Of a DNA stretch of 64,000 nt, positions 1 through 64,000 are shown one piece after another. Each line of letters begins with the position of its first letter. The first letter of the stretch is position 1. The DNA is from Octopus vulgaris (taxonomy: Eukaryota). The notes beneath the pieces were generated by a model that was not told the origin of the DNA, did not search any database, and saw only the letters and a program-made list of their open reading frames with translations. The position numbers were made by a program, and so were the translations under genes. The DNA lies in the NCBI GenBank assembly GCA_951406725.2, contig OX597819.1, positions 40,114,001 through 40,178,000 of the forward strand, written 5' to 3'.

Positions 1-110
1 TTGCCGTGAGAGTGAACCCAAAATCATATGGTTGGAAAGCAAACTTCTAAACTACACAGCCACATCTGCATTAAAAAACATTTTAAAAAAATGAATGAAA
101 TGAGCAACCA

Positions 111-264
111 GGCGTGGCTGTGTGGTAAGAAGCTTGCTTCCCAACCATATGGTTCCAGGTTCAGTCCCACTGCAGGGCACTTTGGGCAAATGGCTTCTAC
201 TATAGCCTCAAGCCAACCAAAGCCTTGTGAGCAGATTTGATAGATGGAAACTGAAAGAAGCCCG

Positions 265-341
<77 letters not shown>

Positions 342-556
342 TTTATCCTCCCATCACATCGTGACAACTGCTGTTGGTGTTTACGTCCCTGTAACTTAGC
401 AGTTCAGCTAAAGAGTGATAGAATAAGTACCACTTCTTATAAAAAAAAATAAAATAAAAAAAAAAGTACCAAGTTCAATTCAGTCAAATTAAAATTCAAA
501 GCAGTGCCCCAGCATGGCCGCAGTCTAGTGACTGAAACAGGTAAACGATAAAAGAT
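111..556 (+). mobile_element. tRNA-derived SINE family A, full length with internal (TG)n
   Basis: A/B-box-like head (TGGCTGTGTGGTAAG...GGTTCAGTCCC), body GGGCAAGTGTCTTCT...GGAAACTGAAAGAAGCCC, tail CCAGCATGGCC...GACTGAAACA. Many further partial copies at about 1-62, 1941, 2462, 5683, 6890, 33920, 56340 and 63345. Confidence 0.85.
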
Positions 557-865
557 TTGCTGAAGTCTATCATTCAGTAAAAGCTCAAATAACTATAAAA
601 TACAAATCAGTTTGTTTTCCCAGATGAGACTAACAGTAACTCAGTCCTCAGTTGTTAGAGTGTCTTAGATTACATAATAATAATATTCTTTTCAACAAAC
701 AGTTCTGTTTCAGTAGGATAGTTTGGTTAATTTCAAATGATGCAAGGAGTGAAAAGTCTTACATTTTGGGGCCTTGCACTGAGAATGACGAAGTGAGAGG
801 ATGTAAAATAAATCCTTCATTCCTCACAGCAACTGAACTTATCAAACTGTTCTCTAAACTCTCCT

Positions 866-1206
866 CATCATCATCATCATAATTTAGCGTCCGCTTTCCA
901 TGCTAGCATGGGTTGGACGGTGCAACTGGGGTCTGGGAAGCCAGAAGGCTGCACCAGGCCCAGTCTGATCTGGCAATGTTTCTACGGCTGGATGCCCTTC
1001 CTAACGCCAACCACTCCATGAGTGTAGTGGGTGCTTTTTACGTGCCACCAGCACAGCTGCCAGACGGGGCTGGCAAACGGCCACGATCAGATGGTGCTTT
1101 TTACGTGCCACCGGCACGGGGGCCAGGTGAGGCTGGCAATGGCCACGATCGGATGGTGCTTTTTACGTGTCACCGGCACGGAGGCCCATCGGGGCGGCGC
1201 TGGCAA
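866..1206 (-). mobile_element. RTE 3'-end copy with tandem 3'-UTR units
   Basis: (CAT)n-TTTAGCGTCCGCTTTCCATGCTAGCATGGGTTGGACGG is the reverse complement of the RTE tail at 47230-47389. Confidence 0.85.
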
Positions 1207-1701
1207 CTAAGAACTAATTCTTGTTGATGCACTACATCATAAGTTTCTTCAGATTTTATACTTCCTTTTCAGTAATTGGATAATCATATAGGTATTATAT
1301 GTGTGTGTTATATCATCATCTTCATCACTACTACCACCACCATTTAATCTCCATTTCCATGATGGTTTGACTGGAGCCAATGAGCCAGAAGGCTGTGCCA
1401 AACACTAATCTCTACTTTGGCATGGTTTCTATTGCCGCATGCCTTTCCTACTGCCAACCACTTCACAAATGTAATGGGTGCTTTTTACATAGCACTAGTG
1501 AAGTCACCACGTGAGTCGCAAGAAAAGACCCCCTCGACTAAGTGGTGGGGTGGTGTAATATTGAGGTGGCTCTATACTAGGTGATGAGTGGTTAATGTAT
1601 GATAGAGACAAAAACAAGTATCATGCAGTAGAGGAAATACATAGCTAACCCAGATTTATATATGTGTGTGTGTGTGTATAGATATATGTGTACATATACA
1701 T

Positions 1702-1797
1702 GGCGGCACATATTCTAAAATTGGAATGATACAGAGAAGATTAGTATGGCTCCTGTGCAAGGATGACACACAGATTCGTGAAGCATTCCATATTTTT
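1702..1797 (+). pseudogene. U6 snRNA pseudogene (5'-truncated by about 11 nt)
   Basis: GGCGGCACATATTCTAAAATTGGAATGATACAGAGAAGATTAGTATGGCTCCTGTGCAAGGATGACACACAGATTCGTGAAGCATTCCATATTTTT aligns by eye to U6 through the terminal U-run. ACAGAGA box intact, catalytic AGC triad mutated to AGT, several CpG-type transitions. Confidence 0.95.
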
Positions 1798-2371
1798 AAA
1801 AGAGAGGGGAAAAAACTACCTCACTTGGCAACAGGCGGGGGTTGGCGTCAAGAAGGGCATCCGGCCATAAAAAGCTTTCCTCACACTTAGCGCTGAGCAT
1901 ATGCACCTACATTTTTAAAGGTGAGGGCATGGCTAGGTGCAGGCATGGCTGTGTGGCTAGGGAGCTTGCTTCCTAGCTACATGGTTTCGCATTCAATCCC
2001 ACCGCGTGGCACTTTGGGAAAGTGTCTTCTGCTATAGTCCTGGGCCGACCGAAGCTTTGTGATTGAATTTGGTAGGCGGAAGTTACTGCCGTGTGTGTAG
2101 GTGCTTGTGCCTCTCCGAGAGAGAGAGGGGGACATATATATATATATGTATTCATATTCCCTATTTAACCCTTTTTTTTACACACACACAGGTATGGTGA
2201 TGCAAACAGGAAAAACAGAACTCAATAATATTCAGCAGAAGCAAAAGAGTGGATCAAGGGCCAAAAGGTTTGTGTTTGACAAGTGCCAATGCGTGGAACT
2301 CTCATCCCTTGAGTCATTCTGCTGCTTCTGCTAAATATAAATAAAAATATATATATAATATATATATCTTA

Positions 2372-2372
<1 letters not shown>

Positions 2373-2442
<70 letters not shown>
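2373..2442. repeat. (CA)n(TA)n microsatellite, representative of many (e.g. 268-338, 11670-11717, 15789-15820, 26282-26318, 59292-59341)
   Basis: Direct reading of the sequence. Confidence 0.97.
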
Positions 2443-2445
<3 letters not shown>

Positions 2446-2923
2446 GTGAGGTATGTTGGAGTTGTTAGGGCATTGCTGTGCAATTAAGAAGTTCACTTCC
2501 CAACCATATAGTTTCAAGTTCAGTCCCACTGCACAGCACCTTGGTCAAGTGTCCTCTATAGCCCTAGGTTGACCAACACCTTGTGAGTGACCTCAGTAGA
2601 CAAACATCGTACAAAGCCCATTGTGTGTATACGTGTGATTGCTTAATACTTCACCATGTCAAAAACTTAAGCTACATCTGTTGATGATGTTGACACTTCC
2701 TTGTCAACAAAATGTCCAGAGGTTCTGCAGTTTCAAAGATGAGTGAAATGCAAATATCATTACTTGAAAAACAGGAAAGAGTTAGTAACAGGAAAGGCAT
2801 TTGATTGTAAAACAATACCTCAATGATATATATTTGCCTAATCCATGCTAGCAAGGAAAAAAAAACAGATGCTAAACAAACGAGCTTATGTATAATGTAT
2901 TGAGTGAATAAATAAACAATTAC

Positions 2924-3010
2924 CTGGGTCAAACCTGAAGATATCACGGAAGTGCAAATGATGAAATCCATTGAAACCACCAAATACATATAAATAACCT
3001 TTGTAAACAA
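2924..3010 (-). CDS. KLHDC3: KLHDC3 coding exon 6 (FVYKGYLYVFGGFNGFHHLHFRDIFRFDP); gene continues beyond the window start
   Basis: TTTTCAG acceptor, GTAATT donor, 87 nt, phase 1-1; LYVFGG kelch motif. No further kelch exon found in 1-2923. Confidence 0.93.
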
Positions 3011-3801
3011 CTGAAAATATACAAGTTACGTGGAGATGAGATTGAGAAGATGAAGGGAATAAAAAGTGAAACAATGAGATGAAGAGGACAGAACTGGGAG
3101 AAAGAGAACAAGAGGCCAAAAAAAAATATACAACTAAGAGAGTAAGAGGGAGAGAGAGCAAGAGAGAGCAAGAGAAAAAAGAGAGAAATTTCCTGAGAAA
3201 TAAAGTGATTGAAATGAAAAAGATACCCTACAAAAATTTCAGATGAAGCAGAGGAACTAATTTTATGCTTTTGAATGTTATATTACTGATATATAGTGAT
3301 GTATGAAGTTTCATGGCATAGTGGTTAGGGTGATGACTTCTTAATCTCAAGATCATAAGTTCAATTCATGAACTGAGTAGCACATAGTGTCTTTGAACAA
3401 CACACTTCATTTTACATTGTTCCAGTCTACTCAGCTAGCTTGACCGCTGGTGCAGCCTTCGCTTCCTCCAGCAATCACATCCTCAATGTACCACTGGCTC
3501 AAAACTAGTGGGGAGGTGCCAATATGTCTGCTTGTGACTACACAGACACCTAAAACAAGTAGTAAAAGTATTTACCTCCAAGTTATACTCGCTTGTGAGC
3601 AATGGACATACATAAGTGTTTGTATTAAAAGGATGAAATTATCAAAAGCATGGTAACAATATGGGAAACATTGCTTCCCATGAGATTTAGTGTAATGTTT
3701 CATCCTGCCAAAGACTATGTTGAGTAGAAGTTCAAACAAACAGCCCTGTAACAGACAGATTGGCTGTTTTGAATATTAAGAGGTTAAGTCTACCGTTCTT
3801 A

Positions 3802-4025
3802 TTGGGCCGGGGCTTAATTATTGCGGCTTTTTTTCAACTAATTTTATTCAACAAAAACAATAACAATATTTAACAAAAACATCTTTAAATGGGAAGCAGT
3901 AATTGAAGTAGATGGTGAATATGCTCCAGAATAATCATTTAAAGATGTTTTTGTCATATGTTGTTATTGTTTTTGTTGAATAAAAGTTGTTGAAAAAAAG
4001 CCGCAATAATTATGCACCAATCCAA
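3802..4025 (+). mobile_element. Mariner-derived MITE with about 89-bp TIRs and TA TSD
   Basis: TA|TTGGGCCGGGGCTTAATTATTGCGGC...GCCGCAATAATTATGCACCAATCCAA|TA with Hsmar1-like TIR ends. The spacer encodes the transposase C-terminus WEAVIEVDGEYAPE*. Confidence 0.88.
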
Positions 4026-4785
4026 TAGTTCCCGACACCATTACTCATTGATTATTAAATACATACAAACTATCGTCGTCATTATCACTTGTTTAATTTG
4101 GGTTTTCAAGTTCCTTTTCAGTTAATTTTCTGAGTATTTTGACTCTTATGCAATCTCAATGTTTGCAAGTCTAACTCACAATTATTTTCCTCAAGCTATT
4201 TTTGGGGTCTGTCTATGTCATAAGTACTTTCCATCACCTAACAACTATACTTCATTTCACTTAATATACATCACTCATTTTTTCATTATATACTCCTGTC
4301 TGTAGTGTTAGTTTCTATGCATACATCTGCCAATTACTTTGATTCTCATCAGATTGTTTAATTTACTTGTACTCCATTTTTCTTGTAAGTTAACATTTCA
4401 CTTTCAAAGGGTCAAAAGTAATTTATAGATCTCCCATTGCTGCAGATTTTCTTTGATCACCATCACTCTGCCATAAACCAACACAATGTCACCACTACAT
4501 CACACTACCAGACAACATTTCTCTGCCATACACTCATCTCATATCATATGTTCTTTTGCATTAAAAAAAAACAGTTTTTTTTTATTTGCAATGCAAACAC
4601 ATCTTTTGCTGAATTTTTTCACTGCAAACATAACATCCATTTGCATCCCACAACTGAATTAGCCTTAAATCATCTAAATCCAGCTTATCTCTAACACTGA
4701 AATATGAGAAAGTGAAAACTATTAACAGTCACTACTATGAGAGAGAGAGAGAGATGAGGAGAAGGAAAAAAGTTTGGAATCTCAC

Positions 4786-4999
4786 AAGCAGAATGACTTC
4801 GCCGTCCAATTGGGGCTACTCCACTAGTTTTAGTCTGGGTCCAAGTGTTGGTGACTGTATCGAACATCTGGATTTTATTACAGTAGATTTCTCGATTAGA
4901 AAATGTCTCCCCGGAAACATCACTCCGACCACCAAACACATACATGATATTACCAATAGCTGTAGCTGAGTGGAAATCTCTCCATATTGCTGGAATGCC
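4786..4999 (-). CDS. KLHDC3: KLHDC3 coding exon 5 (GIPAIWRDFHSATAIGNIMYVFGGRSD...PIGRRSHSA)
   Basis: Lies inside ORF 4691..5023(-). CCTTGAAG acceptor, GTGAG donor, 214 nt, phase 0-1; WRDFHSA and GRRSHSA motifs. Confidence 0.95.
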
Positions 5000-5626
5000 C
5001 TTCAAGGAAAAAAGTAATAACAATTCAGAATAAATTTAAAAACTAAGAATACTTTTCAAAATTTATTTACAATCTATAATAATAAAAGCAAAAGTCTGTC
5101 TGTCTGGGACCCCTATATCTCAGTCTACATTTGATCTACATAGATATGTTATACCATTTTGGTATCAGGATTATCCTGGGATTGAAAATCTGCCCTTCAT
5201 TTGGTTCTTAAACATCCAGTGCTGAGATCTGATTTAAAAGCATTTGGGTTGCTATTTCTAGCAAGTAAAGCTTGGCTGATTCATGCCATCTTGGTTGGCG
5301 TTTGTCAGATGATGTCAGAGACCAAGTGGGAGATAAATGACATTTGCTTCATTAATTTTACAAGATAAGAACTTTGGCATAAATTGGCCAACAGTTGGAA
5401 TTCAACTTGGGACTGGAACAATAGAATGATTGCATTACAGAATTAATCCTCATCCATCCTTAATCACTGATCAAACACCACCAGGGCATATAGTCATTAT
5501 AGACATACAATAGTCATGTTATTTAGCTCTCTTTACTTTTGGGCCACAGGCCCAAATAGCCCACCACAGGAGATAGCTTAAAAGTTCACATGGAGATAGC
5601 TCAAAAGTCCACATGGAGATAGCTCG

Positions 5627-5660
<34 letters not shown>

Positions 5661-6019
5661 ATATACACACACACACACACACACGACAAGGCTTCTTTCA
5701 GTTTCTGTCTACCAAATCCTCTTACAAGGTTTTGGTTGGCCTGGGGCTATTATAGAAGACATTTTACCAAGGTTCCACATAGTGGGAGTGAACCCAAAAC
5801 TACACATCCACACTTGCACCTATAATGTGAAATTCCAGCAAAAATACTTAACCCATTAGCACCCATGGTCCTTTTTTAGGACCAGAAGGATAATCCATCA
5901 TATTTTTGCAACACCTTTATTTTTCTGGTATATCTTTAGTTAGTCATCAAGACTGGAGTATTTTTCAAATATTGTAATAAAAATTTTTTTATCAAAAATC
6001 AAAATAAGATCGAAATCAA

Positions 6020-6440
6020 AATGGAAATTGTAGTTGTGACCGATGTCAGTGCCACCTGACTGGCACATAACAAGCACCATTCAAGCATTGGTCAATGCAA
6101 GTGCCACCTGACTGGCCTCCCATGCCAGTGGCACGTAAAAAGCACCATCCAAATGTGGTAACTACCAGTCCCCCGCCGACTGGCTCTTGTACTGGTGGCA
6201 TGTAAAAAGCACCATCCGAACGTGGTTGACGCCAGTGCCGCCTGACTGGCTCCCATTCCAGTGGCACATAAAAAGCACCCACTACACTCTTGGTGCGGTT
6301 AGCATTAGGAAGAGCATCCAGCTGTAGAAACCTTGCCAGATCAGATTGGGGCCTGGTGCAGCCTACTGGCTTGCCAGTCCCCAGTCAAACCATCCAACCT
6401 ATGCAAGCATGGAAAACGGACGTTAAATGATGATGATGAT
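6020..6440 (+). mobile_element. RTE 3'-end copy
   Basis: Tandem AAAAGCACCATCCGAACGTGG units followed by the standard tail and (ATG)n. Confidence 0.85.
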
Positions 6441-6722
6441 TTAGTATCAGATAAAGTTATATAAAAAAAGATTTTTGGTAATAAATTAAATAAAAAAAAA
6501 ATTGGGCACTAGTGGGTTAATACATTAGTACCACAGTGTCTGGTGAAAGTACAACAAAAATGAACTACAAATGATTTACAAATCTATGTACAAAATTTGG
6601 TATTGTGTACAACTAAATTCAAACTTACAATGTCAGTTCAGTAGAAAAAGTAAAGCATATGGTGAATATAAAATTAAAATGAGTGAAGTGAGAGAATAGG
6701 TAGTTTAAATAAGAAAACTTAC

Positions 6723-6794
6723 TTTTATTTTTATATGTTGCCAAGTATATGTAGCGAAGTCCAAAGCTTGCACTTGGTTGGAAAATCGATCAAC
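6723..6794 (-). CDS. KLHDC3: KLHDC3 coding exon 4 (VDRFSNQVQALDFATYTWQHIKIK)
   Basis: TGCAG acceptor, GTAAGT donor, 72 nt, phase 0-0; fits the FSN..H.LD...TW segment expected between the flanking exons. Confidence 0.92.
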
Positions 6795-9538
6795 CTGCAT
6801 TATAAAAAAAGCAACATGATACTATATACCACTGAGTATAAACATTGGATCAAATTGAACTAAATAGCACTGATTAGACTGGAACTACAGAAGACACTTG
6901 TCCAAAGTGCAGCACTGTGGGACTGAACCTGAAACCTCATAGTTAAGAGGTGAACTTCTTAAAAGCACACTGCCATAACCGCACCAATCACACACATACA
7001 TACACATAGGTGTGTGTGTGTACATGAATGTGTTAGACATATCAGCCACATTTCAAGCTACTATACCAGTTACTTCCTCATAAATATATTAGATAAGTTT
7101 CTTGATTAGGTTTATCTTCATGGAAACTGGAAATCTAAAAGCATTGTAACATTGATATTGCAAATTAAAAATATGGTCAAGAATTAAAATATGCCAATAT
7201 CTGGATAGACATTTAGTGAGAAGGTCTGGCTGTGATATGGATAAACAACTGCTACAAGATTGTGGTTATTAATTACAGATCAAAAGGGAGAGAAATCAAG
7301 AAATCACGAAAGTAAACTATTTAATCAGGCAAAAGAAAACTAACTATTGAGCAAGTTTCTCTATACTGGCATAGAAATGCATTAATTGTAATGATATTGA
7401 GAAAAGGAAGGGTGGATAGTAATGAACATGCTGGCAACTAGGAGAAATTAAAGCAGTGCTCATTATAATCAGCAAATACAACTTGATTGTCATTAGTAAA
7501 AATATAATTGGGGTAGTCTTAATCAGGTGTAAACTAGATGCATACACACATCATCATCGTTTAATGTCCATGTTCTGTGCTAGCATGGGTTGGTCGGTTT
7601 GACAGGAGGGCCCAAGGATTGCATCATGCTCAAGTGTCTGTTTTGGCAAAGTTTCTACAGCTGGATGCCCTTCCTAACGCCAAGCACCTTAGAGCATGTA
7701 CAGAGTTCTATTTTCATACCACTGGCACAAGTGAGATTGCTGTACAGCTTGCAAAACTACAAAACTTAAGATGAGGGACTTAATGGTAGCAGATGAGGGT
7801 TAGGGTGTGAGACAAAGGAGTAGGGCACAGCAGATTCTTGTTGTAGAGGATTTGCATGGCTACTCACATTTAAGAGAGAGTGAGAAATGAACCAGTTGTA
7901 ACAGTAAAGAGGTAAATAGTAGTGATGAGGTGTCCAGGTGGTACCTCAAGGTACAGAGCTAAGTAGAAGTCAGTGAGGACGGAGAAACTAAGAGTGGTGG
8001 GGTTCACAAGACTGTACAAGGGGCAGGGGATAGAGGAAAATAAGGGAGAGGTAGGTAACATCTGTAAGGATCAGGTAAGTTGATTGGTGGTTGCAAAGGT
8101 GGGGTAAATATTTAATTGCATACTGCAGAAAATTAAACAAAGTTATAGACCTTATCAATTCCAACTTCCTTAATTCAAACACTCTAAGCAATGAGCTTAT
8201 ACACATTGATTGGTTGATTTGTTGTTTAACCCAAGGTGTGCTTTGACTATGTTATATTAGGATCTGTTAGAAAGGCATAAAGTCATAAATTTTTAGAGGA
8301 GAGTAAAAAAGTGCATTATTATATATTACAAAAAGTTATTAGCAATGACTAAAGCCAAGTGGTTACAGGTGAAAAATCAAAATTTTTATTTTAATTTTTG
8401 TAGGACACAAATTTTCTTTCAATTCTATTTAATATCTCTTGGCTTTCTATATTTTTATATTTTATTCCTTACATTCTAATTGATAAATTTCCTGCTTTCC
8501 TGATTCAACAGGACAATGGCATTCCAACCACAGCCTTTGTCCAAGACTGCATTGTCCAATTTGCCCTTTCTTTCCCTTCTCTCTTCTGACAGTAGAATGT
8601 GATCTGAGAGATTTGGCTGCTATTTGTAGTAGGTCAAATGACTATAGACTCCCACAGGTTGATAAGTTAGGTATCTCAACTAAGACCTCATTGTTTTCAC
8701 TGATAAACTACTGTATATGAACTGTCCACCTAATTATCTTCTCCACTCTATTTTCTTTGTTGCTCAGAACAGTAGGGACTCCTGTTCTGAGCAACAAAAG
8801 CAATAGCTTCTTTAGCCATAATAAATGCTAAATACAACAAATAAAACCATCCATGTTGATAGAGACATTAATCCAGCCAATCTGAATTAAAACTGATACT
8901 AAGAGAGAGGGCTTTTTTGTCTCATAAGTTATAATAACTACAGCCAGTCTACTGCTAATGTTAAGGGCATTCATTCTTGTATTTCACACAACACATTTTT
9001 TCTTTTATTGCTCATTGATTCTAAACACATATTTCACAAGTATTTTTGTCCCGTGTCCTGTGCATTTGTCTATACAGGTCGCATGTCTTGTGAAATACAC
9101 TCAAAAAAAAAAACAGAAATTTATTTATATACATGTTGCTGTCCTATTCCTTTTAGTTGCAAGTGGGGTACAGACTTCAAGAGAGAATTACTGGCTTCTA
9201 TCAAAAAGAATTACAGCTTTCAATCTTTAATATATTATTGTGGCTAATGGTGGAGCCTCAAACCCTTGATGGTTGAGATGAGTATACTACATGTAACATA
9301 AAACATCAATCTTCAACTTTTGTAGATTAAAGAGCCTCATTGACAGTTCTCTAATTGGGCCCTGCACATCCTAGCACTGGCTCTGCCTACATGGTATTTT
9401 CACTTAGTTCTGTTATAACATTCCAAATTCACTGAATCTATCCACAATAATTTAAGCTTTTAATAATTACTTTTATAGTCATTTTACTTCTATACTTTAG
9501 TGGAATGTTTTTTTAGATTTCCCTTTTTGTTAACTTAC

Positions 9539-9654
9539 CGCCTCTTCATAACCTCCAAATATGTACATTTTATTATTTATGACACAAGCAGAGTGACCGT
9601 CTCTGGCACCAGGTTTTACGCCGTGAACTGTTGGACGTGACCATGTGAACATAT
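9539..9654 (-). CDS. KLHDC3: KLHDC3 coding exon 3 (NMFTWSRPTVHGVKPGARDGHSACVINNKMYIFGGYEEA)
   Basis: TTTAG acceptor, GTAAGT donor, 116 nt, phase 1-0; kelch motif PGARDGHSAC...MYIFGG. Confidence 0.95.
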
Positions 9655-10140
9655 CTAAAGTTGAAAAGACAATACAAAAGATATACAATCACATAATTAA
9701 TATGGTTCTTTGGAAATTTTACTGTAATACTTGACACATTTAATATCTCACACAACACATTTAGACAGAGATTTCTTCCAACAGAAACTCCTACATTTTA
9801 CCTCACCTCATATGACACATCTACAAACCACTAACCATGTTAAATTGACATATCCATAATATCCAACCTATATTATGTCGAACCCTTTAATTCTCAACAT
9901 TACCCATTCCTTCTTTCTTCTGGAATCCCTCCTACCCCTGTTTTTCCTAAGACCATAAACTGATCGTTGAGGATCAGTAAAAGCCATAGGTACAGTTACT
10001 TCCATGAAAGCAAAACATTATAAAAATAAAAAGTTATACTCTCTTGGGCTTCATTCTAAATTAGATGCCACACACAATGCAGACATATGCATCCTTCCAC
10101 ATACAATTTAGAGATAATTACAAAATCCAACAGATTAGAT

Positions 10141-10624
10141 CAGTATTTACCAATATTTTTACTCTTGGAGAACCTTTGAAATACTTTCCATGTCTCAAGG
10201 AACCAACACATGAAATTTACAGTGCATACTCCAAATCTTCATTAATCTCATACTTTCTCTTTCATAAAGTTAAACTTCATAGTGATTTAACAAACCATAT
10301 TGTCTTTCAAAGGTTTGGCAAATACTAAATCTATCAGACACCACAAAGAAATTCAAAATTCAAAATAATTAAGACCATGTTTAAACCAAACTCCCTTACA
10401 ATTTCCTATCAAGGGGTTATTTTTCCCAAATTACCAACAGGTGCCAGGATTTCAAATATGCTCTGTGTGTATAATAAAATTAACAATATAAAATTAAACA
10501 CAAAAATTATTCAAAAATGCATTTGCATATAATCTGCTTTTTTTTTACAACTATTTCTTGTGGAACCCCTAGCAATCTCTGGCAGAACATTAAAGTTCTG
10601 GGGAACCTCAAATAGAAAATACTG
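10141..10624. mobile_element. Old hAT (Charlie-like) non-autonomous element
   Basis: Ends CAGTATTTACCAA...TAGAAAATACTG; near-perfect 8-bp TSD GATTAGAT/GATTAGAC; subterminal GGAACCC motifs. Confidence 0.7.
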
Positions 10625-10754
10625 GATTAGACTTAACTCCAATATAATGTTTAAATATTCATTACAATATTCATACATCAGTAGTTAATAAAACTTTGAA
10701 AAATGTAACTAAAATATAATAAAATCATAAACAATGGGCCACAAAAGTACTCAC

Positions 10755-10928
10755 TTGTATCAAAACAATAAAGGATATTACATGCTCCATCTTTATCATT
10801 GCGGCCACCCCAAATGAAAACACAGTCCCCAAGAGCAACAGCTGTGTGTCCGTAACGTTGGTAGGGAACATGCTTGTACTGGCTATCACCAGGCGTCGGA
10901 ACAGGTAGCCTCTTCCAACGTAAGGAGA
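10755..10928 (-). CDS. KLHDC3: KLHDC3 coding exon 2 (VSLRWKRLPVPTPGDSQYKHVPYQRYGHTAVALGDCVFIWGGRNDKDGACNILYCFDT)
   Basis: Manual minus-strand translation (not in the ORF track). TTTTCAG acceptor, GTGAGT donor, 174 nt, phase 1-1; kelch motif PYQRYGH...IWGGRND. Confidence 0.95.
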
Positions 10929-11010
10929 CTGAAAATAGAAAAGAACATAGCTTTTACCTCCAACTTCTCTCTCTTCTCAACTTTTTGCATGTGTGTGTGT
11001 GTCTGTTAGG

Positions 11011-11332
11011 GTGAAGGCATGTCTTAGTGGTTAGGGCATTCAGCTCAGAATCATAAGGTCGTAAGTTCAATTCCTGGCAATGCATTGTGTCCTTGAGCAA
11101 GACACTTTATTTCACGTTGCTGCAGTCCACTCAACTGGCAAAAATGAGTAGTACCTGTATTTCAAAGGGCCAGTCTTGTCACACTTTGTGTCATGCTGAA
11201 TCTCCCTGAGAACTACATTAAGAGTACACATGTTTGTAGAGTGCTCAGCCACTTGCACATTAATTTCATGAGCAAGCTGTTCCACTGATCGTATCAGCTG
11301 GAACCCTCGCCGTCATAAACGACAGAGTGCTC
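11011..11332 (+). mobile_element. tRNA-derived SINE family C
   Basis: TAGTGGTTAGG...AGTTCAATTCC head, then TTGTGTCCTTGAGCAAGACACTTTATTTCAC...CAGTCCACTCA core. Partial copies at about 3312-3440 (+) and 39130-39270 (-). Confidence 0.8.
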
Positions 11333-11663
11333 CTACTAGTGTGTGTGTGTGTATCGATCAATCAATATGTGTGTGTGTGTGTGTACATATGTAAGTACCG
11401 GATATAATGCACACCATGATTTTGGAAGTGGGGGTGTGTGGACATCTTGTTGAATAGGGAACAAAAAGATTGAAGTACTGATACAAGCATAGTAAGAGCT
11501 CTGACTAATCTGACGCCCTTGGATGAGAAATAATTGGTAAGATCAATCAGTAGAGCAGAGTTGTTACTAAGCTGACAACACCATTTTAATTTCTTTTTGT
11601 TCCTGCTCACCAATCTCTTCCTATCAACCCCAAATCATGGTGTGTATGTGTGCGTATATGTAT

Positions 11664-11720
<57 letters not shown>

Positions 11721-11966
11721 AGATAAGAAAATGGAGAAATACATCTAAATCAAATATCAATTATCAGATAATACTCAATCACATACTTTATTAAACCACC
11801 ACATAAGAGACTGTAGGGTTAAACACAAAAAAGCAGAACAAATCAGTGTACACAAAGGAATGTACATAAAAAAGTGTACATAAAAGAGTATTGTTGTATA
11901 ATAAGTAGAATATATATAAAAAAGAGAATATAAATATAAGTAAATATAAATATAAGTATAGATTAC

Positions 11967-12093
11967 ATCTTACAGCTGTTTCGGCCATGTAGATAAGTAT
12001 GTCTCATTTTACCAATATTAGCCTTTTATGGTAGGTCAATATATGGATATAAATGAGACAGTTACAAAAGTATCATAAGGCCTCTTCGGAGAT
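11967..12093 (-). ncRNA. Minimal type I hammerhead ribozyme-like motif (Penelope-type) with long stem II insert
   Basis: Minus strand reads ATCT-CCGAAGA-GGCC-[92 nt]-GGCC-GAAAC-AGCT-GTA-AGAT: core boxes (U4C variant), 4-bp stem II, palindromic ACAGCTGT stem III, and a stem I extendable to 7 bp. Confidence 0.65.
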
Positions 12094-12469
12094 ATACATA
12101 TACATATGAGTGCATATACTCACACTCCTATACATATAAAAATATACATATACATAATAATGTAAATAAATAATATAAATTAGTAAACATATATATGTTC
12201 CACATTCAATGTTTCAGTTTTTCAACTTAATATTGTGATAATAAACATTGAACATGAGACATTTAAATGAAACTAGTATTAGTATTATTAACTTTTATTA
12301 AGACCATTGTACAAACTTAGATTTTTCACAGAATTTAGCTGATGGTTAACCCATATTTATGAAGCTAATTGCGAATTTACATTTACTAGCTTTTCCGAAA
12401 TTTAAAAAAATATTCATTCTCTTTTTTCTGCTCACTACTGTATATGTATACATATCATGATCACTTTTA

Positions 12470-14640
12470 CACCTGTTTTTGCATACTCGCATATGCTGGA
12501 GAGGTTTTCTCCAGCACTGTGTCTTGCCACCTACAGCAGTCACTTATCATCATTGTGAGATTCAATATCTTGAGGTCAGCATTCATCATTTTTTCATGTA
12601 TCTTCTTTGGTCTCCCTCTAAGTTTCTGCCCACTTGGATATCTTGGCTCTTCTTTATACAACTCACATCCCCCATAGACATAAAATATTCACACCAGAAC
12701 AGTATTCGCTGCTGCACACTACATCTGATTCCTCAGTTTTAGTGTTTTTCTCTTAGCTCATTTGTACTCCGTTATTCATACACATTACTCATTCGGCATT
12801 GTATGTTCACTTCATTTACTTCCAGCTATTACACATCTACATTCAACCATACAACACTGCAATTCATACACAACAGCCATACAGTCAACTCTTCACTTGA
12901 AGAAAGAATCACTTTGTTACCAGCAGAGAGAACAGAACACTGAATTTTTTCCCCATCATTCTTATTCTACTCCACTACCTAATGGTAAGAAAAGCAGTCA
13001 ATTACTTATATAGAATCATCCAGGAATTTGAGAAAATTTAATTCAAGGGTGCTCTTCTCTAACTGCTCCTGTACAAACAGCTACATATGAAATCTTTCTT
13101 CTATCAGCCTGCTTGTGATCACACTGCATCTCATGCACACCCAAACTTCCCATTTCGCACACAGTACAGAGTTCCTACTTACACCATTTTGCTTACTGAG
13201 TATGGTCACTCCCCTTATAGAAGCAGTAACCAGTCTTCTTTCCTGCTAAAATTTTGTCTTTGCTCAGTTTACTTTAAAGTCTCTTAATTCTAGGTTTTAC
13301 TTCCATGTTTGAAATTTGTTCTCTAATTCTTTGATAGATTCAACTATGAAAATTGCCTTCAACATTCACAAGTTCCTGTAGACTGTTGGTCATAAACCCC
13401 CCACCCATGTTACCCTGGAAAAGAATAACAAAGGGGAGGACAATGAGCAACAAAACCTGACAGAAACCTATTTGCATGCTAAATTCCTTACTGAACTCAT
13501 TGCCATCCCTCACTTTAGTCATGGAATCTCTATGCATAGTTTGTTCCTCACCTTGACCTAGTTTTCTTAGCCACCACCAGACTACAAAGTATAATAATCT
13601 GTCAAAGACCTACTGCAGGTCAACATATGCTAGGTATAGTATAGGAGCTTACTTTTTGGTTAAAGACTTCTATAGTCCTCTTACTAGAAAGAAAGGCCTC
13701 ATTAGTGCCTTATTCTGGCACAAATCCAAACTATGTCTCAATGAAGCTAATTTTCTTTTGAATTAGTTGCACTACATTCTATTATTTTCATAACTTTGTC
13801 CATTAGTTTGATATTTCTTTAGTTATTTTGAGAAGCATCTTTTTATTCCTTGTAGTAATTGATGATGATACCTCCATGCTGGTCATTGGAAATGGCCCCT
13901 TCTTATATTACCTGATGATTATGCAAATGACATGCCCTATTTTACCAGATATTTTTAGCATCTAAGCATCTATCCTTGATGGTCCAGCTGCTTTTCTTGC
14001 TCTTTTATCCTTAAAAGCAAATTTCAATCTTATAATTGTCAATTTTAATAGCTCTCTAATAAGTCCAGTTGGCTTAGTCCTTCTCTCCCCTACACATTCT
14101 CCTCATTCAGCAAAATTTCACAAAAGCTTTTCCATGTCTTGTCTTGCTTAAGATAAGAGTACACTGTTATCCTTACACATACACTTCTCACCAACTACAT
14201 CCTCATTCACACTCACTCACTTCTTTGCAATTTAAGTACTTCATGCTTTTCATTTTCATATCACAGAACATTGGCAAATCCCTTTCAGCTGCTTATCAGA
14301 ACATTATTAGGAGCTGATATTATCCATTCTTCACAGGCCTGTGTCTGAGCATTTACAACCTATCGATAGTACCATAGCTTCCACCACCAAAGTTTGAACT
14401 TTGTTTTGTCTACAGAGCTGGTCTATGGATCACAACAAGTTGTTTCATACAAATTCCCAGTTGTCTCTTATGTTGTAAATCTCTACTTTTTTGACATTTG
14501 CTTTAATCACTATTTCTCTGAACCTCCACCGAGTCAAGCGATTTTTCACTTTCCCTCTTACTTTAACATCATTGTTGAGTGTTTATTCTTCACCAACTAT
14601 CAATCCCATTTCCTGACTGATGAATGATGAGGTGATTGGC
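12470..14640 (-). mobile_element. Old degraded RTE-clade LINE (RT and C-terminal remnants)
   Basis: ORF fragments MHRDSMTKVRDGNEFSKEFSMQIGF and LRGRPKKIHEKMMNADLK resemble the RTE at 45.7 kb; boundaries approximate. Confidence 0.75.
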
Positions 14641-14941
14641 CTGTTTCCTGAAGTTTGTATGGCAAAAAGATTACAATTCCAGGATAATCATTAAAAAAAA
14701 AACAGGAGACAAACATTCAAATTACAATTTAAATAACAATATAATGTAATGATAATAGATTGAATTATGGACAAGGATTTGGGGTAAGTTTTAAAAAGTC
14801 ATTAATACAAATTTAATGAATAATCTTTCAAAAACAAAACAGGATGAAGGAACTGTATTTTGTAGACAGACTGCAGAGTGCCAGTAAAAAGTAGATTTCT
14901 ATTATTCAATGTTTCTTATTTCTAGAAGACAAAGCAATCAA

Positions 14942-15455
14942 CATCATCATCATCGTTTAACATCCACTTTCCATGCCAGCATGGGTTGGACGTGTGACTA
15001 GGAGGTTGGCGAACCAGATGGATGCACCAGGCTTCAATCTTGATCTGGCAGAGTTTCTACAGCTGGATGCCCTTCCTAACGCCAACTACTCTGAGAGTGT
15101 AGTGGGTGCTTTTACATACCACCAGCACGGAGCCAATCAGGTGGCACTAGCAACAACCTCGCTCGAATCGGTGACACATGCCACCGGTGCAGGTGCCAGT
15201 AAGGCGATGCTGGTAACGATCATGCTCGAATGGTGTTTTTATACGTGCCACCAGCACGGAGGCCAGATAGCCACTCTGGCAACGATCATGCTTGGATGGT
15301 GCTCTTAATACCCTACTAGCACAGGGCTCGAGTGCCAGTAGTGCAACGATCACGCTCGAACGGTGCCTTTTAAGTGCCACTGGCACGGAAGCCGGTTAGC
15401 AGCTCTGTCAATGACCACACTCGTATGGTGCTCTTTGCACCCCGCTAGCACAGAC
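14942..15455 (-). mobile_element. RTE 3'-end copy with about 5 tandem units
   Basis: Same tail, followed by repeated CGATCATGCTCGAATGGTG...TGCCACC units. Confidence 0.85.
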
Positions 15456-15787
15456 ATAGAGGATTATTTTAAAGCAGAGTTTAATAGCTGATGTCCTTTT
15501 CGGATGCCATCTCCCTTAGTTTCCTTTTACGATACGCAGCGATACAGTGTATCTATTCTAAAAATTGCGGTACATCTAGAATATACACACATATGGGTTC
15601 CCACACCGAGTCAACTCAAGGCTTTAATAGATAATTAACCAATGTCCCATGTGGTGAGATCAAACTTGGATGAACGTTGTTGAGAAGTGAACATTAAGAA
15701 CACACAGCTATGTCTGCGCCTAAAAAGATTAATCGGTAAGTCGATATAGTATATGGAAATTCACATGGAATTACAAGACCATAAAAC

Positions 15788-15822
<35 letters not shown>

Positions 15823-16202
15823 TATCGGACCAACCAACTATTCAAGGATACACTCAGAGAAGATCAGCTACTACAAACTGAATCATAGATCAACTTCTAG
15901 TGATAAAGCGACAACAAAACTGAAAGAAAATAAATTAAGCCGGTGCTCCAGCATGGCTGCAGTCCTACAACTGAAACCATTAAAACGAATAAAAGAACAG
16001 AAAAGGAACCGATGATGGTATGTACAATAAATTTTAATTGCCTATAAGTATGTTTGAAAATATCTGGTTTTAAAAAATACATAAATTTTGAAAATTGCTA
16101 TTTTCTAGAAGTTACTCAATATCATAAACTATCATGATGAATTTTGAACGTCAACAAAACTTTAGGAAATTATGTCAGTTATGGTGGGGTAAAGGGTGCA
16201 TT

Positions 16203-16510
16203 GGTACTACTTAAGAAGAATGGTCCCGGTGCGCGCACTCGCGTAGTCGCGCATCCGCACTAGCTAGGCATGACTATTCGATCCTTACTTTGTGTTTTTG
16301 TATTTTATTTACTTTGTTCAGTAAAATTATTTACTTTGTGTTTTTGTGTTTTATTTACTTTATTTTTTTTAAATTATTTACTTTGTGTAAAAAAAATAGT
16401 GTTTTATTTACTTTGCTAGGTAGTCGTAGGATCGACTAGTCACGACTAGCTAGCGCGGATGTGCGGCTACGCGAGTGCGCGCACCGGGACCACTCTTCTT
16501 AAATGGTACC
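16203..16510. mobile_element. MITE with about 85-bp GC-rich TIRs (GGTAC...GTACC) and 9-bp TSD GGGTGCATT (MULE- or Merlin-like)
   Basis: TSD at 16194-16202 and 16511-16519. Inverted arms GGTACTACTTAAGAAGAATGGTCCCGGTGCGCGCACTCGCGTAG...; interior of TATTTTATTTACTTTG tandem units. Confidence 0.9.
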
Positions 16511-17807
16511 GGGTGCATTTTCATTCAGCTTCAAGTCATTTTAATTCACTTAACTCGATGTTAAAAAAGACAGTTTAACACTTCTGTCGAATCCCGTATT
16601 TCGGTTAAAAAGAACAGCAAAATTAGTGCTTTCATTAGAATGCTAGCATGCCAATATGTGTTACTCTATGTTCTCGATTCAAGATCGATTTCACTGAATT
16701 ATTATAAGAGTCAACTTGATTTTATCATCCCCAACAAAATTTCGCCTTGTATAGTGTGAAAAGAAACCAATACGTCAATTAAAAGTAGCTTTCATTGACA
16801 GCGGCAGTTAAACAGCTTAAACGTACTTGATACAAAACAAAATTAAAATATTTAACAAGGTGTTGCTGCTGTTTAGTCCCACATCAATCCTGGTCAAGCA
16901 GACCAACGGTTATAGAGCATCCTAATTATTATAATAATTATTATTTGAGCAACAGTGTGTAAAACTGTGAGTGGCTTCGAAGTCAGAGGTTTGTCTGATG
17001 GGGGTGGGAGTCTAAATCCCATAAATTAATTGTGACTTTAATTACCGTGACTTCTTTTCTTGTGACTTATTTTTTGTGACTTTATTACCGGTCACCGTGG
17101 CTTAAGGGAAGCATAACTGCTATGTCTAGCAGCAACTACGTAGAGACCTGTCATTTAGCACTCAGTCTTAGTTTACCCATGATTGAACAAACTTTACTTT
17201 TGATAAAAAGTTGTTCCAATCGCGCGACCATTCTACCATTTAGTATGTCTACATGTAGTGAATTTCTTTATTTGAGAAGGTTGCATACTATTTGAGGGAA
17301 ATTTAACCGGTATTATTTCTAGCAGATTGAGCAACTGCTTTAAGACTCCCTCGTTAGCAAGTGCTGTGTTGTGATAGAAAGTAGTACATCCTTGTGGTGA
17401 GGATGTAAACAAAGAAAGAAAGAATATAAAATATATCCTCTCGCTACACAGAAATAGAAAAAGGACCTTAAAAGCAGTCAGAGTGAAAATACATTTACTG
17501 GAGAACATCTATTGCAGAAAAATATAACTTACGATGTCATTCAAACAAAAAGAATGTAAACACTGAAAAATTAGTCAACAGGTTTATACAGTAACAGGAA
17601 AAATATGTATGCTTTCGTTTCTCGTTCCAATTTTCATCCCAAGAAATCTGATTTAGCATTTAAAAAAACAAAAATCATATCGGATTTCTAAAAAAGTTGA
17701 CAGGAGTGAATGCGAGTGGGAAAATATTTTAAAAAACTAGCTTTATATGGTGTGCGTATATGAGGAATAAAAAAAACAAATATGCATATCGTTGAAATAA
17801 AGTTTCT

Positions 17808-18225
17808 GGATCTTTTCGGTTTGAACGGCAGTTTTTAACATAATTTCTAGGTAACTAAAAAATTTTTATAACTTCGTATACTGGTAGAATGTGTTTATAA
17901 AACATCTTTTTTCTCTTGGCTTTATTGAGAAAATTCTATAGTTTGTAAGATATTTGTTCTTGTCTTTTCTTCAGTTTCTGCAATTTCAACCAATCACTGA
18001 CGTCTATTGAAGTAAAGAACATACTGTGCAGCATGAATATGTCCCTCGTTTAAGAAACAGTTTGGGTTTATTTACATTTGTGAAGAAAAAAAAGATACCC
18101 TTTCCCCCACCCCTAACCCTAAAACAGATTGAAATGCAATAGATCGATACTAGGGTATTAATTATGGGTGACAATTTCATATGACACCGCTAGAAAAAAA
18201 ACTGCCGTTCAAACCGAAAAGATCC
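17808..18225. mobile_element. MITE copy 1, TIR GGATCTTTTCGGTTTGAACGGCAGTTTTT, 8-bp TSD AAGTTTCT
   Basis: Perfect terminal inverted repeats; TSD at 17800-17807 and 18226-18233; near-identical to 23449-23874. Confidence 0.92.
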
Positions 18226-18349
18226 AAGTTTCTAAACAATGCGGTGTAAAAACATTTGGTAGTAACGAAACTTAGGAAGTATAAGAATGTCTTTTCTTAC
18301 ACAGGCACAGTGTGGTAGACGTAGAATAACGAACAAGCATCTGACTTAC

Positions 18350-18515
18350 CAACATCGAGGACATGTACGTCCATAGGCCGTGTTGTCTCATAGTCTTCTC
18401 CGGAACAATAACCACCAAAAGAAAAGATTCTCTCCCAGAAACTGTTACAAATTGCTACTGCAGCATGGTTGACCCGTTTGGGACCACCTTCAAGATGTAT
18501 TGTCCACCTCTGCAT
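18350..18515 (-). CDS. KLHDC3: KLHDC3 orthologue, coding exon 1 (MQRWTIHLEGGPKRVNHAAVA...FSFGGYCSGEDYETTRPMDVHVLDV)
   Basis: Translation closely resembles the KLHDC3 N-terminus as I recall it (MLRWTVHLEGGPRRVNHAAVAVGHRVYSFGGYCSGEDYE). GTAAGT donor follows 18350; 166 nt, phase 1. An upstream acceptor (TTTTCTGCAG) at 18577-18576 indicates additional 5' exon(s). Confidence 0.95.
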
Positions 18516-18892
18516 GCTGCAATATCGTTCAGACCAATAAAAGTATGGAGAAAACCGCTTTAGGTAGCGAGGTTGCTGCAGAAAAGATAAAAAATGAAGT
18601 AAATGTATAATGTGATAATTAATTTTACACGATAGACTCCGTTATTATGCATTATATATCCCCTTCGACGACAATCTAGTCAACGGAAAGTGAAAACAAA
18701 AAGGGAGATAACTCTAAAGGACACGGCTTTAAATAATGCTAAGCATTTTTCTTTTCTTTTAAAACAGTTTGCAACTATTTCACACAGAAACATTATTAAT
18801 AATTTAAATACAATTTATCGCTTTTATACCACTTTTACGTGATGTGGAAGTATACAACAGTGTTACTCATCTTCAGTAACCAGGCAACTTAC

Positions 18893-19750
18893 CTAATTCT
18901 GCTTAATATCGGCTTCAAAGGTAATAGAAGCAAATATGTTATAATCACATCCTTCGCTTATATAAAAACAACTTTTGAAGATTATTGTTAATAAATAATA
19001 TATTACTTATCTAAATACCTCTATCGACATTTTAAAGAGCTAGCTCCCTTATAAATCTCTCTTTAGTCAAACAACAATGAATTCATGCCCTCATGACTGA
19101 CATGAGAAGCTTCTGGCAAAGCTGTTCAACTATTGACTCTATTTGTCATTAATCATCTGAATAATAAAAAAAATATTAGAAAAAAGAAAGACACCTTCAT
19201 ATGATATCGTTCCATAGCAGCGTCTGTTGACTAGACATTCTCTAATCCTCGCTATCAAAGCTTCAAGGCGTTTATTTCTATCACAAACCCAATTTTTTTT
19301 TCTGAATAATTTTTAAAACTAATAGTAATCCCTCACAATCATACGCATGCAACCACGCTATCTAGCTTTCCTTCACTTTGCACGAATATTATCCACAACC
19401 ATAACATCAAAACGCGGCCATCGAGAGCAAATAAACCCACAACGCAATATCGGTGGTTAGCTGAGAAGTTCGCTTTCAGGGTCGAACCCGTTTGGGTTAT
19501 AAACATTTGGTTAACGGAAACTGGTCAAGCACATCGTGTACGTACGTACATACAATTGTGTGTATAAGTGAATGTATGCATGCATGCATGTGTATTTATA
19601 TCTCTCGTTGATAGCTATCGGTTTAAGATATAAACAATGTCGAGGAAACCGAAAAACTTGTAGTTTTCAGATGCTCTATCTTGCTATACTTTTTTCCGTA
19701 CCGAGTTGTGAACACTCGCCTGCCAGTCCAGCTGTGAACTAGTGACTGGC
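18893..19750 (-). promoter_or_regulatory. Putative proximal promoter / alternative non-coding first exon of KLHDC3
   Basis: Consensus donor TAG/GTAAGT at 18893/18892, about 315 nt upstream of the acceptor at 18576. CpG-retaining unique sequence around 18.6-19.8 kb. Confidence 0.45.
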
Positions 19751-22284
19751 CCATTGGAAACCTGTAATCAACGACACTATTTACTGATTGCGATATAAAA
19801 TAAATAAATAACATGAAAAATGACTAAACCTCCTCGTATTTCTTCCAATTTTTGATGATGTTTCATATAATCTCTATAATTTTCATATAACCAAGGCTGT
19901 GTGATAAAGGTTTGACTAACCTTTGACAGAACAAAAAGTACTTCAACCTTAAATAGTCATCAGTCAACACAAGACGGATATTCTTTCCACTCATATGCTA
20001 TTTGGACAGTAGACTTTCACCCCTCTACAAATATAATACATCTAATTGATGTCTTTAGTAAAGCCTACACTTTTTTAAGCATTCTAGTTAGGAATCCAGT
20101 TTGAAGATACCTTTCTCTTTCCCTCTGTCTAACTAGTCTTGGAGGCATTATAAAGGGTCAAGGAACACTTCCCTCTTGCCTGAATAATCAAAAACTTAAC
20201 TACAATACACTTACCCTTGTATGTTCACAATTGGGATCAAAATTTTTTTTTTTTTAAATAGATTAGCCACCTTTAAGTAAGCCTTCACTTGCAAACCCAC
20301 AATAATAAGCATTTGAAATGAGGTGGGGTGAAATCAAGAGGTTTTACAAACCCTTTTGTTGTGAGATTGAACCAATTGATGCTGAGTTTAAACATTTGTC
20401 GATCAGGGTTGGCGGGTAACAAAAAAAAAAAACGAGTTCAAAGAAGGAATTCCAGTCCTGAGAAGGAATCCCTTAGGAAATGTTTAGTGAATGATCACCA
20501 AGAAATGATACAAATAGTGACAGTTGTTGGCTCACAAGAGTGTCTTTGTGGAGCTTGGTGGAAGGAATATCCAGATATCTTGTTCAGAAAATCTAAAAGC
20601 CATTCTAAGTCTGTGAGTGAGTGACTAAAATGTATTGTTGAATGAAACATTACCTATCATTTGAATGACCATTGAAATCAGTCTAGAACAATGATGTTTA
20701 CACATCACTGTTCTAAACTACCATGGCCTACATCATTCAAGGTTTCACCCATTGTTGACTACATGAAAACAAAAATACTTGAACACAAATTCAATTCAAA
20801 CAACAAAAAAACATCACTAACCATGTCTGAAACATAAAAATATTGAATTAAGTAAAGAAAAAATACAAACTATAACATCCCACTGTTGCCCATTAACAAT
20901 TGTGACCCATTTCTCTACCACGTAGCCCATTTTGTACACACAGCCCATTTTAGTTTACAGTGTGCGCATGTATGTCACTGCAGCACCATTTCTGATATGA
21001 TTAGTACTCCAATATGAGCTCCATTTGAGCTACAAGGAGTCATAAATGGATAAGGGCTGAAGCAGTTTCTAGCTCTAAAACTGAGGTCTAATGATTGCAA
21101 TGCAGTTACAACAATGAGAGATTCCATGAAATTGTTGGACAATAGCACTTACAATAATTCTGAGGGTTTTAGTTGGGTGTTCTTCATGTAAGGTACAAGA
21201 CTAATTCCTTAATATGTAAGGCAAATGTATTTGTGTTGCTCCAAAGAGACATGGCAGATTTATCTGTTTTAAGTAATACTCAGTTCTTGTTCATGAATCT
21301 GATGTAAACAGAGCATAAAATTGCATGTGGATGATATGTATGCAGAAGGTAAAGGAAGAACAACAATGTAATCAAGCTGACTATTAGTCCCAGATGATTA
21401 ACAGAAGACTGATGAAGATGTGAAGTGTTGGCTTCATCAAGAAGTGACTGAACATAATGATGGCGAGGTAAAGATTGAGTTTGGAAAAAGAAGTTAAGGG
21501 TGTTTGAAGTTGATGTGCTTGTTAGAAATATGGGCAGTAGATGGTACTAACCATTGCAAACAATTAAGAATGGCTAACAATTACAATGATTTCTGCTCTT
21601 CTAATTTTGTTATCTGTATAAGAATTCCACTTATTGCACTACATCTACTCTTCACATCACTCCAATTCTTGTTATTGACCTATACTCTGTACAAAACACT
21701 TTTCATAATTCTTCTTTTCCAAATTGTATCTCAATGGAACTTTTATCCTTATCATTTTATTTGAATCACGAACTTGCAAGAATTTAAACTAAATGTTAAA
21801 TTCCCCCTCGGTCTACAAGGATCTAAAAAGACTACGGTTCCTCTCCAGACAACTACTAAAAGAAAATAGAAACCTTATGAAAAATAATGCCTATCAAACT
21901 ATACTATATGGTATACATTACAGAAATAGAATATTTTTCCCACCCTATACAGAGAAAGAATAAAATAACAAATACATTTAAGAAAAGCAGTTGTTTTAGT
22001 TCACTGACGAAAAAAACCACATAGCTCCGGCAAGACAATAACAACATGCCAGACACCAGGAAACCACTCTCAAAGTTTCATCTATTAGAATAATTTAAAT
22101 ATTTGCATCATCTACACAGCAATGACTAGTCATGAAATAATTTCAAACTATATTTCAGCATTAAAAATTAAGGAAACATATCTTTAACTTAAACTAATTT
22201 AAAACATGTTTAAAGAGAAAAAAAATCTTTTATAAACCAATGAATATAATAAATTCCATTTATCTATTTTCTTCATTTAAATAG

Positions 22285-22402
22285 AAATTACTAATAAAAG
22301 CCATATTGAACCAAATATTTTTAAAATTGCTAATAAAAGCCATACTGAACCAAATATTTAAAAAATTACTAATAAAAGCCATATTGAACCAAATATTTTA
22401 AA
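22285..22402. repeat. Three-copy minisatellite, about 40-bp unit
   Basis: AAATT(A/G)CTAATAAAAGCCATA(T/C)TGAACCAAATATTT repeated three times. Confidence 0.9.
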
Positions 22403-23448
22403 CTCCAACAATAGCTAGAAACATGAGCAACAGAAAGTTGATTCATCATCAAAGGAAAGTTTAAAATGTTATCTACTGCCATTCAAACCATATTTAATCA
22501 TAAATTGTTGTCTTATCTCATTTCATTATACAACACAAATTTTATGTATTTCTTTTCTGTGGCTTAAAATTTGATGAACTCAAATCCTTTTATGTATAAT
22601 GGTCACATATGTCACACAAGATAGTATCAACTTATTTGTGAGTCTGCATACAATATGTTTATAGATTCATATTCTGCAATTAAATGATTGTGTATTTAAG
22701 AACAGCTAGATGGAGTTCATATTTGTATTATGAGTACTCTTCACTTCACATTGTGGCCAATTCTACCATTAGACTTTATCTAGGAAGAAATATATATGAA
22801 GAAATATGTATTGCTTCTTGTATCATTATCAGCAACTTGATACCACTGGTTTCCATTGGCTACAGTTTTCTCTTCATCCATCCATGTGATATTAGACTCT
22901 CTCTTCAATTATGAATATTCTGTATCATATACACTCTCGGAGTGGTTGGCGTTAGGAAGGGCATCCAGCTGTAGAAACCCTGCCAAATCAGATTGGAGTC
23001 AAATCGTCCAACCCATGCTAGCATGGAAAGCAGACGTTAAATGATGATGATGATAATGATATACTTTTCAATCTTCCTCTCTTTTTCCTACTGGTGGTTT
23101 CCATTTAAAAGTTGTTTTAGAATGACTTTATTCTGGGAGCTGAGGTATGTGACCTTTTAGTTTTAATCTTCATTCTGATGATTTTGCTATGTGGACTTTT
23201 GTTGGCTCTCTTTAGAATGTTATCATTGGTTATGTGGTCTTTCCAGTATGTTTTTAAAATCCTTCCCAAGCATTTTTGGTAAAACACATCTAACTTTCTG
23301 TTAATTTTTCACTGAGCTGTTTCCTGTCTTATTAATACAGAGAATTGTTGCTTCCTGTACCTCCGTATAATTTCTCAAATCATTACACACTGTTCAGTAA
23401 GTTTTCAATTGATAAGTAACTATTCTACTCTGTTCCTATACAAAACTC

Positions 23449-23874
23449 GGATCTTTTCGGTTTGAACGACAGTTTTTAACATAATTTCTAGGTAACTAAA
23501 AAATTTTAAACTTTGTATACTGGTAGAATGTGTTTATAAAACATATTTTTCTCTTGGCTTTATTGAGAAAATTCTATAGTTTGTAAGATATTTGTTGTTT
23601 TTTTTTCTTCAATTTCTGCAATTTCAACCAATCAGTGACGTCTATTGAGGTAAAAAACATTCTGTGCCGTATGAATATGTCCCTCATTTAAGAAACAGAT
23701 TGGGTTTATTTACATTTGTGAAGAAAAAAAATACCCTTCCCCCACCCCTAACCCTAACTATCCCTAACCCTAAAACAGGTTGAAATGCAATAGATCGATA
23801 CTAGGGTCATAATTATGGGTGACAATTTCATATGACACTGCTAGAAAAAACTGCCGTTCAAACCAAAAAGATCC
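23449..23874. mobile_element. MITE copy 2 of the same family, 8-bp TSD CAAAACTC
   Basis: TSD at 23441-23448 and 23875-23882; same TIRs and interior as 17808-18225. Confidence 0.92.
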
Positions 23875-25309
23875 CAAAACTCTTCAAAACTCATGTACAT
23901 ACACCTTAAAAGAAATAGAACTTACTTCAATTCAAGTAATTTTCACACCATTATCATGCAACTTTTGTTTAAAATATAATTAATAAATTGATTCATTTTG
24001 TTTTAAATGTATTTCATTCAATCTATTTTAATTCTTAAATATACAGCTGTTCCTCCACAAGCATCAATAGTTGAAGACAAAATACAAACCAGCATGCTAA
24101 CACATTAAAGTACCCAACAACCTAATATAGCTACTGATTTCCTTTTATGACAATACTTTAATATTAGTTTCAAATTTTGTCACAAGGCCAGCAAGTTTGG
24201 GGGAGTGGGGTAAGTCAATTACATCAACCCTAGTACTCAACCGGTACCTATTTTATCGACCCTGAAAGGATGAAAGGCAGTGTTGACATTGGTGAAATTT
24301 GAACTCAGAACACAAAAATGGAAGAAATGCTGTTAAGCATTTTACTTGGCATGCTAATGATTCTGCCAACTCGCCGCCTTACAATATCTTAATATCAACT
24401 GGTGAAATCATATGTCCAAGGATAACATTTTAAAAAATAAGGGAGCAGCCTGAGCAAAATAACAAGGTTTCACACAATCCATCATATTGGACTTAATGAG
24501 TCTATAGGTAGACTGATAGTCTAAACTAATTAATAACAGATTAGATAATTCACAGAGCTGTTTTAAATTTTAGCCTATGTTTAATTACATGCAATCAATA
24601 AAATTACACAGGAAACATGTAGCAAAACAAAACTAAAATGTTTTTTTCTTTTATCTGTCATTTTTTTTTCTTTTGTCATAATGAAATTGAAGATTGAAAT
24701 ACAACTCAAAATTAATTTTTCTATGGAAAAAGATATACTGTTGATATATATTTTATCAAACCCATTTCAGATTAAAGAACATAATTGTGAGTTTCAACTC
24801 AGTACGTTGAAGCCTATGTTAAATACTATACTAAAAGCTATTAAAGCTTATAATGTAATAAAAATAAGCAGACAGGTCAAACCAATAATGTTTCTGATTG
24901 GTAGCATTAAATATTAATGCTGTTCATATTCTATGCAAGGTGAAATAATGTGGAATGCTGTTTTTAGTGAAATACAAAAGTAATATGAAATAAAAGCATT
25001 AAATTAATATTACTGATGCATCACAAAGGCCCAGGTTTTTCCATAGAGGAATTAACAAAAGTGAGAAGTAAAATGGCTTCAGCAATGAAAATGTCACTAT
25101 CTGATTCAATAGGACTTTACTTCTTATAATATAGGGCTAACAAGCAATTGCATTAATATACATAATATACATCATCATTATCAACATTTTTATGACCACT
25201 TTCTATGCTGGTATTGGTTGAACTGGTTGTTACAGTCTAAGTCATCTGCTATTGAGAGCTGCCTCTTTCCAGTGAAACGACTTCAGAAATACTTAACTTG
25301 GAGCAAGCC

Positions 25310-25660
25310 CCAATGCCTAAGCATTTGTCAGCTTGGAAAAGTTTTTGACAGGGTTCCACACTCAGTAATCTAGTGGTCACTACTAAGGAAACTAAGAGTA
25401 GAGGTATAGCTTGTGAGGGCTATAAAAAAAAATCATACATAGAGGTGAAGTTAGCAATGAATTTAGTGTGCAGGTAGGGCTCACTGAAGCTCAGTCCACA
25501 GTTCTCTTCTGTTTTTCATAGTCTTTCAGGCCACACTGGAGGAGCTTAAGAGCAGCTGTCCATAGAAACTCATATATATTTATAAAAAATCTCTTAGTTA
25601 TATCTGTTGAAGATTTAGAGAATTTCCAGACATAGAAACAAAACCCAGAATCAAAAGACT
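25310..25660 (+). mobile_element. RTE reverse transcriptase fragment
   Basis: GCATTTGTCAGCTTGGAAAAG...GACAGGGTTCCACACTCAGTAATC is a degenerate AFVDLEKAFDRVPHSVI motif. Confidence 0.7.
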
Positions 25661-26279
25661 TCAAACTATTTTAAATCATAAAAAGGAAAAAATCAGTTCA
25701 ATTTTCCTTGGTGGTTTCATAGTTGTTTTAGATATTGAATATTTACATCTAATTGATAAATTATACTTCATTTCATCAGAGAGAACAAGAGACAGAGTGT
25801 ACCATCATCATCATTTCTACAGTTGGATGCTCTTCCTCTCACCAACCCTGAACTGTTTCCAAGCAAGGTAATTTCTCAAAGCTGAGGAGGGCTCAATGGT
25901 GAGTGGCAAGGAAGAGCAAGTCTGTAGTGAATGTAACTTTACAGAAGTCATACTGGTGTTCATTAAAGAAACAGTGATGGACTGAAGATGTTGGAGACTA
26001 TGCTTGTTAATGACTGTTTCCATCAGAATTGAGATGTTGGGAGTAAGATCAATAGACTGATTATGTGGTCAGAGGGTTTGCTTTTCTTTAGAATAGAATA
26101 CAATGTAGTAAAACCATTCACAAACAGCTCAGTGAAAATCTTATTATAAACCCCATGTTTACTTGAGTTTCAATTTCTTGATAATAGGATTTAGAAAATT
26201 GAAAGAATAGAATGCTGCCAATAGCCATGACTAAAAGCACTAAATCTATTGCCACAGCAAACTATCCTGTAGACATCTG

Positions 26280-26319
<40 letters not shown>

Positions 26320-26379
26320 GTTTAAACTAGCTGAAATGGCTGTTGAGAATTACAAGAGAGATAAAGTTGGAGTATTGAG

Positions 26380-26650
26380 GTTTGAATAATGTTGGTGATC
26401 TTCGAGAGTTAGATGAACATTGATTAAGGGTACAAGGCACTTTTCAAAAATCTTTGCAATTAGACTCAGAAGAGACAATGATTTGAATGATGCTGGGTCA
26501 GTTTCAACCTTACCAAGCTTCAGAGTAGGGATGATGGTTGAGGTTTTCCAGATTGCTAAGTCTTGAAGTTTTTGAAGGAGATATTGAAGATAATTTTTAG
26601 ATTTTATGATGACAAACTTACCAAGCGAGTTCAGATAAAATATAACCAAA
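26380..26650 (-). mobile_element. Old non-LTR retrotransposon RT fragment (I/Jockey-like)
   Basis: WKTSTIIPTLKLGK...DPASFKSLSLLSLIAKIFEK...DHQH matches the RT domain 0/1 pattern WK.A.I.PI.KPGK...SYRPISLL...K.FEK...QH. Confidence 0.7.
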
Positions 26651-27471
26651 CTGTCTGAACACTTTGCTTCAGTTTCTGTTTCTTATTGCCAATTCTACCT
26701 TCAATTTTCCTTAATTTATTGTTTGTCATCTAAAACATGTCTATTCCCTGTTGAATTGTTTTATCAAATTTGTTCACAAACATTTGGATTAGAAAAAGAT
26801 TTGTTGCAAAATTTGACAGCAATATTCAGCTGCTACTTGCTTTGGTTATTCAATGGTTTCACTTGTTTTCCTTTAAAAGCTATTCATGTAATTAACCACA
26901 TTTTATGACCTCTTCAAGATGACACTTTACAAAAAAAGTATTACAAAACAGCAAGCAGTGTATTTAAAAAGCAGTGTATAAAAATTCAGTTCTGACAGCA
27001 GTTGGAATTTATTTTATCTCAGACTCATAGGACTTGGAGCTTCCTAGGAAAGCTACGTAGACACTTTGCTTTTCAATTTTTATGTCACTAAAACACCAAC
27101 TCCTGATGAGTAGCTCTGACTCTTCAGCTGTGGAGATGATTTTACAGTGTGGGGAAACTTGACTCAAATTTAATCACTAACAGAACAAATAACCTGCTAG
27201 ATCTGATTGACTTTATCCATCCCTTAAATTATTCAATTCTATTGTCAAGTTTCTTGCCATACACCATCTCTAGAGCAACAACTCAAGATACTAGCTATAT
27301 CAGACACAACGCTCATTTTCTCACCATGTTTTAAAAGAATGACATGTCTTACTCAACAAAGAAATATCATTTGTAAATGATAGGCTGGTGGTATTTGAGA
27401 ATAGGGCAAATTCACATTTAGAGCAACCTACAAAGAATGTGGTTAATTCTTGATTACGCAAAGCCGCTTGT

Positions 27472-27777
27472 GGAGGTGCATGGCCTAGTGGTTAGAGCAG
27501 AGGACTCGCGGTCGAGGGATTGCAGGTCCGACTCTCAGACCGGGCGATGTGTGTATTTATGATTGAAACACCTAAGCTCCACACGGCTCCGGCAGAAGGT
27601 AATGGTGAACTTCTGCTGACTGTTTCGCTACAACTTTCTCTCACTCTTTCCTCCTGCATTTTGCAGCTCACCTATGACGGACCGGCGTCCCGTCCAGGTG
27701 GGGAACCTATACGCCAAAGAAACCGGGAAACCGGCCCTTATGAGCCAGGCATGGCTCGAGAAGGAACAAACAACAAA
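27472..27777 (+). mobile_element. tRNA(Arg)-like SINE family B, tail variant 1
   Basis: Head GGAGGTGCATGGCCTAGTGGTTAGAGCAGAGGACTCGCGGTCG...; body ACACCTAAGCTCCAC...CAACTTTCTCTCACTCTTTC; (AAC)n-like end. Confidence 0.85.
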
Positions 27778-30310
27778 GTTGCTTACATGCCCACTCATGT
27801 TGAAGTGCAGCATACAAAAAAAATTCAATCCTTTGTATCACCACAGGTTACCACAAAATGGTAGCCAAAAATAATTTCAAAGTTGAGACAAAAAATGCTG
27901 AGAGTACAAGCCATACTCATACCATCTGGTTTCATAATACCTGGTCCAATACTACAAAATTTGTCACTCATCACCAAAATCTTCAAATTTGGACATTCAA
28001 AAAACTTATGCAATTTTGAAATTTGTCAACAACGGTAAAACCAGAAATGGCATTAAAAGAAACTTCATTGTTTGGTAGTTGAGGATGTGATTTAAGGCTA
28101 CCAGACTACTAAGCAGCAACCCACCACCAGACTAACTCATGACCAATAAAGAAAAAAGAATGTTAACCACAGAAAATAACATGCACACAGGTACAAGTGC
28201 ACTCAGTTTTGTTGTCCTTGCTAAATTATTATTGCAGTTGAATAGATCTAGAAATCACCATTGCTGTGGCATCTCCCATATCTTACATGTCTTCCACAGT
28301 ACAGCTAATCTTATTAATTTAAATATACTGGACCTAAGGAACAAGCTCAGGAAAATAAAACAGCCTTGAATTGAATTGCAATATAGAATTCCTCTTGGAA
28401 CAATCACAACAAATATTAAAATTTTGTTGATCTAAAAGCATTATAAAAAATTACCAAGCATAAAAACACAAACAATCTACAAAGTCAGCTATTTTTTAAA
28501 AACATATTGTCAAGTATTTACCTTGTAATTATTGATTTTTATCATGACACAGCCTCCCCACCACTGCCACCATCACCATCCTTGAAGAACATGCTCTCAT
28601 ATATCAAAACTGAATATATGCAGAGCAGACAGTTTAAAACCCACTTTATCTGTTTACAAAGACAAGTAAAGCAGGTATTAAATTGTTAGACACACCATCT
28701 GTTTTTACACAACAATATAACTGTCTCTGGTATGGTAAGAATTTTTTTTAGTTGGTCTTTCAACATTGTCATAATCATTATGTTCAATTATAGCAGCAGA
28801 CACATATTCCTCTACTAATTCTTGTTACTTAACATTATATTAAAAGTAAGGCAGAATCCCCGAGAGGTTGATATGCTGGACCAAAGCTGCTAAATAACAA
28901 GTTCAAACCTTACAACTACAGTCATTGTATGTGTTCTTGATAAATCAGAACACTACTTATCACAGTTTGCCTGACTGGCAAAAACTTCACTCCTTCACAC
29001 TTCACAGTTGAGGAAATAATAAAGGAAAGTCAACCAACTATAAACAGTTACTCCAATATTTTGTAAATGTCTAAATTTCCAAAAGCCTTTCCTCTATGAT
29101 ATCATGGGAAAATAGATGTAAAACAATGAATAAAATTCTTTGGAAGAGGAAGCAATTGATGTAGCAGATAACATCTCTACCTTCCCAATTACTTTTATAG
29201 TTAGTCTGCTTTAAGAATTCAAGATCTTTCAAATTATGTATAAAATGCAGCTTTTTTTTTTTTCCTAGGCCAAACACAAACATAAGTTACCATCAACCAT
29301 TAATTGGTACTACTTTTCATTAATCATGTCTCCTTTTGAAGCACCTGTTAAACCAAATGCATTTGCATCTCATTTTTCCTCACCTTATGTTTTTACTGCT
29401 TGACTACTTTCTCACCTCATCTATACTTAATCTTTCAGAGGAATTCCACAACATCTACAACACAACAGGTACAGAAATGTCCATTGTTGCCAAGAGGTAA
29501 CAGTCATTTAGTACAACCTACTATAACGAGAGTTATATCTCTCCATTCCCTCTTCACGGTCAAATGGCTAGACTAATGGTCACAACGTTTTTCAGGATTA
29601 CGAAGGAGGTAATCAGGAAAGTTTTTAGCAGAAAAAATGTGAGAAAGTATGATTATTTAGTGGATACTGAGTTTTGTATTAACAAATCACCTTTGACTTT
29701 TTTTGCTTAAATTATGATGATGGGGATTAACTCTGGATTTTTCCCCCGTATAGTTGATGAGATTTGAGATTTATGATACTATCCCTTTATTTCCAATCGT
29801 AGATGGGCAGATTTGTTATCTTACTATAATGGGCATTATGCTTGTCCATCTCTTTGTTCCCTCTTCACAGCCAGACAGCTGGACCAATGGTTACGATATT
29901 TTGGGGGATTACAAAGATGGTCATCAGGAAGGTTTTCAGTATCAAAGAATCAGAAAGTATGATTATTTCGTGGGTATTGATTTTTGAATTGATAAACCAC
30001 CTTTGCATTTTTATCAAAAATTCACCGACCACAAGTACCTCTGGATTTTCATATAGTTTGTGGTCCCATCATAGATATGAAGGGGGTCGCAAGATGGTTA
30101 ATAGCAAAAATAAAATGGAAAAAGTGTGTCAGTATAGAGTGTGAGTGATTATTTAGTGGTTATTGAAGTGTGTCAGTCTTGAGCAGGATTCGAAATGGCT
30201 AATCGAAGCAGCTGTCGTTTACATTTCAGTTTTGACAATCAAAATAACCCATGGTACCAGAACATCCAGCCATTATTCTTATAGAACAGTGAGAGGTAAG
30301 TCTTAGTTTG

Positions 30311-30511
30311 ATTTTTTGCAAACCTAAAGATTCCACTTGCACATTCACAGCAAACAAGGCATATGGCCAGACTTTAGGTCATGTATTTTTACCCACTCTG
30401 ATGTTTACACACAGCCAGTCATATGTCACTATGAGTAGAGCAACAGACTCCAGAAATTTGAAAATTAGTATCGACCAAACAGAAAATATCATCAACAAAG
30501 AAGTTTTGTAA
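30311..30511 (+). mobile_element. Helitron Rep/Hel (Pif1-like helicase) C-terminal remnant
   Basis: TANKAYGQTLGHVFLPTLMFTHSQSYVTMSRATDSRNLKI...TENIINKEVL* matches the Helitron consensus TINKSQGQTL..V....VFSHGQLYVALSR....LKI...T.NIVYKEVL*. Confidence 0.85.
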
Positions 30512-31454
30512 TCATATTGATATTATCAAAAGGAATAGGATTCATAATTCAAATAACGAACTTTGTGAAATTTGAATGTATACGAGTATAAACAAGTGTA
30601 AAATAGTGTAAACAACTAAAATAAAAGTATATCTAAATAACATTTTTTTCTTAATACTTTTAATGTAGTGGTCGAAGGAAACCCTGGATTTCATTAAGAG
30701 TGGTCCGCATAACCATTCATGATATAGAGCTTGGGAGCCTATTTCAGTTTGGGAGTGAATCGTCATTACATGTCCCTTAGTCGCAAACACATGTCATTTA
30801 GCTGCAACAGAATGCTGTATCACCAACAATAATGTGATTTCTTTAAGACATCACCCAGTAATCTATCATGTCTATTTACACATTTCTCAATACATACTGC
30901 TGTTATGAATTGCCTCTCTCATTTTATGGGTAGATTTGCTAATTAATCTAATGGCATGAAGAAGATGCTGTATAGATTTTTAATACTGGATTTCTATTTC
31001 TATCAAGAGTGAAAAAGAGAAATCAAGTTTTGCTAATGAGATGAACTCTCTATTTAAAAGCTAACAAAATACACTTCAGTAATACAATACTGTATGTAGG
31101 TTCTGCTACATATACTTCTCATAATACCTACTTACAGCTGGACTATTGAAAGAGAAGCAATTGTCAATGATATAACAGCCTGTCTGCAACAAACTATAAC
31201 CCACTAACCATGGCACTCTAATATGTGAGATATGAAAACATGGTACAAAATAAATTTTACTTTTGTTATACAGTGGCTAGAATTCTAACAGATTTTTATG
31301 ACTGACAGTATGACAGGTTAGTTCAAGAATTCCTCTCTACTGTACAATAAAAGACATATCATATTTGGCTGCTATTAATAAAGATAATAAAATCAAGCTG
31401 GGACATATAAATATTTTTTTTTTTTTAGTGAAGTAAAAGTAAAGAAAAAAATAC

Positions 31455-31493
31455 CTCATCTGCCTTTCCAGCGAGCTTCTATTAAATCTGGTC
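31455..31493 (-). other. Putative 39-nt microexon (KLHDC3 5' leader / uORF middle exon)
   Basis: Strong acceptor CTGTTTCTTTTTCAG and donor GAG/GTATTT. Only the phase 2-2 frame is open (TRFNRSSLERQM). Confidence 0.5.
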
Positions 31494-33210
31494 CTGAAAA
31501 AGAAACAGATATATCACTTAGTACACTAATTAACAATACTGACTATTTTATATTAACCACCAAAGCGTTGCAGGAGTACCTTATTAGAAATTAACTTTAT
31601 TTGACTTGAATACTTGAATAACAGAAAGTAAATCTAAAGATAAATGTAAAAATCAACCATTCATTTTTTTTTAAGTGATATGATGCAGAATATAAATATG
31701 ATATAAAACTCATAATTTTCCAAATGAAATTTGTTCACCTACTAATTTAAAATGTCGCACTGTAACCCAAATAACAGAAGAAACCCATTAAGGAAATAGG
31801 CATGGCAGCTAAAACCAGCTCAAGGTGGCTACAGTTGACAAAAGGTCACAGGCGAAACCCTTCTACAGGTGAAGTTTAATTCAATCATCACTGCCCAATC
31901 AAGTGAATCATACAGGCTAAGGTATGAAATGTTTGTGACCCTGAGATACCTGCTGATGGTATAGTAGGGTTTCCAATATTCTGATGGATTCAGAGGTTCT
32001 GCATGTGGGAAACCATCTCTGGTGTTTTATTTCACCTTAGAGAATGCAAATCATGAAACTGAATATATGTATGCGATATAGATCTGGATTAAATGAACTT
32101 GACTCATTCTTCTAAACTAGAAGGACTATCTATCTGCCCTACAATTTGGCAGCCATTAAAAGAAACAAATTAGAAAACCATGCCAAATCAGACTGGAGTC
32201 TGGTGCAGCCTTCCAGCATCCCAGCCTGGTCAAACTGTCCAATCCATGCCAGCATAGACAATGGATATTAAATGATGATGATGATGGTACAACAGGCTCC
32301 TTTCAGTCTCTGTCTACCAAATCTACAAATCTACTCACAAGGCTCTGGTTGGCCAGAGGCTATATAGTAGAAGACATTTGCCCAAGGTGCCATGCAGTAG
32401 CACCTTGAGAAAGTGGTTGGGAAGCAAGCTTCTAACCATACAGCCATGCTTGTGCCTACAAATATATCACACACAGCCTTCTCAATAAAAAATAAGTGAT
32501 TCATTCCTCTTAAACCTTTCTAGCAGGTCTTCTAAGCAGCAATCCTATGTATCTAACTGAACAGCTATAACTGCTAACACAACAAATGCTTTATTACATC
32601 AAATTAATAACTGAAATTAAGTTGCGTTTTTATTACATATTTGCATTTCATCCTCCACTGTTATTCAGTTAAAAATTTAATCAACCAAACAATAACTTTA
32701 ACAACTAAATCAAGCAAAATGTTTCATACAAATTAAATATCATATATGGTTTGAATTTTTCTGAAGATGTAGGAATTAAACTGTTAATAATAATAAAGCA
32801 TCTCCTTTTTTTAGATTAATGAAATAAACCTACGTTTGTCATTTCTCACACAACAATTTCAAACTCTCTAATAAATCAAATCAAAACTACCAGTACACCA
32901 GTATGAGACTTTCAGTTGAGCTTTCTGAGTATGAAATTCTTTTAAAGTGAAGAGCAATTAACTAAAACAATGAATATTGAAACCTTGTCAACAGACTTTC
33001 TTAAACAAAACAGATTTAAGTTGTTTATATCAAACTAGACCAGTGATAGTAAACCTATGACATGTATGTCAGAAGCAAGTTATTGTTGGTGTTTAAGTGA
33101 AATACAATGTGTGCTTTGAATGAAAAAATCTCCCCGTAATAATATAATAATAGATGTTGTGATGGACAGATCAGATGGAGATCAGATTCTCTTTTTTATA
33201 AGATAAAGCT

Positions 33211-33619
33211 TTACTCTTTTACTTGTTTCAGTCATTTGACTGTGGCCATGCTGGAGCACCACCTATAGACAAGCAAATCAACCCCAGGACTTATTCTTTG
33301 TAAGCCTAGTACTTATTCTATCGGTCTCTTTTGCTGAACTGCTAAGTTACGGGGATGTAAACACACCAGCATCGGTTGTCAAGCGATGTTGGGAGGACAA
33401 ACACAGACACACAAACATATACACACACATACATATATATATATATACATATATACGACGGGCTTCTTTCAGTTTCCGTCTACCAAATCCACTCACAAGG
33501 CTTTGGTTGGCCCAAGGCTATAGTAGAAGACACTTGCCCAAGGTGCCATGCAGTGGGACTGAACCCGGAACCATGTGGTCAGTAAGCAAGCTACTTACCA
33601 CACAGCCACTTCTACGCCT
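33211..33619 (-). mobile_element. SINE family A, full length
   Basis: Reverse complement of the 111-556 architecture, well preserved. Confidence 0.88.
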
Positions 33620-34403
33620 ATATCTATAAACATTTATCAAAAACTAAAATACAAGTTTACTATCTATATCATTGTCCACATCTTGCTTTTACATGTTTGC
33701 ATGAGTTGGACAAAGTTTATTGAGGCAGATTTCCTACAGTTGGATACCTTTCCTGTTGCCAATCCTCACTTGTTTCCAAGTAAGGAAACGTTTTCCACAG
33801 TGTGAGACAGATTTTCACAGAATACTGGAAACTAATGACAAAGTATGACAGTAGCATTCATTTACAATTACCATGTGATGTCAAGACAAGGACACACACA
33901 CACATATATATATATATATGATGGGCTTCTTTCAGTTGCCATCTACCAAATCCACTCACAAGGCTTTGATTGACCCAGGTCTATAGTAAAAGACATTTGC
34001 CCAAGGTACCACGCAGTAAGACTGAACTTGAAACCGTATTGTTGGGAAGTAAACTTCTTAACCACACAACCATGTCTGCACAGTTGTGTGTATATATAAG
34101 TCCTATAATTAGAGAAATTAGATATTTCAGCATATTTTAGTCTAGCTCAGTGATGATGAATCTTATTCAGGAAAAAAATTTCAGAATAATTCAATTTGTG
34201 CTATCATGGAAAAATAGAGATAAATCATTCAATCTTCAACTTCAAATCTGAATAAAAAATTTGCTGTTTAGGTGATTGGGACATGTCCAATCATAGATAT
34301 TCTTCTACAGAGAATCTTACCACAGAAATTCCCTAACTTCATCTTCCTTAAAAAGTTGAGGTAAAACTGAACCCAAAGTTTGAATGAAGAACCCTACCCT
34401 GAT

Positions 34404-34435
<32 letters not shown>

Positions 34436-37095
34436 TCAAGTTAGAGAGCAAAGAAGTTTCACTCAAATCTTTCTAGAATTTCGTTGCAAGCAAAAGAATG
34501 GTATTCAAAAAAAAATAATATGTTATTAACCACTTAAAGCAAACACAGAAAGCCAAGTTGGTACATTTTATCTTTAACTTGTTTTAGTCATTAGACTGTG
34601 ATTAAATTGGTGTACTGCCTTGAAGGGTTTTAGCTGAACAAATTGACATCAGGACTTATCTTTTAAAGCCTGGTACTTAGTCTATCGATCACTTTTGCTG
34701 AACTGCAACTAAATTACAGGGATTTAAGCACAGTAACACCAGTTGTCAAGCAATGGGTGGGGACAGACACAAAGACACACACATGCATAGGCCTCACAGA
34801 GGCTAAGTGGATGGATTCCTTTCGAGTGCTGGGTTTCACAGAGGCAATGACCTTTGGCATTATGCTGTGCTTTAGAAGAAGACCCATCAAGCCAAGTAAA
34901 ATCACAGAAGTGGCAGATACCAGTGTCATGCAAACTGGCACCTGTGCCGGCAGCACGTAAAAGCACCCGGAGTGATTGGCGTTAAGAAGGGTATCCAGTC
35001 ATAAAAAAACCGTGCCAAATCAGACTGGAGTCTGGTGCAGCCTTCCAACGTGCCAGCCCAGTCAAACTGTCCAGCTCATGACAGCATAGACAATGGACGT
35101 TATGATGATACAACGGGCTTCTTCCAATTTTTGTCTACCAAATCTACAAATCTACTCATAAGGCTTTAGTTGGCCAGAGACTATGTAGCAGAAGACATTT
35201 GCCCAAGGTACCATGCAGTGGCACTTTGGGCAAGTGGTTGGGAAGCAAGCTTCTAACCATACAGCCATGCCTGCACCTAAAAAATGTTTTAAATTTGTAT
35301 TTTTCTTTTATATTAGATTGATCAAGAAGACGAGACTGCTCGTGAGCTTTCATGGACTCTCAGTGATTGGTAAGATTGATGAGGTTAATGTTCCTCTTGA
35401 CCAGTTATAAGATGACAGATGAAAAAAAAAAAGGTGAGGGAATTGCAGAGAAATGGTATTTGGAAGAAGAAAGGACTAGACAAAATGGCTTAGGTGATGA
35501 GAGGAGGTGAGTGACTCAAGATTATCTGAGTGGAGGTGAACAAGTGTAGTCAGATCCAAGGAGCAAAAATAGAAAGGACAGAGTAAGGAGACGTGCTTAT
35601 GGGTCAGAGGTTAGAGAATGCTAAGAAGTAACTTCAAGCAAAACAGTCAGATGGCTGTCTTCATGCAGCCAATGTTGGTTGTGTTGTATAACAGTAGCAC
35701 TGTCACAGATGTGGACACTATTTGAGCTTTCTGTGGAAGCTTGTAGTTATGAGGGATTGAAGTATTTATTGGCACTGAAAAGGAAAACCAGTATTTATGA
35801 TGCAATTTTTGCTAAGTTAAGAATATATGGTCACCAGGAGAGATCCTTAGTGAAGCTTGGCATTTGTTGTGACATTCAGGGCTCTCACTACATGTTGTTA
35901 ATGTTTAGGGGAAATATAGGATGTAAGTGAACATTTTAAAAGTTATTTCACTGATTTAATTATTCAATTGTAAGGACTTAAATGTATCAGTTTAATTTAG
36001 TCTTCCATCAGAAATTCAGAGTTTAATGGCCTCACAAATGAAACTTAAAAGAATTAAAAAAAAAAAAATTAATGTTTTTTTAAAGAAATAAAAATGTCAA
36101 CTAACAATACAAATCACCCAAAGTGAAAAACATGAGTTATCTGACATTTTTAACTGGTACTACGTCACAAAATAAAGTTAGCTGTATCACGTAAAAGATT
36201 ATATATTAATCAGATTGCTATAGAAACAAGTTCAGTAGGTTTTGGTCATACAAACATAACAAATGTTTGAAACTGAAATTTGAATATACAATGCATTCTT
36301 CAACAGCCTTATCAGAGGCAGCAAAATTAGAAAGAAGAAAAAAAAACTTTAAACAGTATATATGTACATATGCCAAGTAATAGTTAACTAGTCAGAATGT
36401 AACTCATTATTTTACTCCAAACATTTCAGAAAATAAATTTAGTGAAACACACTGAAGGTTACACAAAACCACAAATATAAATATCACATTATCAAATGTT
36501 CCTTTTAGTCAACACACTGTTGCTTTCCACCCGAGTACAGACATCAATACTCAGGTGTCAGAAGTACAAATTTAAACACTGCTAAAAATGTATCACACAA
36601 CCCCACCCCCAAAAAAAAAAAAATCATAAAATGAGCAAATTTATTTATTGAAATTAAACTAGACATGTTCTCTAACAATCTTACCACATCTATACTCCAT
36701 ATCTATTGTATCTTTTGGGCTAAAATTTTTGCAAGATGAATTTCCTCATAAGAAAGTTACACGGGTTTGAAAGATGTCATGGCTATTGCTTATGGTCTAC
36801 TTAGGCATGGAAAAACTCAGTATACCAAGGACAAAATTAGAAAGATCACTGATGAGAAATAAGTCATATAGTGTCAGCAGAAGGAATAAAGTCACACCAC
36901 TAAAAGTCACATCCATCAAAGATATGAAATCTCAGAAAAAGAAAGAAGTGAATTAGAAACGGTACATGGTATGATAAACTACTTGTTCCAGTTTTCTCCA
37001 GAATAGTTTCATGTTACTATTTTAATGAGACAGCTACTCCTTGTATACATGAGTGTATATCAGATTCATCTCATGATGAATAGTTTTCTTTTTAC

Positions 37096-37156
37096 CAAAA
37101 TCGACGATACACACACACTTTTTGGCAGTTCAAATATGCTTCGGGCATATTTCAAC
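37096..37156 (-). other. Putative 61-nt upstream exon (KLHDC3 5' leader; contains ATG of candidate uORF)
   Basis: Acceptor ACTTTCTTACAG and donor TTG/GTAAAA. Unique sequence retaining 3 CpGs in a CpG-poor region. ATG at 37148 with A at -3. Confidence 0.45.
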
Positions 37157-38378
37157 CTGTAAGAAAGTTATTCACTGTATTTTGTCATGGAGAAAATTTC
37201 TTGCTGTAGACTAATAGGTGTAAATACACCAAGTCAATACACAATGCCCACCATCCAGACCATTGGTTGGCTGCATACATTTCAGAGTAGGTAACCAGCA
37301 GCAGAAACCAGAAACACAGATGCTGCAAACTTTGTGCGTGCATGTGTGTATCTGTGTGTGTGTGTGTGTGTGTGTGTAAAGATCTCCCAACCACAATAAG
37401 TCTAAAGCCTACAATAATAAATTAGCTCATGCTCTCAAACCTCATAACCCAGGTCAAAGTTCAGCTCAATGCTTGCTGTTGTCTTGAAATCATGAAAAAA
37501 AAAAAACACTGGTTCAACACAGTCAAAATTCCTGATAGATCTGTATATAGATATAATGAGAAATTTGTTCTCAAAACTAATGAATTCTCCAATCTTAATA
37601 TCTTGTCCCAAAACAATAAATATTACTGAATCTTAAGTAGCTTATAATTATTTAATACAGAAACTAAACTTGACTGTGTGATTAATGAGCTATGTGGTTT
37701 CATGTTCAGTGGGAAAATGTCCTATACTATAGCCCCAGGCCAACAAAAAACCTTGAGTAAATTTGATAGATGGAAACTGAAAGGGTCCTGTCATATAGCA
37801 TCACCATCATCAACATCGTCTAACATCAGTTTTCCATGCTGGTATGAGTTGGATGATTTGACATGCAGCTGGCCAGCTGGGAGCTGTTCAGGCTCCAATT
37901 GTCTGTTGTGGCATGGTTTCTATGGCCAGATGCCCTTCCTAATGCCAACCACTTAACAGAATGTGCTGGGTGCTTTTTACATACCATTGGCAAGGGTGCA
38001 TTTATGCAGCACCAGCACCTGAAAGGTTAAGTCCGTATGTGTGGAAGACAGCAGTTTTACGTAGCTTGATGCATCTTATCAAGTACAGCAAATCACCACA
38101 TCTTCTGGACCCTTGTCATTTACTCAGTGAAGCCCAGCATCCAAAGATCCTTTTGCACTACTTCATCCCACATCTTCCACAGGTACCCTCCACATTTAGA
38201 GCTCAGCACTTCTTTACACAGGTGTCCTCATTCAATATTTTATAAATATGGGTGTTTAAAACTATGCTCTACAAAAAAAAATTACAAGTGTTGCTGTAAG
38301 ATCTTTTACTTGAAATGTAAGTAAGGCTTAGCAACAGGAAGGGAATTCAGCTGCAAAAAAAAAAAAGCCTCCAATAAT

Positions 38379-38753
38379 CATCATCATCATCATCATCATT
38401 GTTTAACATCCACTTTCCATGCTAGCATGGGTTGAACGATTTGACTGAGGTCTGGTGAACCAGATGGCTGCACCAGACTCCAATCTGATCTGGCAGAGTT
38501 TCTACAGCTAGATGCCCTTCCTAACGCCAACTGCTCCGACAGTGTAGTGGATGCTTTTACGTGCCACCGGCACAAGTGCAAGTCAGGCGGTACTGGCAAT
38601 GGCCACGCTCATATGGTGCTTTTTATGTGCCACCTGCACAGGAGCCAGTCCAGCAGCACTGGCAAGAACCTCACTCGAATGTTTTTTCACGTGCCACCAG
38701 CACAAGTGTCAGTAAGGCGACGCAGGTAACGATCATGCTCAAATGGTGCTTTT
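38379..38753 (-). mobile_element. RTE 3'-end copy (further copies at about 7549, 22931, 32172, 34790, 37801, 42740, 44042, 49045 and 62716)
   Basis: (CAT)n plus GTTTAACATCCACTTTCCATGCTAGCATGGG...GATGCCCTTCCTAACGCCAAC. Confidence 0.85.
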
Positions 38754-39370
38754 TGATAATATATATTCAGTTAACCTATGCCAGCAAGGGAAAAACATCT
38801 AAGAGCAAACAAACAAATGAACATAACCAATTATCAAAATACTGTTCTCTCTTCCATTGTAAGTTCAATTAATGATACCACATGCAATATTACATGTTAG
38901 AAGTTCTAACATAGATAATTGATTAAATATAAAACCATGGCTAAATCACTTGAAAGTAAGAAGGACTTGGTAGCATGTACCATGCTTTGGCTGATTGATT
39001 TAGGTGTCTATGTAATTACAAAGATATATAGATACCCTCTTGGCCTTCTATACCTTGATTCAGTGGAACATAAGAGATTTTGACAGCTGGCAGGAGATGG
39101 CAATGGGGAGAGACTGCACCAGTACTAGGCTAATACTCATTTTCAGCTGAGTAGATTAGTGCACCATTAAAAGAAGCAGCTTGCTGAAGGACACAATGCG
39201 CTGCCTAGGCCTGGGATCAAACTCATTTTATGATCATGAGCTCAAAACCCTAACTACTAAGCCATGCACTTGCATACATATAATATACAATTACAATGTG
39301 ATGAAATCTGAATTTCAACAGGTTGGAATTTTATTGATAAATGATCAGTTTGAGGCTGTGATTGCCACAA

Positions 39371-39688
39371 TTTTTTTTTATTTATGCGCCCTTTTCAAGC
39401 CTACCCAGGCTCATGGGCCCGGTTTCTGTGGTGTATGTACCCCCCCCCCCCCGCTGAACGGGACACCAGTTCATCACAGCATTACCCAAGAAACAGGAAG
39501 AAAGAGTGAGAGAAAGTTGAGGCGAAAGTGTACAACAGGGGTCGCCACCACGCCCTGCCGGAGCCGAGTGGAGCTTTAGGTGGTTTTTTTCACTCAATAA
39601 ACACACACAACATCTGGTTTGGGAATTGAAACCGCAATCCTCCAACTGCGAGTCTGCTGCCCTAACCACTGGTGCCATTGCGCCTCCA
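39371..39688 (-). mobile_element. SINE family B, tail variant 2 with A-rich end
   Basis: Reverse complement head GGAGGCGCAATGGCACCAGTGGTTAGGGCAGCAGACTCGCAG; same central body as 27472. Confidence 0.85.
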
Positions 39689-40004
39689 AATTGGATTGCC
39701 AATTGGATCTTGAAAACATCTAATTTCTTTCTTCACATATAGAAGATTAGATGTTATGCAAAACCAATTTGTATTACAGCTGTTGCTCTCTAATTGTAAA
39801 TAGAGCATGAATATCTAAGAGAAATTGCAAGGCTTCCAAAACATTGCAGTAAGTACCTCATTATTAACATCTCACACCTAAAGAAGAGTATGTGCATTAG
39901 TAGTCAAAGTAAGCTGCCATTGCTCACTAAGGGCTGCACAAATAGTAGTCAGTGCTACTAGTATGCTAATGAGCTAATGAGGGAGCCTCTTCCTTATTGC
40001 TCAC

Positions 40005-40195
40005 CATGTTAGAAATAACAGCTAAATCTCTTTCAAATCACATCCTACCATTTTAAGAAAAAGGATACATTTGACAATGTGAACCCTAAATATACTATAT
40101 ATCTGAAAAGTAAAATGACAGGATGGCTATGGTTGGCATGCCTTTTGATCATAAGTCTATTTGATCAGGGCTGACCTAGGGCTAAACAACAACAG
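40005..40195 (+). repeat. Old interspersed retroposon family ending in (AAC)n
   Basis: GAAATA(A/G)CAGC.AAATCTC..TCAAATCACA...GGATGG.CATGG.TGGAATG..TTTGATCATA.GTCT..CTAAACAACAAC recurs at about 40245, 42115, 45465, 49820, 50320, 61800 (+) and about 8500-8660 (-). Confidence 0.7.
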
Positions 40196-40274
40196 CTAGA
40201 CAATTTATGTCAAGTCAATGAAGGAGTTTTATGTGGCCATTAAATCCATTAGAAATAGCATTCAAATTCCAAAC

Positions 40275-40534
40275 CAATATTTCTCAACCATTTTTTACCT
40301 ATGAACCCCTTTGATTCCTATTTTACTCTGGTGGACCCTTCCAACCCCCATTGCCATTTGATGTTTAAAAAATCCTATTATATTTTTGAATATTATGAGG
40401 AACTGCATAACAAAATTGTTAAAATATTTTGTGCATTGTAGAAATATAGCCAATTTTTTGTGCATAAATTTTAACAACAAAATTTAATAATATCAACACC
40501 AAAGGGCCACATGGACACTAGTTGAGAACCACTG
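40275..40534. mobile_element. hAT (Charlie-like) MITE nested in an older retroposon
   Basis: Ends CAATATTTCTCAAC...GTTGAGAACCACTG; imperfect 8-bp TSD TTCCAAAC/TTCCACAT. Confidence 0.65.
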
Positions 40535-40957
40535 TTCCACATTCTACAACCTTAAAAATTGAAGTTTACTCAGAGTAATATAATTTAGCAAAATATTATA
40601 GAATGGTCATGGCTGGAAAGACTTTGATCATAGGTTTGTTTGATCAGACCTATCCAAGGATTAAACAACTACAACTTTCATTGAATGGTTAGTCAACCAC
40701 ACTAAACTACCCTGAAGTATAATACTTGGATAAGTTAATGATTGAACAAACAGCCTCACCTCACTACTCTGTTGTACATTAGAATATTGCTTGGTTGTTA
40801 TTTTAACACTTGTGGTTAAAAATTTTGAAACCAGTTAACACTACAATGTTTTGATAGCGTTATGTTTTAACATACCACACTTGACATAACAGAGTACCGC
40901 TTAACATAATACAGTGCCACTTAAATATAAGACACATTTACAACAAAAAATATTCAA

Positions 40958-41311
40958 CGCGCAGGAGTGGTTCCGGGTTCAGTCCCACTGCGTGGCATCT
41001 TGGGCAAGTGTCTTCTGCTATAGCCCCAGGCCGACCAATGCCTTGTGAGTGGATTTGGTAGACGGAAACTGAAAGAAGCCTGTCGTATATATGCGTATGT
41101 TTGTGTGTCTGTGTTTATCCCCCTAGCATTGCTTGACAACCGATGCTGATGTGTTTATGTCCCCGTTACTTAGCAGTTCGGCAAAAGAGACCGATAGAAT
41201 AAGTACTGGGCTTACAAAAGAATAAGTCCCGGGGTCGAGTTGCTCGATTAAAGGCGGTGCTCCAGCATGGCCACAGTCAAATGACTGAAACCAGTAAAAG
41301 AATAAAAGAGT
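40958..41311 (+). mobile_element. SINE family A with a deletion in the head
   Basis: GCAGGAGTGG joined directly to TTCCGGGTTCAGTCCC, followed by the standard body and tail; CpGs retained, so relatively young. Confidence 0.85.
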
Positions 41312-41722
41312 ACTTCGATTATGAAGTTCAGCACAGAGTTTCAATGATTACAGTATGAGATATAAAATTTGATGACAATACTCTTCTAAATAGATTTAGT
41401 GTTTGTAAAATCATTAAACTTATGTAGACTGTGTGTGAAGATCTATGAGCAGAACTGTACATTTTGTACAATATTAATTTTTTTACCTACATCAATGAAA
41501 TAAAATAGTACATTAAAATAATAATTTAACTCCATCAAAGTGTTTATCAGAATAATAAAACAGCTGTTAAAACAGTGACAGAAAAGATGATGATGATGAT
41601 GATGGTAGTAATAATAAGATAATAATAACAAAAGAAAACGCAAAGACACTTAATAAAAACAAAGATTATGACGAAGTTGAAGATGATAACAATCTGAAAA
41701 ACAGGCAACAATGACAGAAGTT

Positions 41723-41948
41723 CTGGTTCAATTTCACTCCTTTATTATTAGTCAATTGGTTAAATATCCAACAAAATAATTAACTGTTTGTTTAACTTGG
41801 TTAAACAGTAAGTCTTTAAGTGAATTCAACACACAAATTCATATAAGAAACAAATTACTGTTTAATCAAGTTAAACAAACAAACAATAAATTAGTTAGTT
41901 GGATATTTAACCAACTGACTCATAATAAAGAAGCAGAATTGAATTAGA
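41723..41948. repeat. AT-rich foldback / MITE-like inverted repeat
   Basis: CTTTATTATTAGTCAATTGGTTAAATATCCAAC and TGTTTGTTTAACTTGGTTAAACAGTAA are mirrored by TTACTGTTTAATCAAGTTAAACAAACA and GTTGGATATTTAACCAACTGACTCATAATAAAG. Confidence 0.75.
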
Positions 41949-43398
41949 GCGTGTGTTATTAATATTGGTATAATGACTCTCCCTAGACACAACAAAAATT
42001 ATTTCATCACACAAATTCACATAAAGAATCTTGCAAACCAGATACAAAAACAAGGCAACAATGACATTGAAGGAGAAAGAAGATAACAATGTTATTACAA
42101 GCCAACATGAGAACCACTACATGGTCATTCAGCCTGCCACAGACAGTTGCTAAATTTCCTTTATATCACATCCGAACAATCTTAAAAAAGATGATACATA
42201 AGACTACTATGAGTGTATAACATATATAATGCTTGAAAAAAAGGTGAGATGGTCATGGTTAGAATGCTTTTGATCATAGGTCTGCTAAAACAGGATAAAA
42301 ACAACAACAGTGATAACTCAAAGCCTCACAACAATAATAGTAATAAGTACCTGCAATTACTTGTCCCCTTTCCATCACACCTATCCATACCCATCCCTTA
42401 TAATGTTGAATAGCTTCAGACATCCCTCTAACATGATCCCTCACACATCCACCCTATCACTTTTTCAACTCTTCCCTTTTTTCTGCCATCCCCACCATCC
42501 TCTCCTCTTATTTAGCATCCTTCATCCCTCAACCTAGAATCATTGCCTACAATGATTTTACGTAGATTCATAGCTACTTCCAAAATTTATTTAAAAAATG
42601 AGACATCAACATCACTAGCTTAAATTACATTGGCCTCTAAGAATACTAAACGACACATTATCAACATTTTAGAAGCATCCATCTTCCACGGCAGAAGTGT
42701 TAAGGTTGTTGCCCCTGGTGATAAGGATTGGCTTGCAAGAGACTTGTGCCAGTGCCACATAAAAAGTACTTATGCCAGCACCACATTAAAAGCACCTAGT
42801 ACACACTGTGAAGTGTTTGGCATTAGGAAGGGCATCCAGCCATAGAAACCAAGCTAAATCAGATTGGAACCTGGTGCAGCTTTCTTGCTTCCCAGCTCTG
42901 AGCAAATTATCCAACCCATGCCAACATGGAAAACAACCATTGGAGGAGAAAGAGGAAAGGAGGGGGAGGAGGAGGAAAAGGGGGAGGGAGAGGAGGAAAT
43001 AGGGAAGGGGAGGTGGGAGGGGAGGAGGAGGAGGAGGATCTTTCATCTCATCCAGATACGCACACACATCAAAACAGTTGCAATATCAATTGCCGCAGGA
43101 GGTACAAAAGGGTTGTCAGTCATTTTCAACAACTCTTGAAATATTTGTTTTCCAAGCTCATTTTGCCTGCCCCTTCCACAAGATCACCAACACTAGAAAA
43201 TGGACAAAACTCACCATGCCAGGATATTAATTCTATGAGAGCTGGAGTAGAAGTTAGAAACAAGAATCTATATTGCAAAATTGTAATTCTCTCTTCCCCA
43301 AATAAATTGCACTTCATATTTGAGGCTCCTATGAGGTATAGGATGCTATTCAGGCACTCAACTAAGAGCCCACTGCATCTTAGAGCAGAAACAGCTGT

Positions 43399-43766
43399 GG
43401 AGGTGCAATGGCCCAGTGGTTAGGGCAGCGGACTCGTGGTCGGAGGATTGCGGTTTCGATTCCCAGACCGAGCGTTGTGTGTGTTTATTGAGCGAAAACA
43501 CCTAAAGCTCCACAAGGCTCCAGCAGGGGGTGGTAGCAGCCCCTGTTGTACTCTTTCACCCCAACTTTCTCTCACTCTTTCTTCCTGTTTCTTGTCCACG
43601 ACTTCCTACGCAACATCTGAGCCTGGATGCGCACTCATCCATCCATCGATGCTCTCGGTGTCGGGGGGTTGACCTGCTTTCTCTTCTGCAGGTCTTACGA
43701 ATAGCAAAGGACCACATTTCGGACTTCTCCCACTACAGGGACGAAGACCGTTCACTCAACAGCAAC
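43399..43766 (+). mobile_element. SINE family B, tail variant 3, with about 15-bp TSD
   Basis: Same head and body with an unrelated 3' part; TSD AGCAGAAACAGC(T/C)GT at 43384-43398 and 43767-43781. Confidence 0.85.
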
Positions 43767-44218
43767 AGCAGAAACAGCCGTAAGCTAATGAAGTTCATAA
43801 CGTAACCATTGTTTTCCTGCGTCATCCATTTTTTTAATTACTACTCTATATCCATGTAACACATTGTTCTGAAACACACATATTGAGTTCTACACCAGGT
43901 TATTAGTCTCACAATGTCTAAATGATATACTTATATAATGCCTAGGAGGACAATAACTCCAAATAAGAAGTGGCTCAAACTGTAATAACATGTCCAACAC
44001 ATGCCAGTATGGCAAGTGAATGTGTGTTAATGTGTGTATGGCAAAAGCACCATTTACACTCTTGGAGTGGTTGGCATTAGGAAGAGCATTCAACTGTAGA
44101 AACCATGCCAAATTAGACTGGAGTCTAGTGCAGCCCCTCAGCTTAACAGCCCTGCTCAAACCATCCAACCCATGCCAGCATGGACAATGGATGTTAAATG
44201 ATGATGATGATGATGATG

Positions 44219-44249
<31 letters not shown>

Positions 44250-45702
44250 CACAGACACACACCACCATCACTAGTGACCTCACCAACCAACCCACCAGGT
44301 TACACACCCCAACCACAATGCTTTAACACAACTATTATTGGAGAACAGCTCAATGTAGTCGATACATCCTGGATTTTAGATAGTACAGATAATTCATGGG
44401 GTAACATAATAGCAACATAACTAATGTTCCATTACATCTTAAGCAACCCACACTAATACACATACATATCACACTAAGTCAATGACAATTCTTCTATGAA
44501 CACTGACTTCTGCTTCACACACCAAGCTAGCACAACCAATTGCAATCACCCAACTGTCCTCAGGCCAATAACCATTATCATCACAAAATAGTCATGCATC
44601 AATGAATAAAGCAAAATACATTTTTTTTACAAACTTCAAAAGCATTCCATCAAGAGACAGATTTAAGATTTTCAGTATTTAACACCACCAACCCAAGCTC
44701 CAACATAATATACTGCAGTAGAAGACATTCAACGAAATAATTGTAGATACATACAAAAACTGCAGCATAGCAAAAAAGTACAACTCTAGTTACATAACAG
44801 AAATAGTCACCTCATAAATACAATATGCCAACACCCTGTACAATTGAAGTTAAATTCAGCACCAAATGAATAAACAAAAAAAATAAATCACAGGAAAAAA
44901 AAAATCTGGCACATATTTACATTCAACATAAACTACAAGACTGACAGTAAAATACTATACAGAATAATAAGCATCATCAACATTAACACTACTCAAACCA
45001 CACCCATGCTGCAACGACTATCTCAAATAACATCCTGCAACAGCAAGCAAATGTTTTTAGCAATCATTTCTTGAAAATCAACCACCAAAATTACACAAGG
45101 CAGGAACACAAATTAAAAATATGCACCTTTACCTAGAACAGGATTTCGATTCCTTCTTTCCATCAAACACCAAAAAAGGCAATAGGGCCATTTAAAATCT
45201 CAAAAACTCAGAGTAGAGAAAATCACAAACATATATCTAAAATCTCCACGTGCCAACCTCTACAGCTACTCATACCAACATTGTTAACTTCCTAGAATCT
45301 AGGCAAAATTATAACAATTCTAAAGCTCGACAAAATTACAAGTCAACTAACATCATATAGATCCATCACCCTCCTAGATACATGTACAACAATTTGATAA
45401 AAGCTAATCTTTACCACCACTAATGCAGATTCTTCTCTACAAAACAATACAGATTCAAACAAGACATTTGCAATCTTCCTCAAATCACACCCGACTACCT
45501 TTAAAAAAGGACACATTGAATAATGTGATTGATATTGGATTTTCTCTACATAGGCAAAAGACAAAATGGATATGGCTAGAATTCCTTTTAATCAAGTCAA
45601 CCTAGGTTTAAGTAACAACAACAAACACAATACCCACAAAACTACACAGAGAATACAAAATGGTTTCAAAAACAACACCATTCTATTTACTAGTAATAAA
45701 TG

Positions 45703-47389
45703 CACCGATCCCTTATCTGGTGGGCAATGTGGAAACTAGGGATAGATGAGTGGTTAGTGAGAGCTGTACAAGCTATGTACAGAGATGCTGTCAGTAAGGA
45801 GAGGGTTGGCAACGAGTATAGTGAAGAATTCCAGGTAGGGGTAGGGATCCACCAAGGATCAGTCCTCAGCTCCCTCTAATTCATCATAGTCCTCCAGGCA
45901 ATAACAGAGGAATTCAAGACAGGCTGCTCAGCATAGTGGAGCCCCTGAGAGCTCCTCTATGCTGATGACCTTGCTCTAATAGCTGAGTCAAATCACAACT
46001 AGAGGAGAAGTTTCAGGTGTGGAAGCAAGGATTAGAATCAAAGGGCCTTAGAGTCAATCTAGCAAAAACAAGTCTTAATAAGTAGGAAGGCAAACAAATC
46101 TTAAAAACCCTTCAGGTAGATGGCCCTGCTTGATCTGTAGAAAAAGCGTAGGTAGAAACTCTATAAGATGTACCCAGTGTAAGCTATGGACACATAAGAG
46201 GTGCAGCAATATCAAAGGAAGGTTAACTGGGAAGATAGTTTTTGTGTGTGGCAAATGCCCAGGGGCAATAAACACTAAAAATGTGCAGAAAACAGCTTCC
46301 ATTACATAATAGGGGGAAAAACTAGAAGTAGTTGATAGCTTCCGTTACCTAGGTGACCAAGTCAGTTGCAGGGCCGGATGCTTTGAGAGTGTAGCTGCTA
46401 GAATAAGAATAGCCTGCGCAAAGCTCAGAGAGCTCCTACCTCTGCTGGTGACAAAGGGCCTCTCACTCAGAGTAAAAGGTAGACTGTATGATGCATGTGT
46501 GTGAACAGCCATGCTACATAGCAGTGAAACATAGGCCGTGACCACTGAGGACATGAAGCTAGTATGCTCTGCTGGATGTGTAAATCAGTGTGCATTCATG
46601 ACAGAGTGTAAGCAGCCTGAGAGAAAAGGTGGACATAAGAAGCATCAGATGTGTTGTGCAAGAGAGACAACTGCACTGGTATGGTCATGTGTTGCATATT
46701 GATGAGGACAGCTGTGTGAAGAAGTGTCACACCCTAGTAATAGAGGGAACCTGTGGAAAAGGTAGATCCAAGAAGACCTGAGATGAGGTGGTGAAGCACA
46801 ACCTTTGATCGTTGACCCTCAAAAAGGTGATCAAAAGTGACTGAGACCTATGGAGACATGCTGTGCATGAGAAGACCCAGCAAGCCAAGTGAGACTGTAA
46901 CCGTGGCCTATGCCAGTGCAGTATAACCGGCCCATCTAAGTACCCTTCAATCATTGGGCAATAAGCCATGCTTAAGAAGACCTGTTGAGTCAAGTGAAAT
47001 CATTGTTGTGGTTGATGACAGTACCGCCTGATTGGCATGTCAAATGCACCATTCTAGCATGGTCGATGCCAGTGCCACTAGCATGTAAAAAGCACCATTC
47101 GAGCATGATCGTTGCCAATGCTGCCTGACTGACTCCTGTGTCAGTGGCATGTAAAAAGAACCATTCAAGTGTGGTCGATGCCAGTACCGCCTAACAGGCC
47201 CTCATGCTGATGGCACATAAAAAGCACCCACTACACTCTCGGAGTGGTTGGCATTAGGAAGAACATCTGGCTGTAGAAATTCTGCCAGATCAGATTGGGG
47301 CCTGGTGCAGCCTTCTGATTTGCCAGCCCTCAGTCAAACTGTCCAACCCATGCCAGCATGGAAAGCAGACATTAAACAATGATGATGAC
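45703..47389 (+). mobile_element. 5'-truncated RTE-clade LINE: RT, C-terminal region and 3' UTR with about 60-bp tandem units and (ATG)n tail; disabled
   Basis: Translates to RSLIWWAMWKLGIDEWLVRAVQAMYRDAVSK...GIHQGSVLS...ELLYADDLALIAES (YADD at 45958-45969), with stops and frameshifts. Ends in CCATGCCAGCATGGAAAGCAGACATTAAACAATGATGATG. Confidence 0.92.
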
Positions 47390-47714
47390 AATGCTGATAC
47401 CAATCTATCACATGCAAAATTTTTAACTCCATCCCCTACTATACACTTATTTAAAAAAATATTCAATGACCTTAAGAAGCAACACAAAACACTGGTTAGC
47501 ATACTACATGTCATGTCCCCAAGCCTATATAGTGCACATGAACACTTCTAAAGATGGCAATTTCTGAACAGAGCACCACAAGGATCCATCCTCCCATCAA
47601 CTGTTTTTAACCAATACCTGCACAACTTCTCCACACTTCCTTGGAACATAGGTACAGCTTATATGAAGATAACATTACACTTCAATCCTCTATAATAATA
47701 ATGAAATTATTGTA

Positions 47715-48115
47715 TACAGTGCTGAGGTGCACCACAACTTGTCAAAAAGTGCGTATAAAGCATATGCAGTAATGTACAAATGTCTGGAAAGCAAACAGTG
47801 TACAAGTCAGATACATGCTTGTGTGTGTATGGAGGGGAGAAAATCAGGTGTAGTGTTGGCGAATCTCAGGAAGCATGGAAGTTTTGAAAGATGCAGTGCT
47901 CCGACAACTAACAACTGATGCCGGCAGTTTGTTCCATGCTTCAGCAACTCTTAGCATGAAAAAATGTTTCCGAAAGTCATGGAAGGAGCTGTGCTGTTTT
48001 CTGACTTTGTAAACATGTCCACGGGTGTTAGACAGGTGGAGTTTGAAAAGGTGCTCAGAGTTATTGTTTGTAAGATGTTTAATAATTTTATGGGTGTCTG
48101 CCAAGTCAGCTGCCA
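47715..48115 (-). mobile_element. 3' fragment of CR1/L2-group LINE
   Basis: ORF 47844..48104 contains NTRGHVYKV...RKHFFMLRVAEAWNKLPASVVSCRSTASFK, the typical CR1-group ORF2 C-terminus (TRGH..KL...FF..RV...WN.LP..VV...S...FK). Confidence 0.85.
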
Positions 48116-49102
48116 GTGACTACCAGATACAAGCAACCATCACAATCAAAAATTAAACATAATCCACATGCACATACAGACAGACAACTATGAGAACATT
48201 CAAACAATACCTCCACAATATTCCTAACACACATAGAAGACCTTGTAAGGAAAGCAAATGATGCAATAACATAGAGTAGTCACAGATACCACATTTAACC
48301 AACAGCAAAAAACACCACTAATAGAATGCAAACAACACTTTAGATCTATTATTGACTATGGTAGCCTTCGCTGGACTGTTAAACTTTTCTTTCTCTTTAC
48401 AAGAAATTAGAAAGTACACAAAGCATTACACTGTGTAAACAAACCTATATTACAATATAAAAGTACAAAGTATGAAAAAAAAACATCTGAATATGTGAGG
48501 CATACAATTTCTTGCTGCAGCAAGCTTCAACTCTCAGCCCATGTGACTACATGAGAAAACCACCTCTAACACCCAGCCACATATATAACACTGCAGGACA
48601 CTACAACAACAGCCTCCTCAAAACACTATCTCTCTCATTCAATTCAGACACCCATAAAAATAAAACATGCACTCAGAAATAGCAGCCATGTCAAGTGTCT
48701 TATCAGTCCAAAACACTGCGCTAGGATGCACACCTCAAACAATGAGTACTAAGTAACCCTAAGCCCACCCTGTCCACTTCTGATATGACTAACACCAAAA
48801 TCTTCAGATATATGGGAATAGACTGAGTCAAAAGTGTCACACTGCAATTCAGAGTGTACAGCAATGTTCTCAACTACACAAGCAAGGTACAGCTAGAAAG
48901 ATAGAGCCATGAGCTAATTATCTGCATGCTGTATGACTACTGGACCAGGGGTTGCCTGGTGCTAAACATCACCTCTAGCCACAAGTCAAAGAAGAAGTGC
49001 CAGCTAGAAATAAAAGTCAAAATTCTCTAATGATCATATCCTATCATCATCCTCATCATTTATTGTCTGTTTTCCATGCTGGCATGGGTTGGACGGTTTG
49101 AT

Positions 49103-49330
49103 AGGAGCTGGCAGAAATGTTAGCACGCTGGGCGAAATGCCTAGCGGTATTTCGTCTGCCGCTATGTTCTGAGTTCAAATTCCGCCGAGGTCAACTTTGC
49201 CTTTCATCCTTTTGGGGTCGATAAATTAAGTACCAGTTATGCACTGGGGTCGATATAATCGACTTAATCCGTTTGTCTGTCCTTGTTTGTTCCCTCTGTG
49301 TTTAGCCCCTTGTGGGTAGTAAAGAAATAG
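49103..49330 (+). mobile_element. SINE family D inserted into an RTE 3' tail
   Basis: GAGTTCAAATTCCGCCGAGGTCAACTTTGCCTTTCATCCTTTTGGGGTCGATAAATTAAGTACCAG core, flanked by duplicated GGTTTGA(T/C)AGGAGCTGGC. Other copies at about 24165-24380 and 52550-52730 (-). Confidence 0.8.
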
Positions 49331-52300
49331 GTTTGACAGGAGCTGGCCAAACTCTATGGTTTCTATGGCTGGATGCCCTTCCTAATGCCAACCACTTTAC
49401 AGAGTGTGGTGAGTGCTTTTTACATGCCACCAGCATGTGTGCATGCATGTAGCACCAGCATGAGTGCATTTTATGTGGCACCAACACCTGTAAAGGACAA
49501 GCCCATATGTACGGATGACCATGATTTTACTTAGCTTGGTACATCTTCCCAAGTACAGCAAAATCACCACAACTCCAAGTCCCTTGTCATTTCCTCAGAG
49601 GCCCAGTGTCTGAAGATCCTTTCTCACCTCTTCATCTCACACACACCATCCTGGGTTTACCCCTTCCACAAGTACCCTCCACAATTGGAGCTCAGCACTT
49701 TTTTACACAGCTGTCTTCATCGATACACATCACATGACCAAACCAGCGCAGTCTTCTCTCTTGCACACAACCCTTGGTGCCTCTTACACCTAGTTTTCCT
49801 CTTAAATCATTTACACACTATCCTTCTGTCTTAGAAAAGGGAGACATATATACTCTAAATAATGTAGTCCTATACACATTATACATTCAAAAGGAGAGAA
49901 TCTCAGCTACAAAGCCTTTGATCATAAGTCTTCTCTGTCAGAACTCACCCAGTTCTAAACGACAATAACACCTTGAGCCAAATCTCCCTCAAACCTTATC
50001 CTACCATCTTAAAGACTAAGGTCACATTGGACAAACTTCTAGATGTACTCTGGAAGAGTGCAGAACAACAACCTTACCAGTTTAAGATAACCTGCAAAGG
50101 TTACTGCCTTTGCCCCTCCTCATCCTCCAACTAAGCAATAAAGCACACTGCATTCCACTCTGCTAACCATGCTTGAAAGTACAGCATATACCAAGACCAG
50201 ACTAAAGAATGACGTTTCAGAAGTGCAGCCCTAATGTGTTACTCCTCAGCATTTGATCAGCTATTGTCAATCTGAAGCAGAGCTCATCAGCAACATCCAC
50301 AGCCTTTCATCTGGTTACCAGATCTGCTAGAAATAGCAACCAAATTACCCTACATTTATACCCTGCTGTCTTAAAAGGAGGACACATGGGATGATGTAAT
50401 CCTAGATATACTGTCTAATATAAAGAACGGATGGCCATGGCTGGAATCACTTTGCTCAAATGTCTTCTCACCTCAAGCCAACAAGTACTGAATTTCTACA
50501 GCAACAATACCAAAAGGGGCATACATAGAAGCTGACATCTAAGCTCCTATATATTATTTCATTAACTTAACTATCACTTAAGTGACAAAATCTCAACTTG
50601 CAAACTATAAGTCTTATGTCAAACAGCCCATATAACAGATGGCTGAAGCAGAAAAGCTGGATATATCTAGTGTTTGAACAATTGCTGTTATGACATTACA
50701 ACAATACCAATACAGAATAACAATTCAATCATTACAGTTAATTACAATATCAGTGTTGCATGTGTTTTAAAACCCATTACACTAATGCACCCATCATTAA
50801 GAAACACCAAACAAACACCCACACATCACTAACTCATATAATGTTGAATTTACATCATTAACACAATTTACAATAATGCAATACTCATCATAAATGTACT
50901 TAATAATGGCAGGTCATTTAATATACACAACTGTGGCCACACTATATCAAACTTGACATTATAGCTCTCAACAGCAGGCAAACATTCTTTCAAAATAGCT
51001 CAATAAAACCAGAAACTACAATCCACACAAAAAATAAGTACAATGTTGTATTGGCCTGTTTCCTCTACTCCGTAAATAAATATCCTTCCTTGTAAGAAAA
51101 TTAAAAAATGAAACCATTCACAAGCTACAATATGTAACAACACAGCTATACATAAAAACACCAAGGCTCTCAAAAGGATAAAGACTAACAAATATATTGA
51201 ATCATTTGTACCAACACAACTAAATATCAAAACCTTAGAAAATTGTTAAAAGGCTCAAAAATATTAAACTAAGTTTCTCATTGGTTCCACTGGCAATAAA
51301 TTTATTGCAGTAACAAATACAATCAGATATAGTGAAGCATTATTTGCATCTCAAATTTTTTATTCATTAAGAATTAGTCAGCTTTTTACCATTTTTTGCC
51401 TTGGCAACCAACTAATATGCTTACCAACTGAAAAGATAGTGAAACATAGAAATAACTTCAAGGAATATATCCATCTCCATTAGCCTACCTTCTAATGACA
51501 TGATCCACCAAGAAATGCAATATTAGAACTTTCCAAGATAATTTGGTTTCTACCCCAAGACCAACCATCATTAATCATGATCAAAAAAAAATCATTTGAA
51601 AAATACTAAATGTGGGTGAGTGAACGGAGATGTCAGGACCAGAAGCAAAGAGAAATGATGTCACATCAAGAAGCAGGACATTTGAACAGCCTCTTTCTTT
51701 GTCAAGACATCAATGGGAACAGACATGTGAAAGAGAGGGGATCTCCAAGGGAGAGTAGTTTCTGGCCAGGGTTGTAGGTATGACCAGCAAGTTCTGCTGA
51801 TCTTTGTGAAGCAAAGCTAGATACTCTGTTGTTTCAAGTTAAGAATGTCCTTATTTTTGCTTTTGAAACTATACAAAAGATGCTGTATTCAGTTCAATGC
51901 CAAAGACCACTCCCAATCCTTCCCAAATGAAGCTGCAGTTCTGGTCTCTTAAACATTATTCAATTTTTCCCTTCCTCTTCAGCTTTGCTTTCTTAGAAAC
52001 ACTCACCTATGAAGGCTCAACATCTTTGTTTTGTCACCAACTTCACCTCAGCATAAATAAATCCTCTCACTAAACAACACTTCCTCACCTAGCTTTGATT
52101 TATTGACAATTTCAGTTATTGCCCTCATATAAAAGCTCCCGCCATTTATTTTTACCCTAACCATGATTTACAATATTTTTCAAACTAAAAACGTCTAACT
52201 GGAATTATAAGATTAAACAACTATATTCCCTAACACAACAATCAACTAACACTGTCTCCTCTACATGATATTCATAAAGTGTTAGATGAAGTGTAGAGAT

Positions 52301-54139
52301 AAAATACTGGATATGAAGCTTACTTCTTAGGTGATCAGACTTCTTTCCTCCTTTTCTGTCAACTTGCATTTGGCGTAATGGCATATATGCCACATATGCT
52401 ATTAATTACAAAATTTCAAAGCTAATAATACTGAGCATCATTGATCCTCGCAAGAATATTACAGCTTTGGAGCAACAACCTTATAGTGCAAGCGGTACTA
52501 AAATTTATATGGATTCTCAGCAGCAGACGTTTTTTTTTTTTTTTTGAGTACCAAAATCCATCAATAAAATGAATAACAGTAATTAACTTATATCTGTATT
52601 TTATTAACCCCAAAAGGATAAAAAAAGGAAGAGAGGTTAGCCTCGGTGGGATTTTAACTCAGAATATTAAGGTTTGTAACTAAATATTACAAGGCATTTT
52701 AACCATCACAAACAATTTTACCAATCCACCAATATATCAAAACAACATCTTACATACTCTTGAAAAGCTAGGGTGGTTAAAGCTGGAAAACTTTTGATCT
52801 TGGGCTTGTTGAATTAGAGCTTAACCTGGGACTAAACAACAACCATAATACTAACCTCTTCCTTCCATCAGACACCCAAAAATCAATAGGAAATCTAAGA
52901 ATTCAAAGGCATCAGGGCCTGTCAAAACCACAAATATACACCTAAAACCCTAACAGATTCACTACACTCACTAATATCTATGAATGTTGATATGACTGCT
53001 CATATCAACATTGTGAAGGTTCTATGAAAATACAGAAACAATCTTTTCAGAACTCAACAAATATACACACTACAGTACATTCTTTGAACAAATTAACTAG
53101 AGATACACTCCAAAATATGTACTACAATGTAACTCAATTACATGCCAGAAATAGCCAACTTCATAAAATTCAAAGACAACTCAAACATTAAAACAAGACA
53201 ACTGGAACAAACTTAGTATGAAACTTGTAAACAAAGAAATAAGAAACCAAAATAAACTATAGAAAAACACAAAATTAACAAACATTTGTATCTAACAAGC
53301 CACAAAACTGCATGGTAAAACATTATGTAGAACAAATGTCCTGAGCCTTTATTGAAACATACCTGTTGATGAGGCTCCAGCTTGGGAGTTCAGTTTTGGG
53401 GAATATGGAGTTACACTTTAGTCACCACTACCCTGTTAAGGGTCAGATAGCAGAAGATATGCATAACTCAAAGGAAGGTTGGCTGATATGCATGTGTCAT
53501 GCAGGCTCATCTGTATGTGAACTTACCTTGATGTCATGTAAACCAGTTAACCTGCTGAAAGGTTAAATAGGCCCTATGCCTCAATAATAAGTTCCAAAGA
53601 GCAGGAGATTAGCAGAATAAACTGTAAATAAACAGACACAAGGAAGTGGGAAGCTAATGCTGTAGCTTTCCTGCAGTAAGTCATACTCTTCATGCTTTGA
53701 CACAGAAGTTCAAGATCACATGGCACATGAAGAGAGGGGAGTGGGTGGTAATTAAAAGCACCAACAACAAGGGTCAAATCACACTCCTTATCACAATAAC
53801 AACCCCAATATATCAACACTATAATCCCAAATAAATGCACATAACAGAAATTTCTTGAATATCAGCCACCAAAAACCATACAAAAAGAGACAGGAACACA
53901 AAATGAAAATACCAACTGCCAAAATACCAAACTCTGTGAGTTTGTCTACTTCCTACCAACAATCATCCCCAAAAGCAATAGGGGCAACTAAAACTCAAAA
54001 CCCTCAAAGTTATATGAAATTCTAAGGAGTTAAAACATCCCTACCTGAAGGAGTCTCTGTACTGGCTCACATCTAGAACTATTAACTCAGTAAAACTATT
54101 CAGTTCTGTAGTTTTGTAGAACTGCTCAATTCTATAAGA

Positions 54140-54800
54140 TTCACAGATTCTGGAAGTTGGACAAAATTATAACAATTCTAAAGGTCAACAAAAACCCAAC
54201 TGAAATAGCATCAGACTCAGTATCCCGCACCCTATTATATACACCCACAAAAAAAAACTAGAAAGACTTATCCTTGACATCACTAACATATCCATCTCTC
54301 CAAAACATAGTACAGGTTCAGGTAACTACATACAATCACAACCTCAATACTCACAAATCTGATACAGAAAATATATGATGGCTTTAACATCTTTAAAAAG
54401 CCTCCATACCATACTAATTACCATTGATATTAACAAAGCTTCCAACTCTATTCCTTGCTATCTACTTATAAATAAATTACAAAACACAAATGCCTGGTTA
54501 GCAAAATCCCAGTCAGTCTATCAAGCTTATACAGTGATCAAGAACACTTCCAGTATCTGCAATTTCCTGAATGGAGTACTACAGGGTTCCATTCTCTCAC
54601 CCACTCTGTTCAACGTATACACACATGACCTTTCCAGACTGTCGCAAAGCATACAGACAGCCTCATATGCAGATATCACACTCACATTCTCTTCCTTTCT
54701 CTAAATATTGCTGCATTACTTCAACCCTACTCCAATCACCTAGAAACCTGGCTTCATTTTGAAGACTTAGAGTAGTTGCTACCAAATCCACTTTCTCTTT
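54140..54800 (+). mobile_element. Degraded LINE RT fragment (same type as the 44-48 kb element)
   Basis: IDINKASNSI, GVLQGSILSPTLFNVYTHD and SYAD motifs in ORF 54375..54704. Confidence 0.75.
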
Positions 54801-55019
54801 TCTTACCATCAACACCAGAGAACATCAAATGCAACATACACCAAAGACAAATACACTGATCCACAATGTGGCTTAGAGGAGCAAAAATTTATCTTCTACT
54901 TTACTCAACAAAGCATTCTTTACAGTCACTAATGATGCAATACAAACCAGTCTCAAGAATCTAAACTATTCATTAAAATTCATCAAGTTCATCCAAATTA
55001 TCATCATCAACATAGTCTG

Positions 55020-55450
55020 GTTTTGCAAACAAAGATTTGTGAAGAGCACTGTCCATGTTGACTGCAGGTTCACTGATGGCCAACAAGGCTAATATGGGAC
55101 TGCTAGACCTGATTGCATCAGCTGCATGGGAAATTTTGGGTTTTGTGTTGATGTATTACAGTTCTTCCACAATCTCCTTTGGCCCTCAGAGTCAGCCTTG
55201 CATATGTTCTTGAAAGAAGAGAAAGACTGATGAAAGGTGTATTGCCAAGCCTCATAATTGAAGATTATGTTAGAACACTGACAATGGGCAATCTGACAGG
55301 TGCCAAAGAATATCTTCAGAGAATCTTTCTCTTTTTCTTTGGTGTCTTTCTGTCCAGTGTTGGTTTGCCATACCACAAAATCTTTGGCAAGCAATGATCC
55401 TCCATCCTGGCAACTTACTGTGCCTAATACAACAGTAACTTTAACAGCAT
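55020..55450 (-). mobile_element. Degenerate RTE/BovB-like LINE 3' fragment
   Basis: TGQKDTKEKEKDSLK resembles the G.R..G.P.KR.KD.LK C-terminal motif; weak match. Confidence 0.45.
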
Positions 55451-57604
55451 GGTCTCAATGCTGGTAACTTTCACCAGTTTAAGACTTCAGTGTATCAGTT
55501 ACAAAGTTACAGCTGTAGATATAGTGGAGGTAGTGCTAGAGGAAGCACTCAAGGAATCATAAATTGGTAACAGTAAGTAATTGATGGCTTAGAGTCGCAA
55601 AGGAGAATGGTTATTACAACAGTTCTGAAAGGGGAAGACAGGCTGAATAAAATCGCATGATGTAGGTTTGTATACTTTTCCCTGGCACTTCCAATCCTTT
55701 CGCAATAGAATGTAATGCCTGGTTAGTTAGCTATCTGATCAAAATAGTTTTTTCAGTGCCACAAATATTACAATAAGGGAGGATTCTTACATTGGTATAC
55801 TATCTGCAATAAATATAACATTACAATTCACCAAAAGAACCATCCACAGAAGATGACCATGAAATTATATAAAGACAGTAATGATTTCTAATAGTGGCAC
55901 AAGGTGAGACATTTTGCAAGATATTTAGTCAATTCACATGACCCTGAGTACTTGTCCAAGTCTATTTTATTAACCACATTGGGAACATGAAGGGATGTAA
56001 CTAACTGTAATGGCTTTTTATTCACCATTCTAGTTATTCTGCCAACTACATTGCCCTTAGAAAGACAATATCAGTCTTTCAGACTTAAACCAAATGATAT
56101 GCCTTCATAAGCAAATGATAAAGGAAGCTAGAAAAATAAAGATTACTTTGTTACTGGTTTCAGTCATTGGAGTGTGGTCATTCTGGAGCAATGCCTTCAA
56201 GGGATTTTATTAAATCATAATTGACTCCAGTATTTATTACAGATGGGTACTTATTTAATTGATTATTATTTACTTTTACATGAAAAGAGATGCAACCTGA
56301 TGCGATGCACCAGTATACATACACACACACACACATGATGGGCTTCTGCAGTTTCTATCTCCCAGATTCCACTCACAATGCATGGGTCAACCTGAGGATG
56401 CAGTAGAAGATACTTCCTAAAGGTACTGTGCAATGAGATTGAATCAGGAATTATATAGTTGTGAAATGAACTTCTTTTACACTGGTAATTTGAATCTCAT
56501 GGAGGATTTCTCAGTTTCTATGGCATTAAACAGGGATTGAAAAGCTTCTCCCATCTTGGTCAGATGTTAACCTATTGCAAGTGTGTTTCTCTAGAAACTT
56601 TTGTAGTAGGAACTGCTAGATTAATAATGATAATCAAAATATTAAATCAAACTTTTCACATCTATAAGCTAATATACTTTTATACTTTAGCTACTATTTA
56701 TTTCATTCATATTTGATGGATAAAAGGTCATGTTGACCTATGCAAGATTTTAATAACAGAGTTATGCTTCAAACATTACCAGTAAGCAGTAATTGTGATA
56801 CTTTTACTAATGCACCAAAAAAACTAGTTTCTACATACATCTGTGTGTGTGTGTGTGTGTAATTGTGTTTTGCATATTTTCAACTAGCAAACTGTTTTAA
56901 AGACAATACATTGTTTTTTTTTTATATATATGGTTGTGTGTGTGTGTGTTATTGATATTATATTCAAAACAGTCTGATTTGACCCCATGTGGCTCAAAGT
57001 TTCGTAGGGTTATTACAGAAACTTTAAATTGCATGGGGTTAAATCAAACTATTTGAAATAATATATGCTATTCCTACTACATGTGTTGAGTGCCTCTTTC
57101 ATTCATTTGTCCACTCACCCATATATATATTATTCACACACACACAAATTTAAAGACACTCATGGTTGTAATAATAATGTCACATACCTATGAGGTGCCA
57201 CTAAAGACTTATCTTCCTCCAATGTGTCCAGAAGAAATCAACTTCATACAGCCTACATTCTCTGGGATATTTTATTTTTTTCTTACTTAAAGTTATCTGA
57301 ATTAACATTTTCCATTAAAATTTCATATTAATTTGTTTCAAACACCATTTTAATAATGGCAAAGTTATTTTTAGCAAATTGTTCACTATTTTCAAAATTA
57401 AATTGAAACAAAGGCAGTGTGTTTTAACAAAAGGGTTAATTAACCTCAGCACTGCAATATGAAAAAAATGGTCATCTAAAATGTTTGAACGACTTACAAC
57501 CATGAACTGGGCCTCTCTATAGTACCTATTAGCAACCAGATAGACTGACTTTGTAAAGAGCAGAACAAGAACACTATGAAAGTTTGAAAACACGTACATA
57601 AATG

Positions 57605-57637
<33 letters not shown>

Positions 57638-59233
57638 GCATGCTACCTGTATATGTATATGCACGCGTATTTAATACACTGCACACACACATATATATGT
57701 GTATGTGTGTGTGTATGTATATATTCATGCAAAAATATATATGCACATATACACTTGTACATTTTTGCGTTTGTACAAATCTGTAAATATCAATGTCTAT
57801 GGGGTGTGTGTGTGTTGTTTTTGTCCAACATATTCGTGACAGTATGCTAAAAAGAATGGTGATGATAGGGATAGTGATGAACAAGAGAGAAGACTAGTGT
57901 GGGACTTTCCCATCAGCCGACACTGCGGGAATAGGAGAAATGATTATGATGGTGGTTGACGGAGGTGATGAAGCCATATGTATACAAAGAAAAAAAATTA
58001 TCAAGTCTGATACTTCGTAGAAACAACTCGACAACCCGTCTGAAAAAGCTAATCTTATGCTGACTATACATGTACACACATTAGCTTCCATCATGTTTGG
58101 AAAATGATATCCAAAACGAGAACAAGGATCAGTCTGTCTGTCTGTCTTTCTCTTTCTCTCTCTAATTACATAATTAAACAGGAGAAACAAACACAAATGT
58201 AAGACGAGAGGAACGAAAATACATTTTTGCTTCTAAATACCGTTTAAACCACTTCATGACATATATATTATATGTTCATATACGTGCATATGTTTGTAAG
58301 CATACGAGTATAAAGAGTGTGTTTGTGTGTATGTGTGTGTGAGCTCTAGAGAGAGAGAGAAGCTTATTTACCTCGAATATCCAACGAAGTCCTCCAAAGT
58401 TTATATACTCATTAAAAGCGAAATAGTTTTGCTTTGCGGATTTGCAGACTTTCAGCGATCAAGCTATTTTTTTTTGAAGACAAGACTCTTGCGCAAATAT
58501 TGCATTTATTTATTCTTAAATCGTAGCGACGAGTAAAGTGCTTAATTACTAATGTCGTCCACGAAATAAAATGACATAGAAACTGAAATGTATAAAGTAT
58601 GGTGGGGGAAGGAGTGACAAAGAACAAGTTTTCATCTGTCAAATTAAAGAGTTGCGGCGCTAACAGCAACGTAAATATACAAATAATAAAGTTCAAGTTA
58701 GCACCAAGATTACATGAAATAAATTAAAAAAGAGTAAGTCAATTCCGTTTTTGATACAGATTGGTGTTTAAAAAATTAACAGAACAACAAAAAATAAACG
58801 AACAAACGAAAACTTAATTGCATCTTTTCGTCATTGTTCTCCTTGTTATTGTTGTTTAGAAGTTAATTAGTTTGATTTATGGAAATTTATTAAGCCGACT
58901 GCTTCTTGTCACTTTTACCAACAGCAACCATTCCCTTTCCAGTATTTTGTATTTTTGTTTTCTTGAAATAACGATTATACGGTTATGAGGCAAGGGAGAC
59001 ATTTTATTCTGTTACACAAATACACACTCTCTCTCTCTCTATCTATCTATCTCTTTTTAAATCAGGAGTAATATATTTAATAAGGTAAAGGTGGTGGGTA
59101 AAAATGAACAGAAAGCCTAAAAGGAGACACGAAAGCGATGAGGGCTATAAAGAAAGAACCCAAGCAAATAGTTTCTTTATTACTACTACAGTTGCTATTT
59201 ACATTTTACATTTGCTTAGGTGTCACTAGCATA

Positions 59234-59264
<31 letters not shown>

Positions 59265-59288
59265 TATCGAGCACGGTTTCTTTCGTTC

Positions 59289-59345
<57 letters not shown>

Positions 59346-59543
59346 CGGGAGTTGGTAAACGTTAAACTAATACGTTCCATCGCTCGTGTATCGTCAATGT
59401 TAAATAAGTACAGCAGTAGTGCTGGGGCATTTAGTATCGACTTACATTAAACAGTGTATACTATCTATCAAGACATATGATTAAATATATTCACCGACAT
59501 TTAGCAGGTGTGTAATAAATAGAGCTTTTTTACAGTTTCTTAC

Positions 59544-59720
59544 CTGAGAATCTGCAACATTGCCACGCTTGACAATGTCACACGACAGCTAACATCACTT
59601 CAAAGTGCTTGATGCAGAGGTAAAAAGTTAAATATCTGCCGTTGTTCTTATTTTATTACATGAGAGAGAAGGCCGCCCTCTCCTCTCCCTTTACTGGATC
59701 AATGTCAGAATGAGCCGTGA
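59544..59720 (-). promoter_or_regulatory. Putative distal first exon and promoter of a minus-strand transcript (5' boundary uncertain)
   Basis: Near-consensus donor CAG/GTAAGA at 59544/59543, inside a CpG-retaining, repeat-poor zone (about 57.8-62 kb) with a GC-rich patch at 59670-59730. Confidence 0.45.
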
Positions 59721-59734
59721 TAGCCGGACTAGCA

Positions 59735-60075
59735 ACACAACTGTTACTACCACAACTAACACGACTACTCTCACTACTACCCTGGCTGCTGGTGTTCCTA
59801 CTGTAGCAGTTCTACTATCACCAACTTCTACTGCAGACTCATTGTTGTGCTTCTACTGTCATTCTACTGCTTTAATGTTACTACTGTCAGCCTTACTGCT
59901 TCTCGTGCTTCTGCAATCTCCCTACTGCTCAAGTGCATCTACTGTAACTCTACTGCTCAAGTGCATCTACTGTAACTCTACTGCTCCTGTGCTTCTACTG
60001 CAACCCTACTGCTCTAGCATTATTACTGCCACCTTACTGCTTCAGTGCTTCGACTGTCAGTCTACAGCTGGAGTG
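59735..60075. repeat. Degenerate CTACTG-based minisatellite, including two exact 28-bp units
   Basis: CTACTGCTCAAGTGCATCTACTGTAACT occurs twice in tandem at about 59922-59977, with CTACTG recurring roughly every 14 bp. Confidence 0.8.
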
Positions 60076-63000
60076 CTTCTCATTCTTTACTAAAAAAAAA
60101 CCCACTTCTGTATAATCTCCAATCAGCTTTAACTTTATTTTAATATACTGCTGAACGACAAAATTTCTAGATACACTACCCCAGCACTAGCGGTAGAAAC
60201 AAAGTTTTAGTGGAAATCATCACAATAAAAGGAGATCCAGAGTGCAATCAGTTGTTTAGCCCGAGATATGTCGCTAATTAAGCAAGCCGAATACAAAAGG
60301 GCTTCAGTTATTAATTCAGACACAGTCCAAACCGGAACATACCTTCTAATGTGCTCTTTTCGTAAGTCAGGAGAATGTGATAGGAATGAGATTTGGCTGC
60401 TATTTCTTCAACCGGTCGATCGACCACATAGAAACTCCAGCTCGTGTATATGACCTTCGATCACGGCTGATCCCTTGATAATAATATATTTGTTAAAAAA
60501 TAGTACAGTACCATCGCTAAATGCAGAAGGTTGTTTTCCTTGATATATTATATATTGGTAAATTCACTGTGACATATATACAACTATATTTACCACTAAG
60601 ATATATTGGTAGCTAAGGACTCGAGCAACTAACATGTTAATGATCAAATATTCAATGACTAGATACTTAGGTGTTGTTTAGTGTCCACCAGGATGAAATT
60701 AATTAATATCATATAATATAGATTTCAGTTTCTGGCAATGTCCCTAATTAGCGCTGTCTTGGACAATAGATTTAAACTAGTTTAGAAAAAAAAAAAAAGG
60801 AAAAAAAAAACCGACAAGGTTCTATTTTAATGATTGCAACATCATAACACCTAACTCTGGATCCAACTGTATTGTGATGAGACCGAATTTGTTTTCTGTG
60901 GGTGCTTAAAGTGCAAAGACGAACTTCGTTTGAGTTACACTGGGTCGAAATACGGTGCACGACGAAACTGATTGAACTTTCAAAAACCTCATACGACTAA
61001 TTGATGTTAATTTACTTAATGTTATATTATAATCGGTTGTAGATAATTGATATGAGGGAAAACACGAAGAGATTTCTAGACTGCCAAAAGTTCTGAGAAA
61101 GAAATTCTAGGCTTTTATACTCAGCAAAAAGTATTGACTAATCCTTCAGTTTAATATGAAATTGTTTTTGCTCTAATTCTCCCTCAAAAAATAAAAATAT
61201 TGATAGTCATAGCTCTATTCCAACGTGATTGCCTAACTTTTTAGAGATCACGAGAGCAATAGCTGGTTGTGTACATTTTCGTTCCAACTTATATTTGTCT
61301 ATTAAGTGCTAATAATGTCAGCTGATACACAAGAAATTCTCACTAAAATAAATAATGCCGATTTTTATTAGTAATGATAGAATATTATTTTGTTTCTGAC
61401 TTTAAATAAGTGAATGTAAGTAATTCTTGACCTAAAATTAAATATATAGCAAAAAAACTTTTCAGTTACATCCTCAGAATTTTTTTTCTTTCAATACAAA
61501 TCAAAATGTTCGAGGGTTTGTATGCGTTTTCTGTTTTCGAGACTTGAATCTATATTCCCAAAACTACGTTGACTTTGCGTTATGTATATATCCTTTAGAT
61601 TCTACTTGTGGGGCACAAACAGGCATAACTTAACACACCGACATTATACTATTGACTTTTTAGAAACTGAAAGTTAATGTTAAATTGAACGATAATATTC
61701 CCAAACATTTCGAAATGCTTGGGAATATTATCTTATTTGCTTAATAAACCAATATTTTATATACGAAGGGTATCAAAATCCTTTAAAGTGAGCTGTCGGT
61801 TGACATGCAAAAAATAAATTCACTCAAATCATACCCAACTATCTTTGAAAGGGAAAGGAAGCATAGGATAATGAAGTCTTAGATGTATTTTTAAAAAAAG
61901 TCTGGATGGTGACGACTGGAAAGCAATTGATCACAAGACTACCAGTTCAGGGTTTTGATCTGGAGCAAAAGAACAAGAAATAAGACTCTACAAAAAGTCA
62001 GACTATTAAAGGAGGCCTAAGAAATTGTAACGTCAACAGTCATGTGATAAATAATAACTAGGGTTCAGTTATATTTTGGGTGACTTAAGAAAAACATTAC
62101 TAAATTTTTAACTTCAGTTTTTGTAGGCTTTTAGGGCTTTACATAAATGTTTTATTAAATGTTTTAAAACTATTTATTTTCTCTTAGTTGAAGCTGCAAT
62201 AAGTGAGAAGGGAAATGAGGTCTTTAAGTCAGGGAGTGGATCTTTTCTCAAATTCTAAGACTACGCTGCCTTCCAAAGTTTTCTTAGGTTTTCATCCACC
62301 ATGGCTATCCTCTACATTGAAGTCATAACTTTTTTTTTACCAAGTATACATCATTAAATTGCTTTATCTATCCAAAACCTACACTGTCATCTTTCTTGCA
62401 TACATATACCAATATCTTTGTAGCAACCCTCAGGCAATGTCCATCAGATACACCAATAGCCCTCAGGCAAATGGAATGTGCCAATGGCTTTCGGGCAAAT
62501 GGGATATGCCAATATTGTTCTTTCAATAGCAAGAAAAGACAAATACTATTCATCATGAAAACATCACATAACACTCACCTTAAATAAGAGCAGCAAGCAA
62601 TCAGAGTCCTTACAAAGGTTCTAAGGATCTGTCCTGGTGAAAGCACAACATTAACATAGCTAGTACTGCTTCCCAAAGACTGGCCCTTTTCTTCAGGTAC
62701 TGAAAATACTTTGTCGTCATCATCATCATTTCAACGTCCACTTTTCCATGCTTGCATGGGTCAGATAGAGTTTGTTGAAGCAAATTTTCCATGGCTGGAT
62801 GCCCTTCTTGTTGCCAACCCTCACCTATTTCAAAGCTAGTTTACATTTCCCCATGTTCTTGCAGAATATTGGAAATGAATGATACTGCTTATATGGCAGT
62901 GACAACCATTTTACAACTATTACATGATGTAATACATGCAATCACACACACACACACACGTACACGCACACACACACACACACACGTCTTGCAAACAACT

Positions 63001-63623
63001 TGCACATGCAAGTGCTACCAGTCAAAAAATCCGCATACAGGAAGCCAGCAAGTGTATGGGGTCATCAGAAGAGAATACGCGCTGTTTCGGGGCCTACCTC
63101 TCGACGGCATCAATGCACACACTGATATGAGGCCTCGCTTGCTAGATCAGCTGGTTATCAAATAAAGCTCAATATCCTTCTAGCCATCGCTCATCATCTC
63201 TTTTTAACCAAATCCAGTGGCTAGCCTTCTCCACTGTAGATTGGATATTGGTCATGGTGGTATTGACTTTACGATGAGTTAGGCCTAGCGATAACAACAG
63301 TCGTCTCACACTGTGTCCAACGAACCCTCTACATCCGACTTCGATGGGTTTCAGCTTCTGTCTACCAAATCCACTCGCAAAGCCTTGGTCAACCCAGCGC
63401 TATAGTAGAAGACATTTGTTGGGGTGGTCACTGTTTGAACTACATGGTAGATTTACTCATCACCCAGTTTAACACCATCACCTGGCTCTTGGGTATCTTT
63501 GTCGAAGTCCGTTCCGTTGCATGTATTCAGGTCATGTCTCGAGTTAGAGGATGCCTCCCTGCCACCAAAGTCAGAGGCCTTGTAAATGGATATGAGCATT
63601 ACCTTTCATTTCAAACAAAATGA

Positions 63624-64000
63624 TCATCATCGTTTAATGTCCATTTTCCATGCTAGCATGGGTTGGACGGTTCGACCGGAGTCTGGTAAGCCATGAAGGC
63701 TGCACCAGGCTCCAGTCTGACCTGGCAGTGTTTCTACAGCTGGATGCCCTTCCTAATGCCAACCACTCCGTGAGTGTAGTGGAGGCTTTTTACATGCCAC
63801 TGGCACAGTGCCAGGCAAGGCTGGCAGCAGCCATGATTGGTTGATGCTTTTTACATACCACCGGCACGGAAGCCAGTTAAAGCAGCGCTGGCATCGGCCA
63901 CATTCAGATGGTGCTTTTTACGTGCCACCGGCACAGGTATCACAACTACAATTTCCATTTGATTTTTATTTTGATGTTGATGTACTTGACTCAGTAGGTC
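63624..64000 (-). mobile_element. RTE 3'-end copy running off the window end
   Basis: Standard tail and tandem units, ending in GACTCAGTAGGTC, which corresponds to the 46981-46990 region of the longer copy. Confidence 0.85.

What the first reader, a model, noticed from the sequence alone, without database searches (positions are those of the whole stretch)
18560..37148. Candidate 35-aa microprotein/uORF split over three exons in the KLHDC3 leader (possible bicistronic transcript)
Seen: two small minus-strand segments with acceptor and donor sites (37156-37096 and 31493-31455) and the acceptor 60 nt upstream of the KLHDC3 ATG (exon starts 18575). Joining them gives one uninterrupted frame from the ATG at 37148 (A at -3) to TAA at 18562-18560: MPEAYLNCQKVCVYRRFW|TRFNRSSLERQMS|NLAT*. 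The stop lies 44 nt before the KLHDC3 ATG. The first exon ends in phase 2, and phase 2-2 is the only open frame of the 39-nt exon. Both exons retain CpGs in CpG-depleted surroundings. Established: KLHDC3 is a CUL2/ELOB-C substrate receptor for C-end degrons. Inference: a uORF kept across about 18 kb of introns could be a conserved translational control element or an unannotated microprotein co-expressed with the ligase receptor. No transcript evidence is available here, and phase agreement has roughly a 1-in-3 chance per junction.
Basis: partly seen in the sequence, partly recalled or inferred. Interest (0 to 1): 0.8.

Follow-up and report, generated by a model that had tools for sequence, protein, structure and literature searches.

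The report
Ordinary KLHDC3 leader; microprotein mis-joined
In this octopus gene the small middle exon is really spliced onto KLHDC3, but the proposed first exon is a piece of a common repeat that the main transcript likely does not use, so the 35-residue microprotein likely does not exist and an ordinary, shorter upstream reading frame is predicted instead.

Summary
The coordinates and the 35-codon frame are as described, but the three-exon model is mis-joined. The 39-nt exon (31493-31455) is real: it is spliced to the KLHDC3 start exon on the KLHDC3 contig in 4 of 4 runs from four studies. 'Exon 1' (37156-37096) lies largely in a high-copy interspersed repeat. Its ATG is a repeat feature, present in 30 of 37 aligned copies, and one unrelated copy encodes the same first seven residues. 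In all four contigs, 43 letters fit on the small-exon side of the joint; 'exon 1' would give 40. That fits an upstream exon ending TCAG, best matched by a strong donor at 59544 in a CpG-rich region. This first exon is inferred, not seen directly. It would give a 23-codon uORF ending at the same TAA, a length reached in 61-74% of shuffled leaders. Conservation and translation could not be tested. Verdict: an ordinary spliced 5' leader with short uORFs, with no evidence for a microprotein or bicistronic mRNA.

The parts
37096..37156 (-).
   Evidence: donor score -1.0, rank 339 of 2231; would give 40, not the 43 letters seen
37101..37330 (.). Copy of an unclassified high-copy repeat (unit about 330-345 bp, often in tandem or inverted clusters) with a short hairpin that holds the ATG
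   Evidence: 1354 candidates, 41 other matches at 80-89%; extent, hairpin and clusters
31455..31493 (-). Real 39-nt 5' leader exon of KLHDC3, single copy; holds an ATG at 31459 in the uORF frame
   Evidence: joint 31455->18575 (CT..AC) in 4 of 4 runs; single match in G000
18350..18575 (-). First coding exon of KLHDC3: 60 nt of leader, then ATG at 18515
   Evidence: contig pieces 18350-18575 with 0 other letters in 4 of 4 runs; 100% match to P0078 residues 1-55
18560..18562 (-). TAA that ends the uORF frame, 44 nt before the main ATG
59544..59912 (-). Inferred true first exon (3' end 59544, TCAG|GTAAGA; 5' ends would lie at about 59666-59912); 59500-59840 is single copy
   Evidence: inference from side=43 and contig lengths; donor ranking; single copy
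59544..59560 (-). Start of the predicted 23-codon uORF (ATG 59560, G at -3, phase 2); further short uORFs at 59661 (1 codon) and 59595 (5 codons)
   Evidence: depends on the inferred exon
57750..61750 (.). CpG-rich region, likely the promoter; the minus-strand T>A skew seen at 28-56 kb vanishes here
2924..10929 (-). Five further KLHDC3 coding exons (about 10929-10755, 9655-9539, 6845-6723, 5008-4786, 3008-2924); the gene ends about 9 kb left of the window
   Evidence: tblastn with P0078; donors

Best explanation
This is an ordinary spliced 5' leader of octopus KLHDC3: the 39-nt exon is spliced to the start exon, the likely first exon ends at 59544 rather than at 37096, and the proposed 35-aa peptide likely joins repeat sequence to real exons by chance. 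Shown: the 31455->18575 splice, the repeat origin of the 37148 ATG, and that the letters preceding the 39-nt exon in the main contigs do not match 'exon 1'. Inferred: transcription starts near 59.7-59.9 kb in the CpG-rich region, two introns (28 kb and 12.9 kb) are removed, and the leader of about 220-470 nt holds four to six upstream ATGs, among them a 23-codon uORF that ends 44 nt before the main ATG. Such uORFs would lower KLHDC3 output through leaky scanning and re-initiation, independent of peptide sequence (general knowledge of uORFs; untested here).
For:: joint 18575/31455, CT..AC, in 4 of 4 runs on the contig that carries exon 18350-18575; side=43 in all four, i.e. 39 nt plus 4 letters that match the acceptor's TCAG; the contigs run on 123-369 letters beyond the small exon. 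'exon 1' extends the match by 1 letter, 59544 by 4 (mismatch penalty -2 or -3; 7 at -1); of 15 TCAG|G[TC] sites out to 84 kb, 59544 has the best donor score (7.4); the next two (54045, 38019) would extend by 5 and 6, and the other twelve score 1.7 or less; repeat; ATG in 30 of 37 aligned copies, A at -3 in 28 of 37, acceptor AG in 19 of 37; copy L007 encodes the same first seven residues; 32 of 253 comparable pseudo-exons have an in-phase open ATG; 608-744 of 1000 shuffled leaders hold a uORF of at least 23 codons. CpG-rich region and loss of strand skew near 58-62 kb; octopus gene bodies are methylated while promoters mostly are not (PMC9476566, passages).
Against: The joint 59544->31493 was not observed: it lay outside the stretch laid, and only one lay was allowed. 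The reading of 'side' is mine; if the 2 ambiguous letters are counted on the other side, the extension would be 6 (fitting 38019) or 2, though still not 1. The runs are only guessed to be RNA, contigs drop rare forms, and 297 further joints were not shown, so a minor isoform with 'exon 1' is not excluded. Only 5 of 37 repeat copies stay open for 17 codons as this one does, and its last 11 nt and donor lie outside the aligned repeat. 'Exon 1' has slightly more CpG than its surroundings (3.6% tail). The inferred first exon also ends in phase 2 with an ATG in fair context, the small exon's only open frame is that frame, and skipping it keeps the same stop: this is what a maintained uORF would look like. 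Splice scores use my own approximate weight matrices.
Confidence: 0.74

Rival explanations
1. One reading: the repeat piece at 37156-37096 has been exonized and supplies an ATG, giving a 35-aa uORF peptide in some tissues.
For: AG and GT are present and the frame is open; only 5 of 37 repeat copies are open this far; three identical-protein accessions in P0078 hint at more than one untranslated-region isoform in a related octopus (inference).
Against: The main contig in 4 of 4 runs has other letters before the 39-nt exon; weak donor, rank 339 of 2231; ATG and acceptor are common to the repeat; 32 of 253 comparable pseudo-exons exist in the same intron.
Confidence: 0.06
2. The 39-nt exon is preceded by a different exon (ending at 54045, 38019 or beyond 84 kb), so the 23-codon uORF is not there in this form.
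For: The 59544 joint was not seen directly; 54045 has a good donor score, 6.6; 'side' could be read differently.
Against: 54045 would extend the match by 5 and 38019 by 6; 54045 lies next to repeat sequence in CpG-poor DNA; 38019 lies in a high-copy repeat stretch with donor score 2.0; strand skew and CpG point to a start near 58-60 kb.
Confidence: 0.13
3. The corrected 23-codon uORF is a conserved-peptide uORF or microprotein that controls or accompanies KLHDC3 translation.
For: ATG with G at -3, phase-2 donor, a symmetric exon whose only open frame is this one, and the same stop if that exon is skipped.
Against: Length is unremarkable (608-744 of 1000 shuffles); it is one of four to six upstream ATGs; it does not end in Gly, so it lacks the R..G end that KLHDC3 recognises (PMC8013793, passages); no KLHDC3 uORF appeared in the paper searches.
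Confidence: 0.07

Closest known systems
Ordinary uORFs in spliced eukaryotic 5' leaders
   Same: Several short upstream ATG frames ending before the main start; 20-50% of eukaryotic mRNAs carry uORFs (abstract start of PMC6380273 in listing).
   Different: Nothing shown; the leader introns are long (12.9 kb seen, 28 kb inferred).
Conserved-peptide uORFs (CPuORFs; ESUCA set, PMC7530721)
   Same: A short frame upstream of a regulatory gene.
   Different: No conservation or Ka/Ks evidence; KLHDC3 is not named in that paper's main text, and its supplement could not be read.
Bicistronic uORF-mORF genes such as MOCS2 (fly CG10238; PMC2276209)
   Same: Small frame ahead of a main frame on one mRNA.
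   Different: Those small frames are conserved across distant eukaryotes (passages); here the proposed start is repeat sequence and no conservation is shown.
Pseudo-exons and exonized repeats in introns
   Same: 'Exon 1' takes its acceptor and ATG from a high-copy element.
   Different: Inclusion in mRNA was not shown; the element was not classified.
KLHDC3 (CRL2 substrate receptor for C-terminal R..G degrons)
   Same: Window exons match P0078, named kelch domain-containing protein 3 in Octopus records; kelch families.
   Different: None seen in the protein.

Membership tests
CPuORF / microprotein (35-aa form) | All exons of the frame lie on one transcript | tested here: not met
   Second joint present in 4 of 4 runs; the letters before the 39-nt exon do not fit 'exon 1' in 4 of 4 main contigs. 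Minor isoforms not excluded.
CPuORF / microprotein (23-aa form) | All exons of the frame lie on one transcript | tested here: inconclusive
   Second joint seen; first joint inferred from side=43 and donor ranking.
CPuORF / microprotein | Homologous uORF upstream of the homologous main ORF in other taxa | not testable with these tools
   G000 has no relatives here; the 14 metagenome loci are distant animals (49-76% identity), mostly genomic, so their spliced leaders cannot be read.
CPuORF / microprotein | Ka/Ks below 0.5 against controls (ESUCA criterion, PMC7530721 passage) | not testable with these tools
   No diverged cephalopod leader was available; the four runs show 0 other letters in 18350-18575.
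CPuORF / microprotein | Translation (ribosome footprints or peptide) | not testable with these tools
   No ribosome-profiling data in reach; the paper search gave 2 unrelated papers.
Bicistronic transcript | Two separate proteins made from one mRNA | not testable with these tools
   Only the main protein is on record.
Exonized repeat | Segment derives from an interspersed repeat | tested here: met
Exonized repeat | Segment is spliced into mRNA | tested here: inconclusive
   Not on the main contig in 4 of 4 runs; contigs drop rare forms and 297 joints were not shown.
KLHDC3 | Kelch-repeat protein whose best relatives are named KLHDC3 | tested here: met

The most novel reading that the evidence does not exclude
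The 23-codon uORF from the exon ending at 59544 is a translated, cephalopod-conserved peptide uORF that sets KLHDC3 levels, and a repeat-derived exon at 37.1 kb gives it an alternative, longer N-terminus in a minor isoform.
Probability: 0.06. Interest if true: 0.45.

Novelty: new member of a known kind. Interest (0 to 1): 0.1.

Why it matters
As it stands it matters little: it corrects a gene model (a real 39-nt leader exon, a likely first exon 41 kb upstream of the start codon) and shows how a repeat can supply a convincing ATG and acceptor. If the corrected uORF proved conserved and translated, it would be a handle on translational control of a C-degron ubiquitin-ligase receptor in cephalopods.

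Tried and rejected
Run search: no RNA holder listed on record; the runs used are guessed RNA, and that blank is no evidence. Cover over 'exon 1': the bin 36686-37300 shows 0, 1.69, 0.16 and 0 against 12.0, 9.7, 2.8 and 8.1 if the segment lay on the main contig; no 37096->31493 joint is among the 15 listed (297 not shown). A part without cover is not counted as evidence. Search for a called antisense protein from the inferred first exon, as a way to place it on RNA contigs: 0 of 64 candidates scored, uninformative. Metagenome relatives: 14 loci, none usable for the spliced leader. Retrocopy of the mRNA that might show the joints: each of three leader pieces has one match in G000. CRIPT proteins listed in the KLHDC3 cluster as a possible bicistronic partner: CRIPT lies about 35 Mb away on the same contig and has no match near the window; rejected. 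N-terminal extension of KLHDC3: the in-frame leader is open for 28 codons back to two stops in the small exon but has no ATG, CTG, GTG or TTG; rejected. Longer N-termini in Logan proteins (406-407 aa) cover only 11-12 codons before the start, downstream of where the uORF stop would lie, and say nothing on the peptide. Degron-based autoregulation: the peptide does not end in Gly; rejected. The spliced peptides were not searched against protein collections, so the absence of homologs is untested. Earlier notes: none.

Full report
Observation. The three segments, the ATG at 37148 with A at -3, the 35-codon frame and the TAA at 18562-18560, 44 nt before the ATG at 18515, are all in the sequence. 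Only one frame of the 39-nt exon is open. The downstream gene is KLHDC3: its exons match P0078, which public records name kelch domain-containing protein 3 from Octopus species, and it carries kelch families.

The middle exon is real. Contigs of four runs from four studies were laid on 18300-37300. In 4 of 4, one contig covers 18350-18575 with no other letters and joins 18575 to 31455 across 12,879 bases with CT..AC ends, a minus-strand GT..AG intron. The runs are only guessed to be RNA, but pieces that end at exon borders and skip an intron behave as spliced RNA. The exon is single copy.

The first exon is not the one proposed. A search of G000 with 37050-37220 gave 1354 candidates, of which 40 were scored; 41 matches besides the window itself lie at 80-89% identity and cover the acceptor, the ATG and the frame down to about 37107. 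I fetched 27 loci around these matches. Of 37 copies aligned across the site, 30 have the ATG, 28 have it with A at -3, 19 have the acceptor AG, 15 have both, and 5 stay open for at least 17 codons; copy L007 encodes the same first seven residues. The ATG sits in a short hairpin of the element. The element is about 330-345 bp, occurs more than once in 14 of 27 loci, and was not classified. The last 11 nt and the donor lie outside the aligned part; the donor scores -1.0 (rank 339 of 2231 GT sites) against 0.9-6.2 for six KLHDC3 coding donors. These scores use my own approximate matrices.

What the contigs join instead. In all four runs 43 letters fit on the small-exon side of the joint: 39 for the exon plus 4 that match the acceptor's TCAG. 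'Exon 1' ends in TTTTG and would add 1. Among 15 TCAG|G[TC] sites from 31.5 to 84 kb, the one at 59544 has the best donor score (7.4) and differs at the fifth letter as required; 54045 and 38019 would add 5 and 6 letters, and the other twelve score 1.7 or less. The stretch 59500-59840 is single copy and lies in a CpG-rich region at about 57.7-61.7 kb, where the minus-strand T>A skew of 28-56 kb vanishes. In octopus, methylation is enriched on gene bodies and scant in promoters (PMC9476566; 12 of 21 passages seen), so CpG-poor DNA from 20 to 57 kb next to a CpG-rich block fits an intron next to a promoter. The contigs hold 123-369 letters beyond the small exon, which would put their 5' ends at 59666-59912; the longest would stop in the tandem repeat at 59847-60080. 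This joint is inferred. It lay outside the stretch laid, and my reading of 'side' could be off by the two ambiguous letters; no reading gives 'exon 1'.

The corrected leader. With 59544 as donor, the leader holds ATGs at 59661 (1 codon), 59595 (5 codons), 59560 (23 codons, G at -3, ending at the same TAA) and 31459 (6 codons, same frame), plus two more in the longest form. Skipping the small exon leaves a 10-codon frame with the same stop. That tidy phase is the best point for a maintained uORF, but the length is common: 608, 715 and 744 of 1000 dinucleotide shuffles of the three leader lengths hold a uORF of at least 23 codons, counting frames that overlap the coding region.

Chance. Between 59543 and 31494, 253 AG..GT pairs of 30-200 nt have both sites at least as good as 'exon 1'; 32 of them (25 distinct donors, 'exon 1' included) have an ATG open in phase 2 for at least 10 codons, 19 for at least 17. 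A reader scanning by eye could have built many such peptides. The CpG argument is weak: 3 CpG in 'exon 1' (3.6% tail) and 1 in the small exon (19.8%).

How it likely works. Transcription likely starts near 59.7-59.9 kb; two leader introns are removed; scanning ribosomes meet four to six upstream ATGs, and KLHDC3 is made by leaky scanning and re-initiation, for which 44 nt after a short uORF is a usual spacing (general knowledge, untested here). The peptide does not end in Gly, so it lacks the C-terminal R..G degron that KLHDC3 recognises (PMC8013793; 12 of 17 passages seen), and feedback through its own degradation has no support.

What could not be tested. Conservation, Ka/Ks and translation remain open, and the spliced peptides were not searched against protein collections. 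A minor isoform with 'exon 1' is not excluded, because contigs drop rare forms and 297 joints were not shown.

Literature. Searches for KLHDC3 with uORF (4 papers, 3 listed), KLHDC3 with bicistronic (5 papers, 4 listed), octopus with uORF and ribosome profiling (2) and octopus with SINE and exonization (8) gave no listing that describes a KLHDC3 uORF; of these only PMC8013793 was opened. PMC7530721 (12 of 17 passages) does not name KLHDC3 in its main text, but its supplement, which lists the genes, could not be read and may bear on this. PMC2276209 (5 of 5 passages) has no hit for kelch or for CG12081, a fly gene name that I recalled and that comes from no call. Other papers were seen as listings only.

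Verdict. Observation partly confirmed; the 35-aa microprotein is most likely a mis-joined model; what remains is an ordinary spliced leader with short uORFs. Interest 0.1.

Noticed in passing
window 36040-36700: Single-copy, AT-rich intronic stretch covered by contigs in 4 of 4 runs. It may be the 3' end of an intronic or antisense transcript, or internal priming at A runs; polyadenylation-like hexamers lie on both strands. Strand unknown.
   Followed up: partly
window 19568-20835: Mostly single-copy stretch covered in 4 of 4 runs; a minus-strand A13 run at 20255 could prime pre-mRNA, and an acceptor-like site lies at 20826. Unexplained.
   Followed up: partly
window 15000-19750: Second CpG-rich region (o/e about 0.6-1.5) around the KLHDC3 start exon, inside the gene body; possibly an alternative promoter, with a donor-like site near 18893.
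   Followed up: no
window 31426 (minus strand): A13 run 29 nt after the small exon's donor; may explain the extra contig cover in that bin.
   Followed up: partly
window 1690-1797 (+): Full-length U6 snRNA match (93 bits) inside a KLHDC3 intron on the opposite strand; gene or pseudogene not determined.
   Followed up: partly
window 54363-54701 (+) and 46082-46306 (+): Reverse-transcriptase fragment (RVT_1, E 1.7e-10) and PHD-finger fragment (E 3.7e-6), likely decayed LINE pieces.
   Followed up: partly
window 30293-30511 (+): Frame that looks like a Helitron/PIF1 helicase remnant (recalled resemblance); no Pfam match.
   Followed up: partly
window 59847-60080: 28-bp-period tandem repeat at the likely transcription start region.
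   Followed up: no
P0079, P0080, P0082, P0084; L028-L030: CRIPT proteins are filed in the same cluster as cephalopod KLHDC3, apparently a clustering fault; CRIPT lies about 35 Mb away.
   Followed up: yes
P0001, P0086, P0088, P0091: A 395-aa KLHDC3 type (unnamed Logan records) is called with 11-12 extra N-terminal residues that faintly resemble the in-frame leader here; likely a gene-caller start choice.
   Followed up: partly
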